Source of the DNA: Candidatus Omnitrophota bacterium
GTDB lineage: Bacteria > Omnitrophota > Gorgyraeia > Gygaellales > Profunditerraquicolaceae
Length of the DNA stretch: 64,000 nt
NCBI GenBank assembly: GCA_963805065.1
Contig: CAWDSS010000010.1
Location: 339,696-403,695, forward strand
Direction of reading: 5' to 3'
Shown here: piece by piece, positions 1 to 64,000 of the stretch
How the letters are laid out: each line of letters starts with the position of its first letter
Position numbering within the stretch: position 1 is the stretch's first letter
Position numbers and translations under genes: made by a program
The notes under the pieces: generated by a model
Databases searched by the model: none
What the model was told of the DNA's origin: nothing
Seen by the model: only the letters and a program-made list of their open reading frames with translations

Positions 1-1245
1 TAATTCTTGTTTTGCTTCCTGGAGTATTGTATTTGCCTGCTCCAACTCCTCGATACCCGATATCATAGGATACATGACTTTGAGGTTTCCGTGTACGGAA
101 GCGCGTAATATCGCCCTTAGTTGCAGCTTAAAAATTTCCGGCCTGGCAAGGCAGAACCTGATAGCGCGCCACCCCAAAAATGGCTGCATCTCATGCGGGA
201 CTTGAAACTGGGAAAGAAATTTATCTCCTCCTAAGTCTATTGTACGGATTATAACGGGGTAGGGCTTCATCTCCTCCGCCACATATTTATAAGCCTGGTA
301 ATGTTCCTCTTCGGTAGGCAAGTCCTTTCTGTTCATATAGAAGAATTCTGTCCTGTAAAGGCCGATCCCCTCTGCGCCATGTAGTTTTACCGACGGAACC
401 TCTTCGGGGAATTCTATATTAGCTTTTATCTCCACAACTTTGCCATCAAGCGTAACCGCAGGAAGGTCTTTTACGGATAAGAACCTTTCAGCTATGCCTC
501 TTAGTTTTTCTTCTTCTTCGCGGTACGCCGCAAGCGTCTCTTCATCAGGGCTGACAATGACAATGCCCATGATACCGTCAACAATCAGTATGTCCCCGGG
601 TTTAATCTTTGCCGTCCCTTCCTGGACTCCCACGACTGCGGGAATTTCCAGGGATTTTGCCATAATTGCGGTATGGGATGTTTTACCTCCCACATCAGTA
701 ACAAAAGCAGCCACATTTTGCTTGTGCATGGCTGCGGTATCAGAAGGCGAAAGGTCATGCGCTACCAGGATTACCCTTTCCGTTAACCCGGATAATGAAG
801 GCCGCGTCTTTCCCAGAAGATGCCGCAGGATTCTTTTGCCTACGTCGTTTATATCAACAATGCGCTCTTTAAGATACTCATCCTCAATCTTAGAAAATAC
901 GTCAATATATTTCTTTAAAACCTCCGAAAATATAAACGCCACGTTCAGCTGTTCTTTTTTAAGGCGGGAGATTACCTCTTCAATGAGCATGCGGTCTTCC
1001 AAAACCAATAGATGCGCGTCAAAGATCTGCGCCTCTTCCTGGCCCATTTCAGTGCCGATCCTCTTTTGCAGTTCAATAATTTCCCTGCGCGTCTTGATCA
1101 GCGCTTCTTCGAAAAGCTGTATTTGAAGGGGAATATCCTTCTGCGAAATAACATACTTAGGTATGGCAAATTCCTCTTTGCCTACCCTGTAAGCGGGCCC
1201 TATGCTTATTCCCGAAGCCGCAGCTATCCCCTTAAGCTGAATCAT
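1..1245 (-). CDS. ptsI: PTS enzyme I (PEP-protein phosphotransferase), N-terminal ~415 aa; the gene runs off the window edge
   Basis: Absent from the ORF track because it is open at the edge. Manual translation from ATG 1245-1243 gives MIQLKGIAAASGISIGPAYRV. The phospho-His block VTDVGGKTSHTAIMAKSLEIP lies at about 640-700. The start overlaps the HPr stop. Confidence 0.9.
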   Translation of the reverse strand, partial: MIQLKGIAAASGISIGPAYRVGKEEFAIPKYVISQKDIPLQIQLFEEALIKTRREIIELQKRIGTEMGQEEAQIFDAHLLVLEDRMLIEEVISRLKKEQLNVAFIFSEVLKKYIDVFSKIEDEYLKERIVDINDVGKRILRHLLGKTRPSLSGLTERVILVAHDLSPSDTAAMHKQNVAAFVTDVGGKTSHTAIMAKSLEIPAVVGVQEGTAKIKPGDILIVDGIMGIVIVSPDEETLAAYREEEEKLRGIAERFLSVKDLPAVTLDGKVVEIKANIEFPEEVPSVKLHGAEGIGLYRTEFFYMNRKDLPTEEEHYQAYKYVAEEMKPYPVIIRTIDLGGDKFLSQFQVPHEMQPFLGWRAIRFCLARPEIFKLQLRAILRASVHGNLKVMYPMISGIEELEQANTILQEAKQEL

Positions 1246-1513
1246 ATTTCTCTTCCTCGCTGTTTATTACTTTCTCTAATTCTAGAATGGCCGCCTGCGC
1301 ATCCTCTCCTTCTGCCTCTATTACAATCAAGCTACCCTGCTCTGCACCCAGCATGAGGATACCCATAATGGATTTTCCGTTTACCTCTTCGTCATTACGT
1401 TTTACGGTTATACGCGCGTCAAATTTATTGGCAACCTGGACGAATGTTGCGGCGGGCCGCGCATGCAAGCCCTGTTTATTCTTTACTGTTATTTCTTTCT
1501 TTACTAGTGACAT
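1232..1513 (-). CDS. ptsH: Phosphocarrier protein HPr/NPr
   Basis: MSLVKKEITVKNKQGLHARPAATFV carries the His15 motif. The track start at 1528 is a GTG inside the upstream hairpin, so ATG 1513 is preferred. Confidence 0.9.
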   Translation of the reverse strand: MSLVKKEITVKNKQGLHARPAATFVQVANKFDARITVKRNDEEVNGKSIMGILMLGAEQGSLIVIEAEGEDAQAAILELEKVINSEEEKYDSA

Positions 1514-1517
1514 TTTT

Positions 1518-1660
1518 AATGAACACACAACTTACGAATCCCGAAACTTCGGGATGAGTAAGTTATTGTGTGAATTTAACCCAGCACTAATTTTTGTAAT
1601 TAGACTAGATATAAAAATTAGTGCTGGGTAAGTTCGGACAGATAAGTTATGTCGGATACA
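1518..1660. repeat. Composite hairpin repeat, type I (H1 + H2 + degenerate H3)
   Basis: H1 at 1518-1576 reads AATGAACACACAACTTAC..GTAAGTTATTGTGTGAATT. H2 at 1580-1628 reads CCCAGCACTAATTTTT..AAAAATTAGTGCTGGG. The same module recurs inverted at 60735-60901. Confidence 0.85.
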
Positions 1661-1695
1661 CTTTTAATTTTATTCTCCAAAACTATTGTCCTCAC

Positions 1696-2937
1696 TTATA
1701 TCTCTTCAATAAGCCCTAAAATAATTTTTGCTAATTTTACGGGGTCATGCCTTACAACGTCATTTTCTATAATGCTAAAATCGTCTTCGATTACGCGATA
1801 GCCCATATTTTCGATTTTTTTTCTGTCATTAACTACAATGTATGAATTGTCGAGGGAATAACGCTTGAGTATTTCCTGCGGTATTTCTCCCGTATTTATA
1901 ATACAGTAATTAAAGATTCGAGGGTGGCTGTGGGTAATTAGGGCATTCACGTGTTCAGAGGCACTATACTCTTCAGTCTCTCCGGGCTGGGTCATTACGT
2001 TACACACATAAACCTTGATAGCAGGAGAAGAAATTATCGCATCCTTGATTTCTTTAATTAAAAGGTTGGGTATAACACTCGTATATAACGACCCCGGCCC
2101 CAGGATAATTATTTGCGCCTCCTGTATAGCTTTTATGGCATCGGGAGTAGCCTGGGCAGTAACAGGATTAAGGCTCACCTGATTAATGGGTCTATGAACT
2201 TTAGGAATTTTGTCCTCTCCCTGGGTCACAGAGCCGTCTTTATGCTGTGCAACCAACGTTACGTTATCCAGCGACGAAGGGATTACCTTACCCCTCAATG
2301 CTAAAACATTGCTTGTTTCTTTAATCGCCTTCTCAAAATCTCCTGTAAGCCTGGTCATAACTGTTATAAAGAGATTGCCGAAACTGTGCCCTGAAAGCTC
2401 CGAATTCGTATCAAAACGGAATTGGAACAAATCGCGCATCAAAGCCGGTGCATCTGCCAAGGCAACCAGGCAGTTTCTTATATCTCCCGGAGGCAGCATA
2501 TCAAATTCATGCCTCAACCGTCCGGAAGACCCGCCTTCATCAGCGACTGTAACAATCGCGGATATATTAGAAGTGTATTCCTTAAGGCCTGTAAGCAATA
2601 CCGACAATCCCGTACCGCCTCCTATAGTTACAATCTTTGGCCCCCGCCCCAGCTGTTTCTTCTGGTATAAAATATCTACTAGCTCTGTCCCTTTAGATGA
2701 GGGGACAAACACCACGATAAAAGAACGCATCATCCTTTTGACGCCTAATATTAAAATTATGATTCCTGAAACTACCGTTATGAAGTCTAATATCTGGAGC
2801 ACCCAGTATTCTTCTGTGCGTAAATGCCCGGTCCCAAGGATAAGCAGGAACACGCCGAAAGCACTAAGGCCAATCCAGCGTTTTATGCCAATGCCGGGGT
2901 ATAGCCACTTAAAAATCCCGTTAACTCTATCTCTCAT
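1696..2937 (-). CDS. YvcK/CofD-family (UPF0052) protein with two N-terminal TM helices
   Basis: 413 aa with the IVTIGGGTGLSVLL motif typical of the YvcK/CofD family and a hydrophobic N-terminus. Confidence 0.75.
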   Translation of the reverse strand: MRDRVNGIFKWLYPGIGIKRWIGLSAFGVFLLILGTGHLRTEEYWVLQILDFITVVSGIIILILGVKRMMRSFIVVFVPSSKGTELVDILYQKKQLGRGPKIVTIGGGTGLSVLLTGLKEYTSNISAIVTVADEGGSSGRLRHEFDMLPPGDIRNCLVALADAPALMRDLFQFRFDTNSELSGHSFGNLFITVMTRLTGDFEKAIKETSNVLALRGKVIPSSLDNVTLVAQHKDGSVTQGEDKIPKVHRPINQVSLNPVTAQATPDAIKAIQEAQIIILGPGSLYTSVIPNLLIKEIKDAIISSPAIKVYVCNVMTQPGETEEYSASEHVNALITHSHPRIFNYCIINTGEIPQEILKRYSLDNSYIVVNDRKKIENMGYRVIEDDFSIIENDVVRHDPVKLAKIILGLIEEI

Positions 2938-2951
2938 TTTATTATACGAAG

Positions 2952-3422
2952 TTAAATTTTCTTTTCGTCTTCTTCAGTTATGATCTTTATTACTGCCTTT
3001 TCATCTTCGCAGGCTTTAAGAGTATCGCGGAAATATTTATCCTTAAGAAGGCGTGAAATCCTGGCAAGCGCCTTAAGGTGTGGGCCGGCGGAATCCTGCG
3101 GTGCTATTAACAAAAAGAATATGTATGCCAATTCTCCGTCGAGAGAATCAAAATCTACTCCTTTTTTGGATAAGCCGAATGCAGCGACTAACTCTTTCAC
3201 ACAATCTGACTTGGCATGGGGAATTGCAATACCCTGTCCTATGGCGGTTGAGCCTAAAGACTCCCTTGTCATTAAAGCATCTATCAGTTTATTGCGGCAG
3301 CGTTTTTCTATTTCTCCTGCCTCTATCAGGACATCCACGAGCTCTCTTATAACATCTGTTTTCTTTGTAGCCTTAATATCGGTAACAATCGCTTTCTTAG
3401 ACAAAAAATCCATAATCTGCAT
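2952..3422 (-). CDS. ptsN: PTS EIIA(Ntr), nitrogen-regulatory IIA protein
   Basis: GSTAIGQGIAIPHAK phospho-His motif. ATG 3422 is preceded by AGGAGA. The track start at 3449 lies inside the hairpin. Confidence 0.85.
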   Translation of the reverse strand: MQIMDFLSKKAIVTDIKATKKTDVIRELVDVLIEAGEIEKRCRNKLIDALMTRESLGSTAIGQGIAIPHAKSDCVKELVAAFGLSKKGVDFDSLDGELAYIFFLLIAPQDSAGPHLKALARISRLLKDKYFRDTLKACEDEKAVIKIITEEDEKKI

Positions 3423-3437
3423 TGCATTCTCCTTTTT

Positions 3438-3491
3438 AAATGAGCACATAACTTACGAACACGAAAGTGTGAGTAAGTTATTGTGCGAATT
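3438..3491. repeat. Solo H1 hairpin repeat
   Basis: AAATGAGCACATAACTTAC-GAACACGAAAGTGTGA-GTAAGTTATTGTGCGAATT, directly 5' of the ptsN RBS. Confidence 0.85.
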
Positions 3492-3569
3492 AATCCCCGC
3501 GCCTTCGCTTTGCGAAGCAAAGCGGTGGGAATAAATTTAAACTTAATTAATCCTTGTGAATTAGAATTA

Positions 3570-3642
3570 AGCGGGAGACGGGATTCGAACCCGCGACATT
3601 AACCTTGGCAAGGTTACGCTCTACCAACTGAGCCACTCCCGC
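3570..3642 (-). tRNA. tRNA-Gly(GCC)
   Basis: The reverse complement GCGGGAGTGGCTCAGTTGGTAGAGCGTAACCTTGCCAAGGTTAATGTCGCGGGTTCGAATCCCGTCTCCCGCT folds as a cloverleaf with anticodon loop TTGCCAA. Confidence 0.9.
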
Positions 3643-4036
3643 GTCACTTCGCTAAAGCTTATTCTATAGTTGCAAGTAAACTTTCAGTAGTAGTGTGTCT
3701 ATCCAAACTTGTCAAAATTATGAGGACGCTTCGTTCCTCATAGGGGTAACCCGTTTGGTTTCCCCTGATGACGCTTCCTTGCTTACGCTCGGTCGCTGTC
3801 ACCCCTTCCTTCGCAATCTAGAAAAGCATCCTTAAGGGGAAAACTATCTTTTCCCCTTAATAATCCCTTTTTTAGGTTTTTAACAACAGAACTTAAAACC
3901 ACTTCTATTGTCCTGCTTCGCAGGATAGTTGTTAAAAACCTTTGTCGTTCGCGAATAGCTTTCAAAAACACGTCACTCGCGGATAACTGCTAAAAATCTG
4001 TCTCTCGCTAACAAAATTTATTAAAGATCGTGAAAG

Positions 4037-4117
4037 TGGGCGGAAGAGGAGTTGAACCTCCACGGGTTGCCCCACAAGGTCCTAAGCCTTGCGCGTCTGC
4101 CATTCCGCCATCCGCCC
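4037..4117 (-). tRNA. tRNA-Leu(TAG), class II with long variable arm
   Basis: The reverse complement reads GGGCGGATGGCGGAATGGCAGACGCGCAAGGCTTAGGACCTTGTGGGGCAACCCGTGGAGGTTCAACTCCTCTTCCGCCCA. The anticodon loop is CTTAGGA. Confidence 0.85.
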
Positions 4118-4135
4118 TTAAAAGGGCCAAATTTG

Positions 4136-4227
4136 AATGAGCCTCCCGAGACTCTCCCGCACAATCACCAAATAAGTCGGGCGGGATCCCGCCTGCTATT
4201 GGATAGCCTGGCGGGAGAACTCGGTCG
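4136..4227 (-). other. Duplicated 3' fragment of tRNA-Lys (T-arm plus acceptor), interrupted in the T-loop by a 62-nt palindromic insert
   Basis: The minus sense reads ACCGAGTTC[TCCCGCC..GCGGGA]GAGTCTCGGGAGGCTCA. Removing the bracket recreates the last 26 nt of tRNA-Lys with one mismatch. The 19-nt stretch AATGAGCCTCCCGAGACTC is identical at 4136-4154 and 4294-4312. Confidence 0.7.
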
Positions 4228-4295
4228 CTTTGTAACAATCTTTATAAACCTAATACAAAGCGATGCCGAGTAAACATCTTTATGACAAGATTAAA

Positions 4296-4368
4296 TGAGC
4301 CTCCCGAGACTCGAACTCGGCACAGGCGGCTTAAAAAGCCGCTGCTCTACCAGATGAGCTAGAGGCCC
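4296..4368 (-). tRNA. tRNA-Lys(TTT)
   Basis: The reverse complement reads GGGCCTCTAGCTCATCTGGTAGAGCAGCGGCTTTTTAAGCCGCCTGTGCCGAGTTCGAGTCTCGGGAGGCTCA. The anticodon loop is TTTTTAA. Confidence 0.9.
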
Positions 4369-4390
4369 AAAATTACCTATTCTAAAATCA

Positions 4391-4447
4391 CCGGGTCGAT
4401 AGTCTATGGTCCATTGACTATAGACTATCGACTATAGACCCATATAT
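4391..4447. repeat. TATAGTC-rich palindromic repeat (CGGGTC..GACCCATATA)
   Basis: GTCGATAGTCTATGGTC-CATT-GACTATAGACTATCGAC forms a 17-bp stem just 3' of frr. A related copy lies at 63464-63537. Confidence 0.75.
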
Positions 4448-4449
4448 CT

Positions 4450-5010
4450 TTAAAATTCTAATACTTCTTTTTCTTTATTCTTTAACAGCTCGTCTATCTT
4501 TGCGATATACTTATCCACCAGTTTCTGAAGTTCGTCTATGCCGCGGAATTTATCGTCTTCAGAAATAGCTTTATCTTTTTCCAGCTTTTCCAAAGCTTCT
4601 TTAGAATCCCTTCTGATTGTCCTTAAAGATACTCTTCCTTCCTCAGCCATTTTATGCACAACCTTAGCCAGCTCTTCTCTTCTTTCTTTGGATAATTGAG
4701 GGACAGACAAGCGTATTATCTTTCCGTCATTAGAAGGGGTGATTCCTAAATTTGATTTCATTATCGCTTTTTCGATTTCAACTATAGCTGTTATATCCCA
4801 AGGCTGTATTACGATTAAATGCGCATCAGGCACGGAAATAGAAGCCAACTGTTTTAGAAGCGTGGGCGTTCCGTAATAATCTATATGCAGCCCTTCTACC
4901 AAATGAGGGCTGGCTCTGCCTGTCCTTATTTCCGAGAATTCACGCGTAACGGATTCAAATGCCTTTTTAAGTTTTTCTTCCGCGCCATGTAAAATTTCTC
5001 TGGTAGTCAT
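4450..5010 (-). CDS. frr: Ribosome recycling factor
   Basis: 186 aa with typical RRF sequence, in conserved frr-pyrH-tsf-rpsB synteny. Confidence 0.95.
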   Translation of the reverse strand: MTTREILHGAEEKLKKAFESVTREFSEIRTGRASPHLVEGLHIDYYGTPTLLKQLASISVPDAHLIVIQPWDITAIVEIEKAIMKSNLGITPSNDGKIIRLSVPQLSKERREELAKVVHKMAEEGRVSLRTIRRDSKEALEKLEKDKAISEDDKFRGIDELQKLVDKYIAKIDELLKNKEKEVLEF

Positions 5011-5019
5011 TGACTCCTC

Positions 5020-5742
5020 CTATCCTACGACAGTACCTATTTTTTCACCCATTATCACCCGCTTTATATTGCCTTGTTTGGTAAGGTTAAACACCACGAT
5101 GGGTAATTTATTATCCATGCACAGGCTTATGGCAGTTGCATCCATAACCTTCAAGCCTTTTTTCAACACATCTATATATTTTAATCTATGGAATTTTTTG
5201 GCGCCCTTCACCTTCATGGGGTCTGCAGAATAAACCCCGTCAACCTTCGTGGCTTTTAATATGGCATCGGCATTTATTTCCATCGCCCTCAAGGCTGCGG
5301 TTGTATCGGTGGTAAAATAAGGGTTGCCCGTGCCTGCCACAAATATTACAATGCGGCCCTTTTCCAAATGCCGAATCGCGCGTCTTCTAATGTAGGGCTC
5401 GGCAATTCTTTCCATATCTATAGCCGTCATTACCCTTGTGGGCAGGCCCATTTTTTCCAACACGTCTTGCAGCGCCAGGCCATTGATGACCGTTGCCAGC
5501 ATCCCCATATAATCTGCAACGGACCTATCCATATCCAAACCGCGCGAAGCTGTATTTTCCTGGCCGCGGAAAATATTGCCCCCGCCAAGGACTATGGCTA
5601 CATCAACCTTCAAATCTCTTATTTCTTTTATTTGACGTGCAATGGAAATTAAAACAGACTGGTCAATACCGTGGGGTTTCTTTCCTTGTAGCGCTTCGCC
5701 GCTTAATTTTAGGACTATTCTTTTATAAACAGACCCGCTCAT
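5020..5742 (-). CDS. pyrH: UMP kinase
   Basis: 240 aa containing KLSGEAL and [10 protein letters not shown] motifs. Confidence 0.95.
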
Positions 5743-6269
5743 TATTCGCCGACTTTATAATATGTGAACCTGCGTATTACTATATTTTCGCCTATCTTTG
5801 CTACAATGCTACCCAGATAATCCTTTATGGAAATACCGGGATCTTTTACAAAAGGCTGCTCCAATAAACAATTCGCCTTATAAAATTCTTCGATTTTTTC
5901 CTTTTCGTTTTCTAAAACGTCCGCGGGCACGTCTTCCTTTTTTATATACATAGGCCTGCAGGCGGCAATCTGCATAGACAGGTCTTTGGTAAACTGGCAG
6001 AACTCGAGGTTTTTTGCCGCGAAATCTGATTCGCAGTCAACTTCCAGCAATACTCCGATTTTATTGCCCAGATGGACGTATGCCTCAATCCTGCCTTCCT
6101 TGGCCACTCTGCTCTGTTTTTCAGCAGCTATCTGTAAACCGCGCTTGCGCAACAATTGCGCTGCTTTCTTAATGTCGCCTTTTGTTTCCTCGAGCGCTTT
6201 CTTACAGTGCGCAACGCTTGCGCTGGTTAAATTTCTTAATTCTTTTATTAAATCTACTGATATTGCCAT
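5742..6269 (-). CDS. tsf: Elongation factor Ts (short form, 175 aa)
   Basis: The N-terminal UBA-like block [34 protein letters not shown] matches EF-Ts, and the synteny fits. Confidence 0.9.
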
Positions 6270-6277
6270 TTTAAAGA

Positions 6278-7165
6278 TTACACCTTCTTTCTGGTCTTTG
6301 GTTTCTCATCTATCTTGGCACGGCCTTTCTTTACAGGCTTAGCATCTGTATCCAAGGGCTCTGTAGTCTCCACTATCTCTTCTATTTCTTTAATCTTTAT
6401 TTCTTCCTCGGGTAAAACCAAAGGCTGTTCCTCCGCCTTTTCTTCTTTCATCTTTACGCCTTCCTGGGCAAGATAGGACAGGAATTTATTCCTTCCTTCG
6501 ACTACGGCATCTGCCATTAAAGTCGTAACTGAGCGTATGGACTTGGTAGCATCATCATTACCCGGTATAGGATAATCCACTAAATCCGGGTTTGAATTCG
6601 TATCTATAAGGGCTATTACGGGTATAGATAGCCTTCTCGCCTCTTTAACCGCGGTTTCTTCCTTTTTTGTATCTACGACAAACACTGCCTTTGGCATCTT
6701 TTCCATGGGAACTATTCCTAAGAAGTTTTTCTTAAGCTTAGCTAATTCTTTTTCCAGGTGCGCTACTTCTTTTTTAGTCAGATTAGCAAACGTCCCATCT
6801 GTACGCATGGTTTCTATTTCTTTCAGGCGGTTAATACTCTTTTTTATGGTAGCAAAGTTAGTAAGTAAGCCTCCCGGCCAGCGTTCGGTAACATAATACA
6901 TTCCGCAGCGTATAGCCTCCTGCAAAACAACCTCCTGGGCCTGCTTTTTTGTCCCCACAAACAGCACAAATTCGCCTTTAGAGGTTATATCCAGGATGAA
7001 ACTCATGGCGCGGTTGATACATTCCTCGGTTTTTTCCAAATCAATAATGTAAATACCGCTTCTTTCCCCGAAAATAAACTTCTTCATCTTGGGATTCCAG
7101 CGCTTTGTCTGATGTCCAAAATGCACTCCTGCTTCTAGTAGCTGCTTGATTAATTCTGATGGCAC
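6278..7165 (-). CDS. rpsB: 30S ribosomal protein S2 with a Lys/Glu-rich C-terminal extension
   Basis: [19 protein letters not shown] motif; 295 aa. Confidence 0.95.
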
Positions 7166-7267
7166 TTTTTTACTCCCCCTTTTCTTAACTAATTGTGAAT
7201 ATTGATATTTTGCCTCATTTAGGCATTAAGTAAACCTAAAGTATATCACAAAGTTTAAAACTTGCAA

Positions 7268-9058
7268 CTATTTTCGCAGCTCCTGCATCTGATAGAGCCG
7301 CCTGTATAAACCATCCCTGCCTATAAGTTCGCTGTGAGTACCTTCTTCTACAATCATGCCCTTGTCTAATACGATTATCCTCTGGGCATTCTTTACAGTA
7401 GAAAGCCGGTGGGCAATGACAAAGACCGTCCTGCCCCAAACGAGCTTATCTAAGGCATCCTGGACTATGCGTTCTGCTTCGGAGTCTAATTGCGAAGTAG
7501 CCTCATCCAGTATCAGTATGGGCGGATTTTTAAGTAATGCGCGCGCTATGGCAATCCTTTGGCGTTCTCCTCCTGAAAGCCTCATGCCTCTATCGCCGAT
7601 AACGGTATCATAACCCAAAGGCAACTTATTGATAAAATCATGGGCATGCGCATTGATTGCTGCCTGTTCAATTTCCTGTTGCGTCGCGTCCAATTTGCCG
7701 TAAGCAATATTAGCCCTGATGGTATCGTTAAAAAGCACTGTCTCCTGAGTAACAATGGCTATCTGTTGGCGTAGCGACCTTAAACTCACCTCTCTTATAT
7801 TCAGGCCATCAATCAGGATCCTTCCTTTTTGCGGATCGTAAAATCTGGGTATTAAATCGACGAGCGTAGTCTTACCTGTCCCGCTGGGGCCTACGATTGC
7901 CAACATTTGACCTTTTTTTACTTCTAAATCTATGCCTTTTAAAACCTCCAGGTCCGCATAATTAAACCGGACGTCTTCAAAAACAATATTATTGTTAAAA
8001 CCGGGTAATTCCAGGGGATTTGTTTTTTCTGCAACGCTAGGTTTAGTATCTAATACTTCGTAAATCCTTTCGCTGGCAGCCACTGCCTGTTCATTAAGCG
8101 AGTTAACCTGGCTTAATTTCTTAAACGGCCTGACCAATGACAATAACGAGGCTAAAAATAAACCAAATATGCCAAAAGATAACCTTCCGGCAATAACTTC
8201 TTTGCCTCCCCAGAAAAATACAAATATTGCCGCAATACAACCGAAGAATTCGGTGCTTGGCTGCAGCAATAACAGCCTTTTTATGGATTTCATGGAGATT
8301 TTGTAATAATCCTGGTTTACCCTTTCGAATTTGCCTATCTCGTAATCTTCCATATTAAAAGCCTTGACAATCCTTGTGCCGATAATAGTTTCATAAAGGA
8401 GGGAGTTTATATCCGCCATTTTCTCTTGCGACCTTTTGGAAAGCTTTCTTAATACCTTACCGACTTTAATAATTGGTAGGCTTATCAGAGGAAGTAAAAC
8501 AAAGGAAATCAAAGCCATCTTGAAGTAAATGAAAAACGTCAAAAATGTAAATATAACTACCTGCAGGCTTTGGTATACAAGGTCAGTTGAGCCATAAGAT
8601 ACGGCATTTTCTACCAGCCTTACATCATTGGTAACGCGGGAAATCATCTCTCCTCCCCGTTTATGCGTAAAATAATCCAGGGAAAGAGATTGAATCTTGT
8701 TATAAAGCTTAGACCTTATGTCTCTGACCACAAGCTGGCCTATGTCGGACATGATATAGCTCTGTATAAACCCAACCACGCCTTTAAGGAAAAAAAGCAC
8801 TAAAATACCGATAGCCATATAGTTTAACAGCACGCCCGGGGCGGTATTGTTGATTTTATCCACAAAACCAGCTATGCTTACAGGTAATTTAGTGGGTATA
8901 ATGATCTTTTTGTTGGTGAGAACCTTATCCGCTAAAGGCACAATCATAGCCAATGACACACCGTCAAAAATCGCGGATAATGCCATAAATACCGAAGCTA
9001 TGGAAAATAACCCCAGATACGGCCTGACGAATTTAAGTAACTTTAAATAATCCTTCAT
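7268..9058 (-). CDS. msbA: ABC exporter, fused permease-ATPase (MsbA-like lipid A flippase)
   Basis: 596 aa with six-TM-type N-terminal half, Walker A GPSGTGKTT, signature LSGGERQR, and neighbouring lpxB. Confidence 0.8.
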   Translation of the reverse strand: MKDYLKLLKFVRPYLGLFSIASVFMALSAIFDGVSLAMIVPLADKVLTNKKIIIPTKLPVSIAGFVDKINNTAPGVLLNYMAIGILVLFFLKGVVGFIQSYIMSDIGQLVVRDIRSKLYNKIQSLSLDYFTHKRGGEMISRVTNDVRLVENAVSYGSTDLVYQSLQVVIFTFLTFFIYFKMALISFVLLPLISLPIIKVGKVLRKLSKRSQEKMADINSLLYETIIGTRIVKAFNMEDYEIGKFERVNQDYYKISMKSIKRLLLLQPSTEFFGCIAAIFVFFWGGKEVIAGRLSFGIFGLFLASLLSLVRPFKKLSQVNSLNEQAVAASERIYEVLDTKPSVAEKTNPLELPGFNNNIVFEDVRFNYADLEVLKGIDLEVKKGQMLAIVGPSGTGKTTLVDLIPRFYDPQKGRILIDGLNIREVSLRSLRQQIAIVTQETVLFNDTIRANIAYGKLDATQQEIEQAAINAHAHDFINKLPLGYDTVIGDRGMRLSGGERQRIAIARALLKNPPILILDEATSQLDSEAERIVQDALDKLVWGRTVFVIAHRLSTVKNAQRIIVLDKGMIVEEGTHSELIGRDGLYRRLYQMQELRK

Positions 9059-9169
9059 GTTTGGCTCCTACTAAAAGGAAAGGTATTTTACCATAAGTAA
9101 CCATGATTAGCAAATTATTTTTGAAAAATCTTGTTGCAAATGCATGGCTACTTTGATATTATGCTTAAC

Positions 9170-10096
9170 ATGAATAAACTGCGTGTAGGGGTAATAGGCG
9201 TAGGCCATTTAGGCAGCATTCACGCCAGGATTTATAAAGAAATTGACTCCTGTTGCCTGGTTGGCGTTTGCGATATTGATAAAGGCAAACTGGATGCCGC
9301 ATCTAAAGAACTGGGCGTAACCGGCTTTAGCGACCATAATCAGCTCTTTGATAAGGTTGATGCGGTTAGCATTGCTGTGCCTATCAGGCTGCATCATGCA
9401 GTAGCTACGGATTTCCTAAACCACAAAATTCATACCCTGGTTGAAAAACCATTCACAACTAACCTAAAAGAAGCGGATTCCTTAATTAAGCTGGCTAAGA
9501 AAAACAAGCTTACGCTTCAGGTCGGACATGTGGAAAGATTCAATTCTGCATTTTCCGCCACACATAAAATCATCAAAAACCCTAATTTTATCGAATGCCA
9601 CCGCCTGAGCCCCTTCCCCCATCGTTCATTGGACGTAGGCGTAGTATTAGACATCATGATTCATGATATAGATATAATACTGGGGTTAGTTCCTTCTAAG
9701 ATAAAAAGAATTGAATCCGTAGGCGTAAACGTACTCACTAGTTTTGAAGATATTGCTAACGCCCGCATCACGTTTAAAAACGGCTGTGTAGCGAACTTAA
9801 CTGCCAGCCGCGTTTCAGACGAAGTAATGCGTAAAATCAGAATTTTCCAGGAAAATACCTACATTTCTCTCGATTACAAAAATGCTGCTGCCAGCGTGTA
9901 TCGTAAGAATGGCGCGTCCATCAGTAAAGAAGACCTGCCCATTGAAAAAGAGCAACCTTTGCAAAAAGAATTGCAATCTTTTGTTGACTGCGTGATTGCC
10001 AACCAAGAACCGCTGGTTTCCGGCCCGGTAGCAAGAGATGCCCTGGCAGTAGCCTTAGAAATCCAAAATCAAATATGGCGCAAATCAAGATCCTGA
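9170..10096 (+). CDS. Gfo/Idh/MocA-family NAD-dependent oxidoreductase (possibly a UDP-GlcNAc 3-dehydrogenase-type lipid A enzyme)
   Basis: Rossmann N-terminus LRVGVIGVGHLGSIHA. It overlaps the lpxB start. ATG 9170 is preferred over the TTG at 9131. The specific function rests on context only. Confidence 0.7.
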   Translation: MNKLRVGVIGVGHLGSIHARIYKEIDSCCLVGVCDIDKGKLDAASKELGVTGFSDHNQLFDKVDAVSIAVPIRLHHAVATDFLNHKIHTLVEKPFTTNLKEADSLIKLAKKNKLTLQVGHVERFNSAFSATHKIIKNPNFIECHRLSPFPHRSLDVGVVLDIMIHDIDIILGLVPSKIKRIESVGVNVLTSFEDIANARITFKNGCVANLTASRVSDEVMRKIRIFQENTYISLDYKNAAASVYRKNGASISKEDLPIEKEQPLQKELQSFVDCVIANQEPLVSGPVARDALAVALEIQNQIWRKSRS

Positions 10097-11217
10097 TTGT
10101 CTGCGGCGAAGCCTCAGGCGATCTTAATGCCGCAAATCTCGCCAAAAAGATATTCGAACTGAATCCCGATACTAAAATTTATGCTGTAGGCGGGCCTCTC
10201 CTTCGTCAGGCAGGAGCGCAAGTTTTCTATGATATAAAAGGTATCTCAGTTATCGGCCTAATCGATGCCTTAAAAAAATTACCTAAGTTCTTTTCCCTAA
10301 AGAAATTGGTTTTGCAAAAGATATGCGATGAAAGGCCGGATGCGATAATTCTGGTTGATTTCTCGGGATTTAATTTGAGATTGGCAAAACAAATCAATAA
10401 AACAACTCCCACTATTTATTATGTCAGCCCCCAGGTCTGGGCATCCAGGCAAGGCAGGATAGAAAGCATAAGAAAATATACTCATAGGATGATCGTCCTG
10501 TTTAAATTTGAGGAGGAATTCTACAAACAACGCGGTATAGATGTAGATTTTGTCGGCCATCCTCTCTTGGACACCGTAAGGCCGTCAATGGAAAGAAAAG
10601 AATTCTGCGCTAAATTTAACATTAACAGCTCTAAAACTACCATTGCATTGTTACCAGGTTCGCGCAACACAGAAATTAAGAATATATTACCGGTGATGCT
10701 TGAAAGCGCATACCTTATCAATAAGAACTTGAAGGGTGCCCAATTCTTAATCGCAAAATCTCCCCAGGTAAGCCAGGATATTTACAATCAATTAATACAA
10801 GGCCTGGACTTAAACCTGAAATTAATCGAAGGTAAAACTTACGATTGCCTGAATATTTGTGATTTCGCGCTGGTAGCCTCGGGAACAGCAACCTTAGAAA
10901 CTGCGATACTGCAAAAACCCTTCGTGATAATTTATAAAATGAATTACCTGAATTATTTGCTTTACCGGCCGCAAGTTATGGTGCCTTTTATCGGAATAGT
11001 GAATATTATTGCGGGTAGAAAGATTATCCCTGAATTCGTACAATTTAATGCAACGGCAAAAAGAATTGCAGATCAGGTTTTAAAAACCCTGAAAGACCCT
11101 TCTGAAATAAACCGCATAAAAACCGACCTCAAACAAATCACCTCATCACTCGGCGAGCCAGGCGCAAGCCTGCGCGCCGCCAAAATCATCCTAAACCACC
11201 TCCATATCACCAGCTAA
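10075..11217 (+). CDS. lpxB: Lipid-A-disaccharide synthase
   Basis: 380 aa beginning KILIVCGEASGD, with YYVSPQVWAWR-like block YYVSPQVWASRQGR. Confidence 0.9.
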   Translation: MAQIKILIVCGEASGDLNAANLAKKIFELNPDTKIYAVGGPLLRQAGAQVFYDIKGISVIGLIDALKKLPKFFSLKKLVLQKICDERPDAIILVDFSGFNLRLAKQINKTTPTIYYVSPQVWASRQGRIESIRKYTHRMIVLFKFEEEFYKQRGIDVDFVGHPLLDTVRPSMERKEFCAKFNINSSKTTIALLPGSRNTEIKNILPVMLESAYLINKNLKGAQFLIAKSPQVSQDIYNQLIQGLDLNLKLIEGKTYDCLNICDFALVASGTATLETAILQKPFVIIYKMNYLNYLLYRPQVMVPFIGIVNIIAGRKIIPEFVQFNATAKRIADQVLKTLKDPSEINRIKTDLKQITSSLGEPGASLRAAKIILNHLHITS

Positions 11218-11267
11218 ACAATTAACTCACTAATGTATCTGCCGGTTTCCTTCCTCAATCGGTTTTT

Positions 11268-11431
11268 GCGGGTCCTGCCGAGGCTTGTTTTCGCAGCATC
11301 GCTCGATTTTCCCCAGCGTGGAAAATCTTCGCTCAAGCGGAAGCCTTCGCTCTTGGATACTTTTCTAACGAGGCAAACCATGCCCGCTCCGGCTTCCTTA
11401 TGTGCTGCTTAAATCAAGCCTCGTCACCCGC
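11268..11431. mobile_element. GC-rich MITE-like element, copy 1 (164 bp, no coding capacity)
   Basis: About 90% identical to the reverse complement of 45413-45577. It has roughly 25-bp imperfect terminal inverted repeats (GCGGGT..GAGGCA / TGCCTC..ACCCGC) and sits between convergent gene ends. Confidence 0.8.
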
Positions 11432-11558
11432 AAAAATTCAATTAGCCCTCGCTCAAAATCAGTCCAAAAGGACGCACTTGCCTATCCTTTAAGGCAAGGT
11501 GCCACCCGCTAATATACAAGGCGCTCGGAGAATGAATCTAATGGTTTTCAAGCGTATG

Positions 11559-11640
11559 GACGGGTGACTGACAAGCCGAAGCCCTTGCCGCGCGGAGCTT
11601 TTGCGAGCACGGCGAGGTGGCTTGGCAGGCAGGACCCGTC
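11559..11640. mobile_element. Short (82 bp) relative of the same MITE-like family
   Basis: Ends GACGGGTGACTGACAAGCC .. GGCTTGGCAGGCAGGACCCGTC show the same end architecture as the 164-bp copies. Confidence 0.6.
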
Positions 11641-11675
11641 CATTGGTGAGAAAACCGCCAGATTCATTAGATGAG

Positions 11676-12779
11676 TTATTGCTTGAATGCTTTGGCCATA
11701 TTGATACGTTCGTCAATGGGCGGGTGGTCGAAGAAATAGAATTTAATTACGGGGTGGGGGTTGCGGTCGGCAAGGTTTTGGTTGGCAAGCTTTTCCATCA
11801 TGGAAATAAAAGCATCTTTTAAGCCTGTGATGCGAAGCGCCAAAGCATCGGCATTCTTTTCGAATTTCCTGCTGATAAAGTTATTAAGCGGCTGCGAAAT
11901 TATTCCCAATAACAAGAAGTACAAAAAAACTACCGGCAAGGCAGCGATATCAGACAACGAACCAAGGCCAAACATTCCCAGGATCCGGCTATTGGTTAAG
12001 AATATAAGATAAAAAGTCAAAAACGTAACCAGGGAATTTACCAGTATGAGTTTTAGCAGGTGTTTTAGCTTGTAATGCGCGAATTCATGCGCCAGGATGA
12101 CTTCTATCTCATCATAGGTATATTTATCTTTCAATGTATCCGCAAGTACTATCCGCCTGGTTTTTCCCCACCCCATAAACGCAGCGTTTGCCTTAAGAGT
12201 CTTCTTGCTAAAATCTATTTCAAAACAATCGAAAACTTTTACTTCCATTTTATCCGCCAGGTTCATAATGCGGCTGCGCAAGGTTTCATCATGAAGCCTT
12301 TTATACTTAAAAAACAGGGGTACGATTATTGTCGGCGTAAGCCTTGCCAGAATTAAAGTAAAGAATACCCAAAACAGGGAAATTACCAGCCACCAGGTTC
12401 CAGGATAATGCCTTAACACATAGTAAAATGCCTGGAGTAATATGAATACTATAATAAAGGATATTATGCCTGACTTGGCTTCGTCGCTAATCCAATGTTT
12501 TATTTTTTGGTTGGATAAAGAAAACTTGTGTTCTAATACATAGGAGTGATAGAAATTAAAAGGCAGATTCAGGAAATAATACCCTAGGGAAATTACCAAA
12601 AGATACACCGCAATAACAAGATAATGATTTTGCGTAACCCTGGGGATTTTATCTGCTAAACCTTTTGATAAACCGGAATACAAAAATGCGGCGAGCAGTA
12701 CTAAAATATACAACGTTTCTATAATTGACAGGCTATATTTAATGGTGGAATATTGCTTAGCCTGGCTTGTGGCACTCAT
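11676..12779 (-). CDS. M48-family (Ste24/HtpX-like) membrane zinc metallopeptidase
   Basis: 367 aa, multi-TM, with HExxH motif HEFAHYKLKH. Confidence 0.85.
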   Translation of the reverse strand: MSATSQAKQYSTIKYSLSIIETLYILVLLAAFLYSGLSKGLADKIPRVTQNHYLVIAVYLLVISLGYYFLNLPFNFYHSYVLEHKFSLSNQKIKHWISDEAKSGIISFIIVFILLQAFYYVLRHYPGTWWLVISLFWVFFTLILARLTPTIIVPLFFKYKRLHDETLRSRIMNLADKMEVKVFDCFEIDFSKKTLKANAAFMGWGKTRRIVLADTLKDKYTYDEIEVILAHEFAHYKLKHLLKLILVNSLVTFLTFYLIFLTNSRILGMFGLGSLSDIAALPVVFLYFLLLGIISQPLNNFISRKFEKNADALALRITGLKDAFISMMEKLANQNLADRNPHPVIKFYFFDHPPIDERINMAKAFKQ

Positions 12780-13030
12780 TTTTTGCTGCTGGTTTCTTCT
12801 TTAACTGGTAAAACATTGATAAAGGTGCGTACCTTGCCGTGTGATGTCTTTTTCTTGGTAAAGTGTACCTTGCCGTTACACAAAGCATATAATGCACCTG
12901 CCCCTTTTACGTTAATGCCTGCTTTATAGGCGGCTACTCCTCTTACCAGGATATGCCCTGTGGTTACCAATTTACCTTCTGATACCTTGATCATTTGATC
13001 TTTTTTGGGTGTAGAAAAACCGCCTGTCAT
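12776..13030 (-). CDS. Divergent ribosomal protein L27-like protein
   Basis: GHILVRGVAAYKAGINVKGAGALYALCNGKVHF aligns with the bL27 core, but the conserved N-terminal AHKK-GGS and RQRG are missing. A good SD is present. Confidence 0.5.
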   Translation of the reverse strand: MTGGFSTPKKDQMIKVSEGKLVTTGHILVRGVAAYKAGINVKGAGALYALCNGKVHFTKKKTSHGKVRTFINVLPVKEETSSKK

Positions 13031-13080
13031 TAGCTCCTCCTTGATTTTAACTTTTGAAGTTAAATACTACCACATAATCC

Positions 13081-14475
13081 CTAATTAAGCAATACTTCTT
13101 CGTCTTTGGCTGGTAAATATACGTTTAGGCCTTTTTGCGCCAGGGCTTCGAATAAGGCCTGGGATTGTTCTTCGTCTCCGTGAACCAGGAAAATGCGTTT
13201 TAGCGGCAGGCACGCTGAAACAAAATCAGTAAGTTCAAGCTTATCCGCATGCCCGGAAAAAGAGTTAATTATTACTACTTCTGCATTAAGCTCGTATTCC
13301 ACTCCGAATATACGCACAATTCGCTCTCTTTCCACAATCCTTTTTCCCAATGTATTTTTTGCCATATAGCCTACAACCAGTATGGTATTTCTGGAATCCT
13401 CTATATTGTTTTTAAGGTGGTGCAGTATTCTTCCCGACTCACACATCCCGGAACCGGCGATAATAATCATCGGCCGCTTATCGTCATTAAGCCGTTTTGA
13501 TTCTTTCTGGTCGCGTACATATTTCAAATTCAGGAATTCAAATGGGCTGCTGCCTTGCCGAATTTCCTGGCGCGTCTTTTCGTCAAAATAAGACATATGA
13601 TATTTAAATACCTCTGTTATTTCACTTGCCAAGGGGCTATCAACGTATATGGGAATCGCCGGAATCGCCTTATCCTTAAACAGCTCATTTAAAAAATATA
13701 AGACTTCCTGTGTACGCTCCAGGGCAAATGAAGGTATAAGGATTTTTCCTTTACGCAGTACCGTTCGGTTAATTGCATCTTTGAGTTTTCCCTTAGCTTC
13801 TTCAATGGGAGCATGAAGCCTGCCTCCGTAAGTGCTCTCCATAATCAAATAATCCAGGCCTTTGGGGATAACCGGGTTGTTTAGCAGGGGCAGATTCTTT
13901 CTTCCCAAATCTACGGCATAGCCTAATTTTATGCGCCGCTCGCCGTCATTAATATCTAAAACAATAATACTTGAGCCTAGGATGTGCCCGGCATCAAGCA
14001 ACGTTACGTAAACATCTCCTGCCAAAGAGAATTTCTGGCCGTAGGCAAGGCTACGAAATCTCTTCGTAGCCTTTGCTGCTTCTTTTTTGGTATAAAGTGC
14101 AGCGCGCGGCGGTAACCCCAGCCTCTTGTTTATTTTATTCAAATATTTAACATCTTCTTCCTGAATCTTCCCGGAATCTTCAAGCATCAGCTTAGCCAAA
14201 TCCCTGGTTGCTGAAGTAGTGTAAATTTTACAACGTAAACCCTTTTTTATCACGCCGGGGATATTCCCGCAATGGTCGACATGCGCATGCGATAAAACAA
14301 ATGCATCGACCTTACGCGGGTTATAGTTAAAGGTAGCGTTTAACCGGTAAAATTCGTCACGGTGCCCCTGGAATAACCCGGCATCAAGCAAAATCTGGGA
14401 TTTATCGGTAATCACCAAGTGGCTAGAACCGGTTACGTTTCTTACTCCCCCTAGGAACTTTAAAGTTACAGACAT
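13081..14475 (-). CDS. MBL-fold beta-CASP hydrolase (RNase J/CPSF-like ribonuclease)
   Basis: 464 aa with HAHVDHCG motif and beta-CASP-like C-terminal half. Confidence 0.8.
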   Translation of the reverse strand: MSVTLKFLGGVRNVTGSSHLVITDKSQILLDAGLFQGHRDEFYRLNATFNYNPRKVDAFVLSHAHVDHCGNIPGVIKKGLRCKIYTTSATRDLAKLMLEDSGKIQEEDVKYLNKINKRLGLPPRAALYTKKEAAKATKRFRSLAYGQKFSLAGDVYVTLLDAGHILGSSIIVLDINDGERRIKLGYAVDLGRKNLPLLNNPVIPKGLDYLIMESTYGGRLHAPIEEAKGKLKDAINRTVLRKGKILIPSFALERTQEVLYFLNELFKDKAIPAIPIYVDSPLASEITEVFKYHMSYFDEKTRQEIRQGSSPFEFLNLKYVRDQKESKRLNDDKRPMIIIAGSGMCESGRILHHLKNNIEDSRNTILVVGYMAKNTLGKRIVERERIVRIFGVEYELNAEVVIINSFSGHADKLELTDFVSACLPLKRIFLVHGDEEQSQALFEALAQKGLNVYLPAKDEEVLLN

Positions 14476-14543
14476 TATAATTTACCTTTTATGTTTTTTT
14501 AAAACTGGATTTTACTCACATTGCTTCAGAATCAAGGGTGTCC

Positions 14544-16208
14544 CTATTTGTCGTAGGTGGAATAATAATAGGGGGTGAAGGCTTGGAATTCAGCTGCGCA
14601 GGTATCTACAAGCTTAAAGTCAGGTTCAAGATTAAGGTCTTTTCTTAAGGCATAAATCTCTTCTTCTTGCTTATCGGTAAGCCCGGCAATCTGCTTATCA
14701 CTAAAGCCGTATTGTTTGGCATTAATTAAAATGTCCGCATTGAGATTGCCCTTATTACTGATTATCTCTTTTTCCAGGTCTATAATTTCTTTAATGTTAT
14801 ACAAAAACCATCTGTCAATTTGCGTTAACTCATATATTTTTTCAATATCAATACCAGCCCTTAATGCATCACCGATATAAAATATTCTTTCGCAATTAGG
14901 TATTCTTAATTTCTGGAATATCTTATCCAGTATACCGTTATCTGTTTTAATGTCGCCTAAGTCTTTAAAAATGACGCTTTCCAAGCCGAACTTTTTTATT
15001 TCCAAAGACCGCAGCCCCTTTTGTAATGCCTCTTTGAATGTCCTTCCTATGGCCATGGCTTCTCCTACCGATTTCATGGAGACTGTCAGCGTAGAATCTG
15101 CCGAAGGAAATTTTTCAAAAGTAAAACGCGGAATCTTTACCACGCAATAATCTATTGCCGGCTCAAAACAAGCAGGAGTTTCGCGGGTAATATCATTGGG
15201 GATTTCATCCAGGGTATAACCCACGGCTAATTTCGCCGCAATCTTAGCAATAGGAAATCCTGTGGCCTTGGATGCCAAGGCCGAACTTCGAGATACTCGC
15301 GGGTTCATCTCAATAATAACCATCCTGCCCGTTATCAGGATTAATGGCAAATTGGATATTTGAACCGCCTGTTTCAACGCCTATCTCCCTGATGCAGGCA
15401 ATTGCCGCGTCGCGCATCTTCTGGTATTCTTTATCGGTTAATGTCTGGGCAGGCGCTACAGTAATGCTGTCTCCGGTATGCACTCCCATGGGGTCAAAAT
15501 TTTCAATGGAGCAGATGATAACCACATTATCTTTTAAATCCCGCATCACTTCCAGCTCAAATTCCTTCCAGCCGATAACCGATTCTTCAATAAGCATCTC
15601 GCTGATCATGCTTGATTCTAAGCCCGACTTTGCCTAATTCTCTAAATTCCTCTATATTATAGGCAACGCTCCCGCCTGTTCCTCCCAGAGTAAAACTCGG
15701 ACGGATAATCAAAGGAAAACCTATTGATTCTGCTACTTTGTAAGCCTGTTTTAAATTATGAGCCTCACCGCTCTTAGGTAAATCCAGGCCGATTTTTTTC
15801 ATTGCTTCTTTAAACAAATGCCTGTCTTCGCCTTTTTTAATCGCCTTTATATTTGCGCCGATGGTTTCTACTTTATATTTTTTTAATATCCCTTTTTCTG
15901 CCAACCCCACTGCCGTATTTAAAGCAGTCTGGCCGCCCAGAGTCGGCAAGAGCGCATCCGGCCTTTCTTTGGCAATGATCTTCTCTATCATCTCTACGGT
16001 AATCGGCTCAATATAAGTTTTGTCCGCTAATCTGCGGGTCAGTCATAATGGTAGCCGGATTTGAATTTACCAGAATAACTTTAAAGCCTTCCTGTTTTAA
16101 AACCTTGCAGGCCTGTGTCCCGGAATAATCAAATTCGCAGGCCTGGCTGATGACAATGGGCCCGGAGCCAATAATCAATATTTTCTTGATATCTGTTCTT
16201 TTAGGCAT
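14544..16208 (-). pseudogene. carB: Carbamoyl-phosphate synthase large subunit, N-terminal half only (split carB), with three frameshifts
   Basis: Four ORF-track pieces (16208-16008, 15991-15587, 15609-15310, 15377-14544) join into one CarB N-half that ends at DTCAAEF..YYSTYDK. The frame breaks are at about 16028, 15623-15625 and 15328-15330. Confidence 0.85.
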
Positions 16209-16227
16209 TTTCAGCTAACTTATAATT

Positions 16228-17308
16228 TTATTTTTTCATCATTCTTATAAATTCCTTAAACAAATAAACTGCATCATGCGGCCCGGGAGAAGCTTCAGGA
16301 TGGAACTGCACGGAAAATATAGGCAGCTTTTTATGCCGCATACCTTCCAGGGTATTATCATTTAAATTGATATGCGTTATCTCTATATCTTTTTTATTCA
16401 GCGAATTTATATCCACGCAAAACCCGTGATTTTGCACGGTAATCGAGACCTTGCCTGTCTTTAAATCTTTTACTGGATGGTTTGCTCCGTGATGGCCGAA
16501 TTTAAGTTTATAGGTTTTGCCTCCCAAGGCCAATCCCAGCATCTGATGGCCCAGGCAAATTCCAAATATGGGTAATTTTCCGATTAATTTTCTGGTTGTC
16601 TCTATTACATAATCTACGGCAGCCGGGTCACCCGGGCCGTTAGATAATAAAATACCCGTGCGGCTTCATGTCTAAGATTTCTTCTGCGCTAGTCTTGGCA
16701 GGCACAACCGCTACCTCGCAACCGTTACTTGCAAGTTCCCGTAAAATATTGTATTTAACTCCGCAATCAAGGACCACTACCCTGAAATTGCCCGGCTTAG
16801 CTTTATTCCAGCTGTACTTTTTACATCCTGTAACTTCCTTGACCAAATCTACGCCAATTAACCCCGCGGAATCCTTGGCTTTTTTGACCAGGCTTTTTTC
16901 ATCCAGTTCCCTAGTAGACAAAACCGCTTTCATTGCACCCTTAGTTCTTATATGCAAGGTGAGTTCCCGGGTATCTATGCCTTCAATGCCCAGTATATTA
17001 TTTTCTTTTAGATAATCTCCCAATGATTTATCTTTTCGCCAGTTGCTGGCGATCTTACTGTATTCCTTCACCACAAAACCTTCCACAAAAGGCCGGCGAG
17101 ACTCTACGTCTTCTTTATTGATCCCGTAATTGCCGATCAAAGGATATGTCATGGTTACGATCTGGCCTTTATATGAGGGATCGGTAATAATCTCCTGGTA
17201 ACCGCTCATGCTGGTATTAAAAACTACTTCACCAAAGCTTTCGCCGGTTGCGCCAAAAGACTTACCCCTAAAAATTTTTCCGTCTTCTAATGCTAATATA
17301 GCGTTCAT
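16228..17308 (-). pseudogene. carA: Carbamoyl-phosphate synthase small (glutaminase) subunit, with one frameshift
   Basis: The pieces are 17308-16640 and 16542-16228. The missing SNGPGDP..GICLGHQ segment is readable in another frame across 16543-16645. Confidence 0.85.
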
Positions 17309-17310
17309 TT

Positions 17311-17338
17311 TCAGCTTTCAGCTTTCAGCTTTCAGTCT
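17311..17338. repeat. Heptamer tandem repeat (TCAGCTT x3 plus one degenerate unit) abutting the carA start codon
   Basis: The minus sense reads AGCTGAA AGCTGAA AGCTGAA AATG. The string AGCTGAAAATG also precedes the carB start at 16208. Confidence 0.8.
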
Positions 17339-17391
17339 CAAGCTTACAGCTATCAACTGAGGGCTGACAGCTGACGACTAATAGCTAACTT

Positions 17392-19000
17392 TTATTTTTT
17401 TTGTGCCTCTAAAGCGGCTTTGATAAACTCTCTAAACAAAGGATGCACATTATCAGGCTTGGATTTGAATTCAGGATGGAATTGGACTGCCACAAAATAA
17501 GGGTGGCCTTTAAGCTCAATTATCTCAACCAGATTATTCTTGGGGTATATACCTGAAAAAACCATGCCCTTCTTTTCGAATATGTTTTTATATTTATTAT
17601 TAAATTCGTACCTGTGGCGATGGCGTTCCTGGATTGTCCCTTTTTTATAGACCGAGGAGTAGGCCTTAGAACCCTTCTTTATCTTACAGGGATACAAACC
17701 CAAACGCATTGTGCCGCCTAAGTCCTTGATGTTTTTTTGTTCTTCCAGCAAGCTGATCACAGGATAAAGTTTTCTTATTAAACTCGGTAGAGTTGGCGTT
17801 CTTTAACCCGCAGACGTTTCTTGCAAATTCAATCACCGCGCACTGCATACCCAGGCATAACCCTAAGAAAGGAATTTTTGCAACCCGCGCAAAATTTATT
17901 GCCTTTATCTTGCCTTCAATACCCCGGTAGCCAAAGCCTCCAGGCACAAGTACGCCTGAAACATTTTTCAAAAATTTAGCTGCTCCTGACTTTTCTATAT
18001 CCTCGGAGTCAACCCTATCAATCTCCACCTTGCAATTATTCGCTATGCCTGCGTGTGTTAAAGATTCATAGATAGATTTATAGGCGTCCTGCAGTTCTAT
18101 ATATTTGCCTACAAAGGCTATCCTTACTTTATCTTTCGGGTTAAGCACACGTTCTACTACGTTTTTTTCCCAATCTTTTAAATCCGAAGGTTTACTTATC
18201 AGATTAAAATGGCTTAAGATGATTTCATCAAGGATCTGATTCTTAAAAACTATCGGTATCTGATAAATGCTGTCCACATCCCGCGCTTCGATAACTGCTT
18301 CTTTGCGCACGTTACAAAACAACGATATCTTCTCTTTCACGTCGTCTGATAGGGCTTTCTCGGTGCGGCAAATTAAAATATCCGGCTGTATTCCTATCTC
18401 ACGCAAAGTCCCGACGCTGTGTTGAGTGGGTTTTGTCTTTATTTCTCCCGCAACTTTTATATATGGAACCAGAGTTAGGTGAATGTAGAGTACGTTTTGT
18501 CTTCCTACATCAGATAAAAACTGTCTTGCCGCCTCCAGAAATGGTAAACTCTCTATATCTCCTACCGTGCCGCCTATCTCAATAATGACGATTTGGGCTG
18601 CGGATACGCTGGCTACTTTCTTAACCCTCTCTTTTATTTCATGAGTAATATGAGGAATGACTTGTATGGTTTTACCCAGGTAATCTCCCCGTCTTTCTCT
18701 GGAAATAACAGCATTATAGACTTGGCCCGTAGTGGTATTGTTAAACTTGGTCATCTTTGCATGCGTGAATCTTTCGTAATGGCCAAGATCCAGGTCTGTT
18801 TCAGCTCCATCATCAGTTACATAAACCTCTCCGTGCTGATAAGGGCTCATCGTGCCCGGATCGACATTTATGTAAGGGTCAAACTTCATCAGGCTTACTT
18901 TCAAACCCCTCGATTCCAGGATTTTACCGATAGAAGCACTTGTAATGCCCTTTCCCAAGCTTGAAATAACCCCGCCCGTTATAAAGATATATTTGGTCAT
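17392..19000 (-). pseudogene. pyrG: CTP synthase, with one frameshift
   Basis: [18 protein letters not shown] from ATG 19000. The glutaminase half continues in the ORF at 17760-17392. The break is at about 17764-17768. Confidence 0.9.
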
Positions 19001-19011
19001 GGATTTTGTGA

Positions 19012-19121
19012 TCCCTCGCGTAAACGCTTGAAAATTACTTTGTAATTTTCTGCGCACGCTTCGGGATTAATTCACCCAGACAACTTACTCACACTTCGTG
19101 TTCGTAAGTTGTGGGTTCATT
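19012..19121. repeat. Composite hairpin repeat, type II (H4 + H1)
   Basis: H4 at 19012-19066 reads TCCCTCGCGTAAACGCTTGAAAATTAC-TTT-GTAATTTTCTGCGCACGCTTCGGGA. H1 lies at 19069-19121. A homologous module lies at 41827-41966. Confidence 0.8.
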
Positions 19122-19228
19122 AAGTCATGTGCTCATTAAAAAGGCGTCTGAAGCCGATTATACGGCTCCCAAACGCCCTTGTTTAGATTAGACTTAATCA
19201 TTTTGCTTATCAATTAGTATAACATATT

Positions 19229-20608
19229 TTACTGGGAAGTCAAATCATTTCCCAGATTAGGGTAGATTAAAGAAAGATACTGGCTGCCTTCTTTGAATGG
19301 GTTAAACGACCGCTCTATCTTAACTTTGCCTTTGGCCATTTTTAAATCAATCGTTTCTTTCTTGTCAAAAGGCGCGATTACTTCTATTTTGGGAGACAAT
19401 ATATCGTCCTCGTTTTCCTGAATGACTGTAGCTATCCTTGCGTCGCTTAAAAGCACGATTGTCCCTACCGGCCAGATGCCCATTATTGTAAAAAATTTAT
19501 CTAATAGAACAGCATCAAACGCTTCACCCTTCTCCTTTATCATCAAATTATAAATCATTTCCGGAGGATAGTCTGCCTTATAACCCCTCCTTTGCGAAAG
19601 CGCATCATACACGTCGCATATAGAAACAATGAGAGAAGCTATGTGCGGCCTTTCATAAAAAGAGACTTTAGGGTATCCTTTTAAATCACACCTTAAATGA
19701 TGTTCAAAACAGACAATCACCGGAAGCATGCCTAAACTTTCCACATAGTTAAGCATCATCTCAGCTCCCACCAGAGCATGGCTTTTTATTTTGGAGAATT
19801 CTTCATCGCTAAGTTTATCGGGTTTGCCTAAAATCTTTCTTGAAATATAGAGCTTCCCGACATCATGGAACATACCTGCCAGCCCAATATCTAAAACCTG
19901 GTCCCTGGAAAATCCTAACTTTGAGGAAAAATACATTGAAAGCATAGACACATTTAGGGTATGGTAAAATGTTTTTAAATCGTACCTCTTTATTGTAGCC
20001 AGGGTCAGCAAATCGTGGTATCGCCCTAATAGATTATCCATGATACTGCTTAAGGCATGCCTTAACACCAAATGGTCTATCTCCTTGGCTGTTAAAATCC
20101 CTTCGAAATTATCAGTCACCTTTTCAGTAGCATCCTGGTATATATCCCAATCGCTGGGAATCTTTGTTTGTTCTGCAGTGCCTTTCGATTGCGGCTGCGA
20201 AAATTTGACTTTTCCTACAGCAATATTTTTTATGCCAAGGGTCTCGAGGTATTCCTGCGGTTCATGTTTAATTTGTTCTTTTGGTATTACTAAAAGTGAA
20301 ATAAACTTGCTTAAGTCTTCTTTTGTTAGCCCGCAAGAGAACTCTATTCTTTCTACGCCTCTGTCTTTCAGATACAAAATCATATGTTTCAAAGATTTAC
20401 TCAAGTCAAAAAATATTTCCTTTTCAAACGCAAGTTCTTCACCCACAATCCCTATAACCAAATCCCTCCTCTGGCTTAATACATCCTGCAGGCTTAAATA
20501 AGACCTGTCTATGCCTTTCTGAAATTGCGGGTGCCAGTCAGGATAAAGCCTGGCAATCTGTATCGCAGAAATTAAATCTTTAAAAGCCAGTTCAATAATT
20601 TCTAACAT
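19229..20608 (-). CDS. HD-GYP domain protein (putative c-di-GMP phosphodiesterase) with an uncharacterised N-terminal region
   Basis: 459 aa with HDVGK and HHLRCDLKGYP motifs. Confidence 0.8.
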   Translation of the reverse strand: MLEIIELAFKDLISAIQIARLYPDWHPQFQKGIDRSYLSLQDVLSQRRDLVIGIVGEELAFEKEIFFDLSKSLKHMILYLKDRGVERIEFSCGLTKEDLSKFISLLVIPKEQIKHEPQEYLETLGIKNIAVGKVKFSQPQSKGTAEQTKIPSDWDIYQDATEKVTDNFEGILTAKEIDHLVLRHALSSIMDNLLGRYHDLLTLATIKRYDLKTFYHTLNVSMLSMYFSSKLGFSRDQVLDIGLAGMFHDVGKLYISRKILGKPDKLSDEEFSKIKSHALVGAEMMLNYVESLGMLPVIVCFEHHLRCDLKGYPKVSFYERPHIASLIVSICDVYDALSQRRGYKADYPPEMIYNLMIKEKGEAFDAVLLDKFFTIMGIWPVGTIVLLSDARIATVIQENEDDILSPKIEVIAPFDKKETIDLKMAKGKVKIERSFNPFKEGSQYLSLIYPNLGNDLTSQ

Positions 20609-22523
20609 CCCAACTCCTCAATATCTCCAGGGCTTTTTGCCTTACATGTTTATTCCAAAAGAACCGCTTCTTGCTTAATACTGTAAGATAAGCCTCGGCA
20701 CCTTCAACCCTTTTCTCTTCTACGGCCATCAAATTCTCCATGATTATCTGATTATTTCTTCCAAAAGGGCTGCTTACGGAAAATAACTTTTCCAAAGCAG
20801 CTTTACGCAAATTAGTGTCTTTTGCTAAAATAGCCAGTGCTTCTCTTTTTGTAAAAATATCCCCCTTGTCCAGGATAGATATCAAAAAGCCCTCATCTAT
20901 GGCAGCTAAATTCTGCATTGACTTTAAAACTTCTATTTTTATAACATTGCCGGAGCATAGAAAAACCTGCTTTAATAACTCCAGGCTTAAAGAAGATCTC
21001 GAGCTTTCGATTGCTTTTACGACGTTGACGAGAAATCCTATATCAGTGTGCTTGTCCTTCAAATTCTCATAGAACCTGCTTAAATCTGCCGGGAATAATT
21101 TTAGAAACAGGATTAATACGCGCGGATTGATTTTGCCTTCGTTGAAAATCTTCTGGAAATAAAAATCCGCCCCCAGGGTACTTGTTTCTAATTTATTGAT
21201 GAAATATTCCATGCCCAAAGCGGGCTCATCCTCAAAACACTCACTTTCAACGAATACATAAATTCGCTTTCTAAATTCAGGCAAATCGCTTATATGGGGC
21301 ATCTGGCTGGTTTTTCTTTCCAGCACCTCCCATAAATATTGCAGGTATGCTACCTTTTTTTGAAAAATCAACCTGTCACATTCGCCAAGCAGCCGCTTTG
21401 AAATCAAACCCAACTTTTCTTTCTCGTCTTCCGCGTCAAACATGTTGAGTAAAACAAAAAAATAATTTACCGGCAGAAGTTCCTTGGCAAAAGAGACGCT
21501 CCCCTCTGGCGACAGGTCTTTAAGCGGAGCGTAAACTTCGTGGCGGTAGAACTCTAAAACCGATGATTTATCTGTGCCGGAAAACAATTCTTTGATTTTT
21601 TTTCTTACAGCAAGGTTATCTTTTACAGACGTAGTATTTTTTATCTTTTCCCCCAGGTTAGAGGCGATTATCTTATGGGTATCTTCGCTTACGAGGCTTG
21701 AGAATAACTGAAAACTGGAATAATTAAACGCGTCATTATTAGAAATCTGGTCCCATAAAGCTTCGGCAAGGCTGTTTTTGTCCACATCCTTGAAAAAGAT
21801 TTGCATTTTATCTAAGCCAATATTGTTTGCAGGAACTTTATCTTTCAGGATATGCTTTAACAGTTCTTTGGAACAGGAGTTGAACTTGTTTTTCTCCTTG
21901 GCTTTGAGGTATACTAAGAAATCCTGCAGGCTTTGCCTCAATTCATCATCTTCCCATAAATCCTTAGGCTTAAATTTTGAAATCACGCTTGTGAAATTGT
22001 CTGCCACTTCGTTAATCTGGGCAGGATTTTGTTTTCTTACGCTCTCTTTGAATATATACACCCAAACATCATTAGCTTCTTCCCCTGCATCCTGCAAAAA
22101 CAGGGAGTAATCCAGTTCCTCAACTAAAATGTGCCCGGTATCCTGCCTGCCTAAGATGTTCATCATGCCGCCGCCGCGGAGGATTTCCTTCACAGGTAAC
22201 GCCACAGAACTTAAGAAATCAATCAGCTCATCAATGCTAAACCCAGGTCTTATTTCAATGCTTTTGATTTTTCGCCTATGAAACATCGCTGCCAAGTCCG
22301 TATAAAGCATGGATTTCTCCAGCTTCTTACCGTCTACAAATAATGAGTCAGTTGAGATGTTTATTTTGATAGGATTTAAATACGAGAGTAATGCATCGGT
22401 CTTTTGCTTAAAGACTTCAACTGATTTTCTAAAATACGGATGGTCTTTGGAATAAGCCGAGGCATTGTTTAAAACAATGCGCAGGCCCTTAAGGAATTCG
22501 TTTAATATTTCTTCTCTATTCAT
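20592..22523 (-). CDS. Hypothetical 643-aa alpha-helical protein with HEAT-like C-terminal repeats; co-operonic with the HD-GYP gene
   Basis: Long intact ORF with a 17-nt overlap onto the downstream gene. No motif was recognised. Confidence 0.6.
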   Translation of the reverse strand: MNREEILNEFLKGLRIVLNNASAYSKDHPYFRKSVEVFKQKTDALLSYLNPIKINISTDSLFVDGKKLEKSMLYTDLAAMFHRRKIKSIEIRPGFSIDELIDFLSSVALPVKEILRGGGMMNILGRQDTGHILVEELDYSLFLQDAGEEANDVWVYIFKESVRKQNPAQINEVADNFTSVISKFKPKDLWEDDELRQSLQDFLVYLKAKEKNKFNSCSKELLKHILKDKVPANNIGLDKMQIFFKDVDKNSLAEALWDQISNNDAFNYSSFQLFSSLVSEDTHKIIASNLGEKIKNTTSVKDNLAVRKKIKELFSGTDKSSVLEFYRHEVYAPLKDLSPEGSVSFAKELLPVNYFFVLLNMFDAEDEKEKLGLISKRLLGECDRLIFQKKVAYLQYLWEVLERKTSQMPHISDLPEFRKRIYVFVESECFEDEPALGMEYFINKLETSTLGADFYFQKIFNEGKINPRVLILFLKLFPADLSRFYENLKDKHTDIGFLVNVVKAIESSRSSLSLELLKQVFLCSGNVIKIEVLKSMQNLAAIDEGFLISILDKGDIFTKREALAILAKDTNLRKAALEKLFSVSSPFGRNNQIIMENLMAVEEKRVEGAEAYLTVLSKKRFFWNKHVRQKALEILRSWDVRNY

Positions 22524-22674
22524 GGATTATTTGGCGGGTTAATTTGTTCTATGCCCCGCGGCCTAGAACCGTGTCCTTCAGGACGTGGATAATAAGTTTT
22601 GCCGCTTGGGCATTCCGCCCAAAGCTTACCCTCCGACAGGAGGAAAACCTCGGCTAAAGCACTAGGTGGGCTTC

Positions 22675-22703
22675 ATTTTAACGCAAAACCTGCGCTTGTT
22701 CAA
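22675..22703 (-). promoter_or_regulatory. Sigma70-type promoter of the HEAT/HD-GYP operon
   Basis: The minus sense reads TTGAAC-N17-TAAAAT, which leaves a leader of roughly 145-165 nt before ATG 22523. Confidence 0.55.
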
Positions 22704-22705
22704 TA

Positions 22706-22743
22706 ACAAAAATGCCCCGCGCTTGCGGGGCACTCTTTTTTTG
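22706..22743. terminator. Bidirectional rho-independent terminator
   Basis: GCCCCGC-GCTT-GCGGGGC is flanked by an A-run and a T-run. Confidence 0.8.
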
Positions 22744-22801
22744 TCTATACAGGCATGCTTAGTTGCATGCGCTGATAGCTGATTAAATAGTTGTTCTAAT
22801 T

Positions 22802-23239
22802 TTAATTAAAAAGGACTTTTGTATCAAGAAATACTTTATCGCCTAAATTTAACTTATGCCTGTTTACAAATCCGGAATTTACTTCTAAAACGTATTTAAC
22901 CGCTTGTTTGGGAATTATATCGTCGCAAGACTTTCTACAAGGCAATACGTTCGTAGATATATCTACAATCTTTAAATCCTTAGAAATCCAAATAATGTCT
23001 AAAGGGATAAGCATGTTCTTCATCCAGAAAGCGTACTTATCTTCTTCCTTGAAAACAAAGAGCATGCCGTCATCCTCTTTAAGCGATTCACGGTACATCA
23101 GGCCCATTTGCCTTTTATAATCATCGTCAGCTATCTCGGCAACAACACAGGTGCCCTTGATACAAACTTTTGTAGTTAACTTCTCGGCATAAGCAAAAGA
23201 AAACACTGACAACAAAAGGATAAAAATCAGGGTACGCAT
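22802..23239 (-). CDS. DUF192 (COG1430) secreted protein
   Basis: Signal peptide plus the GMLFVF..FWMKNMLIPLDIIW block. Confidence 0.7.
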   Translation of the reverse strand: MRTLIFILLLSVFSFAYAEKLTTKVCIKGTCVVAEIADDDYKRQMGLMYRESLKEDDGMLFVFKEEDKYAFWMKNMLIPLDIIWISKDLKIVDISTNVLPCRKSCDDIIPKQAVKYVLEVNSGFVNRHKLNLGDKVFLDTKVLFN

Positions 23240-23244
23240 TATAT

Positions 23245-25528
23245 TTAGAAGCCTGCGGATGTCTTTGGTTTTCTAAAACTTAATGACCCATGCTTAGAAT
23301 AAAGTATTGCACCGAATATCAAAAGCGTACAGATAACTATTGCAATTATTACGCCCGGATTAGTCGGGCTATAGTGTATAAGTATGGGTGCTGCCAAAAG
23401 CGACACAAGATTAATCACTTTAATCATCGGGTTTAATGCCGGGCCGGATGTATCCTTTAAGGGATCTCCTACTGTATCGCCCACAACCGACGCCTTGTGC
23501 GCTTCTGAGCCTTTGCCTCCGTAGAGCCCGTCTTCAATTGTTTTCTTGGCATTATCCCATGCCCCGCCTGAAGTTACCATAAACACTGCCAAAAGCTGGC
23601 CCGAAAGAATTACCCCGGCAAGAAAACCGCCTAATGCCTCAACCCTCAAAAGCATCCCGATAAGAATGGGGCTTAATACGGCAATTAATGCCAGCCCAAC
23701 CAGTTCTTTCTGCGCGGATACAGTACAAATATCCACCGCCTTTTTATAATCAGGGGCGACTTTACCTTCCATTACCCCGGGTAAATGGAATTGCCTACGC
23801 ACTTCATCTACGATCAACGCGGCAGCCCTGGCAACAGAATTAATAGTAAGAGACGAGAATAAGCAGGGAACTGCGCCGCCCAAGAGCAAGCCGATAAAAA
23901 CCAGCGGCTCAGAAATACGTATGCCGGTAACCATCATGCGCAGGTTTTCAGCAATACCCATCTGTGCCTGGACTTTTGTTACGTCAGTAAGGAATGAACC
24001 AAATAAAGACACCGCAGCAATTACAGCTGAGCCTATTGCCACACCCTTGGTGATTGCCTTTGTGGTATTTCCTACAGCATCCAGGTCTGCCATAATCTGG
24101 CGTGCCTGCGGCTCAAGCTTTGCCATTTCTCCTATGCCGTTGGCATTATCGGAAATCGGCCCGAAAGAATCCATGGCTACATTATTTCCGGTTAAAGTTA
24201 AGCATACCTATGCCGGTCATTGCCACGCCGTATAAAACAAATACCACCGGCTGACCCCAATAAATTATCACTGCTGCCAGTATTGTTAAAGCTATGACTA
24301 CGAATTGCCAGGCGGATGATTCAAACCCTACCGATAAGCCGCGCAAGATTAACGTAGCTGCTCCGGTTTGAGAAGAAGCTGCGATTTCTTTCACAGGATT
24401 GTGATGCGTATGGGTAAAATATTTGGTTATCTCATCAATAGCAATAGCCAAAAATATACCTACAGCCACGGAAAAAAATGCCCGCCACTCATGCATATAA
24501 TAATGCGCCAGGAAGAAAAACGCGACTAATAGAAATCGCGGCAGAGGCAAAAAATCCTCAATTAATGCTTTTAAATGCATCCTGCTTCCTTGCCTTTCAT
24601 CTCCCTTTACCAGATACGTTCCGATAATCGAAGAAAGCACTCCTATGCCGCGTACAAGCAGAGGAAAAATAATCCATTTTAATTGGTGGGTAATAGAAAC
24701 CAATGCCAACCCGAGGATTAATCCTGAAACAATAGTGACTTCGTAGGATTCAAATATATCGGCGGCCATACCGGCACAATCGCCGACATTATCGCCCACC
24801 AGGTCTGCGATGACAGCCGCGTTCCTGGGGTCATCTTCAGGAATATTTTTTTCTACTTTTCCTACCAGATCAGCTCCTACATCAGCTGCTTTTGTATATA
24901 TGCCGCCGCCCACACGCATGAATAAAGCCAGCAGTGTCCCTCCGAAACCAAAACCTAAAAGCACATCGGGAGAAGCAATGCCGAAAATTATAAATATCGT
25001 GGTCCCTCCCAAAAGGCCCAAGCCATCGGTAAGCATGCCGGTAATTGTGCCTGTCCTGTAAGCGATCTTTAAAGCCTCGGAAAAACTCCTGCGCGAAGCG
25101 CTGGCTACGCGCACATTACCTTCAACCGCCATGCGCATGCCGAACTGCCCGACCATCAAAGAAAAAAGCGAACCCATGATAAATGCCGCGGCACGGCCTA
25201 TTCCTACTATCAGCCTGACCATATCAGGGCTAAACCTGCTAAATCTCTGAAGAGCTTCATCAGTAGGAGGAATTACGTAAACCGAGAAAAAAAGCACTCC
25301 CGTAAGGACAAGAATTAAAGGAAGTATTGTCTTTAACTGCCGGCCAAGATACGCATCAGCACCTGAACGTATGGCATTCCATACCTCCTGCATGCGCGGT
25401 GTGCCTTTATCTTTCTTTAAAATCTGAGAACGCAAAAGCAATGCGTAACCTAATCCCAAAAAAGCAATGATTAAAACAGACCAAATTGCAAACACCTCAA
25501 ACACACTCGCGTTGGTTAAACCTGGCAT
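23245..25528 (-). pseudogene. hppA: Membrane-bound ion-translocating pyrophosphatase, with one frameshift
   Basis: The pieces are 25528-24182 and 24174-23245. The junction GMLTLTGNNVAMDSFGPISDNA is restored by removing one A at about 24198-24201. Confidence 0.9.
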
Positions 25529-25546
25529 GTAACTATTCTCCTTTCT

Positions 25547-25951
25547 CTACTCGTTTGTTGCTGCTATGTTAAGTTTTTTTATGCCGAATTCCGTTAATAT
25601 ATCCAGCACTCCTACAATATCCTTAAACCTGACTAGCCTATCGGAACGTAAAATTACATTTAAATCAGGATTACGCCTTTGCAAATCATAAACGATTCCT
25701 TTTAGTTCTTTTCTTGTCACCAACTTATTAACAAAATATATCGAACCTTCATTGGTAATGGTAATTTCAATTTGATTTGGCGTCTTTGTCGGTTGAGCAG
25801 TGGCTGCTTCCGGCAGGTTAACTTTAATACTGGACTGTAATATTAAAGGTGTAGTAATCATGAAGATTACCAGTAACACAAGGATTACGTCTGTAAAAGG
25901 CGTTATATTTATTTCTGCAATTAATCTTTGTTTCCTGGATTTTGCATTCAT
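25547..25951 (-). CDS. ExbD/TolR-family protein
   Basis: 134 aa with single N-terminal TM; INITPFTDVILVLLVIFM is typical of the family. Confidence 0.8.
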   Translation of the reverse strand: MNAKSRKQRLIAEINITPFTDVILVLLVIFMITTPLILQSSIKVNLPEAATAQPTKTPNQIEITITNEGSIYFVNKLVTRKELKGIVYDLQRRNPDLNVILRSDRLVRFKDIVGVLDILTEFGIKKLNIAATNE

Positions 25952-26565
25952 TTTTGTTTAATAGTGAGTAAATCCATTATTTCTGAAGCGCTTAGTTCCA
26001 TATCCGTAACAAAACTATCTATTTTTTTGATAAAGTAGTTGTAGGCAATGACTGCGGGAACTGCTACGCATAACCCTGCTGCAGTACAAATTAAAGCTTC
26101 TGATATGCCGTTAATAACTACGCTTATCCCGCCGGAACCGGTTTTGGCAATATCATGGAAAGCCCTGATAATGCCTAAGACTGTTCCAAAAAGCCCGACA
26201 TAAACCGCGGTGCTGCCAATTGTCCCGACGATGCTAGTATGGCGCTCTAATTTGGTGGTTTCCACAGTTACTTCTCTTTCCATGGCATTTGATATTACTA
26301 CTTCATTATGGCCGAATAAAATAAGGCCTGCGTTTACCACGCTGGAAAAGGGAGTGTCTATGCCTTTACATATTTCCAGGGCTTTCTTAACATTGTTTTT
26401 CTCCAATTCCCTGCTTACCTGCATCATGAATGCCTGCCTCTTTACCTTTGACCTTCTACGAAAATATATGAATCTTTCTATAATAATAGCCAGGGACAAT
26501 ACGGAAAATGCCAAAAGGATATACATGGTAAAACCGCCGATTCTCACTAATTGCCATAGAGTCAT
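25948..26565 (-). CDS. ExbB/TolQ/MotA-family proton channel
   Basis: 205 aa with three TM helices; overlaps the exbD-like gene. Confidence 0.8.
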   Translation of the reverse strand: MTLWQLVRIGGFTMYILLAFSVLSLAIIIERFIYFRRRSKVKRQAFMMQVSRELEKNNVKKALEICKGIDTPFSSVVNAGLILFGHNEVVISNAMEREVTVETTKLERHTSIVGTIGSTAVYVGLFGTVLGIIRAFHDIAKTGSGGISVVINGISEALICTAAGLCVAVPAVIAYNYFIKKIDSFVTDMELSASEIMDLLTIKQK

Positions 26566-27065
26566 TTCAGTGCCTCCTTTAAAATTATTTTCAATGTATC
26601 TAAAAATTGCCTTACTGACTTTGCTACTTTGCTTGAAGGTGCCTGCCCGAATTCAAGCGTCTTTGGCTGAATGCCAACAACCACAACTTTACAATTAATA
26701 TCCTTAGCCAGATAATCTGCCAGAATTTTATTCGGCAGCCGATGCGTGCAAAATGTAACTTGCCGTTCCTTATTCAAATCCAGCAAATCCACCGTTCCTG
26801 CCGGCTTACCCATGTCAGCAGAATCAACTATCAGAACATGCGTTGGCCTGAATCTCTTTATTTCTCCGGTAAGGTTCTCCGGAGCAGTTGCGCCGATAAA
26901 AACTTTTAGCTTGGGCTTAGTGATATCCCGGCAACTCTTAATAAGCGCCTCTGCCACTAAAATCCCGGCTGCGTCATCTGCCCTTAATTCAGAGCCGATG
27001 CCCAAAATAGCGATTTTTTTTGCGCCTTTAAGTTTGTTGTTTAGGGCTGTCTTTAGGTTCTTCAC
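26562..27065 (-). CDS. [NiFe]-hydrogenase maturation endopeptidase (HycI/HyaD family)
   Basis: ILGIGSELRADDAAG motif; sits at the 3' end of the hydrogenase operon. Confidence 0.8.
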   Translation of the reverse strand: MKNLKTALNNKLKGAKKIAILGIGSELRADDAAGILVAEALIKSCRDITKPKLKVFIGATAPENLTGEIKRFRPTHVLIVDSADMGKPAGTVDLLDLNKERQVTFCTHRLPNKILADYLAKDINCKVVVVGIQPKTLEFGQAPSSKVAKSVRQFLDTLKIILKEALK

Positions 27066-27411
27066 TTTTAAAGATTACTTTTAATTTCGTCTCATCAAGC
27101 GAAGCAAGCTCAACGTCTTTTGTTGACTCCAGTGCTTTCTTGGGGCAGGAATCTACGCATTGGGCGCAGTATATGCATTTAGCCAAATCTATCTCTGCTT
27201 CAAATGAATTCTCAGCCACCTTACGGATAGTTATCGCGTTAGTGGGGCAGTCCCTCATGCAGAGTTTACAACCGATGCATTTTTTGGGATCAAACTTTAA
27301 CTTCCCCCTGAATTTATCCGGCATATCAATCTTCTCTGCCGGATAAAGAATAGTCGCGGGTTTCTTGAATATGTGGCGTAAAATTTCCTGAATCATCTTG
27401 CCGGGCCTCAT
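27028..27411 (-). CDS. 2x[4Fe-4S] ferredoxin subunit (NuoI/HycF-like)
   Basis: Contains CIGCKLCMRDCP and CIYCAQCVDSCP. Confidence 0.85.
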   Translation of the reverse strand: MRPGKMIQEILRHIFKKPATILYPAEKIDMPDKFRGKLKFDPKKCIGCKLCMRDCPTNAITIRKVAENSFEAEIDLAKCIYCAQCVDSCPKKALESTKDVELASLDETKLKVIFKSEEPKDSPKQQT

Positions 27412-28347
27412 CTAAAGCACCAATCCCTTCAAAATGAGATTAACCAAAAGCTGTAGCAGCGCAATTGGCACTAAATACTTCCAGCAGAAATCAATCATCT
27501 GGTCTATGCGTAAACGTGCAAACAGCGTACGTAACAGCGTAACCAGCATTATTACGCACAGAACCTTAATTATGTAAAATATGAATCCGGGTATCGCTCC
27601 CAAATTCAATCCCAGCGGCAAAAATATTGCTGCTAATAATGAGGCGCAGACAACCAGCTCTATATCCAGGGTCAACCTAAGCATGGCCAATAATCTTCCG
27701 CTATACTCAGTAAATGCTCCGGCAACAATCTCTGTTTCTGCCTCAGGAATATCAAAAGGAACTTTTTCCAGTTTGCCCAATAACGCAATCAAGGATACGC
27801 CAAAACCAATCAGATTAAACAGCCAAAACCAGGGATGCAAGGCATAAAAAGAGGAAATTTTACTTAAAGACCAGGTATTGGCAAGTAATGCTGAGGATAA
27901 AATACTCATGAATAGAGGAACTTCATAAGCAAACAACTGTGTAACCGAACGCACAGAGCCAAGCTTGGCATACAAAGAAGTTGAATACCAGCCTCCGATA
28001 AAAAATGACAGCGTGGGAATAGTCAGTAAATAAAGCACCACGATTATATCCCCGTTGAACGGATACAAAGAACCTGTTTTCCAAAGCGGGATATATAGGA
28101 AAGCGGTAATGCTGGCAGTAAGCGCAAATGCCGGTGCGAGCTTAAACATCCTGGGGTTTGCATCATCAGGGATAATGTCTTCCTTTGCTGCCAGTTTAAT
28201 AATATCTGCCCACGGCTGAAACCAGGGCGGGCCTACCCTGTTTTGGAGCCTGGCGTGTAATTTTCTGTCGATAAATTCAGCGATTAGCGCAAAGGTGCTG
28301 ACAAACAAAAATCCCGGAAATACTAAAATAGAAAATAATGCTGCCAT
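27412..28347 (-). CDS. NuoH/HycD-like membrane subunit
   Basis: 311 aa, polytopic, at the NuoH position in the operon. Confidence 0.8.
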   Translation of the reverse strand: MAALFSILVFPGFLFVSTFALIAEFIDRKLHARLQNRVGPPWFQPWADIIKLAAKEDIIPDDANPRMFKLAPAFALTASITAFLYIPLWKTGSLYPFNGDIIVVLYLLTIPTLSFFIGGWYSTSLYAKLGSVRSVTQLFAYEVPLFMSILSSALLANTWSLSKISSFYALHPWFWLFNLIGFGVSLIALLGKLEKVPFDIPEAETEIVAGAFTEYSGRLLAMLRLTLDIELVVCASLLAAIFLPLGLNLGAIPGFIFYIIKVLCVIMLVTLLRTLFARLRIDQMIDFCWKYLVPIALLQLLVNLILKGLVL

Positions 28348-28348
28348 G

Positions 28349-29578
28349 TTAAAACTTTAACCTGTCCTGAAACTTTTTATTTAAATTCGTAAAGTCTATT
28401 CCGTGAATACTGTACCATTCAATACCGTAATTGCGTAATGCTTCCCAGGAAATTATTCTTCTGTCTTTGGCTGATTTAACCGATATCAACCTGTCAGTGC
28501 AGGAAAAACAAGGATCTATTGCTGCAATGACTATGGGCATATCTGCCAGGAATCTATTCTTTAACATATGTTTAACTGCCTGGATATTGGCTAATGTAGG
28601 TGCCCTTATTTTTACTCTTTCGGGTTTTTCGCTGCCGTTAGACTTAACAAAATGCACGTCTTCTCCTCTAGGCGCTTCATAGCGGCTAAAAGCCTCTCCG
28701 GCAGGAATTTTACGCGGCGCCCTGATAGTTATCGGGCCTTCGGGTAAATTTTTTAGCAATTGGCGCATTATTTTATAAGATTCCATCAATTCTTTAACCC
28801 TTACTATAGTGCGTCCGTACACATCATTGTGATTATCCGTAATAACATCAAAAGAGATTTCTGCGTATGCAGCATAAGGATCATCGCGCCTTACATCGCG
28901 GTTTACTCCCGAAGCGCGCGCAGTAGGGCCGACTGCATCCAGTTTTAACGCATCTTCATGCGATAAAACACCCACTCCTGATAATCTTTTAATAATGGTT
29001 GTTTCTTGTGTGGCGACTTCAATATAATATTTAGTCCTTTCTTCCAATATATCTATTCCCTTAAGCACTTCTTTACTTTGCTGCGGAGTGATATCGCGCC
29101 TTACCCCGCCGATAGTATTCATGCCGTAATTGACGCGGTTACCGGTAAGCATGGCCAAAAGATCCATGACTACTTCCCTGTCGCGCCAGGTATACATCAG
29201 AAGCGTATCAAAACCTATTTCATGGCCGGCAACACCCAGCCACAAAAGATGGCTGTGAATGCGTTCCAACTCCGCAATTAAAGTCCGAATATATAAAGCG
29301 CGCTTAGGAACTTCTAAACCGGCTATCTCCTCAACTGCCTGCACAAAACAAGTGGAATGAGAATGCGAACAAATGCCGCAGACCCGTTCAATCAGATACA
29401 CATCCTGAATATATGTCCTTTCTTCGCATGCCTTTTCAATGCCGCGGTGGTTATAACCCAGCCGGATATCCATGCCCATGATTTTCTCGCCCTTAAGAGC
29501 GACGCTAAAGCTCTCCGGTTCTTTTAAAGCCGGATGCTGCGGCCCGACGGGAATTTTAAATTTATTAGAGTTATGCAT
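28349..29578 (-). CDS. Group 4 [NiFe]-hydrogenase large subunit (NuoD-like)
   Basis: N-terminal RVCGICSHSH and C-terminal DPCFSCTDR Ni-Fe ligand motifs are both present. Confidence 0.9.
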   Translation of the reverse strand: MHNSNKFKIPVGPQHPALKEPESFSVALKGEKIMGMDIRLGYNHRGIEKACEERTYIQDVYLIERVCGICSHSHSTCFVQAVEEIAGLEVPKRALYIRTLIAELERIHSHLLWLGVAGHEIGFDTLLMYTWRDREVVMDLLAMLTGNRVNYGMNTIGGVRRDITPQQSKEVLKGIDILEERTKYYIEVATQETTIIKRLSGVGVLSHEDALKLDAVGPTARASGVNRDVRRDDPYAAYAEISFDVITDNHNDVYGRTIVRVKELMESYKIMRQLLKNLPEGPITIRAPRKIPAGEAFSRYEAPRGEDVHFVKSNGSEKPERVKIRAPTLANIQAVKHMLKNRFLADMPIVIAAIDPCFSCTDRLISVKSAKDRRIISWEALRNYGIEWYSIHGIDFTNLNKKFQDRLKF

Positions 29579-30019
29579 TTTGCCTCCAATCCTTACGTAA
29601 GGGGTATTGATCAGCCGGCCAGTCGTCTGTAAGAGGATAACGGTTACCAGACGTTAAACCTTCGACTTTAGCACCCAGCAAATCCACTAATTCCCTTTCG
29701 TAAATATCTGCCCCGGGAAAAATGGAGTTACGCTTCTTAACACAGGATTCACCTTGGGCACACTTGTTTTAATACTCAATACAATACCAGAATCACCAGC
29801 CAAATGATAAATGAAACTTAAATTCTCTCCTTCATCCAATCCGGTTATGGTGGTTAAATGGGCAAATTGCATCTGCCTTACCGCATATTCAAAAACTTCC
29901 CAGAAATTTACTAAATTAACTTCCAGGGATACCCGCCTTTGGCGCTGGATTCTGATTTTTCCTTCCAGATATGCGAATTTCTTGATTAATTCCTGGGTGA
30001 TGTTTTCTTCCTGCGCCAT
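29571..30019 (-). pseudogene. NuoC/HycE-N-like subunit, with one frameshift
   Basis: The track ORF ends at 29687. The canonical end ADIYERELVDLLG..PLRKDW reads in another frame down to TAA 29573-29571. One G appears to be missing from the run at about 29711-29714. Confidence 0.8.
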
Positions 30020-30022
30020 AAT

Positions 30023-30457
30023 TTATTTCTCCTCTAAGCTCTTCAATAATTTTACCACGCCGTCTATTATTGCCTTGGGGCTGGCAGGGCAACCCGGTAT
30101 AAAAGCCGAAACCGGTATTACAGAATTAATCCCCGCCTTTACATTATAGCAGCCTTTAAATACTCCTCCGCTGCAAGCACAAGTGCCCACAGCCAGCACA
30201 AATTTAGGATTAGGCATCTGGTCATAAATCCTTTTCAATCTGCATTCTATCTGTTTTGTCACCGGGCCTGAGCAGACAAGCACGTCTGCGTGGCGGGGAC
30301 TGCCCTTTAACTGGATGCCAAAACGCTCCACGTCAAAAAGCGGGGTGAGTGCTGCAATTATTTCTATGTCGCAGGCATTGCATGCCCCGGTATTAAAATG
30401 CAAAATCCAGGGAGATTTTCTCCTTGCCCAGTTAACCACTTTCGTTGTAATGGACAC
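30023..30457 (-). CDS. [NiFe]-hydrogenase small subunit (NuoB-like)
   Basis: 144 aa with Cys pattern GACNACDIE..CSGP..GTCACSGG..GCP. Confidence 0.9.
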   Translation of the reverse strand: MSITTKVVNWARRKSPWILHFNTGACNACDIEIIAALTPLFDVERFGIQLKGSPRHADVLVCSGPVTKQIECRLKRIYDQMPNPKFVLAVGTCACSGGVFKGCYNVKAGINSVIPVSAFIPGCPASPKAIIDGVVKLLKSLEEK

Positions 30458-30460
30458 TAC

Positions 30461-30793
30461 CTACCTCCGAAACAATATGTATAAACCCAGGGCAGCTCCT
30501 GTAACATAAATTGCTGCCATGACAAATATACTACGCTCTCCCGCAGGGACAGTGGTCATTAAAAGAGTTGCCACGTGGGCGAGCGTAAAGAAAAATGCAA
30601 AGGGAAAAAATACGCTGTAATCAGGTTGCGCTGTGTTGTTATAATTATCTTCGCCGCAGGCATAGGATTTGCCTGCATCATCTGCTGGGTTGCTTGTCTT
30701 GAATGACAGCTTAGAAAACAAATACGAAAGAAACAACGAAGAGATTAATAGGATTATAAAAACAATTGGCGGGCTAACCAGTAATTTATCCAT
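30461..30793 (-). CDS. NuoA-like small membrane subunit
   Basis: 110 aa with three TM helices and a YACGED motif resembling NuoA YECG. Confidence 0.55.
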   Translation of the reverse strand: MDKLLVSPPIVFIILLISSLFLSYLFSKLSFKTSNPADDAGKSYACGEDNYNNTAQPDYSVFFPFAFFFTLAHVATLLMTTVPAGERSIFVMAAIYVTGAALGLYILFRR

Positions 30794-30796
30794 TGA

Positions 30797-31117
30797 TTAT
30801 CCTTTTAAATTCCGGATTTTTCTTACATCCAGGGAATTATTATTGGTATGAATTCCCAGTATCACTCCCACTGTCACCGTTACGATAACTACTTCAATTA
30901 CAATTAATGTTATGACTAAGCTCTGGGCTAATGCGAGGCTACCCGTAATATATCCTACAACTATTATCAGTAATGTCACTGCTTTTATCAAAATTTCTAA
31001 ACCGATTAACACCCTGATTAAATTAAAGGTCGCCAGAATACAATAAATGCCTATCACAAAAAGCATAATCACAAAGATGCTAAAAGGCCAGAATAAATTC
31101 AAAATCCCGCTATTCAC
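30797..31117 (-). CDS. MrpC/NuoK-like membrane subunit
   Basis: 106 aa with three TM helices, at the expected operon position. Confidence 0.65.
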   Translation of the reverse strand: MNSGILNLFWPFSIFVIMLFVIGIYCILATFNLIRVLIGLEILIKAVTLLIIVVGYITGSLALAQSLVITLIVIEVVIVTVTVGVILGIHTNNNSLDVRKIRNLKG

Positions 31118-31601
31118 TATTTTTCCTCCACTTAAACAATATCACTACTCCCAGGCTTCCTGCCAAAAGTATAATTACCTGACCCAATAAATCCAGCTGC
31201 CTTAAATTCCACATTACCTGCCTGACATCTCTTTCTACTTCTTGCGCAGGAAGTTTAAATCCGGGTTTAAAATTTAACAGCGCTAAGATAATGCCTATGC
31301 CTAAGGCAATAAACGGCAAATACCTGAACCTGCCGTACCTCTCCTTCATATGTTGGATTACTTCTGCCTTGCTCAACGGCTCTGTCAGGCTGATTGTGCT
31401 TACGAATAAAACGGAAATTAACCCTGCGCAAACGGATAACTCAAAAACCGCAGCCAGCGGCGAAAACAAGCGAAACATTAGTATGGTAAGTATCGCGCTG
31501 GTCAATGCCAGGCCGATTGCAGAGCGCAATAAGCTCCTGGTCATCACTGTCCATAGCGCGGCAATAACCAATGCCACAAGAATGATTAAATTTATTTGCA
31601 A
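31110..31601 (-). CDS. MrpB (MnhB)-like membrane subunit
   Basis: 163 aa with four TM helices, at the expected operon position. Confidence 0.6.
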   Translation of the reverse strand: MQINLIILVALVIAALWTVMTRSLLRSAIGLALTSAILTILMFRLFSPLAAVFELSVCAGLISVLFVSTISLTEPLSKAEVIQHMKERYGRFRYLPFIALGIGIILALLNFKPGFKLPAQEVERDVRQVMWNLRQLDLLGQVIILLAGSLGVVILFKWRKNSE

Positions 31602-31602
31602 A

Positions 31603-33036
31603 TTATCCTCCTAAAATACTTTTTACAGGCAACATAAAGGTATTCAGCAGCAGCGGAAAAAATAATCCTACTGCTAATGTAATGATTGTAAGAATAAATA
31701 CAGGAATTAACAAACCTATGCCTACTTCCTTTATATTGGCAAAATCTTCTGTGGTTTTTCCAAAGAAAAGCCGCCTTTGCATGGAAAGAAAATATGCCAG
31801 CGTTAAAACACTTCCCACTACAGCAATTACAGCAAAAATTTTGTATCCTGAAATCCAAAGCGCAATGATAATAATTAATTTGCTCCAGAAGCCGGCTAAT
31901 GGCGGAATGCCTGCTGCAGACAAACTACCGATAACCGAAGATAAGCTGGTCAGAGGCATCCTGGTAGCCAAGCCCTCCATCTTATCCATATCTCTTATGC
32001 CGGTCTGTGATTCTACTGCCGCGGAATTTGTAAATAGAAGCGATTTGAAAATTGCGTGATTGAATAAATGAAAGATTGCTCCGGCAATTCCTAATGCCGC
32101 ACCACTGCCTAGTCCTAATATAATATAACCTACCTGGCTGATGCTTGAATAAGCCAGCATGCGCTTGAAATCACTCTGTCCAAGGGCTGCTAATGCGCCT
32201 AAGATTATGGATATAGCGCCAATTGACATCAATATAATTTTTAGCTGATTATCAAAACCGAATACGCTGTTTATTATCCTGATTAAACCGTAGACTCCTG
32301 CGGTTTTAGTCACAATGCCTGCCAAAAGCACTGACACAGGCGCTGATGCAGATGAATATGCATCCGGCAGCCAGCCATGAAAAGGCATCAGCCCGGATTT
32401 TATAAACAAGCCACAGATAAACAGCCCTAACGCAACTTTAATCACCAGGTTGTGGGGATAATTTTGCAATGCGAAATTTATGATGGAAAAATCAGTGCTG
32501 CCTGAAACCAAAACCAGCAGCGAAATCGCAGAAAGCATCAACACGCTTGCCACTGCGGAAAGGATTATATACTTGAACGCGCCCTCAAGCGCAAAGCTAT
32601 CCTTATAAAAGGCAATCAGGATAAATGAAGCCACTGCTACCACCTCAATAAACACATACAATGAAAAAACATCTTTTACCAATACCACGCCGTTTAAACC
32701 TGCCAACAAAACCAGTAACAGGTTTGTAAAATTAAAGTTTTGGCCTTCCTCTTTCATTAAATATTTAGCCATTAGCAATGTTATAAATAAGACAATGCCT
32801 ATGCAAAGCAGCATTACGCGGGTCAGGTTATCCACTGCCAGGTTAAAGCTAAATAAATTATTCAATTGCCTCAGGCTGCTATATTGAGAAAAAGCCGAAG
32901 GAAAAATTGCATACATAACTTCTGCAAACGACAATAGCAGACCAACCCATAAGGCTATGCCCTTCATTAAATTCTTAAAAGGCAAATTTAAGATGATTAT
33001 GCTAAAAAAGGGGATTAAAATTAATGCTGCGTACAT
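31603..33036 (-). CDS. Antiporter-like subunit (MrpD/NuoN family)
   Basis: 477 aa with WLPDAY..APVSVLLAG motif. Confidence 0.85.
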   Translation of the reverse strand: MYAALILIPFFSIIILNLPFKNLMKGIALWVGLLLSFAEVMYAIFPSAFSQYSSLRQLNNLFSFNLAVDNLTRVMLLCIGIVLFITLLMAKYLMKEEGQNFNFTNLLLVLLAGLNGVVLVKDVFSLYVFIEVVAVASFILIAFYKDSFALEGAFKYIILSAVASVLMLSAISLLVLVSGSTDFSIINFALQNYPHNLVIKVALGLFICGLFIKSGLMPFHGWLPDAYSSASAPVSVLLAGIVTKTAGVYGLIRIINSVFGFDNQLKIILMSIGAISIILGALAALGQSDFKRMLAYSSISQVGYIILGLGSGAALGIAGAIFHLFNHAIFKSLLFTNSAAVESQTGIRDMDKMEGLATRMPLTSLSSVIGSLSAAGIPPLAGFWSKLIIIIALWISGYKIFAVIAVVGSVLTLAYFLSMQRRLFFGKTTEDFANIKEVGIGLLIPVFILTIITLAVGLFFPLLLNTFMLPVKSILGG

Positions 33037-34853
33037 AGTATAATCGTAATTAAAACCATTCCTGCCAGCGACCAGGCAAGATATATGGAATAATTTCCGG
33101 TGTGTAATTTTCTTATTTGGTTGGTAAGGCCATAGGTTAATTTGACTGTAAAATTATTGTATATCCAGTCTATTGCCTTATCCAACCACCAGGTGATATT
33201 TGTTATAACATTTACGATTTTTAAGCCAATATCATAAGGATCGAAAAATCTTTTCTCCGCCTTTGCGTAAATCGTGGACAATACCGGCGCATAATGTATA
33301 TGGTCAACAGCCTTAAGTCCGCTACCTTTAGTTCTTACTCCGTATAAATGATTTAATAAGGCTACCACTAAAACAAAAATCGTAATTATCACCAGTGTGG
33401 TGTTAGCCGGCATGCCGGAGAAATTATGCCCTTGGAGTTTATCGCCTAATACAGGCTGGATTAATTTATTAATCGGTAAATAATTATACACCCCGAAAAT
33501 TATACAAATAGCCGCGATAACAATCATGGGGATTAACATTACGGCTGAAGCTTCTTTTACGTTTTTATGCTCTTCTTTTAATTTACCTAAGAATGCAGCG
33601 TGGCCTAATTTTAAAAATGAAGCGGCTGTAAAAAAAGAGCCCACAACCGCTGCCAGATAAAATATCCAGTGCCTCTCCAATGCCCCGTCATAAACCAGTT
33701 CTTTGGAAAAGAATCCATTAAACGGCGGGACTCCGGAAATAGCTAAGGCAGTGATGATAAAGCAACCGAAGGTTATGGGCATTTTTGCGCCAATACCACC
33801 GAGCTTTTCCAAGTCAGCTGTGCCAGCCTGTTTCTCAACCGCGCCACCCGTAAGAAACAAGCAACTTTTATATAATGCATTATTTATCATATGAAACAAC
33901 CCGCCCACAATACCCACAGGCACTGCCGTGCCTATGCCTAAAATCATGTAGCCTACCTGGCTTATGGCATGATAGGAAAGCAGCTTTTTATAATTCTTTT
34001 GTATTAAAGCCATCATTACAGCCAGGACTATGGTAAGTGAGCCGATAATCATCAGCATGGTGCTGACCCAGGAATGAGGCGTCAATTGAAACATATCCAA
34101 ACAAATCCTGGTCAAGAAATATATGCCTAAGAGTTTTTCAAAAGCACCCGGGATAAGTGCCATAAAAGGAAGCGGTGCATCAATTGCAGCATCAGGAATC
34201 CAGGAATGAAACGGCATTGCCCCTGATTTTGAAATTGCTCCGATCATCAACAGCACGAATGCCACGCTGCTTAAAGTATTTATGGGAAGGTTTATGCGGG
34301 AAATCGCCAGTGTTCCTGCCAAGTGACCTGTAAGCACAATACCGAACATAAGACATAAATCAGTAATACCTACTATAATAAATGCTTTGGTAGCGGTTTT
34401 AAAACTGGCAGCGCTGCCAATATAAATCATGGCAAACAGTGTTAAGAGTAACCCCTCCCAGAAGAATAACATGATTAAAAGATTGTCCGCCAGCACTGCG
34501 CCATTCATAAACGCGACTGAAATCAACAAATAGGCGTAAAATTTATTTAAATACTCTTTTCCCCGGATGAACGGCACCGAATAAACAGCAATGAGAAATC
34601 CAAAAGCGCAAATCGAGGTAAGTATAAACGCGCTAAAATGATATAATCTCAGGGAAAAATCCAAGCCAAACCCCAACCACGCCAGGTTATACTGCAAATT
34701 ATTTTTGAATACTGCTGCTGAGATTAAAAGCGTAGCTAAGCTGGCAAGGATTGTTACTGACTCTCTTATTGCGCGCACCCGCTTGGGTATGGCAAAAAGA
34801 GCCATGCCTGATAATAAAGGTATAATAATAGGTAAAAGTAAGATTCTATCCAT
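33021..34853 (-). CDS. Antiporter-like subunit (MrpA/NuoL family)
   Basis: 610 aa with HSWIPDA and AISQVGYM motifs. Confidence 0.85.
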   Translation of the reverse strand: MDRILLLPIIIPLLSGMALFAIPKRVRAIRESVTILASLATLLISAAVFKNNLQYNLAWLGFGLDFSLRLYHFSAFILTSICAFGFLIAVYSVPFIRGKEYLNKFYAYLLISVAFMNGAVLADNLLIMLFFWEGLLLTLFAMIYIGSAASFKTATKAFIIVGITDLCLMFGIVLTGHLAGTLAISRINLPINTLSSVAFVLLMIGAISKSGAMPFHSWIPDAAIDAPLPFMALIPGAFEKLLGIYFLTRICLDMFQLTPHSWVSTMLMIIGSLTIVLAVMMALIQKNYKKLLSYHAISQVGYMILGIGTAVPVGIVGGLFHMINNALYKSCLFLTGGAVEKQAGTADLEKLGGIGAKMPITFGCFIITALAISGVPPFNGFFSKELVYDGALERHWIFYLAAVVGSFFTAASFLKLGHAAFLGKLKEEHKNVKEASAVMLIPMIVIAAICIIFGVYNYLPINKLIQPVLGDKLQGHNFSGMPANTTLVIITIFVLVVALLNHLYGVRTKGSGLKAVDHIHYAPVLSTIYAKAEKRFFDPYDIGLKIVNVITNITWWLDKAIDWIYNNFTVKLTYGLTNQIRKLHTGNYSIYLAWSLAGMVLITIILCTQH

Positions 34854-36304
34854 TATTTTATTAAGCCCAGCATTTGCTGGACGCTAAATTGCGCAAACTT
34901 CATAGGATACCAGACTAAAATTCCGCTCGCAATGGAAAGAAAACCCAGCATGGCTACTGAAATAACCATTACGTGGCTTGCTTCCCTTGCCTTGGGACTG
35001 TGCGGCTCACCCAGAAAAACCAGGTTAAACACTCTGAAAAGATACATTATAGTCATAAACGCAATAGCTAAGAAAGCAGCGCCAATCCAAAGATGCCCGC
35101 TCTTAATTACGCCTGCGAATATAAGATACTTGCTGAAGAATCCTCCGAAGGGCGGTATGCCCATTACGGAAAATGCGCAAAATAAAAATGCTACTGCGGT
35201 TACAGGCATGGTAGAAATCAGGCCGCCAAGTTTTGTAATATCCTTGACCTTGGTATTTTGCTCCACTATACCTGCGCAAAGGAAAAGCCCGGCTTTGGCA
35301 ATGCCATGCATAAGTATGAATAACAATCCTCCCACTACAGCAACATCATTGCCTAGGCTCAAGCCAAAAAATATAAAACCAATCTGGCTAATGGTTGAAT
35401 AGGCAATAATTCTCTTTAAATCTGTCTCTCTAAGGGCGGCACCTGCTGAAACCAATGCGCTCACTGCGGCAATTATTGGCACTACTACATGCCAGAATTG
35501 CTCCAGCGTAAATGTGGCTAAAAACAGCCTGGCAAAAACATACACGCCTATTTTGACTAACACAGCAGCATGTAACAAGGCAGTAACCGGCGAGGGAGCA
35601 ACACCAGCGTCCGGCAACCAGGTATGAAAAGGTAAAGTCGCGGATTTAGAAAGTATGCCGATAAGAATTAACCCTACTGCTAAATTAGGAAGCGGGCTAT
35701 TTTTAAATGTTTCTTTGATAACTGCCAGGTCAAATGAGTTTGCCTGCTGATAAATAATGATAAAACCGATAAGCATTGTCAGGGCGCCGAATACAGTGAC
35801 TAAAAATGCCTTGTCTGCTTTCAAAACATAAGGTTTATCACGAAAGAAACCTATTAAGCGCCAGCTGGTTATGGCAGTAATTTCCCAGAAGACATACAGC
35901 AATATCAGATTCCCGGAAAAAATCAGGCCCATCATCGCACCCAGGAACAAAACCACCATGCAATAATATTCATTCTGGTTCTTATAATGGCTTATATAAC
36001 CGAAGGAATACAGGACAATTATCGTGCTGATTAAAGAGGAGACAATCGCCATGAACACTGCCAGGCTGTCAGCGGTAAGAGAAAAATTAATGCCCAGTGC
36101 AAATTGTTTAGTGAGGGAAATGATTTTGCCTGATAATACAGGCGAGATCAGGGTAAGAGAGCAAACTAAAGAAGCAGCCACGAAACTTAAAGCCAGCCAA
36201 TTCCTCAAACGCAGAGAAATTTTGCCAACGACAGGCAGCAAGAATGCCCCGATTACCGGAACACAAACTATGCTTAAAAGTATGTATTCAAAATTTATAC
36301 CCAT
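34853..36304 (-). CDS. Antiporter-like subunit (MrpD/NuoM family)
   Basis: 483 aa with HTWLPDAGVAPSPVTALLHA motif. Confidence 0.85.
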   Translation of the reverse strand: MGINFEYILLSIVCVPVIGAFLLPVVGKISLRLRNWLALSFVAASLVCSLTLISPVLSGKIISLTKQFALGINFSLTADSLAVFMAIVSSLISTIIVLYSFGYISHYKNQNEYYCMVVLFLGAMMGLIFSGNLILLYVFWEITAITSWRLIGFFRDKPYVLKADKAFLVTVFGALTMLIGFIIIYQQANSFDLAVIKETFKNSPLPNLAVGLILIGILSKSATLPFHTWLPDAGVAPSPVTALLHAAVLVKIGVYVFARLFLATFTLEQFWHVVVPIIAAVSALVSAGAALRETDLKRIIAYSTISQIGFIFFGLSLGNDVAVVGGLLFILMHGIAKAGLFLCAGIVEQNTKVKDITKLGGLISTMPVTAVAFLFCAFSVMGIPPFGGFFSKYLIFAGVIKSGHLWIGAAFLAIAFMTIMYLFRVFNLVFLGEPHSPKAREASHVMVISVAMLGFLSIASGILVWYPMKFAQFSVQQMLGLIK

Positions 36305-36413
36305 CTGCCTTAGTTAAAAAAAGCCCCTCTTTTGTTTTTTACCCATTTTTGGATTAGTCCGTCTCTTCTTCTTATCAACCCTGATAATAAGATATGATGG
36401 GGGTGGGAAGTCT

Positions 36414-36441
36414 AATATAGCAAAAATCCGCGGATTGTCAA
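36414..36441 (-). promoter_or_regulatory. Sigma70-type promoter of the hydrogenase operon
   Basis: The minus sense reads TTGACA-N16-TATATT. Confidence 0.5.
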
Positions 36442-36485
36442 GCCAATTAAGGCTGTTTAACTTACCCTAGAAACGGTATTGGGAT

Positions 36486-37406
36486 TTATAAATTTTTATA
36501 GTAATTATAGGTGAGTAATGTGACATCGGATATAAACTTCTTAGTATTCCTAGCAAATCTATCTTCATGCTTAGCCAAAACACAAATTAGGAAATTTCCT
36601 TTATTAGTAAATACAATCCCCACATCATGACAAACATGTCTTTCTAAGCCGGTCTTATGAACAACATAGGTTCCTCTTGGTAGTTTTCTGGGGATGCGGT
36701 CGTTAATTTTCTGCTGCCCTAATAATTCCAGGCATTTTTCGGAAACATCTTTATTTAAAAACTTCTTATAATATAGTTGTTCCAGCAAATAAGCCATATC
36801 CCCGGCTGTGGTATAGTTCTCTTCGCCTTCCCTTCTTTCTTTGAAATCCATCATTTTGCGGGCAATATTAGTATTTTTTAAGCCCATTTTCTTAAAATAA
36901 GTGTTTAGTGTATCGAATCCCAGGTAATCTATCAATACATTGGCCGCAGCATTATCACTCTGGGTAATCATAGGATTAAACAATTCTTCCACTGTAAAGA
37001 CTGAACCGGCCGGCTCTCTTCCCAGCACCTTTGATCCGGATACTTTCTGGCAAGATTTAAGGCTTATGATATCTTTTAGGCTAATTTTGCCATCTTGCGC
37101 TGCGTAAAAACAAGACAGCATAATGGGAACTTTTACTAAACTTGCAGAAGGAATTAGCGTATCTTCATTAAAAGCAATCTCCCGTTCCATATCTAAATCT
37201 TCGACCACTAATCCGACTGTGCCCCTAAAATGCCTGACTTTATTTTCCAAGGTATTTTTTAAACGCAACCACTCAACTTGTCTTCTCTCTAAGGGGCTCT
37301 GTCCTCTTGCAATATTCTGATGTTCTTTATATATTTTGTATGAAAATAGTAAAGCTGCCGCGAGGACAATAAACAAAACCATAAAAATTATTATTTTTCT
37401 TTTCAT
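36486..37406 (-). CDS. Class A beta-lactamase-family serine hydrolase, membrane-anchored or secreted
   Basis: SxxK (SLVK), SDN (QSDNAA) and KTG (HKTG) motifs occur in the correct order. Confidence 0.75.
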   Translation of the reverse strand: MKRKIIIFMVLFIVLAAALLFSYKIYKEHQNIARGQSPLERRQVEWLRLKNTLENKVRHFRGTVGLVVEDLDMEREIAFNEDTLIPSASLVKVPIMLSCFYAAQDGKISLKDIISLKSCQKVSGSKVLGREPAGSVFTVEELFNPMITQSDNAAANVLIDYLGFDTLNTYFKKMGLKNTNIARKMMDFKERREGEENYTTAGDMAYLLEQLYYKKFLNKDVSEKCLELLGQQKINDRIPRKLPRGTYVVHKTGLERHVCHDVGIVFTNKGNFLICVLAKHEDRFARNTKKFISDVTLLTYNYYKNL

Positions 37407-37492
37407 AATTAATAGCTACCCTGGAGTGGTAATAAGAAAAACGGCAGGCAACTATTGTTATGCCTGCCGTAATCGCCTGGAGAATTTATTTA

Positions 37493-37927
37493 TTATTTAC
37501 TTTCGCCTTGTTCTGACTTAGGTTCTACTTTTTCTCCGACTTCCTCTTTTTCCTTCTTTTCTTGCATCATTTTCTGCATTTCGCTCTTGGGCTTACCTGC
37601 ACACATTTCCTGTAATCCCTTTGCTAAATCCGGATTGGATTTTTGAAGAGCTGCTGAGGCATCTTGCAGAAGCTTTACTTTTGCGTCATGTTTTGTTTTC
37701 CATTCCTGCATTTCTTTTGCTTCTTTATCTGCATAATCGCTTAATCCCTTTGCTAAATCCGGATTGGATTTTTGCAGGGCTGTTGCAGAATCCCTAAGAA
37801 GCTTTACTTTTGCGTCGTGATTCATCTTCCCTGTCTTGCACCCTTCTTCCGCAAATGCTAAGCTAGAAAGAAAAACAACCATTCCCGCTACAGCTAACCC
37901 GATTACTATGGTTCGTAAAGATTTCAT
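37493..37927 (-). CDS. Secreted protein with two tandem ~46-aa repeats
   Basis: Signal peptide present. HDAKVKLL..ALQKSNPDLAKGL occurs twice, and strong SD GGAGGG precedes the start. Confidence 0.6.
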   Translation of the reverse strand: MKSLRTIVIGLAVAGMVVFLSSLAFAEEGCKTGKMNHDAKVKLLRDSATALQKSNPDLAKGLSDYADKEAKEMQEWKTKHDAKVKLLQDASAALQKSNPDLAKGLQEMCAGKPKSEMQKMMQEKKEKEEVGEKVEPKSEQGESK

Positions 37928-38128
37928 ATGTCCCTCCTTTCATATAGAGGCATAGTATAACATAAGAACCTAATTAGTAAAGTAAAAACTAACGCTATGT
38001 AAATTGTGCCATAACTTAAACAAAATTTTCTTTACATAAAAAATTAATAAACCTTGTAAAGCAACAAGAATAGTGTATACTTAGAGTGTAGACAACACAA
38101 GCTGTAGAATCAGGTTGTAGAGTCGCGG

Positions 38129-38168
38129 AAAAGGCGTCAGTAATAAACTCGACGCCTTTTCTGTTTTT
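38129..38168. terminator. Bidirectional rho-independent terminator
   Basis: AAAAGGCGTC-N12-GACGCCTTTT is followed by CTGTTTTT on the plus strand and TTTTCC on the minus strand. Confidence 0.7.
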
Positions 38169-38181
38169 AGGGACTTACCGT

Positions 38182-38448
38182 TTATTTTAACTTTTTCTCT
38201 TCCTTTACAGCTTGCCCCTCTACGTCTATAACGTTACTGTGTTTTGAAGAGAAAGAGAAGATTTTTCTCATGGCAATGCGCGCATTAAGCATAAATAATA
38301 AAATCAGGGTCCCCTCAATCAATAACCATACATGCAGCTTAAAAAACATCCAACCAAACAACAGATTGAATAATATAAGAGAAGGCAAAAAACATCCTGC
38401 CTGGCTTACAAAAAATATGGATTGATTGTGGGAATGTAATTTTGCCAT
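38182..38448 (-). CDS. Small membrane protein (88 aa, 2 TM)
   Basis: Start ATG 38448 (MAKLHSHNQ). The track start at 38496 lies inside the promoter repeat. Confidence 0.5.
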   Translation of the reverse strand: MAKLHSHNQSIFFVSQAGCFLPSLILFNLLFGWMFFKLHVWLLIEGTLILLFMLNARIAMRKIFSFSSKHSNVIDVEGQAVKEEKKLK

Positions 38449-38468
38449 ATAAAAACCCTCTGCGATAT

Positions 38469-38571
38469 ATTCTATCACAGAAGGCCATGAATTCAACCTC
38501 CGCCTCGCCCGTGCTTCCTCGCTTCCTATGCCAAACCTAATTTCCTTCCCATGCGCTAGGTAGAAACGATC
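38469..38571 (-). repeat. Promoter-bearing cassette repeat, E1
   Basis: The minus sense reads TTGAAT (38496-38491)-N16-TAGAAT (38474-38469) with a TG extension. The upstream part aligns with E2, E3 and E6. Confidence 0.75.
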
Positions 38572-39204
38572 TTAAGATTTCCGCTGCTCCTCTTGTTTTT
38601 TCTTCTCTTCGGTAACATCTCTGGCTATATGCACAAACTCGATAATCTCTCCCTTTTGATTTTTGATTGGATAAGCGGTAACCTCGGAGTAGAATTTTCC
38701 TGTAGCCCCCTGATGAAGGTGAACCTCTTTGGTTGGCATGCCGGTCTTAAGAACCTGCGCAATGGGACAGATATCATGGGGCGGTTGGCAGGGAACTTTC
38801 TGATTATGCGTGACTTCGTAGCAATACTTTCCCGTCAAGTCGTCTATTTTACACCCGAATTGGTTTAAAAATGTTTTGTTTGCCCATAATATCTTAAAAT
38901 CCTTAGAAACAAGGATTATCTGTTCCGTGATTCCGTTAACGATATTCTCCAGGAACTGATTTACTTTATACAATTCTGACTCCAAATGTTTACGCTGTTC
39001 AATCTCAATATGGAGCTGTTTATTGATGATTCGTTCCGCGGAAGTGCGGCTTTCCACCCGCTCTTCAAGGGTCAAGACGAGCTGCTTTAATTTCTCATCC
39101 TTAAGCTTCAACCTGCGCTCCAGCTTTTCGGTCCTCTCCAGCTGGCTGCTTAAAGATTCCACTTCTTTAATTAGCTGTTTGTTGGTTTTTTCTTTATTAT
39201 TCAT
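38572..39204 (-). CDS. Coiled-coil plus PAS domain protein with no output domain
   Basis: 210 aa with a heptad-rich N-terminus and a PAS-like core ITEQIILVSKDFKILWANKTFLNQFG. Confidence 0.7.
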   Translation of the reverse strand: MNNKEKTNKQLIKEVESLSSQLERTEKLERRLKLKDEKLKQLVLTLEERVESRTSAERIINKQLHIEIEQRKHLESELYKVNQFLENIVNGITEQIILVSKDFKILWANKTFLNQFGCKIDDLTGKYCYEVTHNQKVPCQPPHDICPIAQVLKTGMPTKEVHLHQGATGKFYSEVTAYPIKNQKGEIIEFVHIARDVTEEKKKQEEQRKS

Positions 39205-39225
39205 TTTATTCTCTTTCCAACATAT

Positions 39226-39340
39226 ATTCTATCACAGAGGACTATGAATTCAACATCCGCTTCGCCCGTGCTTCCCCAGGGACACTTCTATCAAAACTAA
39301 TTTACCTGCAATGTCTTATCAAGAAACGGTCTTGAGACTT
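39226..39340 (-). repeat. Promoter-bearing cassette repeat, E2
   Basis: AAGTCTCAAGACCGTTTCTTGATAAG..GGAAGCACGGGCGAAGCGGATGTTGAATTCATAGTCCTCTGTGATAGAAT. Confidence 0.8.
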
Positions 39341-39353
39341 TATTGAGACTTTA

Positions 39354-40664
39354 CTATTGAGTAAGTTTAGAACTTTTTTTCTTTGGAGAAGACATACTAC
39401 TGTTTACTGTAGAGGGCGGTTCATTTATAGCTCCGGCTTGTCTAAGTAATTGAACTATATCACTGTGGTTGCGTGATTCGGCTTTCATTAAGGCTGTTTC
39501 GCCAATATCTGATTTTACATTTACATCTACGCCTTTGGAAATAAGCAGTTCAACTATTTCTTTTTTGTGACTCTCTGCTGCAAACATCAAGGCTGTTTCA
39601 CCTTTGCTATCTTTGGCATTTATATCTGCGCCTTTAGAAAGGAGTAGTTTTGTTATTTCTTTACGGCCATAAGACGCGGCAAGCATCAAGGCTGTCTTAT
39701 GATGTGCATCTTTAGCATTTACATCTGCGCCTTTGGAAAGGAGTAGCTCTACGGCTTCTTTATTGTGACTCTCTGCTGCAAACATCAAGGCTGTTTCACC
39801 ATTATTCGCTTTGGCATTTATATTTGCACCTTTGGAAATAAGCAGCCCTACTGTTTCTTTATTACCGTAACGAAAGACGACCATTAAGGCTGTTTTACCT
39901 TTGCTATCTTTGGCGTTAACATCTGCACCTTTGGAAAGAAGCAATTCTACGGCTTCTGTACGACCATAAGACGCGGCAACTATCAATGCTGTTTCACCAT
40001 TGTTTGTCTTGGCATTTATATCTGCACCTTTGGAAAGAAGCAATTCTATTATTTCTTTGTTGCCCTCTACAGAAGATATTAAAGCTGTTTTACCCGTGTT
40101 ATCTTTGGCATTTACATCTGTACCTTTGGAAAGAAGCAGTTCTACGGCTTCTGTACGACCATAAGACGCGGCAAGCATCAAGGCTGTTTTACCGTTATCC
40201 TCTTTTGCGCTTACATCTGCGCCCTTAGAAAGAAGTAGTTCTGCTATTTCTTTGTCGCCATTAGCTGCAGCAATCATCAAAGCTGTTTTACCTTGTATAT
40301 CTTTAATATTTACATCTGCGCCTTTGGAAAGGAGTAGTTTTGCTATTTCTTTACGGCCATAAGACGCGGCAAGCATCAAGGCTGTTTTACCTTTGCTATC
40401 TTTGGCATTTACATCTTCACCCTTGGAAAGAAGCAGCTCTACGGCTTCTTTATTGTCACCCTCTGCAGCAATCATCAAAGCTGTTTTACCCTCGTCCTGT
40501 TTAGCGCTTGAATTTCCCATTGATTGTGAAATTTTCTTAGTTTTGGATTTCTTTATAGGACCGGTTAATGGATTTTCTTCTGCTTCAGCATATAATGATA
40601 CATGGTGTAAAATGGTAAACAATAACCCGAGAATTAAGCTTACAATTATAAGCTTTTTATTCAT
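39354..40664 (-). CDS. Secreted ankyrin-repeat protein (~11 ANK repeats)
   Basis: Signal peptide present, followed by 33-aa units GKTALM.AA..G..E.VELLLSKGADVNAKD, equivalent to 99-bp DNA periodicity. Confidence 0.9.
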   Translation of the reverse strand: MNKKLIIVSLILGLLFTILHHVSLYAEAEENPLTGPIKKSKTKKISQSMGNSSAKQDEGKTALMIAAEGDNKEAVELLLSKGEDVNAKDSKGKTALMLAASYGRKEIAKLLLSKGADVNIKDIQGKTALMIAAANGDKEIAELLLSKGADVSAKEDNGKTALMLAASYGRTEAVELLLSKGTDVNAKDNTGKTALISSVEGNKEIIELLLSKGADINAKTNNGETALIVAASYGRTEAVELLLSKGADVNAKDSKGKTALMVVFRYGNKETVGLLISKGANINAKANNGETALMFAAESHNKEAVELLLSKGADVNAKDAHHKTALMLAASYGRKEITKLLLSKGADINAKDSKGETALMFAAESHKKEIVELLISKGVDVNVKSDIGETALMKAESRNHSDIVQLLRQAGAINEPPSTVNSSMSSPKKKSSKLTQ

Positions 40665-40736
40665 ACGTCCTCACTTTTTTCAATTATACCACTGTCATTT
40701 AAAAATCGTAGGAAAACAAAACTCTCTGCAACATTT

Positions 40737-40848
40737 TTGTCACAGAGGGCCATAAATTCAACACCCGCCTCGCCAGTGCTTCCTCAGAGACACTTCTGTC
40801 AAAACTAATTTACCTACAATGCCTTATCAAGAAACGGTCTTGAGACTT
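40737..40848 (-). repeat. Promoter-bearing cassette repeat, E3 (degenerate -10)
   Basis: Aligns with E2 over about 110 nt. The -35 TTGAAT lies at 40764-40759. Confidence 0.75.
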
Positions 40849-40859
40849 TAATTCGAGAG

Positions 40860-41132
40860 TTATTTCTTCAGCATCTCTGGCTTAACTGCTATAACATTCA
40901 GCTTTTTATTTGCATTATCCAATTCTTTTTTTACCTTATCCAACTCTTTTTGTTTTTCCATGAGCTTACCGGTGACCTTCATAATCTCAACACCTTGTTG
41001 CTGAATAATCTGCGTTGACTTGGCTATTAATTCTTGGTTTACTTTTCCATACATAATAGTGCTTGCCACAAAAGCAATGGCTAGAATTATAACTAAAACT
41101 GATAATGTAGCTTTACTCAATTTGATATTCAT
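40860..41132 (-). CDS. Small membrane-anchored coiled-coil protein (90 aa)
   Basis: N-terminal TM helix, strong SD GGAGGG. Confidence 0.55.
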   Translation of the reverse strand: MNIKLSKATLSVLVIILAIAFVASTIMYGKVNQELIAKSTQIIQQQGVEIMKVTGKLMEKQKELDKVKKELDNANKKLNVIAVKPEMLKK

Positions 41133-41151
41133 TTTCCCTCCTTTTCAAGAA

Positions 41152-41182
41152 ATTATATCACAGAAAATCATGAATTCAACAC
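41152..41182 (-). repeat. Promoter-bearing cassette repeat, E4 (promoter core only)
   Basis: The minus sense reads TTGAAT-N16-TATAAT with a TG extension. Confidence 0.7.
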
Positions 41183-41194
41183 TCACCTTGATTG

Positions 41195-41219
41195 AACATA
41201 TCACAAATTGTGATATGTT
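41195..41219. promoter_or_regulatory. Perfect 25-bp palindrome, candidate operator
   Basis: AACATATCACAA-A-TTGTGATATGTT lies about 15 nt upstream of the E4 -35. Its half-site TGTGATA also occurs inside every E-repeat promoter spacer. Confidence 0.5.
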
Positions 41220-41247
41220 AATAGCCTACCCCCCCCATTTTTTTACT

Positions 41248-41784
41248 CTAAATATGGAACCCTATGGCTGTTGTTTGTTTTGGCGGTGTAAGCAACTGCC
41301 TGATTGCTTCAAAAATGTAATTTATTTTCTCATCATGATCCGAATATTTCTTTTCTAACTCTTCAAGCTTAATAGCAATATCCTTGCGAGTCAAGAGCAG
41401 CTCTTTTAATCTTACGAATGCACGCATTATGAGAATGTTCACTTGAATTGCCCTTTCGCTATTTAATACGCTAGATAACATGGCTACTCCCTGCTCTGTG
41501 AAAACGTAAGGCAGATACTTAATATTTTGGCCTTGTTTCAAGGTCACAATTTGTGACCTTGAATTCAAGGTCGCAAAATGCGACCTTGAAGATTCTACTT
41601 CTTCCCGCGATAACTGAAACATAAAATCATCGAGAAACCTCTTTCTGTTCCTTCGCACCTGCTCATTTAATCTCTTAGTATCAACCCCATAAAGTTTGGC
41701 TAAATCTCTATCCAACATTACCTTTCTGCCTTTCACTACTATAATCTTTGTTGCAATTGCCTCTATGGTCACAATATTAGCCAT
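41248..41784 (-). CDS. ORF6N-domain DNA-binding protein (phage antirepressor-type)
   Basis: IVVKGRKVMLDRDLAKLYGVDTKRLNEQVRRNRKRF matches my recollection of the ORF6N family. Confidence 0.7.
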   Translation of the reverse strand: MANIVTIEAIATKIIVVKGRKVMLDRDLAKLYGVDTKRLNEQVRRNRKRFLDDFMFQLSREEVESSRSHFATLNSRSQIVTLKQGQNIKYLPYVFTEQGVAMLSSVLNSERAIQVNILIMRAFVRLKELLLTRKDIAIKLEELEKKYSDHDEKINYIFEAIRQLLTPPKQTTAIGFHI

Positions 41785-41826
41785 TGTCCACCTCCTACTC
41801 TAATAGAAAGTGGAAAAATCTAACAC

Positions 41827-41966
41827 TCCCTCGCTTAAGCACTTGAAAATTTCTACGAAATTTTCTGCGTAAGCTCGGGATAAATTCGCAGACGCAGGAT
41901 ACTTTCGGGTTCAATACCGCTACACTTTACGTCACTTAGTTCCGTAAAGTGTCTGCTCATTTAAAA
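41827..41966. repeat. Composite hairpin repeat, type II (H4 + H1 variant)
   Basis: TCCCTCGCTTAAGCACTTGAAAATTTCTACGAAATTTTCTGCGTAAGCTCGGGATAAATTC.. aligns with 19012-19075. The H1 variant ACACTTTAC..GTAAAGTGT lies at 41922-41952. Confidence 0.7.
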
Positions 41967-41980
41967 AGCCCTCTGCGACA

Positions 41981-42020
41981 TATCTATCACAGAGGGCCAT
42001 GAATTCAACATCCGCCTCGT
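41981..42020 (-). repeat. Promoter-bearing cassette repeat, E5 (truncated)
   Basis: The plus strand reads TCTATCACAGAGGGCCATGAATTCAACATCCGCCTCG. Confidence 0.7.
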
Positions 42021-42034
42021 AAAGAATTAACTAT

Positions 42035-42469
42035 TTACAACCAAGTACCGGTAATTGACATTGAAGCCACAAAGAATGCCCAGAAGGAATACCATGCTAC
42101 GAGCAGAATAAAGCTTATTGTTAGCCATCTGAAACCGTTCATCTTATAAACTAAATATCCACTTACAATTAATTGAATTAAAACGATGATTTGAAGGATA
42201 AATAATGATTGCCCTGGTACTAACCTAGGATTAAATTGCGCACACATTACTGTTCCCCAAAATAAAACTAATACAGGGAAAATAATTGGTATTAATATTA
42301 ATAAATGTTTTAACTCCATCTTTATTTCCTTTTTCCTAAGGGTACATACCAACGAAAAGATAAAGTGGGCAATGATTAGTAGGGTAATCTGTAAAAAATA
42401 TCCGAATCTCGTAATTAAACATGTCAACGCCATAAAAGCAAGCCAAAGGAAATAGCGCAAATAGTACAT
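42035..42469 (-). CDS. Integral membrane protein (144 aa, ~4 TM)
   Basis: Hydrophobic throughout; SD AAGGAGA precedes ATG 42469. Confidence 0.55.
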   Translation of the reverse strand: MYYLRYFLWLAFMALTCLITRFGYFLQITLLIIAHFIFSLVCTLRKKEIKMELKHLLILIPIIFPVLVLFWGTVMCAQFNPRLVPGQSLFILQIIVLIQLIVSGYLVYKMNGFRWLTISFILLVAWYSFWAFFVASMSITGTWL

Positions 42470-42514
42470 TTATTCTCCTTTTTTTAAATTGCTTATTAAA
42501 ACAAAACCTTTGAT

Positions 42515-42602
42515 ATTCTATCACAGAGGGCCATGAATTCAACCCCCGCTCAGCTGTACTTCCTTAAGTTAGACTGCTTACCTAGAAACGGTCTTGAGAC
42601 TT
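42515..42602 (-). repeat. Promoter-bearing cassette repeat, E6
   Basis: AAGTCTCAAGACCGTTTCTAGGTAAG..GGGGGTTGAATTCATGGCCCTCTGTGATAGAAT begins about 30 nt after the SIR2 gene stop. Confidence 0.8.
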
Positions 42603-42631
42603 ATTGTAAAAAATTTAAGGCACGAGTAAGT

Positions 42632-43846
42632 TTAATAAGAAGTTAGAAACGAATCAAACTTAGAACTATTAAATAAGTTTGAAAATTTATAATCAATAAC
42701 TACAGATTCTGGTTTAATCTGAAATATTTCCGCTACAGATTTTTTCTTTTTCAGCTCATCATCTGCATTTAATTGGTCCCCTAAACATACTAATATTTTT
42801 TGTTCAATAGCCTTGCCGCGCCTAATCATACTAGGAATCTGAAATATTCTCTGAGCATGGTAGTCTGCAAAAGGAAAAGAATAGCCAATAATTATAACCA
42901 TATCTGCTTCTTTTAATAATTGGATAGCTCCTCGCCATTGGTTAATTAATAGTCTCGTAAGGGGATCTGCTAAGCGTGAATCATCATTTATTTCTTGTTT
43001 GAATATTGTCGGCGGAACGATAGCTGGTTCAACAAAGCTATTAGCAGATAAACTATTAGTTGGGTAACTAGGAGTTACGGAATCCCCATAAAACTCAATA
43101 TCATTACAACCGAACTCCATCTTCCAATTAAGTGAACCGTGTAGCTTTAAGATCAATGGTTCTTTAGAAAAACTGTCTATAAAGTAAGGATTGCCCATAT
43201 CATCATTAACACCTAAATATCGGGGATTCATGCCTAAGTTTTTTAATGATTTTTCTAGGATTAAGTCATAGTTAAACGTTATATATCCTAAGATCGAATG
43301 CCCATAGTTTGAAATCAATTTATGTAGTTTGTCGTAATTTGTTTCAATTTTATACCATAATTCTGTGACAGTTAATATTTTATCTATCAGCCTTTTCAGA
43401 TCTCTACCACAATCGCCTAAGAATTTGAATTTACTATAAGTTGGCTCCATATTCATTACAGCAAAATTTCCAGCTTCCCCTGAAATTAATGTTGTAGAAA
43501 TAACGTCAGAAAAGGGATACGAGGATTTGCCATGATTTAAACACTCTATGTGGTATCGTTCGTTTTCCTGAGACCATGAATAAGTATTCAACATGATATG
43601 TTTATGATTCAGATCTACAGCTGTCCATAGCTCTTCTAGGCTTATATTATTCTTATATGGCAGAAACCATTCTCGAAACTTATTTATTGCATAGAAATCG
43701 TCCCCGCGGTTTAATACTTCCTTAACTCCTGCATGTTCAAAGAAATTTCTATCTGTTGGCGGTGGACAACTTCTATTGTGATAATAAGTTTCAAAACCTG
43801 AATCATGCGATGCTCCGCTACCATAAACTATAACAATTTTAGACAT
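42632..43846 (-). CDS. SIR2-like (SIR2_2-type) protein, putative NAD-consuming effector
   Basis: 404 aa containing VIVYGSGASHDSG (glycine-rich NAD loop), ITFNYDLILEKS, ILKLHGSLNW and VIIIGYSFPFADYH, in the order typical of prokaryotic defence SIR2 domains. Confidence 0.75.
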   Translation of the reverse strand: MSKIVIVYGSGASHDSGFETYYHNRSCPPPTDRNFFEHAGVKEVLNRGDDFYAINKFREWFLPYKNNISLEELWTAVDLNHKHIMLNTYSWSQENERYHIECLNHGKSSYPFSDVISTTLISGEAGNFAVMNMEPTYSKFKFLGDCGRDLKRLIDKILTVTELWYKIETNYDKLHKLISNYGHSILGYITFNYDLILEKSLKNLGMNPRYLGVNDDMGNPYFIDSFSKEPLILKLHGSLNWKMEFGCNDIEFYGDSVTPSYPTNSLSANSFVEPAIVPPTIFKQEINDDSRLADPLTRLLINQWRGAIQLLKEADMVIIIGYSFPFADYHAQRIFQIPSMIRRGKAIEQKILVCLGDQLNADDELKKKKSVAEIFQIKPESVVIDYKFSNLFNSSKFDSFLTSY

Positions 43847-43893
43847 GAATTACCCCATTTATCAATTATTACAAAAAAATAATTGATGGAAAC

Positions 43894-44505
43894 TTATTCT
43901 TGCTGAAAGTCCATAGTCCCACCTACATCTATTATCTTACCCTGCTTTTTAAGCGGCTCGATTTTACTTATACTTTTAGCTAAAATTCTCTTTTGAATCG
44001 GAGATAATTTATCATAAGCTTTAAACATTTTAAAATACTGTTCTAACACTCTGTAGTTGCCAATCGCTTGTTCTTGCTTGTTCCTAAATAACAAATCTTT
44101 TAACAGCTCTCTTAATTCTTTAAGGATTTCGCCTATCCCTTCAAAGCTTATAATACCAGGAGAACCCATTCTAATATGATAGATCTTGAGAGAATTAGGT
44201 ATCACTTCTTTTTCAAAGAGTTTCCCAATAAGAGGTGAAGAAAAATTATTCGTTCGCAACACCTCAGTTAATAAACTCATCCTTACAAAATGTTGTTTTA
44301 TCGCGTACTTTTTTGGAAAGATATCATCCATATCTCTATGTTTAAGAAGAAGCAACACTTGTTTTTCTTTTCCAATATTGACTTTACAAAGAATTTCATA
44401 TATTTTTGAAATACTTGTTAGAAGAATCTTCAGATTATTTGCTGTCCATTTATTATCCGTTCTAAAAACAAGGAGCTCGAACTTTTTTACAATTTGTGTC
44501 GTCAT
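43894..44505 (-). CDS. Hypothetical protein (203 aa), middle gene of the SIR2 island
   Basis: Intact ORF with SD AAGGAGA. No motif was recognised. Confidence 0.6.
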   Translation of the reverse strand: MTTQIVKKFELLVFRTDNKWTANNLKILLTSISKIYEILCKVNIGKEKQVLLLLKHRDMDDIFPKKYAIKQHFVRMSLLTEVLRTNNFSSPLIGKLFEKEVIPNSLKIYHIRMGSPGIISFEGIGEILKELRELLKDLLFRNKQEQAIGNYRVLEQYFKMFKAYDKLSPIQKRILAKSISKIEPLKKQGKIIDVGGTMDFQQE

Positions 44506-44523
44506 TCTGATCTCCTTTAAAAA

Positions 44524-45222
44524 TTAAACTTCCGAAATAACAAAATTCATAAAATCTGTGGCATGAGAAGTTAGTCGAAAATAACCTCTTTTGTAATCAT
44601 AAGTTCCAATTGCATAGTCATAAAGTAAATTATAACGCAGAAGATCATTACAAAATGCTTCCGCTTGTGATTCAGTAATATTTAACTTTTCAGATAATTT
44701 TTTAATATCTAAAACACCCTCTGGCAGTCTGTTTTCTACTACGAATAATTTCTCATTATCTATATAAAGTTTTAGAATTTCTATGTGTAGTTCAGATAAG
44801 TCATTTACGATATTTATAAATCTTTCTTTAAAATAATAATCCGATTTACCTTTCTGTATAGAATTAACAAAAATGTTCTTAAAATATCTTACCTTTCTCT
44901 TTTCCCTACATTTAATTGCACTATCATATATTTTTAGAAATAAATAAAACGCGTCTTCGTTATTAAAGAAGTCCTTATCTATTTTACTTTCTTCGAGTTT
45001 TCTTAATGATTCGGCAATTTCTTCAAAAAGAAGGTCTGTTCTTTCTTTTATTGCTTTGGATCCCTTATATGCAAGAAGATTATCTAATAATCCGCCTACT
45101 GGATGAGGAAGCCCCTTAATAAGAACCCTTAGGTCTATGCTGTTATAATATTTTTGGGATCCTTTTACAACGATTTTATCTATTTTTTCAAGTGCTTTGA
45201 TTTTTCTAAAGAATATATTCAT
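44524..45222 (-). CDS. Hypothetical protein (232 aa), first gene of the SIR2 island; possible C-terminal winged-helix
   Basis: Intact ORF. The C-terminal stretch LSEKLNITESQAEAFCNDLLRYNLL looks HTH-like. No SD is present. Confidence 0.55.
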   Translation of the reverse strand: MNIFFRKIKALEKIDKIVVKGSQKYYNSIDLRVLIKGLPHPVGGLLDNLLAYKGSKAIKERTDLLFEEIAESLRKLEESKIDKDFFNNEDAFYLFLKIYDSAIKCREKRKVRYFKNIFVNSIQKGKSDYYFKERFINIVNDLSELHIEILKLYIDNEKLFVVENRLPEGVLDIKKLSEKLNITESQAEAFCNDLLRYNLLYDYAIGTYDYKRGYFRLTSHATDFMNFVISEV

Positions 45223-45291
45223 GATTTAATTGTAAATCTATAATATAAAGAATCTTCAAGGCTGCTTCTTAGAAACGTATGTTTTCTATTT

Positions 45292-45329
45292 CAACAAAAA
45301 AGGCTACTCCTTTTTTAAAGAGTAGCCTT
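45292..45329 (-). terminator. Rho-independent terminator separating the ATPase gene from the SIR2 island
   Basis: The minus sense reads AAGGCTACTC-TTTAAAAAA-GGAGTAGCCTT followed by TTTTTGTTG. Confidence 0.75.
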
Positions 45330-45412
45330 AAATTTAGATTTTTATCCCATGTTTACTCCTTGGGATATTTTACCGCTAGGTGGAAAGCTGTCAACCAGAA
45401 AATATGTGGCCA

Positions 45413-45577
45413 GCGGGTGACGAGGCATGTTTCGAGCGGCACATAAGGAAGCCGGAGCGGGCATGGTTTGCCTCGTTAGAAAAGTCTCCAAGAGCGAAGG
45501 CTTCCGCTTGAGCGAAGATTTTCCACGCTGGGGAAAATCGAGCGATGACGCGAGGAACGTGCCTCGGCAGGACCCGC
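45413..45577. mobile_element. GC-rich MITE-like element, copy 2 (165 bp)
   Basis: Reverse-complement match to 11268-11431. The inverted ends extend to GGCCAGCGGGT / ACCCGCTGGCC. Confidence 0.8.
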
Positions 45578-45621
45578 TGGCCCGTAAAACAAACAGGGAC
45601 AGTCCCTGTTTATAGATGATT

Positions 45622-48600
45622 TTAGCGAGTAGGGATGGTGACGCCCTTCCTCAACATCTTCTTCCTTAATTCTTCCAGGCAGAATATCACAACCATGAAA
45701 GCAAACAACATCCCCCACTCCTGCCACCCCAGCCCAATCGTATTAAATATCTTCTGGAAGAATGGCACATAAATCAGCATGCAGGCGAAAGACAACTCAA
45801 AGACAATACCCCAAAGAATCAGCTTATTGCTGAAGAAACCGATTTTAAACGCCGAGAGCTTTTCGCTGCGGCAGGCAAACACATTAGCGATCTGCATCAC
45901 CACAATCCCTATGAACACAATTGTCGCAGCCTTAAGGTGCAAAGGATTGGTGAATGTCGTATCATTAGGTTCAAGCTGCATCCCCGGCCTCCATCCGCCC
46001 TGCAAAAGCACAAAATAATAGGCGCTTAGAACTGCTACTGAATTAAGCAATCCCAGAATTATATAGCCGCGCGAAAGCACTATTTTATCAATAACTCCTT
46101 TTTTCTTCGGCCGCGGCGGAAGCTCCATAATCCCCGGCTCGGGTTTTTCAATACCTAATGCCAGTGCCGGCAAGGTTTCTGTGCCTAAATCTATTGCCAA
46201 AATCTGCATGACTGTAATGGGCACGGGTATTTTAAGCAATACGTAAAAAATAAAGGGTATTGCTTCCGGTACAAGGTGCGCGAATATATAGGTAATGAAT
46301 TTCTTGATATTATCAAATACAGCGCGGCCTTCTTCAATAGCAGCAACAATACTGGCAAAATTATCGTCAATCAAAACCATTTCTGCCGATTCTTTTGCCA
46401 CATCTGTCCCGCGCATACCCATGGCAACACCGATATCAGCTCTTTTTAATGCCGGAGCGTCATTAACTCCGTCCCCTGTAACCGCAACAATATTTCCCAG
46501 CTCCTTAAAAATATTTACCACCCTTAATTTATGCTCTGGGTTAACCCTGGCAAACACAACTTCTTTCTTTGTAAGCTTATCTTTTAACTGCTCATCGCTT
46601 AAATCTGCCAATTCTATTCCTGTAATAACTTCAGGGTTGTCCGAAGCAACAATGCCTACTTGCCGCGCAATTGATAGAGCGGTTATCTGGTAATCGCCTG
46701 TAATCATCACTACCCGGATTCCTGCTTTCCTACAAACAGCGACTGCTTGTTTTACTTCCGGCCTGGGCGGGTCATACATCGCTGCGATACCGATAAAAAT
46801 TAAATCCTTTTCCACTGTCTGCGCTGTTGCATCCGGAATATCTTTAGCTTCCAGGTTACGGCAAGCAAAACCCAGGATGCGTAATCCATCCTGGGCAAAA
46901 TTATCAATCTGACGAATAATCTCTGATTTCTTTTCTGGTGTTAAATCAATACTGTCTTTGCCAACCATGATTTTGCCGGAAAGTTCAAGCAGCTCCTTGG
47001 GAGCTCCCTTCACACAAGCACAAAGCTTCCCCTCCGCAAGCTTATTGATGGTGCTCATTCTTTTACGCACGGATTCAAAAGGAAAACGCTTCTGGAATGG
47101 ATAATTCTGGCGTTCCTTTTCATTATCAAAACCTGCTTTTAGAGCCAGGGTTAATAATGCTCCTTCAGTAGGATCTCCTATTATGCTCCAGTAATTTTGG
47201 GCTTCTGTGGGAGCAACAAGCTTTGCCGTATTGCATAAAACTCCTGCACGGATTAAAATATCCAGATTATCATTCTTAAGGTCATTGCTGGAAATCGCCT
47301 TTCCACTAAGAATAAATTCGCCCTCAGGGTCATAACCGCTGCCTGTAACCTCTATTACCTTATTATTAATCCATATTTTCCTTACGCTCATTTGATTAGT
47401 AGTGAGCGTGCCTGTTTTGTCTGTGCAGATCACATTTGTGCAGCCAAGCGTTTCAACAGAAGAAAGTTTTTTAATTAAGGCGTGCTTCTTTGCCATCCTT
47501 AACACAGCCATGGAAAGCGCAAGCGTGAGTGTCGGCATAAGGCCCTGGGGAACATTAGCCAGGATAATTCCTATGGCAAACATTGCCGAGGCAATCAAGG
47601 TCATCTTGGTAAAAGCCAAACCTACGAAAAAGAAAATAAACCCCATAAGAACTGATATTCCCGCGATTAATTGGCTGATACGGTTTACTTCTCTTTGTAG
47701 CGGGCTTAACTCTTCTTTAACGGTTTGCGTTAAATAAGCGATTTTGCCGATTTCTGTAGCCATGCCAGTAGCAACTACTACGGCTTTACCCATGCCAGAG
47801 GCTACGCTGGTACCTGCGAAAACCAAATTAGGCATTTCCAGCCACAAGAAACCCTTACTATCATGAAAAGCCTCTGCCATCTTATGCGAAAGTTTTGATT
47901 CACCGGAGAAAGCACTGTTATTTACGCGTAGCTCCTGCGCTTCAATCAACCTGGCATCAGCAGGGATGTTATCCCCTTCCTCTATAATAATGATATCTCC
48001 CGGCACAATGTCGCTGGTAGGAACTTTTTTCTCCGTGCCCTCCCGTATTACGCGGGCAAAAGAAGGAATCAACTTATTTAAAGCCTGTATTGCCTTCTCT
48101 GCCTTGGATTCCTGCCAGAAACTGAATATCGCGTTGACAAAAATTACAACTATGCATGCCCATCCTGCTTCAGGCATCTGCGCCAGGAAACAAAGCGCGC
48201 CGCCTACCCACATGAGGATTGCCAACAAATTAGTAAAATTAGATAAGAAACGGATAATCAGGGGAGTTTTCCTTATGGCCTTTAATTTATTCAGGCCGTA
48301 TACTTCCAGGCGTTTTTTGGCAGATACTTCGGAAATCCCGTTATCACTACTGGCAAGCTCCAGATAAATCTCATCCTTGGTTAATGCCAGGAATTCTTCT
48401 CTTTCAATTCCCTTTTGCTTAAACAAGCGAAAAAGCTCATCGTTGTTTGGGGAATTCAGAAGCTGGCTGGTAAATACTTTATTGTTTAGCAGGCTTACTA
48501 TTTTAGAGAGGATTTTTAAATGCAACTCGCTTTCTAAAAGAGGGGTGAGAAAAAGCATGACTAGATTTACAGGTTTTCCGTCCAGAGAAGAAAATTTTAT

Positions 48601-48858
48601 GCCTTGCTTGGAAACGCCCACAAACAAGACTGCCTCTTTTAACTCGGCAATTCTTGCGTGCGGGATAGCCACGCCATTTCCTATGCCGGTAGTGCCCAGT
48701 TTCTCTCTCTTAAGCAGGCTCTCTAAAACCTGTTTTTTATCTTTAATCTTGCGGCACTTATACAGCTGGTCCACAATTTCCAGAATTACGCCTTCTGAGG
48801 TAGTGGATTTTAAACTTGCATTCAACTGCTCTTTAAATACTAAATCGGAAATCTTCAT
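45622..48858 (-). CDS. Cation-transporting P-type ATPase (type II/III-like) with an N-terminal PTS EIIA(Ntr)-type domain
   Basis: ATPase motifs DKTGTLT, TGDGVNDAPAL and MITGD are present. The N-terminal ~150 aa (about 48408-48858) carry GTTGIGNGVAIPHAR..SLDGKPV..HLKILSKIVSLL, paralogous to ptsN in this window. Start ATG 48858 (MKISDLV) follows AAGGAA. Confidence 0.9.
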   Translation of the reverse strand: MKISDLVFKEQLNASLKSTTSEGVILEIVDQLYKCRKIKDKKQVLESLLKREKLGTTGIGNGVAIPHARIAELKEAVLFVGVSKQGIKFSSLDGKPVNLVMLFLTPLLESELHLKILSKIVSLLNNKVFTSQLLNSPNNDELFRLFKQKGIEREEFLALTKDEIYLELASSDNGISEVSAKKRLEVYGLNKLKAIRKTPLIIRFLSNFTNLLAILMWVGGALCFLAQMPEAGWACIVVIFVNAIFSFWQESKAEKAIQALNKLIPSFARVIREGTEKKVPTSDIVPGDIIIIEEGDNIPADARLIEAQELRVNNSAFSGESKLSHKMAEAFHDSKGFLWLEMPNLVFAGTSVASGMGKAVVVATGMATEIGKIAYLTQTVKEELSPLQREVNRISQLIAGISVLMGFIFFFVGLAFTKMTLIASAMFAIGIILANVPQGLMPTLTLALSMAVLRMAKKHALIKKLSSVETLGCTNVICTDKTGTLTTNQMSVRKIWINNKVIEVTGSGYDPEGEFILSGKAISSNDLKNDNLDILIRAGVLCNTAKLVAPTEAQNYWSIIGDPTEGALLTLALKAGFDNEKERQNYPFQKRFPFESVRKRMSTINKLAEGKLCACVKGAPKELLELSGKIMVGKDSIDLTPEKKSEIIRQIDNFAQDGLRILGFACRNLEAKDIPDATAQTVEKDLIFIGIAAMYDPPRPEVKQAVAVCRKAGIRVVMITGDYQITALSIARQVGIVASDNPEVITGIELADLSDEQLKDKLTKKEVVFARVNPEHKLRVVNIFKELGNIVAVTGDGVNDAPALKRADIGVAMGMRGTDVAKESAEMVLIDDNFASIVAAIEEGRAVFDNIKKFITYIFAHLVPEAIPFIFYVLLKIPVPITVMQILAIDLGTETLPALALGIEKPEPGIMELPPRPKKKGVIDKIVLSRGYIILGLLNSVAVLSAYYFVLLQGGWRPGMQLEPNDTTFTNPLHLKAATIVFIGIVVMQIANVFACRSEKLSAFKIGFFSNKLILWGIVFELSFACMLIYVPFFQKIFNTIGLGWQEWGMLFAFMVVIFCLEELRKKMLRKGVTIPTR

Positions 48859-48880
48859 ATGTTCCTTTCTTACGCCTCTA

Positions 48881-48911
48881 CAAAAACTAAACCAGAGAAC
48901 GCCTTCTCTGG
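48881..48911 (-). terminator. Leader (attenuator) terminator just upstream of the ATPase RBS
   Basis: The minus sense reads CCAGAGAA-GGCG-TTCTCTGG followed by TTTAGTTTTTG. An upstream GAGAAC can compete for GTTCTC. Confidence 0.6.
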
Positions 48912-49121
48912 TGTGTTCTCTCAATCGGGCTTACGAGGTTAGCTGTCGGGCTCGGGCTGAGTTACCCTAATCCTTTTTAAGGGATATTCGCCCCAAAAGG
49001 GGCGTACTTGGCAATCCTTTATGCCAAGGTGCGCCCCAAGATCTCATCACAAGATCAATCTTGGTTTCCCCGCTATCTTTTAATTCTACAAAAACAAGAA
49101 TTAAAAGAGATTAAGCATATT
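48912..49121 (-). promoter_or_regulatory. Structured 5' leader of the ATPase gene (unclassified riboswitch or attenuator candidate)
   Basis: Helices include CCAAGAT..ATCTTGG and CTTGGCA..TGCCAAG. CGCCCC can pair either with the upstream GGGGCG or with the downstream TTTT-GGGGCG, which are mutually exclusive. Confidence 0.45.
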
Positions 49122-49127
49122 GAAATA

Positions 49128-49155
49128 ATATTACCATAAAAAACTGTTTTGTCAA
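49128..49155 (-). promoter_or_regulatory. Sigma70-type promoter of the ATPase gene
   Basis: The minus sense reads TTGACA-N16-TAATAT with a TG extension, which implies a leader of about 260 nt. Confidence 0.55.
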
Positions 49156-49213
49156 GTGGGAGACCCATTAATGGAGCTTCCACTTGATTCTGAGGCTGTG
49201 TCGAAGAATCCAG

Positions 49214-49909
49214 CTAAATGTACAAAGATGAATCTTCGCGCGAAACAACCCTGCCGTCCTTAAGATAAATCACCCTCTCTGCCCGCGAGCCTAGCTTAGG
49301 GTTATGCGTGGTCAATATTACGGTTAGATTTTCTTTCTTGTTTAAATCAGCTAGCAAGCCGAAAATATCTTCGCTGCTTTTTGTATCCAGGTTTCCCGTT
49401 GGCTCATCGGCAAAAAGGATCTTTGGCGAGGTAATCAGGGCACGGGCAATAGCCACCCTCTGTTTCTCTCCTCCGGAAAGCTCTTTTGGTAGATGATTTA
49501 TACGCTTTCCCAGGCCGACCCGTTCCAATAATCCTCTAGCCTGCCTAGCCTGCTGCGGCAGTCGCGCAAAAAGCAAAGGCAGTTGCACGTTTTCAATCGC
49601 TGTAAGCGTAGGGATAAGCAAAAAATCCTGAAACACAAACCCTAAAGACTTACGGCGCATTGAGACAAGTATATTCTCCTTTGCCTGCGAAACATCTTTA
49701 CCGAGTATATTTAGACTTCCACTTGTAATTGTAGTCAAGCAGCCAAGGCTATCAAGTAGCGTAGTCTTACCTGAGCCTGATGGACCCATAATGGCGATAA
49801 AATCTCCTTCCACTACCTCAAGGTTAACATTGCGCACAGCATAAATCTCTTCGGCCAAGAGCTTATAAACTTTAGTCAATTCATTTGCTTTAATCACGTA
49901 GTCTTTCAT
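49214..49909 (-). CDS. ABC transporter ATP-binding protein (MacB/LolD/FtsE type)
   Basis: Walker A GPSGSGKTT, signature LSGGEKQR, Walker B ILFADEPT. Confidence 0.9.
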   Translation of the reverse strand: MKDYVIKANELTKVYKLLAEEIYAVRNVNLEVVEGDFIAIMGPSGSGKTTLLDSLGCLTTITSGSLNILGKDVSQAKENILVSMRRKSLGFVFQDFLLIPTLTAIENVQLPLLFARLPQQARQARGLLERVGLGKRINHLPKELSGGEKQRVAIARALITSPKILFADEPTGNLDTKSSEDIFGLLADLNKKENLTVILTTHNPKLGSRAERVIYLKDGRVVSREDSSLYI

Positions 49910-49911
49910 AG

Positions 49912-51099
49912 CTATTCTCCCGCGCGAATCGCTTCTACCGGTTTCATTAGCGACGCCCGCAATGCCGGATATGCTCCGGCTATCAAACCCATAGCCACTG
50001 TGGAAAAAAAGGCAATCAAAAGAAACTCCGGCTTAATCAGCACAAGTCTTCCAGAAGGCGCATAAGGCAAGGTGTGCCGGATAACCTTCTCCACAAGCGC
50101 GCTCCCTGCGGATGCAAAAATCACCCCGAATAATCCGCCGAATACGCAGATCAGTATAGTCTCGGTCCAGATTATTTTAAAAATATCCACAGCAGAAGCA
50201 CCTAATGCTTTCATTACGCCTATTTCGCGCGTGCGCTCAAAGACAGACATCAGGATTGTGTTGGTTACGCCGATAACTGCAATAAAAATAGCGATTAACG
50301 CTATGGAATTGGCCATTGCCCGCGCCGAAGCCACGAGGTTGAGGATCGTGCCGCGCACCTGGGCAAGGCTGACCACCTGAATACCGGGTTCGTTGTAAAG
50401 TGATTCTTCGAATTCACCTATCTGCTGGATATTTTTGAGTTTTATCCCGATACCAGTGAGCTTTCCCGGAAGATTAAATATACGCTGGGCAGTAGCAAGC
50501 GGGATAAAAGTAATCCCGTCATCCTGCGTGCCGGTACGCTGGAATATCCCTTTTACGGTCAGCACCTTGTTGATATTGGGGACAAAAATCTGATCGCCTA
50601 CTAATCGCTGCTCTAATTCCGCAGCCTCATAACCCATGATCGCCTCGTCTACATCCGGAGCGGAAAACCATCCGCCGGATTTGAACTTCGACCAGGGTTT
50701 TAAATCAAGGTAAGATTTATCTATGCCCATATATAGGGCAAATGTGCCGCGCTTCTGCGGCCCGCCCTCCTGATTATAAACGCTAGAAACCAACTGAGGC
50801 GTGATTTTATCTATACGCGGGTCTTTTATTATACGCTTATAAACCGTATCATCCATATAGCGTAGCCCGCCGCCTCCCTGAAGCATAAGCGTTGCTGCCT
50901 CATAGGGACAACCCTTAGCTGTAACTAAAAGATGATAACCAAGTTTATCAATATCCTTATTTAACCCGTTTTGATAACCTGCGTCAAAACCAAAGAGGCT
51001 AACCAAAACAGCTACAGCTACCGCTACTCCTCCAACTGTCAAGGCAGTGCGAATTTTCTTGCGTTTGAGGTTCTTATATGCAACAGAGATAATTTTCAT
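49912..51099 (-). CDS. ABC transporter permease, FtsX/MacB type
   Basis: 395 aa with one N-terminal TM, a large periplasmic loop and three C-terminal TM helices. Confidence 0.8.
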   Translation of the reverse strand: MKIISVAYKNLKRKKIRTALTVGGVAVAVAVLVSLFGFDAGYQNGLNKDIDKLGYHLLVTAKGCPYEAATLMLQGGGGLRYMDDTVYKRIIKDPRIDKITPQLVSSVYNQEGGPQKRGTFALYMGIDKSYLDLKPWSKFKSGGWFSAPDVDEAIMGYEAAELEQRLVGDQIFVPNINKVLTVKGIFQRTGTQDDGITFIPLATAQRIFNLPGKLTGIGIKLKNIQQIGEFEESLYNEPGIQVVSLAQVRGTILNLVASARAMANSIALIAIFIAVIGVTNTILMSVFERTREIGVMKALGASAVDIFKIIWTETILICVFGGLFGVIFASAGSALVEKVIRHTLPYAPSGRLVLIKPEFLLIAFFSTVAMGLIAGAYPALRASLMKPVEAIRAGE

Positions 51100-51470
51100 T
51101 TAAACTCAACTCCTTCTCCGATAACGGAAATTTGATTATACTCTTTTTTCACCTTACCCTGCGTAGCTACACTGCGGCCGATTGCCTGCGGTATGGCTAT
51201 TTCAGAAGGATGCAAATCAACTAATATAACTCCCGTAGCATCCTTAAGCATGAACCATCCTCCGGCAGGGCACTCCTGAACAATTTTTCCCTCCAGCCGT
51301 ACGGACTTTCCGGCGAACTGATCCGGTTGCTTTAAGATTTCTGCCACAGCAGTAACTTTTGTTTGGCTAAGCTGGCTACCGTAAGTTTCCGGCTTCTTAG
51401 CGCAGCCATAGACAACAAACCATATGGAAATCCCCAAAATCAACGCAAAAACGAATAATATTTTCTTCAT
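51096..51470 (-). CDS. Small lipoprotein, function unknown
   Basis: Signal peptide with lipobox-like VVYGC. Overlaps the permease start. Confidence 0.5.
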   Translation of the reverse strand: MKKILFVFALILGISIWFVVYGCAKKPETYGSQLSQTKVTAVAEILKQPDQFAGKSVRLEGKIVQECPAGGWFMLKDATGVILVDLHPSEIAIPQAIGRSVATQGKVKKEYNQISVIGEGVEFK

Positions 51471-51482
51471 CTAAACCCTCCT

Positions 51483-52073
51483 TTATTCGTGTGAAAGTAG
51501 CAGCATATCCAGTAGGATCAGATTTTTCTTCAGCCCACGCAATGTCGCCCGGAAATCCTCAGGGCTATTTGCGCTAGGGTCATTTATAGAAAGATTTCCT
51601 TTTATGAAATCATCAAGGGTTAATCCGTTGAACTTGGAAGTAAATTTGGCATCCATAAACTTACCTGCTTCCGGAGAAGACATCCTCTGGTAGTAGAAAT
51701 TAATTATTTTGCCTTTAGTGTCCGTGGCAATAATAAGCTGAATACCTCCGTATTTACCTTTTTGGTTTACTCCGTGGATATAGCCGATTGCCTCTTTACC
51801 CTTAAGTATGGTGTAAAAAGAATAGGGCACGTCAATATTCTCATAGACCGGCTCAAGCTTATCCTTAAGTTTATCCTCTATTTCTTTCTTCAGGGCCTCT
51901 CCACCCTTTTCCTTAATGGTAATGAAGGTGGTCTTGTAACCAGTGGACTCGGGGAATATTCTTTTTACGTCACGGTCCGGATCATTGAGACTGCAGCCTA
52001 CTGCAGCGTAGGCAACCTCTGCGAAGAAAATCAGAATAGCGAAAACCAATAAAGTTTTAAGAATCTTTTTCAT
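51483..52073 (-). CDS. Secreted protein with an FMN_bind-like (RnfG/NosR-type) domain lacking the flavinylated Thr motif
   Basis: Signal peptide present. GYIHGVNQKGKYGGIQLIIATDTKGKIINF resembles FMN_bind, but the expected SGAT(S/T) position reads PSANS. The assignment is tentative. Confidence 0.4.
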   Translation of the reverse strand: MKKILKTLLVFAILIFFAEVAYAAVGCSLNDPDRDVKRIFPESTGYKTTFITIKEKGGEALKKEIEDKLKDKLEPVYENIDVPYSFYTILKGKEAIGYIHGVNQKGKYGGIQLIIATDTKGKIINFYYQRMSSPEAGKFMDAKFTSKFNGLTLDDFIKGNLSINDPSANSPEDFRATLRGLKKNLILLDMLLLSHE

Positions 52074-52074
52074 C

Positions 52075-53094
52075 TTAAGCCCCCAGGAAATAAAATTGCA
52101 CTACAAATCTATCTTCCGGCTTTGTATCCATCATTCCGAAATCATGCAAGTATGCCGCGCTCAGTTTTGTTGATTGGCTTAGCCTGTATGTTGCACCAAA
52201 AGTAAGCGTAGGCTCATCGCTAGAACTCGTATGTAAATCGTTGATCCATGATTTATACTGCAACTCAAAATCTATGTTCTGATGGGAAGGGAGCGTGTAA
52301 ACTATCTCAGTCAGATAACCCAATACTTCATCCTTATCATCGCGACCGTAAGCACACTCTCCCTTAAAAAGAAACGGGCCGTAAAGATACTGACCGTCTA
52401 AGCCTACTCTATTCTTATTCACCGCATCGGGCGACAACAGTTTATTTTCAGGAAAAGTGCGCATGCCTTCGCTTTCTAGGGTACGGCCGGATAATAATGA
52501 AAGCCCGCCTTGCAAATTTCTACCTTGAGGTGTTCCTATTCTTAGCGTTGCCAGATAGCTGTCGTCTTGGCGGCGTATGCTCATGCCTGATCCTGTTTGC
52601 AGACTGGCTTCGTAATCAAACTTGGGAAACGATCCGCGCATCTGCACACCCCAGTCTTTGTTGAATCCAATATCCTGCTCAGCCAGAGTCTGCAGTAACG
52701 TGCTATGTGTGTCTACCACTGGCTCAAGGCCAAACGAGGGGGTAAAATGCCCACCCCTTATCTTCGCATACTGAGAAAACTTATATTCTAACCAGGCGTT
52801 GTGAATCTCCGCCCCCCATGCCTCATGGGAATTCTTTGTGCTATCATAGGCAGCACGCACCTGAAGGTCAACGGTAAGAAAATCTCCGTAATCTCCGGAA
52901 TACTTACGGTAAAATTCAAAACCCAGGGAGCTATTCATCATGCCGTTTTTATCAATCCAGCGGTCGCGGCTAGAATAGCCACCGATAAGATTTATCTCTT
53001 TGTAAAAAAGCGATTCGCCGGAATAAGCAAATTTATTGAACTCGATAAGAGCAATTAAATTAAAAAGAAAAATTATTATGATTTTTGTCTTCAT
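52075..53094 (-). CDS. Putative outer-membrane beta-barrel protein
   Basis: Signal peptide, alternating aromatic and polar beta-strand pattern, Gly/Tyr-rich composition. Confidence 0.5.
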   Translation of the reverse strand: MKTKIIIIFLFNLIALIEFNKFAYSGESLFYKEINLIGGYSSRDRWIDKNGMMNSSLGFEFYRKYSGDYGDFLTVDLQVRAAYDSTKNSHEAWGAEIHNAWLEYKFSQYAKIRGGHFTPSFGLEPVVDTHSTLLQTLAEQDIGFNKDWGVQMRGSFPKFDYEASLQTGSGMSIRRQDDSYLATLRIGTPQGRNLQGGLSLLSGRTLESEGMRTFPENKLLSPDAVNKNRVGLDGQYLYGPFLFKGECAYGRDDKDEVLGYLTEIVYTLPSHQNIDFELQYKSWINDLHTSSSDEPTLTFGATYRLSQSTKLSAAYLHDFGMMDTKPEDRFVVQFYFLGA

Positions 53095-53169
53095 GCTTGG
53101 CTTAATGTAATCAGGTCTTCTATATTATACTCTCCTACCGTATCTAAAGTAAGAAAAAATAATTTTCGG

Positions 53170-53961
53170 CTAACCGAAGAATTTATCTCCCTGCGCCTTA
53201 ATTATTTGCCGGGCTGCTTTTCTGCCTGATAGAAGCATTCCGCCAAATATCGGCCCCATGCGCGGACCTCCAAATACGGCATTTGCGCACATTCCACAGG
53301 CATAAAGCCCGGGGCAAATTTCTTTGGAGTTCTTTACTATGGTATCTTCTCCTACCTCTGCCCACATCGATTGTTCACCCATAATTTTGCCGGTTTTGGT
53401 ATTCAGCTTAATTCCGGATTTTCGTTCCACAATCCGCGCTACCTCTGCAGGATGTCCGGTAGCATCAACCACGAATTTCGCTCTCATGGTAATCGGATCA
53501 ACATGCAGGTTAGCCATTTCCACAGACGTCCAGTTTAAAACTAAGCCGCAAACACGCTTAGTCCTTACCATTACATCCTCGACACTTAAAAGGTTAAAAA
53601 TCTTTAAACCAGCATGTACGCTTTGCGAACATATCGTAGACACTGCATCTATGGAATCAGCAAGATAATAACCATCTTCATATTTTCTGGTTTTGACTCC
53701 AAACTCATCAAGAATTTTCTTCGCCTCTTTTTGCACTACTATCTGATTAAACATTATCCCGCCGCCCCACATGCCTCCGCCTACGGATAGTTTACGCTCA
53801 AATAAAACTACCTTTACTTTAGCCTTAGCCAAATAGTATCCGCATACCATGCCCGCTGGACCGGCTCCGGCTATTGCCACATCTACATCCAGAGATTCAA
53901 TCAGCTTATTATTGTAAGATTCGATAATTGCCCGTGATATTTTTATTTCATCCAATGCCAT
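53170..53961 (-). CDS. thi4: Thiazole synthase, Thi4 family
   Basis: [34 protein letters not shown] motif; preceded by a TPP riboswitch. Confidence 0.9.
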
Positions 53962-54030
53962 TTTAGTGCTCCTTTCGTTTACCCCAAAACAAAACCCCTA
54001 TGCCATTTGCATAAGGGTTATACATTCATT

Positions 54031-54127
54031 CCTCCTTTCCCTCCGCTGGCATTATCCAGATCAGGTTCATCGGGTAATCCGCTTATTTCGCGAAACTCTC
54101 AGGCTGACCTACAGCCTCCCCAGTTCT
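54031..54127 (-). promoter_or_regulatory. TPP (THI-box) riboswitch
   Basis: The minus sense reads ACTGGGGAGGCTGTAGGTCAGCCTGAGAGTTTCGCGAAATAAGCGGATTACCCGATGAACCTGATCTGGATAATGCCAGCGGAGGGAAAGGAGG. It contains the CTGAGA, ACCC, TGAACCTGATC-GGATAATGCC-GCG and AGGGA blocks. Confidence 0.9.
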
Positions 54128-54153
54128 GACAACAATATTATTAAATCATAAAA

Positions 54154-55580
54154 TTAAGTATCTAACAAGTACTTATCAATACCCTCTGCTGCCAGCCTTC
54201 CTTCCTGAATCGCCCAAACAATTAAGGATTGGCCCCTGTGCATATCTCCGCAAGAAAACACTCTCTTTGCTGAAGTCATAAAGTTTTCATCGGTTTTGAC
54301 ATTGCCGCGCGTATCCAATGCTAAATTAAGCTCTTCTATGGGGCCTTTTTTCTCCGGATGCAGGAACCCCAAAGCCAGGATTACCAAATCCGCTTCAATT
54401 TCAAATCCTGAACCAGCTACTTCTTTCATCACCAGGCAGCCGGTTGCGTCTTTTTTAAATTCAACCCTTACACAGGAAAGTTTGTTAACTTGACCGTTTT
54501 TGCCTATGAATTTTTTGGTTAAGACCGCCCAATCTCTTTTGCCCCCTTCTTCATGGCTGGTAGAGGTTTTTAACAGCATGGGGTATTTTGGCCAAGGGCA
54601 ATCACAGGTGCGGCATTCCGCAGGCTTAGCTAAAAGTTCAATCTGGACCACACAGTTTGCTTTTTGCCTGTGCGCTACTCCCACGCAATCAGCGCCAGTA
54701 TCTCCGCCGCCGATAACCACGACTTTTTTATTTTTCGCATCAATGATATTTTCAGGCGTAAATTTAGCTCCTGCTATCCTCTTATTTGATTGTATTAAAT
54801 AATCCATGGCAAAATAAATGCCTTCTAGATCCCTGCCCTCGATACTTAAATCTCGAGGCGCGCGGCTGCCTGCAGCAAGGCAAACCGCATCAAATTCCTT
54901 TAATAATTTTTGCGCACTTTTATCCACTCCTACATTAACCTTAGTTTTAAATTTAATCCCTTCCTCCTCCCAGATTTTAATCCGCCTGTCTATAATCCAT
55001 TTTTCCAGTTTAAAATCCGGGATACCGTAGCGCAAGATCCCTCCCGATATTATCGTCCCTTTCAAACACAACCACGCTATGCCCGGCCTTATTCAATTCG
55101 GTCAGCGCAAGATAAGCCTGCTGGCCCGGAACCAATAACTGCAATTTTTTTGCCAGTGCGTTTTTTAGGCGGCCTGGACTTGATTAATCCTTGTTTAAAA
55201 GCCTGCTCAATAATCGCTAATTCATTTTCCCTTATTGTTACCGGGTCATCATTAATCCCTAAAACGCAGGCATATTCGCAGGGCGCAGGGCAAACCCTGC
55301 CGGTAATTTCCGGAAGATTATTTGTAGCATCCAGCAATTGAAACGCCCTCTCCCAATGCCCGTGAAATACCAAGTCATTCCATTCGGGAATATAATTTCC
55401 AATGGGACAGCCCCAATGGCAAAAAGGCGTACCGCAATCCATGCAGCGGGAAGCCTGGTCCTTAGAATGCTCTTCCTTGGGCAGCAAATTTACTTCCGCG
55501 AAATCCTTTATCCTTTCGCAGACCAGCCTGGGTTTTGTTGCTTCCCGCTTAATTTTCAAGAAACCTTTAACATCACCCAT
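54154..55580 (-). pseudogene. gltD: Glutamate synthase small subunit (NADPH), with two frameshifts
   Basis: The pieces are 55580-55089 and 55071-54154. The linker [29 protein letters not shown] reads in a third frame. The breaks are at about 55099 and 55039-55047. Confidence 0.85.
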
Positions 55581-58500
55581 CCGACACCTCGGCCAAATCT
55601 TCTTTCTCTTCTAAGATTTGTTCTTGTAAAATACGCTTATACTCTAAAGGCATAACTTTGACAAAATTATTTATTTCTTTCTCAAAATCATCCAGTATTC
55701 TTTTTGCCATGTCACTTTTTGTATACCTGTAATGATTATTCAGTAAATTTCTTATGGTTTCTTTATCAGCTTCAGCGGGCCCCTCTAATACAACCATACC
55801 CAGATTGCATTTATGTTCAAAATCTTTATCCGCATCATAGACATAGGCAATGCCGCCGGACATGCCAGCGCCAAAATTCCTGCCGGTCTTACCTAACACA
55901 ACCACCCTTCCTCCGGTCATATATTCACAACCATGGTCTCCCACTCCCTCAACCACTGCATAACAGCCCGGAATTTCTGATGCAAAATCTTTCTCCGGCA
56001 ACGCCGCTGATATATGCCTCTCCGTTGATTGCGCCATAAAAAGTGGTATTGCCTATAATAATATTCTCTTCCGGTTTATAAGTTGCTGTTTTTATCCGGA
56101 TAAATAATAATTTTTCCTCCGGAAATACCTTTGCCTACATAATCATTAGCCATGCCTTCTAATTCAAAAGTAATTCCTTTGGCCAAGCCAGGCGCCGAAA
56201 CTCTGGCCGGCCACGCCTTTAAATTTGCAATATATAGTATCCTCGCGTAAGGCCCTCTTCCCCGAACCTCCTGCAAACTTCTCCGCTTAACATTGCACCG
56301 GTAGTGCGGTTGGTATTTTTAATATCCTGTTCAATCTTTACCGGCTGGCTATTTTCTAATGCCGGCTTAGCCAATTCTATGAGTTTTAAATCCAGAATTT
56401 TGTCAATTCCATGGTCTTGTTTAATCACGCAATGAGTTCTAATCTCTTTGCTCACCTTTGGCCTGTAAAGAATGTTAGAAAAATCTATTTCTTTAGCTTT
56501 CCAGGGTAAGATTACTTTATTCGTTTCTAATAAATCAGTCCTGCCAATCATCTCATCGATACTTATGTATTCCGAAGGACGCCATAATTTCGCGTAATTC
56601 CTCAGCCACAAAACGAAAATAATTCATCAGGTATTCGGGCCTGCCCTGAAATCTTTTCTCCAGAATCTCATCCTGTGTGGCAATACCCAAAGAACAATTA
56701 TTCAGATTACAATGCCTTAGCATCACACAGCCCAAGACTACTAAAGCAGCGGTGCAAAAACCAAATTCTTCAGCGCCTAATATGGCGGCAATGGCAACAT
56801 CGCGGCCGGTGCGCATTTGTCCGTCGGTCTGAAGCCGCACCCTGCTTCTTAAATCATTTAACACCAGGGTCTGGTGTGTTTCTGAAATTCCCAGCTCCCA
56901 GGGAAGCCCCGCATGCTTAATTGAACTTAAAGGCGATGCGCCTGTTCCTCCGTCTCCTCCGGAAATTAAAATCATATCCGCATGGCCTTTGGCTACACCC
57001 GCGGCAATAGTCCCCACTCCGATTTCAGAAACTAATTTTACGCTGATGCGCGCTTTGGGGTTTACATTTTTCAAATCAAAAATCAATTGCGCCAAATCTT
57101 CAATGGAATAAATATCGTGATGCGGAGGCGGTGAGATTAAAGTCACTCCCGGAGTCGTATAACGTGTGCTGCGCGATAATTGCGCTGACTTTATGCCCGG
57201 GAAGCTGGCCGCCTTCTCCGGGTTTTGCGCCCTGGGCAATTTTAATTTGTAATTCATCGGCATTCACCAGATAATTCGTAGTCACTCCGAACCTGCCGGA
57301 GGCAACTTGTTTTATGGCGCTACGCACAGAATCGCCGTTGGGTAAGGGCGCGAAACGCGCAGGATCTTCTCCTCCCTCGCCGGTATTGGATTTGGCTTTC
57401 AGCCTGTTCATGGCAATAGCAATAGTTTCATGCGCCGACCTGCTAATTGAACCAAAACTCATTGCACCCGTGGCAAAACGCCTGACAATTTCATCTACAG
57501 GCTCAACTTTCTCTAAAGGAATGGGGCTAGGTTTCTTGAATTTAATCAGGCTTCTTAAGGTAGTAGGATTTTTTGACTGGTCATTGATCAATTTCGCAAA
57601 TTCCTGGTATTTTTTATAATTATTTTCCCGGGTTGCATCCTGCAAGGCAGAAATCGTATCAGGATTCCAAAGATGAAATTCCCCGTCTCTTTTCCACTGG
57701 TAAATTCCTCCGGTAGCTAAATAGGGAGTTTCGATTTTGTTGTTGGAAAAGGCTTGTTTATGCCTTAATATTGTCTCCTGCTCAATCGCTTTAAGATCAG
57801 CGCCGCCTATTCTGGATACTGTTCCTGTAAAGTATTTTTCAATAACATCGACGTTTAGGCCGAGTGCCTCAAATATTTGCGCACCCCGGTAACTTTGTAA
57901 AGTTGAAATCCCCATCTTGGAAAGTATCTTGAAGATGCCCTTATCAACTGCCTTTATGTAATGATGCAGCGCTGTCTCTAAATCTAAAGTCAACCCTTCC
58001 TGTTTTAACATATAACCGACTGCTTCATAGGCAAGATACGGGTTAATGCAATCAGCGCCATAGCCAAACAAAAGCGCAAAATGATGCACTTCCCTGGGCT
58101 CTGCACTCTCCACAATTATACTTATTTGCGTGCGTAAAGCCTTGCGGGTGAGATGATGGTGCATAGCTGCCACAGCTAAAAGCGAAGGTAATGCCGCATA
58201 ATCCGCATTCACTCCCCGGTCACTTAAAATAATAAATGTATAACCTTTTTTTATGGCTTGAGTTGCTTGTTGGCATATTTTATCTAACGCGCTCTTAAAA
58301 CTGCTTTTTCCGGAAGCCCTAAACAGTAATGATATTGTTTTGGTTTTAAAATTATTTATTTTAATTTTGCGTATTCGTTCTAATTCTTCGTTGCTCAAGA
58401 TAGGCTGTTTAACGTGCAGCTTATGGCAGTGTTGGTGAGTTTCCTGCAAAATATTTTTCTCAGGGCCAAGGTACATATCCAGGCTCATCACCAGCTCTTC

Positions 58501-64000: not shown

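Follow-up and report, generated by a model that had tools for sequence, protein, structure and literature searches.

A probable mosaic family of REP- and MITE-like palindromic hairpins between co-transcribed genes of Omnitrophota

A 64-kb stretch of DNA from a Candidatus Omnitrophota bacterium (hereafter the window, meaning the whole of the stretch that was analysed) carries the same long hairpin, termed H1, immediately ahead of ptsH, of a ptsN-like gene and of glnA. One question then is whether such hairpins constitute a leader through which genes of related function are regulated, or whether they are interspersed repeats that happen to be lodged beside these genes. The preliminary description, which placed six H1 copies, combined with two further hairpins H2 and H4, in the leaders and spacers of PTS-Ntr, nitrogen and pyrimidine genes, had favoured the former while naming REP- or MITE-like selfish elements as an alternative. 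The Omnitrophota are uncultured, mostly ultra-small bacteria, and to our knowledge nothing is known of their gene-expression signals. In this analysis we argue that H1, H2 and H4 are probably modules of a mosaic palindromic family interspersed in Omnitrophota genomes, akin to REP, BIME and REPIN sequences and to small MITEs, and co-transcribed in operons.

All six H1 copies were recovered where they had been placed, five as pattern matches and the sixth, a variant, with a covariance model. The H1 pattern matches the window five times against 0.03 matches expected by chance, and the two-arm pattern likewise five times against 0.00; the five copies so matched score 59-80 bits with the covariance model, which also detects three copies beyond the original six, at 62541-62603 (-), 1625-1700 (-) and 60725-60785, and puts the number of H1-type copies in the 64 kb at seven to nine. 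Three local hairpins (z = -8.0 on folding) form a composite at 1514-1698, between yvcK and ptsH. The first is the H1a copy c1 (1518-1576, 63 bits), annotated on the (+) strand, which reads AATGAAC...GTGTGAATT and bears the G.A mismatches; on the (-) strand, that of the mRNA, it terminates in GTGTGTTCATT, and the ptsH ATG (1513-1511) follows 4 nt on without a Shine-Dalgarno sequence. The central hairpin, H2 (1579-1629, ACCCAGCACTAATTTT...AAAATTAGTGCTGGGT), belongs to a class closed by CCC...GGG that we name HP2. The third, H1b (1630-1697 (-), corresponding to a covariance-model match at 1625-1700 with 27.9 bits), reads AAGTGAGGACA...TGTCCGAACTT on the mRNA strand, and its first bases overlap the yvcK stop TAA (1698-1696). 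Together H1b, H2 and H1a occupy the entire 182-nt spacer.

Upstream of the gene for the PtsN-like IIA protein, the H1a copy c2 (3439-3491 (+), 80.3 bits) finishes on the mRNA strand with a GTGCTCATT end, followed by TAAAAAGGAGAATGCA and the ATG (3422), while an adjoining HP2-class hairpin (3495-3529, CCCCGCGCCTTCGC...GCGAAGCAAAGCGGTGGG) lies between this copy and a tRNA-Gly gene. Ahead of glnA, c6 (H1a, 62432-62490 (+), 59.2 bits) has on the mRNA strand the same GTGTGTTCATT end as c1, then AAAGGAGGAGTTGAA and the ATG; it is faced by the additional copy at 62541-62603 (-) (AAGCGCATAATTTATGG...CATAAATTATATGCGCGAAAA, 54.5 bits), with which it forms an inverted doublet around an HP2-class hairpin at 62494-62540 (CCTTTACACG...CGTGTCAAGG). 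At these three genes, as originally observed, the hairpin ends in G[CT]TCATT, after which comes a Shine-Dalgarno sequence or, at 4 nt, the start codon. The reported inversion of H1 ahead of pyrG and the ORF6N gene is likewise borne out. At pyrG the H1a copy c3 (19069-19121 (-), 74.6 bits), flipped relative to the genes, is preceded by a hairpin and T-run resembling the terminator of an HD-domain gene and, at about 19122-19140, by part of an additional AATGAGCAC end, and H4 (19012-19060), an HP2-class hairpin, lies between it and the pyrG start. A second H4 copy (41827-41875), 82% identical to the first, accompanies c4 (41907-41965 (-), 36.8 bits), an H1 variant of the branched AGAC subfamily that is flipped and upstream of the ORF6N gene. 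Finally, the H1a copy c5 (60851-60901 (-), 71.3 bits), again flipped, comes after a terminator-like hairpin of glnA and shares its composite with a second H2 (60799-60849), whose 16-nt arms are identical to those at 1579-1629, and with a degenerate H1-type unit (60725-60785, 28 and 23.6 bits), the third hairpin, 34 nt upstream of the ATG of a Fis-family HTH gene. Both kinds of module first described, type I joining H1 to H2 and type II joining H1 to H4, are therefore present.

The H1 hairpin had been described as a continuous stem of about 25 bp. A long hairpin it is, of 53-69 nt, but the stem comprises about 20 Watson-Crick pairs broken by loops and a bulge. From the base upwards there follow a 3-bp foot, a tandem G.A/A.G mismatch, 4 bp, a bulge of 1-3 nt, 9 bp, a second tandem G.A and a variable tip, which is itself a mini-hairpin. 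The two mismatched positions are 2x2 internal loops with tandem G.A on one strand and U.C on the other, the mRNA strand of H1a holding the destabilising U.C/C.U form. The ends read AATGAGC / GCGAATT or AAGTGAGG / CCGAACTT, and the GYGCTCATTAA tail bears a tentative likeness to the boxA sequence of rrn operons (GCTCTTTAA). Across the H1 alignment 96.8% of cells are paired, and changes on both sides of a pair, the mark of compensatory covariation, occur in 126 cells against 37 in shuffles, no shuffle among 500 reaching 126. G-U pairs are nearly absent. In the lower stem G-U and A-C counts stand at 13 to 3 toward the mRNA sense, but since these numbers are tiny and folds of the whole hairpin are symmetric between the strands, the counts are uninformative as to which strand is transcribed. 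A kink-turn was considered as an identity for H1 and rejected because, as we read the alignment, the bulge lies 4 bp away from the tandem G.A.

H1 is mostly linked to another hairpin with a CCC...GGG closure, whether H2, H4 or others, and these HP2 hairpins sort into several recurring families. It is also often joined with a second, inverted H1 in a REPIN-like doublet of 130-230 nt; among the matches listed about 29 inward-facing doublets flank an HP2 hairpin, and the window has examples at 1514-1700, 60725-60905 and 62428-62603. The ends of a composite are inverted copies of the H1 scaffold, with (T)TAA[AG]TGA[AG][GC] reading inward from both in the manner of the terminal inverted repeats of a MITE, and the scaffold pattern gives 151 matches compared with 14 in shuffled loci.

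The family extends far beyond this window. In a collection of species-representative genomes the two-arm H1 pattern matches at least 119 stretches, three of them by chance; the remaining stretches, at least 116, come from about 88 genomes among the matches listed, most of them labelled Omnitrophota. In a collection of viral contigs the pattern matched three times and the covariance model confirmed none of these matches. No description of the repeat family was found in Rfam or in the searchable literature. The H1 core has been conserved between hosts that share only 45-60% identity in their orthologous proteins, and discrete H1 subfamilies are common to different species. Near-identical copies at non-orthologous sites point to recent copying: c2 shares 98% identity with one found in another species next to an unrelated gene, and within the window c1 and c6 are mutual best matches (92% identity over 59 nt). 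In one genome, whose largest contig is of about 1.2 Mb, the family appears to form a percent or two of the sequence. The repeats break short-read assemblies, as in the case of a 1.9-kb Logan contig (L120, the sole record returned by an exact-protein search with YvcK, the corresponding search with HPr giving none), which stops 26 nt past the yvcK stop, inside the composite. Although L012 bears a Planctomycetes label, its PtsN shares 82% identity with that of the window, and the relatives of the window's YvcK are labelled Omnitrophota.

Every copy examined by eye lies between genes. Among the matches listed, the downstream start is no more than 20 nt from H1 in 85 of 89 cases, a start codon adjoins H1a in 83 of 113 and a stop codon adjoins H1b in 8 of 20. 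The spacing is bimodal: the GYTCATT end precedes by 1-6 nt a start that lacks a Shine-Dalgarno sequence (37 cases), and where there is such a sequence the end precedes it by 0-5 nt (48 cases), placing the start at 10-20 nt. The two ends of a composite are distinct, that of H1a (GYGCTCATT) being just ahead of the Shine-Dalgarno sequence, or, at junctions that ancestrally lacked one, of the start codon, and that of H1b (TAAGTGAGG) overlapping a stop codon or coming after the 3' end of a tRNA or the T-run of a terminator. In nine cases the upstream TAA is within the H1a foot and the next ATG 3-5 nt beyond. Genes whose N-termini are secure, among them glmS (MCGIIGY), hisH, the gene for HPr and secY, start 2-4 nt past the hairpin without a Shine-Dalgarno sequence. 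The orientation of composites relative to the genes is heavily biased, at about 27 to 2. About a quarter of the copies do not adjoin a start, and some copies are flipped. An element that makes up the whole spacer between two cistrons must be transcribed within the operon mRNA.

The comparison of orthologous intergenic regions, which the preliminary description had proposed as a check, found the yvcK-ptsH and ptsN sites mostly empty in relatives. We compared the yvcK-ptsH spacer in six relatives, in one of which PtsN is 82% identical to that of the window and in the other five YvcK is 78-89% identical: against the 182 nt of the window it measures 2-12 nt in five, and in the sixth the genes overlap. 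A seventh relative has an 89-nt spacer with a different, single hairpin. The ancestral junction was a coupled one, the start following the stop by 2-4 nt without a Shine-Dalgarno sequence, and after the insertion ptsH is still without one. Three lineages carry H1a upstream of ptsN, beside HP2 hairpins that differ, and five have none. The rplO and secY genes overlap by 8 nt in two genomes and are separated in a third by 279 nt made up of three tandem units; pyrH-frr is another such site, and further cases of presence and absence occur among 173 syntenic gene pairs. Orthologous sites thus differ by units that have been gained, lost or multiplied in tandem, in keeping with the presence/absence polymorphism of MITEs.

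Orthologous polymorphism, tandem arrays and inverted doublets all speak for the REP- or MITE-like alternative, which we regard as probable. The preliminary description had expected selfish elements to show presence/absence polymorphism together with a lack of positional bias; the polymorphism is there, but the positioning at gene starts and stops is very strong. We suggest that the units would spread by a copy-and-paste process recognising a DNA hairpin, which would explain the near-perfect Watson-Crick stems, the retained mismatches and bulge, and the discrete subfamilies found between species. Selection in very compact genomes would then retain only those insertions that spare both reading frames and the spacing from Shine-Dalgarno sequence to ATG, and the RNA module, folding on itself, would keep the insert clear of the translation signals. 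Were the stability or processing of the mRNA affected at all, this would be a secondary matter, and regulation of a specific pathway would not be involved. TTAA or TAA is common at both ends of the element, though part of the empty sites are without either; no clear target-site duplication can be defined because the palindromic TTAA/TAA is inseparable from the inverted termini, and in one case the 5' end of a tRNA is directly repeated over 19 nt. Certain observations count against mobility. The conservation of the H1 core across hosts exceeds what is usual for selfish repeats; the orientation bias of about 27 to 2 is not obviously explained by a selection filter alone; and the position of the essential genes secY and glmS, which start 2-3 nt past a hairpin without a Shine-Dalgarno sequence, hints at a role in expression.

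It is possible, although we think it unlikely, that the hairpin cassettes are a conserved intercistronic RNA signal of the host which marks mRNA boundaries or enables re-initiation, mobility being the means by which a useful signal spreads. In one version the feet would be cut by RNase III or another endonuclease, leaving mRNAs whose first nucleotides are the Shine-Dalgarno sequence or, in leaderless form, the AUG; in another the compact fold would keep the upstream stop near the downstream start, such that terminating ribosomes re-initiate across the insert. The tight bimodal distance from the hairpin to the AUG or Shine-Dalgarno sequence would be expected of such a signal, as would the short interval after the hairpin at glmS, hisH, the HPr gene and secY, the stop within the 5' foot with the start just beyond the 3' foot, the differentiation of the two ends by gene direction, the core kept across deeply diverged hosts and, at yvcK-ptsH, the ancestral coupling with a ptsH that remains without a Shine-Dalgarno sequence. 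Yet the same genes manage without the element in close relatives, and the copies away from starts or flipped fit poorly. In E. coli, moreover, there is a negative correlation between coupling and structure immediately after a stop codon (review PMC12548453). The scarcity of G-U pairs, which is the same on both strands, is unlike typical functional RNAs, and it is the mRNA strand of H1a that carries the destabilising mismatches.

A phylum-wide system of mRNA-boundary marking or ribosome 'shunting', in which modules directly adjoin the stop at one end and the AUG or Shine-Dalgarno sequence at the opposite end, is quite unlikely in our estimate, but its consequences can be stated. The cassettes could be excised to yield leaderless or Shine-Dalgarno-first mRNAs, by analogy with the tRNAs that punctuate mitochondrial transcripts, or stop and start could be held together for re-initiation across 60-280 nt of structure, in which case the GAGG-containing H1b foot right after the stop might serve as a tether for the small ribosomal subunit. 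Either excision or the holding together of stop and start would explain how the essential genes secY, glmS and ptsH, which have no Shine-Dalgarno sequence, are translated from starts 2-4 nt past a very stable hairpin. The stems were initially proposed to be ideal RNase III substrates that might also occlude translation initiation. Their length and internal loops are compatible with predicted RNase III processing; direct occlusion by the H1 stem is unlikely, since the Shine-Dalgarno sequence and start codon are outside it.

Could the palindromes instead act as DNA? Their fixed short distance to gene starts, their symmetry and a linker, TTAATT or TAAATT, loosely like a -10 box would suit a promoter, or a site for a dimeric regulator or nucleoid protein just upstream of genes, but we consider this very unlikely. 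The two halves of the palindrome are spaced by anything from 14 to 30 nt and more, a mini-hairpin lies inside, and the covariation extends over the full stem, which together argue for intrastrand pairing rather than a duplex operator. Nor does any -10 or -35 element keep a constant distance; nine copies fill an operon spacer completely, beginning at the upstream stop; and a scan of the composite 1514-1698 found no promoter-like, sigma-70-like or terminator-like site. Two particular candidates were set aside: a sigma-70 promoter in H1 or the HP2 linker, for which the TTGACA-containing HP2 variants lie at an inconsistent 15, 17, 23 and 24 nt from the -10-like TTAATT, and TAAGTT as a -10 box, which has no fixed -35 partner.

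The idea from which the question arose, a gene-specific cis-regulatory leader, either riboswitch or protein-binding, for PTS-Ntr, nitrogen and pyrimidine genes, draws on the three window copies directly upstream of ptsH, the ptsN-like gene and glnA, and does not hold up elsewhere. The downstream genes have no functional theme: 89 of them in other genomes, among the matches listed, matched 647 different families, and they include infA, rpsI, rplR, secY, glmS, hisH and a dTDP-glucose dehydratase gene. Most relatives lack the element at yvcK-ptsH and ptsN, the elements consist of stems only, with no conserved unpaired core resembling a ligand pocket, and in Rfam 15 no hairpin gave a match at the gathering score, a permissive search returning chance miRNA-like matches only. 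We therefore regard such a leader as extremely improbable. That the units are intrinsic terminators or attenuators, as stable and partly G+C-rich hairpins between genes might suggest, is barely conceivable, given that on the mRNA strand H1/HP2 is followed by CATTAAA or TTAATTC without a U-tract, that scans of the composites gave no terminator-like site, that units are sited within essential operons such as rplO-secY, and that terminator-like hairpins with a T-run, where found, are separate structures adjoining the element.

If H1, H2 and H4 are modules of a mobile palindromic family, several consequences follow for the study of this phylum. The family accounts for many spacers that appear to be 'long' intergenic regions, and it provides a natural experiment, in which identical coupled gene pairs occur with and without a structured insert of 60-280 nt, such that coupling, or initiation free of a Shine-Dalgarno sequence, can be tested across a folded spacer. 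It also points to a putative machinery, recognising DNA hairpins, that would be retained throughout a candidate phylum. In practice the covariance model is usable as a marker of Omnitrophota contigs, including those in bins labelled Planctomycetes (e.g. L012).

Among known systems close to this family are REP, BIME and REPIN sequences, which are intergenic, high-copy imperfect palindromes arranged in mosaics and doublets and variable between relatives (PMC2817692, PMC3116915, PMC12306157). The Omnitrophota elements are likewise multi-copy imperfect palindromes in extragenic DNA, with units alternating or inverted around short linkers; they too are often near stops and co-transcribed, keep stem mismatches and vary in presence between relatives. 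Classical REPs, however, measure 20-40 bp and have an unpaired tetranucleotide, GTAG or CGTC, as a tag at one end (PMC3733652), whereas H1 is of 53-69 nt without such an end tag, and GTAG...CGTC occurs in it only around the nested mini-hairpin of the AGAC subfamily. The H1 end is, unlike that of a REP, placed precisely at the Shine-Dalgarno sequence or start codon, and its core, rather than being confined to a genus or family, is common to about 88 species across the candidate phylum among the matches listed. REPIN doublets are mobilised by RAYT transposases; here no RAYT was detected: a search by tblastn and phmmer with IS200 TnpA and E. coli RAYT as queries, a weak test, returned no match with E below 0.3 across about 0.9 Mb of loci together with the window. 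Nor did the loci inspected show a related autonomous element encoding a transposase.

The Correia elements (CREE) of Neisseria and the ERIC sequences of enterobacteria are similarly small, non-coding inverted repeats beside genes that are co-transcribed and give long RNA hairpins, and Correia hairpins are cut by RNase III with changes in transcript stability. They differ in being restricted to a genus or family, in having plain terminal inverted repeats where the ends here are self-palindromic, and in not lying flush with stop and start codons. The early mRNA of phage T7 contains intercistronic RNase III processing hairpins, which are single-copy and non-mobile and at which cleavage has been demonstrated. 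These sites share with H1 a hairpin of about 20 bp with internal loops, set between cistrons shortly before the next ribosome-binding site, but the Omnitrophota hairpins are polymorphic repeats and only candidate cleavage sites. Integron attC sites are also imperfect palindromes (57-141 bp), set after the stop of an ORF and ahead of the start of the following one; they too have conserved extrahelical bases, a variable centre and inverted core sites of the AAC...GTT type. An attC site, however, moves with its gene cassette in an integron array next to intI, whereas here the hairpin alone is gained or lost, and an attC identity was rejected because the flanking genes are syntenic core housekeeping genes. 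For the placement at both gene ends there is a parallel with the MIRUs of Mycobacterium, which Supply et al. in 1997 reportedly described as intercistronic operon repeats oriented with transcription, their ends overlapping the upstream stop and the downstream start. The Omnitrophota elements share all these features, namely location within operons, orientation with transcription and overlap with stop and start; MIRUs are direct-repeat units with short ORFs thought to mediate coupling, and the elements described here are hairpins without ORFs.

By their sequences, the H1 hairpins (53-69 nt) fit a family of interspersed mosaic palindromic repeats of the REP/BIME/REPIN or small-MITE kind. This reading, which the preliminary description had named as an alternative, is favoured because the copies are many and all extragenic, form inverted doublets and tandem amplifications, vary in presence or absence between orthologous sites, possess stems that are Watson-Crick on both strands, and conserve non-palindromic features that may serve in recognition.

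The sequence described at 1518-1660 was confirmed, as was the repetition of H1 in the window, where the 5' arm is found five times at no more than three mismatches against a chance expectation of 0.03, and the two-arm pattern AATGARC-N4-AACTTAY-N8-30-RTAAGTT gives five matches against 0.00 expected. Likewise, the 16-nt arms of the companion hairpin H2 are identical at 1579-1629 and 60799-60849, and H4 recurs at 19012-19060 and 41827-41875. A covariance model of H1 (R1) assigns 59-80 bits to five copies and 36.8 bits to a variant at 41907-41965, and adds three previously unlisted copies at 62541-62603 and 1625-1700 (both on the minus strand) and at 60725-60785. The minus strand carries nearly all genes near these hairpins, those flanking them encoding HPr, a YvcK-family protein, a PtsN-like IIA, CTP synthase, an HD-domain protein, an ORF6N protein, a Fis-family HTH protein and GlnA. 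Between yvcK and ptsH all 182 nt of the spacer consist of H1b (the sister type at stop codons), H2 and H1a (the type ending at gene starts), such that the yvcK stop codon (1698-1696) lies within the H1b foot and the ptsH ATG (1513) 4 nt past H1a; on folding, this composite forms three local hairpins (z = -8.0), and a site scan found no promoter-like or terminator-like sites in it. A similar doublet occupies 62428-62603 upstream of glnA, while flipped copies stand upstream of pyrG, the ORF6N gene and the Fis-like gene, clearly just past a terminator-like hairpin ending the preceding gene in two of the three cases.

Several other features of the window deserve description. Both glnA (61156-62440), with at least two overlapping ORFs (61394-62440 and 61156-61470), and pyrG (17392-19057), divided into 17684-19057 and 17392-17760, the latter with the GATase C-terminus, are split by frameshifts, which are either assembly indel errors or marks of pseudogenes. 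The region 38000-44000, low in G+C (35.5% against about 42%) and encoding an ankyrin-repeat protein (99-nt DNA repeats, 39455-40543) together with PAS, SIR2-like and ORF6N proteins, may be an accessory island. The 54-nt repeat D2, with six copies at 38465-42564, reads on the minus strand GGAGGTTGAATTC-ATG-GCC-TTC-TGT-GAT-AGA..., comprising the Shine-Dalgarno sequence and first codons of small paralogous genes; its copy at 41977-42030 has an ORF of only 21 codons running into the H1 copy at the ORF6N gene, as if truncated by the insertion of that copy. A G+C-rich element of 141 nt, neither copy of which matches Rfam, occurs at 11291-11431 and, inverted and 34 kb apart, at 45413-45553 (94% identical), each copy bracketed by GGGTCCTGCCGAGGC...GCCTCGTCACCC, and an inverted repeat with 35-nt arms lies at 11531-11668. 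Just downstream of the Fis-family gene, a long hairpin (60166-60260; 38-nt arms, 87% complementary) is nested within a second inverted repeat (60142-60312). Words resembling GTCTATAG and GACTATAG build another repeat, unrelated to H1, at 4402-4452 and 63467-63543, where 4417-4440 and 63473-63496 match perfectly in inverted orientation over 24 nt; one site adjoins tRNA-Lys and the other is intergenic. Two riboswitches lie on the minus strand, one for c-di-AMP (48913-49127, 73 bits) upstream of an ORF of 1100 aa and one for TPP (54021-54132, 58 bits).

Oriented as 5'-AATGARC...GYGAATT, H1 has at its base a 3-bp foot (AAT/ATT), on which stand a tandem G.A/A.G mismatch and 4 bp; next, the 3' arm bulges by 1-3 nt, and the 9-bp helix (AYAACTTAY/RTAAGTTRT) that follows is topped by a second tandem G.A and a variable apical mini-hairpin. 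In 69 aligned copies, drawn from many genomes, 96.8% of the cells are paired, and both-side changes in the stem number 126 cells against 37 in shuffles, none of 500 shuffles being as high. The pairing is lost when partner columns are slid, and pair 12-58 occurs as AU, GC, CG and UA in 30, 26, 8 and 2 sequences, respectively. Of about 1100 pairs in the lower and middle stem only 16 are G-U, such pairs being as scarce on one strand as on the other, and the mismatches are U.C on one strand because they are G.A on the other. The usual order is H1, GAATTAA and then a second hairpin closed by CCC...GGG (HP2), a position filled by several recurring families, H2 and H4 among them. The mRNA-strand tail of H1a, GYGCUCAUUAA in all copies, resembles the NusB/NusE-binding boxA of rRNA operons (GCUCUUUAA), perhaps by coincidence.

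In about 100 of the 131 strict H1 matches listed, a gene on the opposite strand starts no more than 60 nt from the AATGARC end, and therefore the mRNA end of the hairpin is ...GYGCUCAUU just upstream of the gene. The distance from hairpin to start is bimodal in the 89 complete downstream ORFs: 37 have the start codon 1-6 nt after the hairpin, too close for a Shine-Dalgarno sequence to fit between, 48 have it at 10-20 nt, the Shine-Dalgarno core beginning 0-5 nt past the hairpin, and only 4 start beyond 20 nt. Every gene of the 10-20 nt class, in a wider set from the 131 strict matches, has a Shine-Dalgarno motif; secure starts without one include GlmS (MCGIIGY), HisH (MIGIIDYGMG), HPr and SecY. 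In nine cases the upstream TAA is that of the hairpin foot, TAA(A)TTCGC, and H1 alone forms the full intercistronic spacer, with the next ATG 3-5 nt on, so that these copies are necessarily part of a polycistronic transcript. Beside the ascertained copies, R1 finds many more, all inward-facing in the arrangement H1 - HP2 - inverted H1, about 29 such doublets being counted. H1b combines the H1 scaffold with another foot (AAGTGAGG...CCGAACTT), the outer end of which overlaps the stop codon, as the TAA in TAAGTGAGG or a TGA inside it; copies in this orientation also lie 2-4 nt past tRNA 3' ends and directly past terminator T-runs. At two orthologous loci (L009, 1404-1560, and L004) of species with proteins 59-74% identical, an H1+HP2 unit upstream of tRNA-Arg has a flanking 19-nt direct repeat of the tRNA 5' end (ATGCGCCTGTAGCTCAAT), kept in both species, and an H1 copy begins 4 nt past the tRNA-Pro 3' end.

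A scan of one genome per bacterial or archaeal species found the two-arm pattern in at least 119 stretches; three listed matches (Treponema, Ignavibacteriaceae, Mucilaginibacter), in which the 3' foot is missing, are due to chance. The remaining listed stretches come from at least about 88 assemblies, with names indicating groundwater, deep-subsurface, lake, marine and peat samples, and mostly with the depositors' own labels of Candidatus Omnitrophota or Omnitrophica, others being Planctomycetes or plain 'bacterium'. The YvcK relatives of the window bear Omnitrophota labels, and at least one bin with a Planctomycetales label, L012, is a close relative of the window, with a PtsN 82% identical and the same gene order ptsN-yvcK-ptsH. 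The loci span 8 kb each around strict pattern matches, with ORFs called mechanically, and values for copy number per genome and prevalence across the phylum are lower bounds or extrapolations. Rfam holds no family for the H1/HP2 hairpins, viral contigs gave no confirmed H1 copy, and the family was not found in the literature searched, which took in the main Omnitrophota genomics paper as well as surveys of REPs.

The synteny pyrH-frr-tRNAs-ptsN-yvcK-ptsH-ptsI is kept in seven relatives, six picked by YvcK (77-89% identical to that of the window) and the seventh being L012. The yvcK-ptsH junction is TAA + 2-4 nt + ATG in four of them (L121-L124), an overlap of the genes in L125, 12 nt in L012, 89 nt bearing one hairpin, different but of the H1b type, in L126, and the 182-nt composite in the window; the ancestral junction lacked a Shine-Dalgarno sequence, as ptsH still does. 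The window, L122 and L012 carry H1a upstream of ptsN, but with HP2 partners that differ, and five relatives including the closest (YvcK 89%) lack it, empty sites reading TCGAAAGGAG and filled ones GCTCAT-T(T)AA-AAAGGAG. Many of 173 syntenic gene pairs in the loci compared differ by 100-300 nt in their spacers. For example, where two genomes have rplO and secY overlapping by 8 nt, L024 has a spacer of 279 nt; its insert (4490-4775) comprises three near-identical HP2+H1 units in tandem, the last of them 3 nt before the secY ATG. The inner two of these units end in GTGGGTATTAA in place of GTGGGCTCATT, and L091 also has three tandem H1 units, spaced by about 127 nt. Similarly, pyrH and frr are joined in the window by TAG-GAGGAGTCA-ATG, and in L079 280 nt (two units) separate the stop codon from the Shine-Dalgarno sequence. 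The H1 copies at ptsH and glnA are reciprocal best matches (92% over 59 nt), and that at the ptsN-like gene shares 98% identity with one adjoining an unrelated gene of another species, which suggests discrete subfamilies common to several hosts. Since H1 occupies the same place in five orthologous genes (protein identity 55-82%), turnover is too slow to erase shared positions. A Logan contig (ERR10755942_4462707) with the exact ptsN-yvcK genes of the window ends 26 nt past the yvcK stop, inside the composite, suggesting that H1 repeats break up short-read Omnitrophota assemblies.

The expectation that mobile repeats lack positional bias proved wrong here, for H1 is flush with starts and stops yet polymorphic. 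For a large part this placement could result from compact gene spacing and selection, an insert being tolerated only in the few nucleotides from a stop codon to the next Shine-Dalgarno sequence or start codon; a T-rich or TTAA-like target preference is possible but unproven. A role at the RNA level, in processing, segmental stability or re-initiation across the fold, is doubtful as the primary function, and is still considered because spacing and selection leave four features unexplained: the two ends are strongly differentiated by gene direction (about 27 to 2 among counted composites), the core is kept across hosts with proteins only 45-60% identical, insertion upstream of ptsN recurs at the very same point, and essential genes without a Shine-Dalgarno sequence function 2-4 nt behind a very stable hairpin. 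As regards coupling, however, structure just past the stop codon lowers it in E. coli (PMC12548453). The suggested occlusion of initiation by the hairpin is unlikely, given that its stem includes neither the Shine-Dalgarno sequence nor the AUG. The proposed leader of PTS, nitrogen and pyrimidine genes is not supported, as the downstream genes (among them infA, rpsI, rplR, PTS components, sugar-nucleotide enzymes, helicases, aspartate kinase) have no function in common, their 89 proteins matching 647 families, and H1 is missing at the ptsH and ptsN sites of most relatives.

The interspersed repeat family thus favoured differs from REPs in the narrow definition, which are of 20-40 bp with a GTAG or CGTC tag (PMC3733652), and no RAYT-like gene was found by tblastn with IS200 TnpA and E. 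coli RAYT queries over about 0.9 Mb of loci, a weak test; on both counts H1 would be a variant of the REP kind and not a REP member. A branched 'AGAC' subfamily (32 of 118 copies, e.g. L092, L113, L038 and window 41907-41965) carries a mini-hairpin nested at the position of the bulge; most of these mini-hairpins stand between GTAG or ATAG and, at the opposite end, CGTC (e.g. GTAG-CCCCGCAAGGGG-CGTC), GTAG and CGTC being the defining tags of the classical REP super-families.

Follow-up and report, generated by a model that had tools for sequence, protein, structure and literature searches.

Six co-oriented copies of a short promoter-bearing module, all within 4.2 kb of an Omnitrophota chromosome, stand in front of six mutually unrelated genes, and comparison with homologues shows that at least one of the genes in the array, encoding a PAS protein, was moved there from an unrelated operon context, with junctions at the module edges. 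We put at about even the chance that the module is both a composite regulatory element and the joint within a small array of captured genes on an accessory island, a chromosomal analogue of the promoter-early stem-loop (PeSL) cassettes of T4-type phages.

The analysis covered a window of 64 kb, the whole stretch of DNA under study, from a genome of 1.19 Mb. The features on which the argument draws are listed here, with the copies of the module designated E1 to E6 and a partial copy designated E0.

36400..45300, minus strand: accessory island of low GC content (0.27-0.39; flanks 0.41-0.46)
36460..36487, minus strand: E0, seventh, partial copy, consisting of the left block only (AAATCCCAATACCGTTTCTAGGGTAAG), directly 3' of the beta-lactamase stop
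38182..38448, minus strand: gene for a 2-TM small membrane protein, 88 aa, behind E1
38449..38580, minus strand: E1, full length; diverged left block 38562-38580, -35 box 38491-38496, -10 box TAGAAT 38469-38474
38584..39223, minus strand: PAS cassette, between E2 (5') and E1 (3'), given as the stretch of DNA homology
39222..39353, minus strand: E2; left block 39322-39340, -35 box 39248-39253, TG-extended -10 box TAGAAT 39226-39231, no hairpin
39354..40664, minus strand: gene for an ankyrin-repeat protein with signal peptide (Pfam), 436 aa, behind E3
40715..40850, minus strand: E3, full length; left block 40830-40848, -35 box 40756-40761, degraded -10 box CAAAAA
40860..41132, minus strand: gene for a 90-aa protein with N-terminal TM anchor and coiled coil, behind E4
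41152..41218, minus strand: E4, promoter core only; -35 box 41174-41179, TG-extended consensus -10 box TATAAT 41152-41157
41248..41784, minus strand: ORF6N (KilA-N-like) gene (Pfam), matching the PADLOC candidate PDC-S05
41853..41960, minus strand: 35-codon ORF, starting at the SD/ATG from E5; its register matches that of the 2-TM gene behind E1
41964..42020, minus strand: E5, short form without left block; -35 box 42003-42008, degraded -10 box TAGATA 41981-41986
42035..42469, minus strand: gene for a 4-TM protein, 144 aa, behind E6
42515..42602, minus strand: E6, upstream of the 4-TM gene; left block 42584-42602, -35 box TTGAAT 42537-42542, TG-extended -10 box TAGAAT 42515-42520

A full module begins just 3' of the upstream stop codon, or overlaps it, and runs from the left block through a GC-rich block, an extended -10 promoter and a short leader to a Shine-Dalgarno (SD) sequence and ATG. 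The preliminary description had placed six copies of the module here, and all six, with the core GTTGAATTYATRRYYYTCTGTGAYA, are present at its coordinates on the minus strand; the core pattern TTGAATTCATNNNNNTCTGTGA yields six matches in the window, a count equaled in none of 100 shuffles. The copies are about 30-135 bp long and lie 19-196 nt from their own downstream genes. Any two agree at 21-29 of the 29 core positions, identity outside the core is 61-91%, and E2 and E3 are 89-91% identical across approximately 100-116 nt. The left block AAGTCTCAAGACCGTTTCT, previously reported for the fuller copies, is exact and identical over 19 nt in E2, E3, and E6, carries three mismatches in E1, and is missing from E4 and E5. 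E1-E3 keep the GC-rich block GGAAGCACGGGCGAGGCGG (approximately 70% GC) upstream of the -35 box, and E5 and E6 conserve it in part; there is a palindrome, TGAATTCA, over the -35 box; and GTTGAATT.AT and TCTGTGA are invariant beyond the hexamers. Individual copies show further peculiarities: an 11-nt tandem duplication (TAAAGTCTCAA) at the left edge of E2, a palindrome (ACATATCACAATTTGTGATATGT, 41196-41218) preceding the E4 core, and a mid-module deletion of approximately 27 nt in E6. After the partial copy E0 comes an unrelated promoter, TTGACA-16-TGcTATATT (36414-36441), ahead of Mrp/hydrogenase genes.

Beyond the array, one further copy of the module was found. The other 60 kb of the window contain no further full copy, and searches of 185,579 species-representative genomes and of IMG/VR yielded none. 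The single external copy, L001, comes from the JGI metagenomes and sits at the end of a 1-kb contig, as is expected where repeats break assemblies. What appears to be a toxin-antitoxin-like gene pair precedes it. An inverted-repeat search and inspection of the edges revealed neither terminal inverted repeats nor target-site duplications around the copies, and no relevant Rfam family matched at E up to 1 within 36000-46000.

A promoter scan predicts an extended -10 sigma-70 promoter of the form TTGAAT-16-TGnTAGAAT/TATAAT in E1, E2, E4, and E6. The near-consensus promoter initially ascribed to the copies at large holds for these four, which have an intact -10 box with upstream TG, and fails for E3 and E5, in which the box has degraded to CAAAAA and TAGATA, respectively. 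E4 is the most diverged copy, yet its -35 box, spacing, and TG are kept and its -10 box has improved to consensus; four of the five changes in its core fall in the spacer. The genes behind E3 and E5 appear, from their upstream sequence, to have promoters of their own. A second extended -10 box, TGGTATAAT, lies downstream of E3 at 40683..40691 on the minus strand and is likely the working promoter of the ankyrin gene, and a candidate extended -10 box of its own, TGTTAGATT (41817-41825), precedes the ORF6N gene. The ORF6N gene shares homology with its relatives over 41249-41825, and the 35-codon ORF between it and E5 is possibly the leftover of an earlier cassette.

Evidence of gene capture comes from the PAS gene. 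Its DNA is 84-86% identical to homologues in other Omnitrophota metagenome contigs (L094-L103), most of which carry it in a tight operon with genes for a response regulator, an M15 peptidase, and a bestrophin-like protein, in the order response regulator, M15 peptidase, PAS, bestrophin-like protein. At the array, homology begins 3-5 nt after the -10 box of E2 and ends 4 nt before the left block of E1, which includes and thus supplies the PAS stop codon. Beyond E1, the sequence does not pick up again with the remainder of the PAS 3' end, and the genes that natively surround PAS are absent at the array. Because homology on either side stops only a few bases from the module edge, the gene was evidently captured between modules, and the cassette-like layout proposed at the outset is borne out.

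The identities and mutual unrelatedness of the genes were also upheld: Pfam identifies the PAS, ankyrin, and ORF6N proteins, and the translations on inspection show a 2-TM protein, a 4-TM protein, and a coiled-coil protein with a TM anchor. The 2-TM protein is a member of a genuine family, with approximately 69 clusters, and its gene is followed by a predicted intrinsic terminator near 38130-38165; the 4-TM protein is an ORFan that matches only itself among 5.8 billion proteins. Homologues of the 2-TM and ORF6N genes elsewhere lack the module. In addition to the array, the island contains a SIR2 three-gene unit, a beta-lactamase gene, and one gene without assigned function, with SIR2, PDC-S05, and PDC-M72A as its defense-type content. 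It is flanked by the Mrp/hydrogenase cluster on one side and a P-type ATPase on the other. No recombinase or integrase gene occurs in the 64-kb window and no tRNA adjoins the island; around the array there are no phage structural or integration genes, the flanks being housekeeping chromosomal genes. Y1 transposases were found in related Omnitrophota contigs.

Secondary structure distinguishes the copies from one another. A strong hairpin followed by a T-run overlaps the -10 box in E1, E3, E5, and the external copy L001 (-14.5 to -26 kcal/mol, z -3 to -6), and is missing from E2, E4, and E6. The individual values are -20 kcal/mol and z -4.1 for E1 (38454-38486), -14.6 kcal/mol and z -3.0 for E3 (40724-40747, with a T-rich tail), and -26 kcal/mol and z -6.1 for E5 (41967-41998). 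The 3' arm of this right-hand hairpin is the SD sequence; in E1, it reads AGAGGG and serves as the SD of the 2-TM gene, 7 nt ahead of the ATG. Covariation across seven sequences is not significant, with 197 of 500 shuffles matching the observed percentage of paired cells. The hairpin in the left block, which had been put forward as a terminator, is a weak candidate: it has 6 bp and no T-run, forms only in E2 and E3, and is not conserved as a structure because substitutions break the pairing in E1, E6, and E0. A convincing terminator-like hairpin lies instead at the opposite end of the module and in only three of the six copies; the idea that every cassette carries the same terminator plus promoter is therefore not sustained. 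No fold in the upstream 80-100 nt of the module is better than that of shuffled sequence.

The favored model would combine these properties. The module promoter would drive the captured gene downstream. In E1, E3, E5, and L001, the hairpin takes its 5' arm from the promoter spacer and -10 box and its 3' arm from the SD, and a U-run comes after it. Read-through transcripts of the upstream gene would carry both arms and be terminated or have their SD masked. Transcripts starting approximately 7 nt after the -10 box would contain the 3' arm alone and be translated. With read-through stopped and its own transcripts translated, the promoter would be self-insulating. By analogy with PeSLs, the common homology of approximately 30-135 bp would likely be a substrate for homologous recombination to insert, delete, or swap single genes; counting against this, the 61-91% identity outside the core would make the copies a poor RecA-type substrate today. 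The poor -10 boxes of E3 and E5 and the apparent separate promoters of the genes behind them, the presence of the hairpin in only half of the copies, its non-significant covariation, and a GC-rich tract unlike that of PeSLs are also points against the model.

The module was compared with several known arrangements. As the preliminary description held, this is not a standard integron. The resemblance to integrons and CALINs lies in co-oriented, single, unrelated accessory genes with a repeated element of 60-140 bp between them, and in the sequence GTTGAAT, which formally satisfies the R' core GTTRRRY. However, the imperfect hairpin of attC is absent on either strand and the window holds no intI; the genes here have individual predicted promoters, in contrast to integron cassettes, which lack promoters and rely on Pc for transcription; and the 5' junction of the PAS cassette lies approximately 30 nt downstream of GTTGAAT rather than inside the R' core at G|TTRRRY. 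An attC site was rejected as a candidate, with DNA folds of E1, E2, E3, and E6 on both strands giving z values around zero (-0.27 to +0.68) and no end-to-end hairpin. Phage morons are single accessory genes set between others, each an autonomous transcription unit that brings a promoter and a terminator with it. The genes here are likewise single accessory genes with predicted expression signals of their own, but morons do not have one common promoter module, and prophage structural and integration genes are absent here.

[quoted passage not shown] A PeSL extends over approximately 100 bp, starting at the upstream stop and reaching the SD and ATG of the next gene; PeSLs flank ORFans and mediate gene shuffling through recombination (Arbiol et al. 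2010, PMC2839356; Comeau et al. 2014, PMC4122927). These cassettes appear to be the closest analogue of the module, which resembles them more than it does an integron. Shared features are a repeated motif with a consensus-like sigma-70 promoter (E1, E2, E4, and E6), an extent from the upstream stop to the SD and ATG (the left block of E1 holds the stop and the 3' arm is the SD), and small, unrelated, often orphan genes flanked in a variable region in one shared orientation. The predicted stem-loop over the -10 box in E1, E3, E5, and L001, which E2, E4, and E6 lack, may correspond to the stable PeSL stem-loop, a terminator or attenuator. In contrast to PeSLs, which occupy hyperplastic regions of phage genomes, the module resides in an Omnitrophota chromosome; the tract upstream of its -35 box is GC-rich rather than AT-rich; and it has an extra conserved left block and a stem-loop in just three of six copies. 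Recombination between PeSL copies yields indels between close relatives, and mini-circles; for the module, the PAS junctions are an indirect pointer to recombination. No sequence similarity of the module to phage records was detected.

Other explanations account for parts of these data. The module could serve a site-specific recombination system as its attachment site; such a system would function like an integron and have its recombinase encoded outside the window. The core site would be the imperfect palindrome TCAAGA-CCGTT-TCTTGA of the left block or another part of the module, and the promoter a passenger. The sharp PAS junctions, the left block shared over 19 nt by three copies, the marking of the island end by the left-block-only copy E0, and the duplication at the E2 edge are consistent with such a site. 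We nevertheless consider it unlikely, given the lack of a recombinase gene within 64 kb, of a tRNA beside the island, and of an attC-like fold, together with a left block missing from E4 and E5 and a palindrome broken in E1, E6, and E0. Alternatively, the module could be a small mobile repeat, non-autonomous and of the MITE, Correia, or IS200/IS605-PATE type, that has an outward promoter and inserted repeatedly into intergenic DNA; the array-like appearance would then be incidental. The Correia elements of Neisseria have terminal inverted repeats, TA target duplications, and hundreds of dispersed copies, and such intergenic repeats of approximately 100-150 bp can likewise give neighbors promoters and terminators. 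The hairpins near each end of the full copies E1 and E3, the shared orientation, the Y1 transposases of related contigs, and the ending of L001 at the repeat would fit this idea, which is improbable in view of the absent terminal inverted repeats and target-site duplications, the confinement of all six copies to one array of 4.2 kb, the remaining 60 kb of the window being free of them, and the near absence of copies from the databases, JGI metagenomes contributing the only one. Insertion would also leave the missing PAS 3' remainder and PAS neighbors unaccounted for.

Two regulatory explanations do not invoke gene mobility. A local promoter and operator may have been duplicated or gene-converted and selected for co-control by one regulator, which might recognize either the palindrome at the -35 box or the upstream GC-rich block; the invariant positions past the hexamers and the conservation of both putative sites agree with this. 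Regulator binding does not explain the identity of E2 and E3 over approximately 100 nt, including the region by the upstream stop, nor the coincidence of cassette junctions with module edges, and no candidate regulator was identified. On its own, such a regulon has only a small probability in our estimation, but it is compatible with the capture array and no true alternative to it. It is highly improbable that the module is primarily a structured cis-regulatory RNA (leader, attenuator, or riboswitch) or a small RNA rather than a promoter: the stable hairpin with its U-run and SD-bearing 3' arm in E1, E3, E5, and L001 would suit that role, but half of the copies lack it, its covariation is not significant, and neither Rfam nor the upstream fold lends support.

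A broader form of the capture-array model, in which integrase-independent arrays build the accessory and defense islands of Omnitrophota and a self-insulating module acts as both expression signal and recombination joint, is possible but doubtful; it would make the module the first counterpart of phage PeSLs in a cell. A module that is merely a locally duplicated promoter would be a modest curiosity. The predicted placement of a promoter in the 5' arm and a ribosome-binding site in the 3' arm of a terminator would represent a compact natural transcriptional insulator of interest to synthetic biology. If the capture-array model is true, a bacterial chromosome can capture and express single genes without an integron integrase, via a repeated promoter/terminator module that acts as portable homology. 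So far, descriptions of such an arrangement have come from hyperplastic regions in T4-type phages. The model would also provide an assembly mechanism for small variable or defense islands in Omnitrophota, an uncultured and little-studied phylum whose mobilome is very active.

The repeated module occurs between 38.4 and 42.6 kb as six copies read on the minus strand, E1 to E6, which share the invariant core GTTGAATT.AT.....TCTGTGA.A.A. Matches to TTGAATTCATNNNNNTCTGTGA re-found this core at the six sites listed below, where the coordinates and sequences of the preliminary description proved correct, and nowhere else in the 64-kb window. None of 100 dinucleotide shuffles reached a count of six. 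The downstream genes are, as had been claimed, mutually unrelated in six cases of six.

Matches to TTGAATTCATNNNNNTCTGTGA and the gene behind each copy
38475-38496, minus strand: E1, ahead of an 88-aa 2-TM protein, a real family with 69 representative clusters
39232-39253, minus strand: E2, ahead of a PAS protein
40740-40761, minus strand: E3, ahead of an ankyrin protein with a signal peptide
41158-41179, minus strand: E4, ahead of a TM-anchored 90-aa coiled-coil protein
41987-42008, minus strand: E5, ahead of an ORF6N/KilA-N-like protein
42521-42542, minus strand: E6, ahead of a 144-aa 4-TM protein whose sole match among 5.8 billion proteins is itself

Five parts succeed one another in the full copies (E1 and E3): a left block, 0-33 nt past the upstream stop codon, which in E1 lies inside the block; a middle of moderate conservation, with AAATTAGKTTTG in E1-E3; a GC-rich block, GGAAGCACGGGCGAGGCGG; a -35 hexamer TTGAAT, a spacer of exactly 16 nt and TG-n-TAGAAT; and a short leader followed by the Shine-Dalgarno sequence (SD) and the ATG. 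E6 has an internal deletion of ~27 nt, E5 retains ~26 nt upstream of the -35 hexamer, and E4 shares the promoter core only. E2, E3 and E6 carry identical copies of the 19-nt left block, AAGTCTCAAGACCGTTTCT, from which E1 departs at three positions; a weak seventh match lies at 36469-36487, right behind the stop codon of a beta-lactamase gene. E2 and E3 are 89-91% identical over ~100-116 nt, and the remaining pairs are 61-85% identical upstream of the core, which itself matches at 21-29 of 29 positions.

The near-consensus extended -10 promoter ascribed to the module stands for four copies. A consensus promoter scan flags TTGAAT-16-TAGAAT with TG in E1, E2 and E6 and TTGAAT-16-TATAAT with TG in E4, whereas the -10 boxes of E3 (CAAAAA) and E5 (TAGATA) are degraded. 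E3 and E5 lie 69 and 196 nt from their downstream gene starts, and the genes behind them have extended -10 candidates of their own:

40683-40691, minus strand: candidate of the gene behind E3, TGGTATAAT
41817-41825, minus strand: candidate of the gene behind E5, TGTTAGATT

E4, the most diverged copy, retains the -35 hexamer, the spacing and the TG; its sole -10 change is toward consensus, and its four remaining core changes all fall within the spacer. This distribution of substitutions is the one that selection for promoter function would predict. E1, E2, E4 and E6 are predicted, with good confidence, to function as promoters.

Two hairpins can be distinguished within the module. The one that had been proposed as a terminator lies in the left block (TCAAGA-CCGTT-TCTTGA) and is weak: 6 bp, AT-rich and lacking a T-run. 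It forms in E2 and E3 only and is broken by substitutions in E1, E6 and the partial left-block copy at 36460-36487. Because the block is conserved in sequence but not in structure, this hairpin is not regarded as a terminator. A much stronger hairpin, missed in the preliminary description, lies at the opposite end of the module. Its 5' arm in E1, E3 and E5 is formed by the spacer and -10 box (GGCCCTCTGTGATAG) and its 3' arm lies in the leader (..CGCAGAGGG), ahead of a T-run; these copies fold at -20.2, -14.6 and -26.0 kcal/mol (z-scores -4.1, -3.0 and -6.1, respectively). All three are reported by a terminator scan. E2, E4 and E6 contain nothing comparable (z -0.7 to +0.9), so that the idea of the same terminator plus promoter in every cassette does not hold, the stem-loop being present in just half of the copies.

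In E1 the 3' arm of the right-hand hairpin, AGAGGG, doubles as the SD of the 2-TM gene, and in E5 as that of a 35-codon ORF. One pair varies as a U-A, U-G, C-G series; over seven sequences covariation falls short of significance, with 197 of 500 shuffles showing at least as high a percentage of paired cells, and the hairpin is thus supported by its thermodynamic stability in four independent copies and not by covariation. It is fairly likely that E1, E3 and E5 carry an insulating terminator, as predicted from this fold. A read-through transcript from the upstream gene would carry both arms and fold, with termination at the U-run or masking of the SD as the result. One begun 6-8 nt past TAGAAT would start at the 3' arm, making the hairpin impossible and leaving the SD free. 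The outcome, inferred solely from the sequence, would be a compact self-insulating promoter.

The presence of the hairpin alternates strictly across 38449-42602, E5, E3 and E1 having it and E6, E4 and E2 lacking it. Such alternation would split the array into three two-gene transcription units and a last gene, and with six copies it may be due to chance. E5 supplies the SD and ATG of the 35-codon ORF (41853-41960, minus strand), whose register is that of the 2-TM gene behind E1 and which stops ~70 nt short of the ORF6N start codon. This ORF is possibly what remains of an older cassette gene, displaced on arrival of the ORF6N unit.

The PAS gene has close homologues in several metagenome contigs at 84-85% protein and 84-86% DNA identity. 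At the Omnitrophota loci L094-L098, L100-L103 and L105, the homologue lies inside a conserved tight operon with intergenic gaps of a few nt, in the order response regulator, (serpin), M15 peptidase, PAS, (187-aa protein), bestrophin-like protein, 69-aa protein; at L099 it stands behind a different promoter. None of the operon neighbours is found in the window. DNA homology to L099 spans 39223-38584 of the window. It starts at the gene's own RBS region (TTGGWAAGAGAATAWAATG), 3-5 nt past the -10 hexamer of E2, and ends about ten codons short of the native stop, 4 nt before the left block of E1, which supplies the stop codon of the window gene. Both junctions of the PAS cassette therefore coincide with module edges, and the cassette-like layout proposed earlier is borne out on both sides of this gene. 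Mere insertion of the module into existing intergenic DNA would be expected to leave the native neighbours, or what remains of the PAS 3' end, on its far side; neither is found there.

Homology of the ORF6N unit to its relatives is confined to 41825-41249. These relatives are solitary, amid housekeeping genes, and lack the module, which is also absent near the closest 2-TM homologue; hence, the module generally does not accompany these genes and is a property of this array. It was found in none of the contexts of the ORF6N, PAS and 2-TM homologues. ORF6N genes close to that of the window are very numerous (>7,900 Omnitrophota clusters at E up to 1e-20) and frequently occur singly amid housekeeping genes or at the ends of contigs, a pattern that points to a multi-copy, perhaps mobile gene family. 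At L099, just upstream of the closest PAS homologue, a 20-nt inverted repeat (1761-1780 and 2254-2273, 95% complementary, core GGACCGTTTCC) brackets a 473-nt segment with a 99-aa ORF. Its core resembles that of the left block, GACCGTTTC; the similarity of this repeat and of the L099 upstream region to the left block is not significant (nhmmer E 5.8), and the 9-mer is not enriched (6 observed vs 5.3 expected).

The array lies in a low-GC region (0.27-0.39 across 36.4-45.3 kb; flanks 0.41-0.46). Housekeeping genes border this region, with an Mrp/group-4 hydrogenase cluster at one end and a P-type ATPase at the other; the remaining window is likewise housekeeping, as judged from inspected translations and a Pfam spot-check. 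Directly upstream is a low-GC three-gene unit (42632-45222, minus strand; GC 0.28-0.33; 232, 203 and 404 aa) without a module of its own, a candidate defence system whose last, SIR2-like protein of 404 aa matches the PADLOC Aga_SIR2 and SIR2 defence models. PADLOC also matched the ORF6N protein over its full length to the candidate PDC-S05 (1.7e-55) and the ankyrin protein to PDC-M72A. Downstream come an uncharacterised gene and a beta-lactamase gene of class-A type. The former (37493-37927, 144 aa) contains an 89-nt direct repeat (37613-37830, 83% identical, spacing 129 nt), and its protein is thus internally duplicated. The only tRNAs of the window, at 3.5-4.4 kb, lie 32 kb from the array, and a tRNA-linked island was rejected.

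A PTS EIIA-2 domain is fused to the N-terminus of the P-type cation ATPase (45622-48924), and MAGs labelled Omnitrophota, Phycisphaerae and Planctomycetia retain the fusion at 70-82% identity (L002-L012). Surroundings are not syntenic at these loci: the ATPase alone is shared, and analogous intergenic repeat arrays are absent. The ATPase relatives, together with the ORF6N and PAS homologues, assign the organism to Candidatus Omnitrophota. At 45300-45620 (minus strand), a GC-rich non-coding stretch of ~300 nt follows the ATPase gene, and past it come a strong promoter (TTGACA-16-TAAAAT, 45367-45394), ~40 nt with a small hairpin and a strong intrinsic terminator (45300-45329). The unit looks like a small RNA gene and has no Rfam match. 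Elsewhere, the housekeeping genes carB, carA, pyrG, gltB and glnA are each broken into two or three ORFs that overlap or adjoin (14544-15991, 16228-17308, 17392-19057, 55089-60123 and 61156-62440), which suggests long-read-type assembly frameshift errors or real pseudogenes.

Outside the window, one further copy of the module was found. A degenerate 25-mer matching all six copies had no match in 185,579 GTDB species-representative genomes or in IMG/VR and one in 241 million JGI metagenome records (L001, sample Ga0315295); blastn of E2 returned nothing from INPHARED phages or PLSDB plasmids. A profile HMM of the module, run over 1.57 Mb of fetched loci, found the six window copies and L001 and nothing more. 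Two viral 18-mer matches to the left block (L106 and L107), both within phage coding sequence, were dismissed as chance. The L001 copy has a perfect 29-nt core with hairpin and T-run, appears in our reading to lie downstream of a toxin-antitoxin-like gene pair, and is separated by 20 nt from the end of its contig (1,081 nt), a position typical for a repeat that breaks short-read assemblies. Eight nucleotides upstream of this copy, at 977-1021, is a 45-nt fragment of two adjacent 27-nt palindromes, TTCAAGGTCACAATTTGTGACCTTGAA and TTCAAGGTCGCAAAATGCGACCTTGAA, that occupy window positions 41537-41590 inside the ORF6N gene and are conserved among its homologues on other contigs. Ahead of the E4 promoter, at 41196-41218, is a related palindrome, ACATATCACAATTTGTGATATGT. 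The ORF6N DNA-binding protein may itself bind at these palindromes.

Several established classes of element were compared with the module. Folds of both DNA strands of E1, E2, E3 and E6 gave z-scores of -0.27 to +0.68 and no end-to-end hairpin, excluding an attC site; with no attC-type fold, no integrase in the window and a misplaced cassette junction, the array is not a standard integron, in keeping with the preliminary description. Capture by a site-specific recombinase that has escaped view is unlikely, and the 64-kb window encodes neither a recombinase nor a transposase. An equally low probability is assigned to a co-regulated, duplicated promoter with no role in mobility, a reading that does not explain the PAS junctions at module edges. 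A repeat of the MITE or PATE type is less probable still: flanking inverted repeats and target duplications are absent, and the former absence also speaks against an inverton or invertible promoter. That the module is primarily a structured RNA is very improbable despite its stable hairpins; a search of Rfam up to E = 1 gave no family match, its sole weak hits falling on palindromes of the ORF6N gene.

Of the systems described so far, the promoter-early stem-loop (PeSL) of T4-type phages comes closest. [quoted passage not shown] Recombination between PeSLs deletes, inserts or circularises single genes, and their authors themselves compared PeSL-plus-ORFan cassettes to integrons (PMC2839356, PMC4122927). 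The window array appears to have both the anatomy and the genomic logic of PeSLs. It differs in being chromosomal, in a bacterium; in the upstream tract, GC-rich here and AT-rich in PeSLs; in its additional conserved left block; and in having the stem-loop in just half of the copies. With its predicted activity and putative recombination, the module is therefore described as working like a PeSL and is not filed as a member of that family.

Overall, the initial observation is confirmed and its interpretation supported in part. Homologous recombination between modules is put forward tentatively as the mechanism of capture. With about even confidence, we propose that a PeSL-like promoter/terminator module would form the joint of a small gene-capture array in an accessory island of this Omnitrophota bacterium.

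Follow-up and report, generated by a model that had tools for sequence, protein, structure and literature searches.

We identified a gene of a Candidatus Omnitrophota bacterium in which a PTS EIIA domain is fused to the N-terminus of a P-type ATPase (1078 aa; 45622..48858, minus strand, stop codon 45622-45624). All positions refer to the window, the 64,000-nucleotide stretch of DNA analyzed here. The fusion is genuine and has been conserved. On balance, we favor reading the encoded protein as a monovalent-cation pump, likely for K+ uptake, that is controlled by a c-di-AMP OFF-riboswitch and tuned by an EIIA phosphorelay.

Integrity and layout of the fusion gene

The open reading frame is uninterrupted over 45622..48924 (minus strand), and the ATG at 48858, which gives the 1078-aa product, encodes the start (M1) common to at least 90% of 120 homologous sequences. 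Pfam analysis of the product revealed PTS_EIIA_2 at residues 9-148 (E 1e-31; 110.3 bits against a cut-off of 27), Cation_ATPase_N (159-223), E1-E2_ATPase (262-458), Hydrolase (476-808), Cation_ATPase (540-629) and Cation_ATPase_C (878-1067). The linker between the two parts (aa 151-158; 48385..48408, minus strand) contains Phe156, and the segment after it opens with Leu159; both are invariant columns of the alignment. The pLDDT is low at residues 153-156 of the linker.

A preliminary description of this DNA had proposed the fusion and raised the possibility of a stop or frameshift near 48400. No such interruption was found; the domains belong to one gene, whose architecture is common to at least 118 other clusters from independent assemblies, so we do not consider it an assembly artefact. 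Specifically, PF00359 and the ATPase domains occur together in 118 of 119 further clusters at 70-82% identity, the sole exception (P0108, 964 aa) being without PF00359. The same fusion protein is also present on an independent Logan contig (L081).

The assembly does contain many split genes (H+-PPase, gltB, gltD, carA/carB, pyrG and glnA), as might be expected if adjacent genes had been joined by an assembly or indel error. However, the identical protein on L081, the 118 clusters of the same architecture, the fusions in at least four other phyla and the invariant F156 and L159 rule out such a join, and we regard this explanation as already refuted, with next to no probability. We found no account of an EIIA-P-type ATPase fusion in the literature searched, which does not exclude an earlier report. 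The full-length AF2 model, built on a 120-sequence alignment (mean pLDDT 69, pTM 0.57, A domain below 50), was too poor for reading the EIIA-ATPase interface, and therefore only an N-terminal model was used.

The EIIA domain

The N-terminal domain (aa 1-150; 48409..48858, minus strand) belongs to the fructose/mannitol/Ntr family of EIIA domains, and its PF00359 match spans profile positions 5-143 of 144. It shares 38% identity with the stand-alone EIIA of the window (BLASTP E 3e-29), including the GxGxAIPHA, SLDG and HLKxL blocks that had been quoted for their paralogy, which we confirm. The phosphorylatable histidine said to be retained is conserved in close and distant orthologues: Arg51, His67 (codon 48658-48660) and His113 are kept in at least 90-100% of 120 homologues, and both histidines are retained in distant fusions from Brocadiaceae, Fibrobacter, delta and spirochaete genomes.

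PDB sequence matches of the fused domain are PtsN proteins (3urr, 4gqx, 1a6j and 2a0j; E 1e-20 to 1e-16). In an AF2 model of residues 1-262, mean pLDDT is ~74-93 per 10-residue block across aa 1-150, and Foldseek searches of the PDB with the EIIA model ranked four PtsN entries first (six chain matches: 3urr, 2a0j, 4gqx and 1a6j). With TM(target) of 0.86-0.93 and rmsd of 1.5-1.7 Å to these PtsN structures, the region does model as the EIIA fold on which the preliminary description depended. The closest solved relatives of the fused EIIA are PtsN proteins, and the EIIA fold and phospho-acceptor residues are intact in the fusion. The cut-off of the NCBIfam PtsN equivalog (TIGR01419 / PRK10896; 138.7 bits) is missed by both the fused domain (84.5 bits) and the free EIIA (87.3 bits). 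EIIA domains close to the fused one also occur in tandem on cation transporters of the Na_H_Exchanger family, suggesting that the wiring of EIIA to cation transporters is a recurring design.

PTS genes in the window

Enzyme I (EI), HPr and a free EIIA are all encoded in the window, as had been noted, with EI partial at the window edge. The EI fragment (N-terminal 414 aa; 1..1245, minus strand) starts at the ATG at 1243-1245, with an in-frame stop at 1264-1266. Its Pfam domains are PEP-utilisers_N from residue 1, PEP-utilizers and PEP-utilizers_C, a PtsI-type arrangement without a GAF domain. The HPr-type phosphocarrier (98 aa; 1232..1528, minus strand; Pfam PTS-HPr E 3e-33) has His15-type and Ser46-type motifs and is presumed to be the phosphoryl donor to the fused EIIA. 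The stand-alone EIIA paralogue (156 aa; 2952..3422, minus strand; PF00359 E 7e-39) has tRNA genes as its neighbors on one side; a YvcK/CofD-like gene, HPr and EI lie on the opposite side. The linkage of ptsN with rpoN, hpf and rapZ was not found, there being no sigma-54 gene in the Pfam-scanned ORFs of the window.

Consistent with the earlier impression that no sugar EIIB/C is present, a Pfam scan of 46 of the 52 window ORFs of at least 150 aa found no PTS EIIB or EIIC (it left out 4450-5010, 5020-5742 and 5742-6269, minus strand, and five plus-strand ORFs overlapping scanned genes). The suggestion of a complete PTS-Ntr relay stands only in part: EI, HPr and EIIA are encoded, but the EI does not have the GAF domain that defines PtsP, and both EIIAs score under the PtsN cut-off. 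Because of the missing GAF domain, we interpret the relay as a general EI/HPr pair and not as the canonical PTS-Ntr. No PTS gene adjoins the pump in 80 related loci searched by tblastn with the EI, HPr, YvcK and EIIA of the window.

The ATPase core and its ion site

The P-type ATPase core, as recognized by Pfam and NCBIfam, comprises aa 159-1078 (45625..48384, minus strand). It carries the catalytic motifs SGES (318-321), DKTGT with Asp480 (codon 47419-47421) and TGDGVNDAPAL (794-804), and all three (S318GES, D480KTGT and T794GDGVNDAPAL) are invariant or nearly so in 120 homologues. The fusion scores 301.6 for TIGR01494 (P-type ATPase, HAD-IC) against a cut-off of 62.3. TIGR01106 (P2C Na,K/H,K subfamily) is the best-scoring subfamily at 636.2 bits, yet under its cut-off of 946.1, and the strongest hits in the PDB, which run over the whole core, are to alpha chains of H,K- and Na,K-ATPases (E ~1e-163). 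Judged by its sequence, the core is a complete type-II P-type ATPase that most resembles the alpha chains of H,K/Na,K-ATPases.

The canonical cation-site residues E327, S775, N776, E779, D804, D808 and D926 (Na,K numbering) correspond to Gln438 (TM4, VPQGL), His861, Leu862 and Glu865 (TM5), Asp890 and Glu894 (TM6) and Asn992 (TM8), respectively. Only E779 and D804 are kept, and the combination of changes (E327Q, S775H, N776L, D808E and D926N) resembles no characterized pump. His861 in TM5 aligns with the position of the built-in Lys (Lys791) of the gastric H,K-ATPase. We read the cation site as reduced and probably single, for a monovalent cation. Prokaryotic P2C-like pumps are generally uncharacterized, and their function is an open question (PMC10654040).

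A predicted c-di-AMP riboswitch in the pump leader

Upstream of the pump gene we identified a predicted c-di-AMP riboswitch aptamer of the ydaO/yuaA class (Rfam RF00379; 48913..49127, minus strand). The cmscan match (73.1 bits, E 3.6e-17; gathering score 38) covers the full model (1-134 of 134). RF00379 was found upstream on the same strand in all 11 of 11 orthologous loci sampled (72-93 bits). The leader starts at a sigma-70-like promoter candidate from a consensus scan (TTGACA, 16 nt, TG-TAATAT; 49128..49155, minus strand), a pattern match only, with 10 of 12 consensus positions and an extended -10 TG, located just downstream of the stop of an ABC-ATPase gene at 49214. A terminator scan identified an intrinsic-terminator-like hairpin (ACCAGAGAAGGCGTTCTCTGGT) with a U-rich tail at 48881..48912 (minus strand), which is likely the expression platform of the riboswitch. 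Between the end of the aptamer and the ATG, which is preceded by an RBS-like AGAAAGGAAC, lie 54 nt; RNAfold of this spacer gave a GC hairpin and then a U-run in eight of the eight leaders examined.

In one orthologous locus (L086) the riboswitch precedes a TrkH-ATPase pair, in which the TrkH gene ends 8 nt before the ATPase gene. The riboswitch was absent from nine distant fused loci and 12 non-fused relatives; the riboswitch-pump pairing is specific to the Omnitrophota-type clade. No gene for a c-di-AMP cyclase was noticed in the window. In the literature searched we found no c-di-AMP riboswitch on a non-Kdp P-type ATPase, although an earlier report is not thereby excluded. Riboswitches of this kind also govern non-K+ genes, for example those for osmolyte transporters and cell-wall enzymes. 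The ydaO/c-di-AMP riboswitches repress the K+ importers KimA, KtrAB and KdpFABC (PMC11302148, PMC11018627).

The riboswitch (48913-49127) lies just outside the coordinates of the preliminary description, which missed it, and is the strongest functional clue.

Distribution and gene neighborhoods

Taxonomic labels of the homologues are divided between Omnitrophota/Omnitrophica and Phycisphaerae. MAGs placed in at least four other phyla also encode fused versions, the more distant ones being labeled Brocadiaceae, Fibrobacter, Deltaproteobacteria/Desulfobaccales and Spirochaetaceae/Rectinema. In a neighbor-joining tree the fused pumps fall into two groups, the tree being too crude to tell one fusion event from two. 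The ion site of the distant fused clades differs from that of the Omnitrophota-type pumps; given this difference and the absence of the riboswitch, the EIIA module does not go with a single ion. The neighborhoods of the orthologues vary, with PPase and Mrp-hydrogenase genes in L082, P-II and Amt genes in L089 and glnA in L090. Neighbors of the distant fused genes were uninformative (AAA/DUF4143 protein, sigma factors, CheR, P1B ATPase, ZIP and Fe-ADH).

Proposed function and alternative interpretations

We propose that the promoter, the c-di-AMP OFF-riboswitch with its intrinsic terminator and the 1078-aa pump gene form a monocistronic unit. In the protein, an EIIA(Ntr)-like domain takes the place of the usual N-terminal tail, with a linker of 8-10 residues to the segment that feeds the actuator domain. 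In studied bacteria, high c-di-AMP is a signal of K+ or osmotic sufficiency. At high c-di-AMP, transcription would terminate in the leader and the pump would not be made. Once made, the pump could be tuned by a phosphorelay from PEP through EI and HPr to His67, and the phosphorylation state of the EIIA may alter its docking on the cytoplasmic domains and so shift the E1/E2 cycle, a cis-acting autoregulation. Such regulation by phosphotransfer is plausible. In line with it, PtsN acts on the K+/H+ antiporter YcgO by direct contact: it binds the cytoplasmic region of the antiporter in a phosphorylation-dependent manner and, when unphosphorylated, inhibits it (PMC11808508). The direction of the phospho-effect (activation versus inhibition) is not predictable from sequence.

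The transported ion would most likely be K+, in exchange for H+ or Na+, and the pump would then provide Kdp-independent, ATP-driven K+ uptake. We favor K+ because the ATPase core is closest to the K+-countertransporting H,K/Na,K pumps, because the riboswitch class represses K+ importers (KimA, KtrAB and KdpFABC) elsewhere and because the riboswitch of L086 precedes a TrkH gene paired with the ATPase. Nonetheless, this assignment is a guess, as the ion site is unlike that of characterized pumps and the support comes from regulation and one TrkH neighbor. More tentatively, we consider it possible that the protein represents a new class of single-chain, P2C-like, Kdp-independent and ATP-driven K+ uptake pump and the first P-type ATPase under PTS histidine phosphorylation, responding to two global signals (c-di-AMP through the RNA, the PEP/HPr phosphorylation state through the protein), with the EIIA module as a general 'PTS-in-cis' device.

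A pump with the same architecture and riboswitch might instead export Na+ or H+ in an ion-motive cycle, with the c-di-AMP and EIIA inputs adjusting osmotic and energetic balance. The core is as similar to Na,K-ATPases as to H,K-ATPases, Na_H_Exchanger proteins likewise carry close EIIA domains, and in L082 the gene is bordered on one side by a membrane pyrophosphatase and on the other by a [NiFe]-hydrogenase cluster of the Mrp-antiporter type, modules that are also found in the window, 9-22 kb from the pump. However, the PPase/Mrp adjacency is seen in only one of 11 loci, the Na+-specific third-site residues are missing (Asn for Asp926), in one orthologue the riboswitch-controlled pair includes TrkH, and targets of the c-di-AMP riboswitch are mainly K+ importers (PMC11302148, PMC11018627). 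We regard export as unlikely, if worth serious thought. That the pump moves ammonium, a K+ congener, for nitrogen assimilation, with the EIIA in a 'nitrogen PTS' role, is highly improbable in our opinion. The K+ sites of P2C pumps do accept NH4+, P-II and Amt genes lie on both sides of the gene in L089, glnA is directly downstream in L090, and in the window, 5-14 kb upstream, there are genes for glutamate synthase and glutamine synthetase; yet such nitrogen-gene neighborhoods are not conserved (adjacent in two of 11 loci), Amt channels are already present, the EI has no GAF domain, the PtsP sensor of nitrogen status, and the c-di-AMP riboswitch suggests K+ or osmotic control.

It is also conceivable that the N-terminal EIIA fold is never phosphorylated and serves as a structural or ligand-binding regulatory domain of PTS descent, as does, in eukaryotes, the cytoplasmic domain of SLC4/Band 3 exchangers, which has an EIIA fold. 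Foldseek indeed also matches Band 3/SLC4 cytoplasmic domains, Pfam gives a weak Band_3_cyto match on the free EIIA, none of the 80 loci searched has PTS genes beside the pump, and some distant fusions have a relaxed motif (AILH, AIFH or SLPH, not AIPH). We find this distinctly unlikely, as the EIIA(Ntr) catalytic trio of His67, Arg51 and His113 is present in at least 90-100% of the homologues, the histidine is kept in every distant fused clade examined, which is hard to explain without phosphotransfer, and the genome encodes EI and HPr with no visible sugar permeases.

Comparison with known systems

The domain family and catalytic residues of the fused EIIA are those of the free EIIA(Ntr)/PtsN that acts on K+ systems of Proteobacteria (TrkA, KdpD and YcgO), where PtsN controls Kdp via KdpD (PMC9239096). 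In contrast to free PtsN, the EIIA described here is a covalent part of the transporter and would act, if at all, in cis; its target is a P2-type ATPase instead of Trk, a sensor kinase or a CPA antiporter, the EI is without the GAF domain of PtsP, and neither EIIA reaches the PtsN equivalog cut-off. That a non-PTS transporter can carry a PTS EIIA domain has a precedent in LacS of Streptococcus and Lactobacillus, a secondary transporter with an EIIA(Glc)-like domain whose transport is modulated by HPr-dependent phosphorylation (PMC10710835). The EIIA of LacS, however, is of the glucose class and C-terminal, whereas that of the fusion is of the fructose/mannitol/Ntr family and N-terminal, and LacS itself belongs to the sugar/H+ carriers and not to the primary ion pumps.

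With the alpha chains of Na,K/H,K-ATPases (P2C), the pump shares DKTGT, TGDGVNDAPAL, IDLGT(D/E) in TM6 and PE in TM5, but it scores under the IIC cut-off (636 versus 946), its ion site is altered and an EIIA replaces the N-terminal tail. For the beta subunit, which is obligatory in the P2C subfamily, no candidate gene was noticed beside the pump gene, either in the window or in 11 orthologous loci. The order of riboswitch, terminator and cation transporter gene recalls the K+ importer genes kimA and ktrAB and, in Bacillus thuringiensis and B. anthracis, kdpFABC, which are controlled by the same riboswitch class; with kdp, too, a P-type ATPase complex is what the riboswitch regulates (PMC11302148, PMC11018627). 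Unlike KdpFABC (P1A), the pump is a single-chain P2-type ATPase with a second, PTS-type input in the protein itself, and unlike the Firmicutes systems, its hosts are PVC-group MAGs labeled Omnitrophota or Phycisphaerae. Terminal cytoplasmic domains placed for control of the pump cycle are also known from the calmodulin-binding tail of PMCA, the R domains of plant and fungal H+-ATPases and the metal-binding domains of P1B ATPases, although none of these is a PTS protein or controlled by histidine phosphorylation, and such regulatory termini are mostly a eukaryotic feature (PMC10654040).

Implications

In well-studied bacteria, PtsN-type EIIA affects K+ homeostasis only in trans, via poorly understood contacts. 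With the EIIA covalently joined to the pump, the conversion of EIIA phosphorylation into transporter control can be studied in a defined one-polypeptide system. The fusion is also a functional handle on the Na,K/H,K-like P-type ATPases of prokaryotes, the role of which is listed as open (PMC10654040). The conserved c-di-AMP riboswitch is a strong, testable pointer to a K+ or osmotic function. If our interpretation is correct, PTS and c-di-AMP signaling would converge on one pump in a little-studied, mostly uncultured lineage. On the more tentative view given above, the presence of EIIA on pumps with different ion sites and on carriers of the Na+/H+-exchanger family would mean 'PTS-in-cis' control in several phyla without sugar PTS permeases.

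Domain architecture of the fused pump

We identified an open reading frame without interruption at 45622..48924 (-), in which an ATG at 48858 begins a protein of 1078 aa (45622-48858). Pfam assigns residues 9-148 to PTS_EIIA_2 (E 1e-31), and C-terminal to this domain finds the complete domain set of a type-II P-type ATPase, namely Cation_ATPase_N (residues 159-223), E1-E2_ATPase (262-458), Hydrolase (476-808), Cation_ATPase (540-629) and Cation_ATPase_C (878-1067). The N-terminal domain is 38% identical (E 3e-29) to the stand-alone EIIA of 156 aa encoded at 2952-3422 (-), and the alignment contains the sequence blocks from which the preliminary description had deduced that the two are paralogues. 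The fusion itself, as well as the genes for HPr, Enzyme I (EI) and free EIIA that it reported, were all located by ORF, Pfam and alignment analyses.

Split or truncated genes are abundant in this assembly. The H+-PPase occupies two ORFs in two frames, with the frame change near 24174-24184. The large subunit of glutamate synthase (gltB) is broken into three fragments and the small subunit (gltD) into two, whereas carA, carB, pyrG (CTP synthase) and glnA (glutamine synthetase) are shortened. These housekeeping genes (at 23245-25528, 54154-60123, 61394-62440 and 14544-19057) suggest either an indel-rich, perhaps long-read, assembly or genuine pseudogenes. The pump gene is intact, but with so many split genes around it the possibility that the fusion is an artefact, raised earlier as an assembly join of two genes, was worth testing. 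An identical fused protein occurs on a separate Logan contig (L081). The same Pfam architecture, at near-equal length, was found in 118 of 119 further 90%-identity clusters (70-82% identity) drawn from JGI, ENA, NCBI and Logan assemblies, the sole exception being a 964-aa protein (P0108) without PF00359. When one genome per species was scanned with a junction-spanning alignment (aa 1-262), more distant fused proteins at 33-46% identity emerged, whose matches cover the junction wholly or largely; they belong to MAGs labelled Brocadiaceae, Fibrobacter/Fibrobacteraceae, Deltaproteobacteria/Desulfobaccales and Spirochaetaceae/Rectinema. Among 1.84 billion 50%-identity representatives, some two dozen clusters extend across the junction, and Phe156 and Leu159 of the linker never vary in 120 homologues. 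Given these independent data, we conclude that the fusion is real and that an assembly join is ruled out.

Pumps from cyanobacteria, Methanobacterium, Geobacter, Sporolactobacillus and Clostridia are the nearest unfused relatives. A rough NJ tree separates the fused proteins into two groups, compatible with one or two fusion origins. In one related protein (P0127, 655 aa, cut at its end) an amino-acid-permease domain precedes EIIA and the beginning of the ATPase; this is a triple fusion or else an erroneous merger of two genes.

The EIIA domain and the PTS relay

By sequence, the best solved relatives of the N-terminal domain are PtsN/EIIA(Ntr) structures (3urr, 4gqx, 1a6j and 2a0j; E 1e-20 to 1e-16), and the match to EIIA(Mtl) is far weaker (about 1e-6). 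An AF2 model was built for residues 1-262; its EIIA part has reasonable confidence (mean pLDDT per block about 74-93) and superposes on these four PtsN structures (TM 0.86-0.93, rmsd 1.5-1.7 A), as expected of an EIIA fold. Lower in the same structural match list are the cytoplasmic domains of Band 3/SLC4, eukaryotic proteins in which an EIIA-fold domain likewise lies N-terminal to a transporter. His67 (in GxGxAIPH), Arg51 and His113 are kept in at least 90-100% of the 120 homologues. Both histidines persist across all distant fused clades, with the motif sometimes relaxed to AILH, AIFH or SLPH, so the retention of the phosphorylatable His holds in close and distant proteins alike. The finding thus withstands the two checks on this domain that the preliminary description had set, its fold and its conserved His.

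The nearest relatives of this EIIA domain also include those of several Na_H_Exchanger (CPA) family proteins (P0139, P0142, P0146, P0160 and P0163; 770-906 aa), which carry two PTS_EIIA_2 domains in tandem at their C-termini. These form a second, apparently unstudied class of EIIA-cation transporter fusion.

The relay genes of the window are arranged in the order EIIA-YvcK-HPr-EI, from which rapZ, hprK and rpoN are absent. EI (1-1245, -) is clipped at the window edge to its N-terminal 414 residues; its ATG, at 1243-1245, comes 7 codons after an in-frame stop, and PEP-utilisers_N opens the protein. HPr (Pfam) is at 1232-1528 (-), and between it and free EIIA lies a YvcK/CofD-like gene (1696-2937, -) for a 413-aa protein with an N-terminal membrane segment. 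Of the complete PTS-Ntr relay proposed in the preliminary description, EI, HPr and free EIIA are indeed encoded, but the Ntr designation does not stand: EI has no GAF domain, the defining feature of PtsP, and by NCBIfam criteria neither the N-terminal domain of the pump nor free EIIA is a PtsN equivalog. The lack of GAF therefore identifies the relay as a general EI/HPr pair. As previously noted, no sugar EIIB/C is visible; Pfam found neither an EIIB nor an EIIC domain in the scanned set, 46 of the 52 window ORFs that reach 150 aa, which fits a purely regulatory PTS. No PTS gene adjoins the pump in the window or in 80 related loci.

The ATPase core and its ion site

The nearest kin of the core (aa 159-1078) are the alpha chains of H,K- and Na,K-ATPases (E about 1e-163), and the NCBIfam IIC model is its best subfamily match, yet scores below the cut-off. 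The catalytic motifs are intact (SGES at 318-321, D480KTGT and TGDGVNDAPAL at 794-804). As judged by alignment, the ion site is derived relative to that of Na,K-ATPase: E327 corresponds to Gln438 in TM4 (VPQGL), S775, N776 and E779 to His861, Leu862 and Glu865 in TM5, D804 and D808 to Asp890 and Glu894 in TM6, and D926 to Asn992 in TM8. Within the clade these seven positions vary little or not at all. The substitutions rule out a 3Na/2K pump and suggest that a single site II may be present. His861 presumably takes the position of the built-in Lys of gastric H,K-ATPase.

Fibrobacter-type fused pumps have PEGL and the same TM5 and TM6 residues as here, whereas those of the Brocadiaceae/delta type retain the Na,K-like residues (E, S, N, E, D and D). 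The EIIA module is thus combined with ion sites of more than one kind. The function of prokaryotic P2C-like pumps was described as unknown in a 2023 review (PMC10654040).

A c-di-AMP riboswitch in the leader

The pump leader contains an element absent from the preliminary description, a c-di-AMP riboswitch that matches the full length of the Rfam model (RF00379; 48913-49127, -; 73.1 bits, gathering score 38; E 3.6e-17). It is preceded by a promoter-like site (49155-49128, -). Immediately downstream come a GC hairpin with its U-run (48912-48881, -), then the RBS-like AGAAAGGAAC and the start codon at 48858. All 11 orthologous loci sampled (L001 and L082-L091) have an RF00379 aptamer (72-93 bits) immediately 5' of the fused gene and in its orientation, and 8 of 8 folded leaders have a terminator-like hairpin. 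At one locus (L086) a TrkH gene stands between the riboswitch and the pump gene, ending 8 nt short of the latter. None of the 9 distant fused loci and 12 unfused relatives searched has the riboswitch. In Bacillus and its relatives, high c-di-AMP acting through this riboswitch class represses the K+ importers KimA, KtrAB and KdpFABC (PMC11302148, PMC11018627).

Elsewhere in the window, a TPP riboswitch (RF00059; 54021-54132, -; 57.9 bits, gathering score 54.3) immediately precedes a Thi4-family thiazole synthase gene (53170-53961). A 459-aa HD/HD_5-domain protein (19229-20608) adjoins a 643-aa ORF (20592-22523, -) with no Pfam match at E 1e-5 or better.

Gene neighbourhoods and alternative roles

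The window encodes a group-4 membrane-bound [NiFe]-hydrogenase/Mrp-antiporter-like cluster (26562-36304, -), with three Proton_antipo_M subunits, NuoJ-, NuoD/NiFe- and NuoH-like subunits and a HycI protease, after which come MotA/ExbB and H+-PPase genes (23245-26565, -). Between this cluster and the pump is a variable-island-like stretch (36486-45222, -) encoding class-A beta-lactamase-like, PAS, 436-aa ankyrin-repeat, ORF6N-domain and SIR2_2-like proteins; its ORFs at 43894-44505 and 44524-45222 have no Pfam match. At the orthologous locus L082 (6413-23125), the PPase and hydrogenase cluster directly flank the fused gene, with nothing between pump and hydrogenase genes. That neighbourhood would favour Na+/H+ export as the role of the pump, which we consider unlikely.

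Nitrogen genes also recur nearby. In L089 (1-11219) the pump has P-II and ammonium-transporter genes to either side, glnA is directly downstream in L090 (7381-8715), and glutamate synthase and glutamine synthetase are 5-14 kb upstream in the window (54154-62440). This recurrence may be coincidence or hint at an NH4+/K+ link; a role in ammonium transport, to which the neighbours in L089 and L090 point, seems very improbable. That the EIIA-fold N-terminal domain is never phosphorylated is also doubtful, slightly more so than Na+/H+ export.

Proposed regulation and significance

Domain anatomy, its conservation and the presence of relay genes are the observed basis of the regulation that we propose. 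The protein would pump monovalent cations, with K+ import against H+ or Na+ as its most likely activity, and high c-di-AMP would terminate transcription in its leader. The EIIA domain, tied by the short conserved linker to the segment entering the actuator domain, would be phosphorylated on His67 by HPr~P and would then alter the E1/E2 behaviour of the pump. Precedents for each step exist in trans or in other families: PtsN binds the K+/H+ antiporter YcgO in a phosphorylation-dependent manner (PMC11808508), the EIIA(Glc) domain of LacS is phosphorylated by HPr (PMC10710835), and other P-type ATPases have regulatory domains at their termini (PMC10654040).

Our literature search found no paper on the EIIA-P2C-like pump architecture, and database labels of its members read only 'HAD-IC family P-type ATPase' or, confusingly, 'fructose-specific PTS IIA component'. 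Each ingredient is known; the combination of PTS EIIA, P2C-like pump and c-di-AMP riboswitch is undescribed in the literature searched. The EIIA tandems on Na_H_Exchanger proteins strengthen the view that control of cation transport by EIIA in cis is a recurrent design. The finding is directly testable and bears on the PTS, K+ homeostasis and P-type ATPase fields.

Follow-up and report, generated by a model that had tools for sequence, protein, structure and literature searches.

A c-di-AMP-family riboswitch leader preceding an EIIA-fused P-type ATPase gene

Organization of the locus

The window, that is, the whole 64-kb stretch of DNA analysed, carries on its minus strand a gene for an EIIA-fused P-type ATPase, preceded by a predicted promoter, a structured leader and a ribosome-binding site. 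The main elements are as follows.

49150..49155, minus strand: -35 hexamer TTGACA of a predicted sigma-70-type promoter (consensus scan, a consensus match only)
49128..49136, minus strand: predicted extended -10 element TGgTAATAT (TG-n-TAATAT; consensus scan, TG present)
48913..49127, minus strand: aptamer of the c-di-AMP riboswitch family including its 3' tail (full RF00379 model; 105.1 bits with our own covariance model R1)
48862..48868, minus strand: ribosome-binding site AAAGGAA, read from the sequence, 3 nt 5' of the ATG at 48858
45622..48858, minus strand: regulated gene, 1078 aa, with a PTS EIIA domain of the Fru/Ntr type (aa 9-148) and a type-II P-type ATPase (Pfam, NCBIfam)

The predicted promoter agrees with the consensus at 10 of 12 positions and has in addition the TG of an extended -10 element, with a -35/-10 spacer of 16 nt (consensus scan). 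Transcription would start near 49121, about 7 nt past the -10 box, which places the ATG at 48858 behind a leader of ~263 nt. The fold of the 258-nt leader reaches -88.2 kcal/mol, compared with -65.5 +/- 4.5 kcal/mol for dinucleotide shuffles (z = -5.0; 0/200 shuffles equal), a structure beyond chance for the leader in which the first-pass annotation had reported strong helices. The promoter, leader length, terminator and two sets of competing pairings that it had described were likewise recovered, on the minus strand and with coordinates agreeing within a few bases. Furthermore, Pfam identifies PTS_EIIA_2 and a complete P-type ATPase in the gene that it had named as an EIIA-ATPase.

Aptamer class, covariation and the GGGGCG insert

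Comparison of 48700-49300 (601 nt) with all 4227 Rfam models at E <= 1 gave a single significant match, RF00379 (c-di-AMP, ydaO/yuaA), at 49127..48913 of the minus strand (73.1 bits for a gathering score of 38, E = 4.8e-15, model positions 1-134 of 134). The three other matches in this interval belong to unrelated families (E = 0.47-0.94), and neither an M-box, yybP-ykoY or NiCo element nor a Na+ or Li+ class was among them. When the P2 and P4 insertions are removed, the window aptamer core is identical at 79 positions to the 108-nt crystallised c-di-AMP riboswitch, whose sequence was taken from PMC5393176. Indeed, the core nucleotides GCGGGG.A.CC, GGGGCGAAU, UAGGG and CCCGAGCCCG.CAGCUAACCUCG form invariant columns in the leader alignment A4.

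The leader had previously been read as a transcription-attenuating riboswitch with terminator/antiterminator logic, possibly a new one and possibly sensing metals. The attenuation part of this reading stands; the novelty, which the first-pass annotation itself had made dependent on the absence of a known-family match, is lost to RF00379, and the all-Rfam scan gave no metal-ion family. A riboswitch sensing Mg2+, Mn2+, Ni/Co, Na+, Li+ or K+ and controlling an ion pump would suit a regulated gene that encodes a cation-pumping ATPase, and ion-sensing RNAs often control ion transporters, as do Na+ riboswitches (PMC9337991). On the other hand, even the permissive scan brought up no ion-riboswitch family, its next best match having E = 0.47; RF00379 and its terminator cover the entire leader, and the core nucleotides of the c-di-AMP class are intact. 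We therefore give a metal sensor practically no chance. The step from ion pump to ion-sensing RNA was reasonable, yet wrong in kind, since this RNA class senses a second messenger. c-di-AMP is a second messenger that reports K+ and osmotic status. By membership in RF00379, the ligand of the window RNA would be c-di-AMP, and the aptamer is predicted to bind two molecules of it and to control termination. A regular-expression search for a diadenylate cyclase motif gave none within the 64-kb window, a result that carries no information in view of a much larger genome. The RNA by itself carries little weight, being of a textbook class that a routine Rfam scan catches at once.

The helices of the aptamer, with the variable extensions of P4, are arranged as follows.

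49113..49116, minus strand: P1 5' strand GCUU, pairing with AAGC 48932-48929 (Rfam alignment)
49074..49110, minus strand: elongated P2 hairpin UCUCUUUUAAUUCU / AGAAUUAAAAGAUA, exceeding the Rfam consensus by ~29 nt
49068..49073, minus strand: P3 5' strand GCGGGG, pairing with CCUCGU 48938-48933 (Rfam alignment)
49038..49062, minus strand: hairpin A (AAGAUC...GAUCUU), a variable P4 extension present in most window-like leaders with differing sequences
48995..49037, minus strand: rare insert, 42 nt, made of GGGGCG copy 1, an inner 7-bp hairpin CUUGGCA/UGCCAAG, CGCCCC and UUUU
48989..48994, minus strand: GGGGCG copy 2, supplying the P4-closing G and the P5 5' strand GGG, followed by the conserved CGAAU junction (covariance-model alignment)
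48970..48985, minus strand: P6 hairpin AUCC-CUUAAAAA-GGAU (Rfam alignment)
48954..48967, minus strand: P7 hairpin GGGU-AACUCA-GCCC, whose loop CUCA (48961-48958) is the partner of the tail UGAG

Covariation was assessed on trimmed leader cores with a hand-written structure that follows Rfam. An attempt with MAFFT and RNAalifold on the mixed leader subtypes had been dropped, as it put P6/P7 out of register and gave an incorrect P1. In 47 distinct orthologous leaders, a standard pair is found in 96.9% of the cells of the aptamer pairs, versus 82.1% after shuffling and no more than 50% once the partners are slid, these percentages being inflated by an alignment fitted to the model structure. Compensatory (double) changes occur at 18 of the 30 modelled aptamer pairs, and values as high as those observed were obtained in 0/500 shuffles. 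In helix 1, pairing amounts to 97.7%, and two of its three pairs show double changes. P2 and P6 show compensatory changes at 7/7 and 5/5 modelled pairs, respectively, and helix 3 is paired in 100% of the 47 leaders. The same holds for helix 5, in which GGG of copy 2 pairs with CCC 48950-48948 in the covariance-model alignment. In the window aptamer itself, 2 of the 30 modelled pairs are non-canonical. Conservation and covariation, which the first-pass annotation had proposed to look for in orthologous leaders, are thus both present in our own alignment of 47 distinct sequences.

The first of the competing pairings noticed earlier lies in the rare insert. CGCCCC (49004-48999) complements GGGGCG at 49037-49032 (copy 1, forming hairpin B) as well as at 48994-48989 (copy 2). 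By local energy, in which only secondary structure is counted, trapping of copy 2 by CGCCCC is favoured (-35.8 versus -29.4 kcal/mol), and because of this preference the insert might impair or modulate the window aptamer. The three strands GGGGCG/CGCCCC/GGGGCG could then add a second switch in folding, which would work as a kinetic trap or as a timer and gate the P5 strand and the c-di-AMP response. The alternative pairing is real, and the trapped state lies 6.4 kcal/mol below the state with hairpin B closed, locally, in both the window and L100. All three 6-mers are identical in these two sequences, the inner helix carries a compensatory change, and homology with leaders of the L083 type suggests that copy 1 could equally serve as the P4/P5 strand.

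These points have to be set against the rarity of the insert, which occurs in only two lineages among ~58 leaders. Apart from the window, it is seen only in the L100/L163 lineage, the two versions differing by a single compensatory change (A-U to C-G), and it is missing from the close relatives L162, L165 and L167, which makes it dispensable for the class. Across 170 loci, hairpin B turned up only in L081, which carries the window's own copy, and in the L100/L163/L164 lineage. Selection on the triple complementarity is not demonstrable from two sequences, a duplication scar would look alike, the energies omit tertiary and ligand terms, and hairpin B has the advantage of being synthesised first. 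An additional switch in the insert is therefore improbable in our view. Whether hairpin B might be a miniature mobile element or some other dispersed repeat was considered as well, and this was discarded given its narrow distribution among the loci and the lack of a second copy in the 64-kb window.

Pseudoknot, expression platform and proposed switching

Downstream of P7, the 3' tail of the aptamer leads into the terminator through partly overlapping strands.

48920..48923, minus strand: pseudoknot strand UGAG in the 3' tail, overlapping the antiterminator strand by 2 nt
48913..48921, minus strand: antiterminator 5' strand AGAGAACAC, pairing with GCGUUCUCU (48902-48894) at 8 of 9 positions
48881..48912, minus strand: intrinsic terminator ACCAGAGAA-GGCG-UUCUCUGGU (48912-48891) followed by UUAGUUUUUG, with a stem conserved in 17/17 aligned window-like leaders

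The pseudoknot was located from the sequence of the crystal construct (PMC5393176) and from complementarity. In the window, CUCA/UGAG forms only 4 bp (-3.3 kcal/mol). Across the leaders, native loop-tail duplexes have a mean of -4.77 kcal/mol, versus -3.83 +/- 0.25 for swapped partners, and 0/200 are as low; moreover, two leader subtypes each possess a different complementary loop/tail pair. The loop-tail complementarity is partner-specific and supports pseudoknot formation of the P7 loop with the 3' tail.

The second pairing conflict described earlier turned out to be the expression platform, which is conserved and whose antiterminator covaries in relatives. Here UUCUCUGG(U) (48899-48891) can pair with either of two upstream strands, AGAGAAC(AC) (48921-48913) or ACCAGAGAA (48912-48904). 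The canonical intrinsic terminator of the first-pass annotation is also in place, as a 9-bp stem (48912-48891) with the loop GGCG and then UUAGUUUUUG (48890-48881), and has a stability of about -12.8 kcal/mol. Its U-tract is split by AG in the window (UUUAGUUUUU), versus at least 6 unbroken U in relatives, and this interruption makes the efficiency of termination uncertain. The antiterminator covaries at three positions that face terminator-loop nucleotides (U-A/C-G/U-G; G-C/A-U; U-A/C-G) and are free of the terminator-stem constraint. Its pairs were counted per sequence, since the MAFFT alignment A6 misplaced a 1-nt indel for the register. In a co-transcriptional folding calculation, transcript prefixes adopt the antiterminator fold until the last two G emerge, after which the terminator is at -11.3 and the antiterminator at -9.9 kcal/mol.

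These elements suggest the following course of events. The aptamer P1-P7 would be made first, leaving a 3' tail (UUGAGAGAACAC) with two alternative partners. At high c-di-AMP, the ligand would stabilise the aptamer together with its pseudoknot, in which the tail (UGAG) is paired with the P7 loop (CUCA). As the tail is then engaged, ACCAGAGAA/UUCUCUGGU and the U-tract could form the terminator, and transcription would stop before the pump gene. At low c-di-AMP, the free tail would seed on the terminator-loop nucleotides, which are the first out of the polymerase, and zip into the terminator 3' strand (AGAGAACAC/GCGUUCUCU); the terminator would then not form and the pump would be made. The OFF polarity is suggested by this anatomy and by the characterised members kdpFABC, kimA and ktrAB. 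The platform would represent a clean case, backed by covariation, of an antiterminator seeding on terminator-loop nucleotides.

Conservation of the arrangement was followed in orthologous loci. Rfam finds the riboswitch directly 5' of the EIIA-fused ATPase gene in 17 of 20 loci, and covariance model R1 in 45 of 80 metagenomic loci; it is kept in 2/2 close genome relatives and in the seven closest relatives (7/7). Three further loci have it in front of a trkH-ATPase operon. The metagenome scan used the patterns MPEAGWAC and [IV]NA[IV]FSFW, derived from a 251-aa N-terminal alignment. They replaced those of an earlier scan from a 470-aa alignment, whose generic P-type motifs KAEKAIxAL and NS[AV]FSGESK had given 5 fusion genes among the 80 loci listed.

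The leader might instead be a decaying or non-functional relic. Control of the gene would then lie chiefly with transcripts running in from the ABC-transporter operon upstream, or with nothing but the EIIA domain. Its interrupted U-tract, short pseudoknot and large aptamer insert would agree with decay, as would the absence of the riboswitch from six orthologous loci, and no terminator is predicted between the end of the upstream ABC ATPase gene (49214) and the promoter. However, the full model is matched with a score far above the gathering threshold and all core helices of the window are intact. Furthermore, terminator and antiterminator fit the family-wide pattern, and the arrangement is strongly kept in the nearest relatives. 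A relic is thus very improbable. Collectively, we have high confidence that the leader is a c-di-AMP riboswitch (ydaO/yuaA, RF00379) acting as a transcriptional OFF switch of the EIIA-fused P-type ATPase gene.

The regulated pump and comparison with known systems

The N-terminal domain of the pump scores 110 bits with Pfam PTS_EIIA_2 (cut-off 27), and its His67, within AIPHAR, is invariant in 15 homologues. Neither equivalog level is reached, as PtsN TIGR01419 gives 84.5 for a cut-off of 138.7 and FruA IIA TIGR00848 gives 100.5 for 103.5. The best NCBIfam match of the pump is TIGR01106 (Na,K/H,K-ATPase alpha), yet at 636 bits for a cut-off of 946. Its nearest solved structures are H,K-/Na,K-ATPase alpha subunits (~515-550 bits), versus 498 for LMCA1 and 457 for SERCA. 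For the ion site, the comparison rests on roles that we take Na,K-ATPase cation-site residues to have. The pump lacks the full canonical P2C set (TM4 Glu; TM5 Ser/Lys-Asn...Glu; TM6 Asp...Asp): TM4 reads VPQGL, with Gln for the Glu of PEGL; TM5 reads YIFAHLVPE as against YTLTSNIPE, with Ser to His, Asn to Leu and the Glu retained; and TM6 reads IDLGTE, the second Asp being Glu. By sequence, this ion site appears to differ from that of every characterised P2 ATPase.

c-di-AMP riboswitches characteristically repress K+ importers, and for this reason the pump most likely takes part in K+ acquisition or osmotic adaptation; it is plausibly a K+ importer. A gene for a TrkH-family K+ transporter is co-operonic in three loci, where the order is riboswitch-trkH-ATPase (L087, L091, L123), and probably in six. 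Such an operon is excluded for the window itself, in which the ATG directly follows the terminator. A role in K+ homeostasis is indicated by the predicted c-di-AMP repression, by the TrkH transporter that is co-operonic in those loci and by the PtsN-like domain within the pump. The pump may, tentatively, be an unrecognised K+-uptake (or K+/Na+ exchange) ATPase of Omnitrophota/Phycisphaerae, controlled at transcription by c-di-AMP and after translation through its own EIIA, phosphorylated in the manner of PTS(Ntr), with the insert adding a three-strand switch; we regard this combined proposal as possible while leaning against it as a whole. The searchable literature gave no link between an EIIA-fused P2-type ATPase and a c-di-AMP riboswitch. 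The association hints at the function of an extensive family of pumps that is so far uncharacterised (>120 protein clusters at >=70% identity), and points to gene regulation by c-di-AMP in lineages that are little studied and for the most part uncultured (Omnitrophota/Phycisphaerae-like MAGs). From named homologues and L001, the host is a probable diderm of Omnitrophota/Phycisphaerae type.

The crystallised riboswitch (PDB 4QLM/4QLN) has the same P7-loop/3'-tail arrangement, with CUCCUUCG/CGAAGGAG in place of CUCA/UGAG (PMC5393176). The crystal construct is without the P2 hairpin and the P4 extension and has a longer pseudoknot, whereas the window RNA has long P2 and P4 insertions. In Dehalobacter sp. 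CF, a c-di-AMP riboswitch terminates transcription in vitro with c-di-AMP and turns expression off; within its tandem Na+/c-di-AMP arrangement, the c-di-AMP aptamer is directly followed by its own terminator, as in the window (PMC9337991). That tandem is a two-input gate before an osmolyte-synthesis gene, whereas the window holds a single aptamer and no match to a Na+ riboswitch.

For the kdpFABC leader of Bacillus thuringiensis and B. anthracis (PMC6488665, PMC11302148), experiments showed that c-di-AMP promotes intrinsic termination and that low c-di-AMP under K+ limitation leads to read-through (PMC6488665). KdpB, a P1A ATPase, operates together with the channel subunit KdpA, whereas the window pump consists of one P2 (Na,K/H,K-like) chain that carries EIIA at its N-terminus. 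Bacillus subtilis kimA (ydaO) and ktrAB (yuaA), which are repressed by a c-di-AMP riboswitch (PMC11302148), have leaders with the same P1-P7, P7-loop/3'-tail pseudoknot and cores GGGGCGAAU and CAGCUAACCUCG. They differ from the window in several respects: its P2 is elongated, its P4 carries a two-hairpin insertion of 70 nt and its pseudoknot has only 4 bp; its regulated gene encodes an EIIA-fused P2-type ATPase; and its host is probably an Omnitrophota/Phycisphaerae-type diderm, not a member of the Firmicutes or Actinobacteria. The two B. subtilis leaders share OFF logic through an intrinsic terminator, a polarity that the window leader would have as well. Finally, K+ uptake would be a theme common to the window and the two B. 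subtilis leaders: in three loci related to the window, a TrkH/KtrB-family transporter is encoded by the first gene under control of the riboswitch, in parallel with ktrAB (PMC11302148).

A known riboswitch class in the leader of the pump gene

A whole-window scan with Rfam 15 at gathering thresholds placed RF00379 (c-di-AMP riboswitch, ydaO/yuaA leader; gathering score 38) at 49127..48913 (-), with 73.1 bits, E = 4.8e-15 and the model covered end to end. This match lies in the leader of a gene (48858-45622, (-)) for an EIIA-P-type ATPase fusion, hereafter the pump. A permissive Rfam scan of 48700-49300 gave nothing besides RF00379 better than E = 0.47, and a metal-ion riboswitch was ruled out, as no metal-ion family was matched there. 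The first-pass annotation had proposed a metal-sensing, possibly new terminator/antiterminator riboswitch; its switching architecture is borne out by covariation, but novelty and metal sensing give way to a known family. The element is a further member of an already known riboswitch class; what is of interest is the regulated gene and the host lineage rather than the RNA itself.

Aptamer elements in the Rfam alignment, all on the minus strand
P1: GCUU/AAGC
P2: long hairpin, ~29 nt above consensus
P3: GCGGGG/CCUCGU
P4: CA/UG around ~60 extra nt
P5: GGG/CCC
P6, P7: short hairpins
3' tail: conserved

Once P2 and the P4 insert are taken out, 79 positions of the window core are identical to the 108-nt crystallised c-di-AMP riboswitch, in the sequence quoted in PMC5393176. 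Elsewhere in the window, a TPP riboswitch (RF00059; 54021-54132 (-); 57.9 bits vs a gathering score of 54.3) directly precedes a Thi4-family thiazole synthase gene (53170-53961 (-); Pfam 282 bits), an ordinary arrangement, and three tRNA genes are clustered at 3570-3642, 4037-4117 and 4296-4368 (-) (RF00005, 55-72 bits).

The promoter, leader and terminator hairpin before the RBS are present on the minus strand, as described from the first inspection:

49155-49128 (-): near-consensus promoter, TTGACA, 16-nt spacer, TGgTAATAT (10/12 matches, extended -10)
predicted start near 49121 to ATG (-): leader, ~263 nt
48912-48891 (-): terminator hairpin, 9 bp, G+C-containing, then UUAGUUUUUG (sequence and terminator prediction)
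48868-48862 (-): RBS AAAGGAA
48858 (-): ATG of the 1078-aa ORF

The leader folds at -88.2 kcal/mol vs -65.5 +/- 4.5 for shuffles (z = -5.0), in agreement with the strong helices noted earlier, which map onto known RF00379 elements. Both sets of competing pairings were also recovered where they had been placed: CGCCCC (49004-48999) is complementary to GGGGCG at 49037-49032 (copy 1) or at 48994-48989 (copy 2), and UUCUCUGG (48899-48892) to both AGAGAAC (48921-48915) and CCAGAGAA (48911-48904).

Upstream, a same-strand gene array (49214-53094 (-)) stops 59 nt before the riboswitch promoter; it encodes a Porin_4-like protein, a domain-less 196-aa ORF, a weak BOF-fold protein, a MacB/FtsX-type permease and a LolD/MacB-like ABC ATPase. 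Since terminator prediction detected none after the ABC ATPase gene, read-through into the riboswitch is possible.

Helix covariation and the proposed switch

In a model-based alignment of 47 distinct leaders, standard pairs occupy 96.9% of cells, a percentage somewhat inflated by fitting the alignment to the structure, compared with 82.1% in column shuffles and <=50% when partners were slid by 1-3 columns. Changes on both sides occur in 18/30 pairs, and none of the 500 shuffles reached any observed measure. More telling than the percentage itself are the control with slid partners and the variety of pair types.

Two leader subtypes were distinguished: window-like leaders, with the 5' end 'GCUUAAU...' and the tail GAGAGAA or GAGGAAUG, and a second type with 'AGCCGA...' and UUUGAAAGGGCAAUGG. 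In both subtypes the P7 loop can base-pair with the tail, though the sequences differ: CUUUCAA/UUGAAAG for one subtype, CUCA/UGAG or UUCUC/GAGGA for the other. These duplexes average -4.77 kcal/mol vs -3.83 +/- 0.25 for swapped partners, with 0/200 swaps as low, though the window pseudoknot itself is short (4 bp, -3.3 kcal/mol). The crystallised riboswitch has the same loop-tail arrangement, CUCCUUCG/CGAAGGAG, in the sequence quoted in PMC5393176.

The terminator ACCAGAGAA-N4-UUCUCUGG-U6 is nearly invariant among 18 window-like leaders. The partner of the tail strand AGAGAA-y1y2y3 is x1x2x3-UUCUCU, whose x1-x3 belong to the terminator loop and are therefore free of the terminator-stem constraint; y1-y3 covary with them at all three positions, which bears out the antiterminator pairing assigned earlier to the GAGAAC strand. 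This covariation is direct evolutionary support for the antiterminator.

Antiterminator pairs outside the terminator stem (18 window-like leaders)
y1:x3: U-A 11, C-G 5, U-G 2
y2:x2: G-C 10, A-U 2, A.C mismatch 6
y3:x1: U-A 8, C-G 7, U-G 2, C.C mismatch 1

In the window, the terminator hairpin is at ~-12.8 kcal/mol and the antiterminator at -8.5; the entire 3' segment reaches -16.0 in its best fold. As long as the final two G of the 3' strand have yet to emerge, computed transcript prefixes adopt the antiterminator; a free tail thus gains a head start via the nucleotides of the loop. UGAG (48923-48920), the pseudoknot strand, shares 2 nt with the antiterminator strand (48921-48913). With c-di-AMP bound, the aptamer and pseudoknot would retain the tail, the terminator would form and the pump gene would be off; at low c-di-AMP, the tail would invade the terminator loop and 3' strand, allowing read-through.

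The second subtype (L103:1296-1503, L105, L001:2793-3003 and ~25 other loci) has a different terminator, ACUGCCGCCCGGCAGUUUUUUU, followed by AUUGCGCCCUUUUGCCC, which adjoins the RBS and is complementary to the tail, thus suggesting a different or dual (transcription and translation) platform. In L100:1351-1400 (= L163:1051-1100), an extra hairpin (CACACCAAUCC...GGAUUGGGUG) separates P1 from the pseudoknot/antiterminator strand, so that the true tail lies ~50 nt downstream of the model end. P6 insertions are large in L117:1235-1431 (71 nt) and L108:1270-1432 (34 nt), compared with 10-18 nt in most leaders, which makes P6, too, an expandable site in the clade.

Relative to L083-type leaders (...GAUCUU-GGGGCG-AAUAUC...), the window carries 42 extra nt between direct GGGGCG repeats. 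In the covariance-model alignment, P5 would come from copy 2, and hairpin A (49062-49038) and hairpin B, the latter made of copy 1 with CGCCCC plus a 7-bp inner helix, would lie within the P4 loop. By homology, P4/P5 could instead form from copy 1, with the insert splitting the conserved CG^AAU junction. Local secondary-structure energy favours CGCCCC with copy 2 (window -35.8 vs -29.4, L100 -38.5 vs -32.1 kcal/mol). Among the leaders compared, the insert occurs only in the window and the L100/L163 lineage, whose inner helices differ by one compensatory A-U to C-G change; these two sequences fit a scar left by duplication as well as a functional folding switch. A repeat search of the window and the 170 loci ruled out a dispersed repeat.

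Distribution of the riboswitch and the regulated pump

We sampled 80 fusion-gene loci from metagenomes, 5 from genomes and 7 distinct ones for the closest relatives. With Rfam, 17 of the first 20 metagenomic loci have a full RF00379 hit immediately before the fusion gene, as do the two close genome relatives (L001, which is a Phycisphaerae MAG, and L002). Our own covariance model, built from trimmed window-like cores and the Rfam helices, found a complete riboswitch directly upstream in 45/80 metagenomic loci and in 7/7 closest relatives. The conservation and covariation sought by the first-pass annotation are thus both seen in relatives. In L087, L091 and L123, the riboswitch lies ~1.4 kb upstream and is separated from the ATPase gene by that of a TrkH-family K+ transporter; in this operon variant (L087:1-1500, L091, L123), TrkH scores 183-195 bits with Pfam. 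The same trkH-ATPase pair occurs in L107, L111 and L126, where the locus sequence stops short of any leader. Six loci at >=58% identity have no riboswitch and unrelated neighbours, and two have upstream sequence too short to judge. Since all loci at <=52% identity, including Fibrobacter fusions, and 15 non-fusion ATPase loci were without a riboswitch, the association is confined to a single clade within the fusion family.

By domain search, the pump ORF encodes a PTS_EIIA_2 domain (aa 9-148) and, fused to it, a complete P-type ATPase (Cation_ATPase_N, E1-E2, HAD, Cation_ATPase_C). Its homologues form >120 clusters at >=70% identity, with Candidatus Omnitrophota or Phycisphaerae as named source organisms. 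Throughout the family, the EIIA histidine (AIPHAR) does not vary. Among NCBIfam models, the Na,H/K (IIC) alpha-subunit subfamily scores best (636 bits, below the 946 cut-off); among solved structures, H,K- and Na,K-ATPase alpha subunits come closest (~515-550 bits), with Listeria LMCA1 (498 bits) and SERCA (457 bits) scoring lower. The cation site is non-canonical, with VPQGL instead of PEGL in TM4 (~residue 437), YIFAHLVPE vs YTLTSNIPE in TM5 (~856-864) and IDLGTE vs IDLGTD in TM6 (~888-893), and the substrate is therefore not readable by homology. VPEGL is kept in a few relatives (P0104, P0120). The TM5 His and Leu align with Na,K-ATPase Ser775 and Asn776, and the TM6 Glu with Asp808. Two same-strand ORFs follow the ATPase gene (44524-45222 (-), 232 aa; 43894-44505 (-), 203 aa), neither with a Pfam or NCBIfam match; because downstream neighbours vary among relatives, they are probably not conserved partners.

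Potassium and known c-di-AMP switches

Three independent context clues point to a possible role of the pump in K+ acquisition: its predicted repression by c-di-AMP, like that of known K+ importers; the TrkH-family gene, apparently co-operonic under the same riboswitch in several relatives; and the built-in, putatively PtsN-like EIIA domain. As a free protein, PtsN regulates K+ transporters as well as the expression of Kdp (PMC9239096, PMC11808508). Furthermore, in L170 (1-5625), genes for a DUF4118-HisKA-HATPase kinase (KdpD-like in its C-terminal architecture) and a response regulator of the OmpR type lie downstream of the fusion ATPase gene; upstream of it is another P-type ATPase gene, this one not a fusion. 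The divergent ion site would nonetheless counsel against over-reading these clues.

The proposed OFF switch matches characterised members of the class. Upstream of kdpFABC, c-di-AMP promotes termination, with read-through once it drops under K+ limitation (PMC6488665); kimA and ktrAB are riboswitch-repressed (PMC11302148), and for a Dehalobacter member, termination with c-di-AMP is seen in vitro (PMC9337991).
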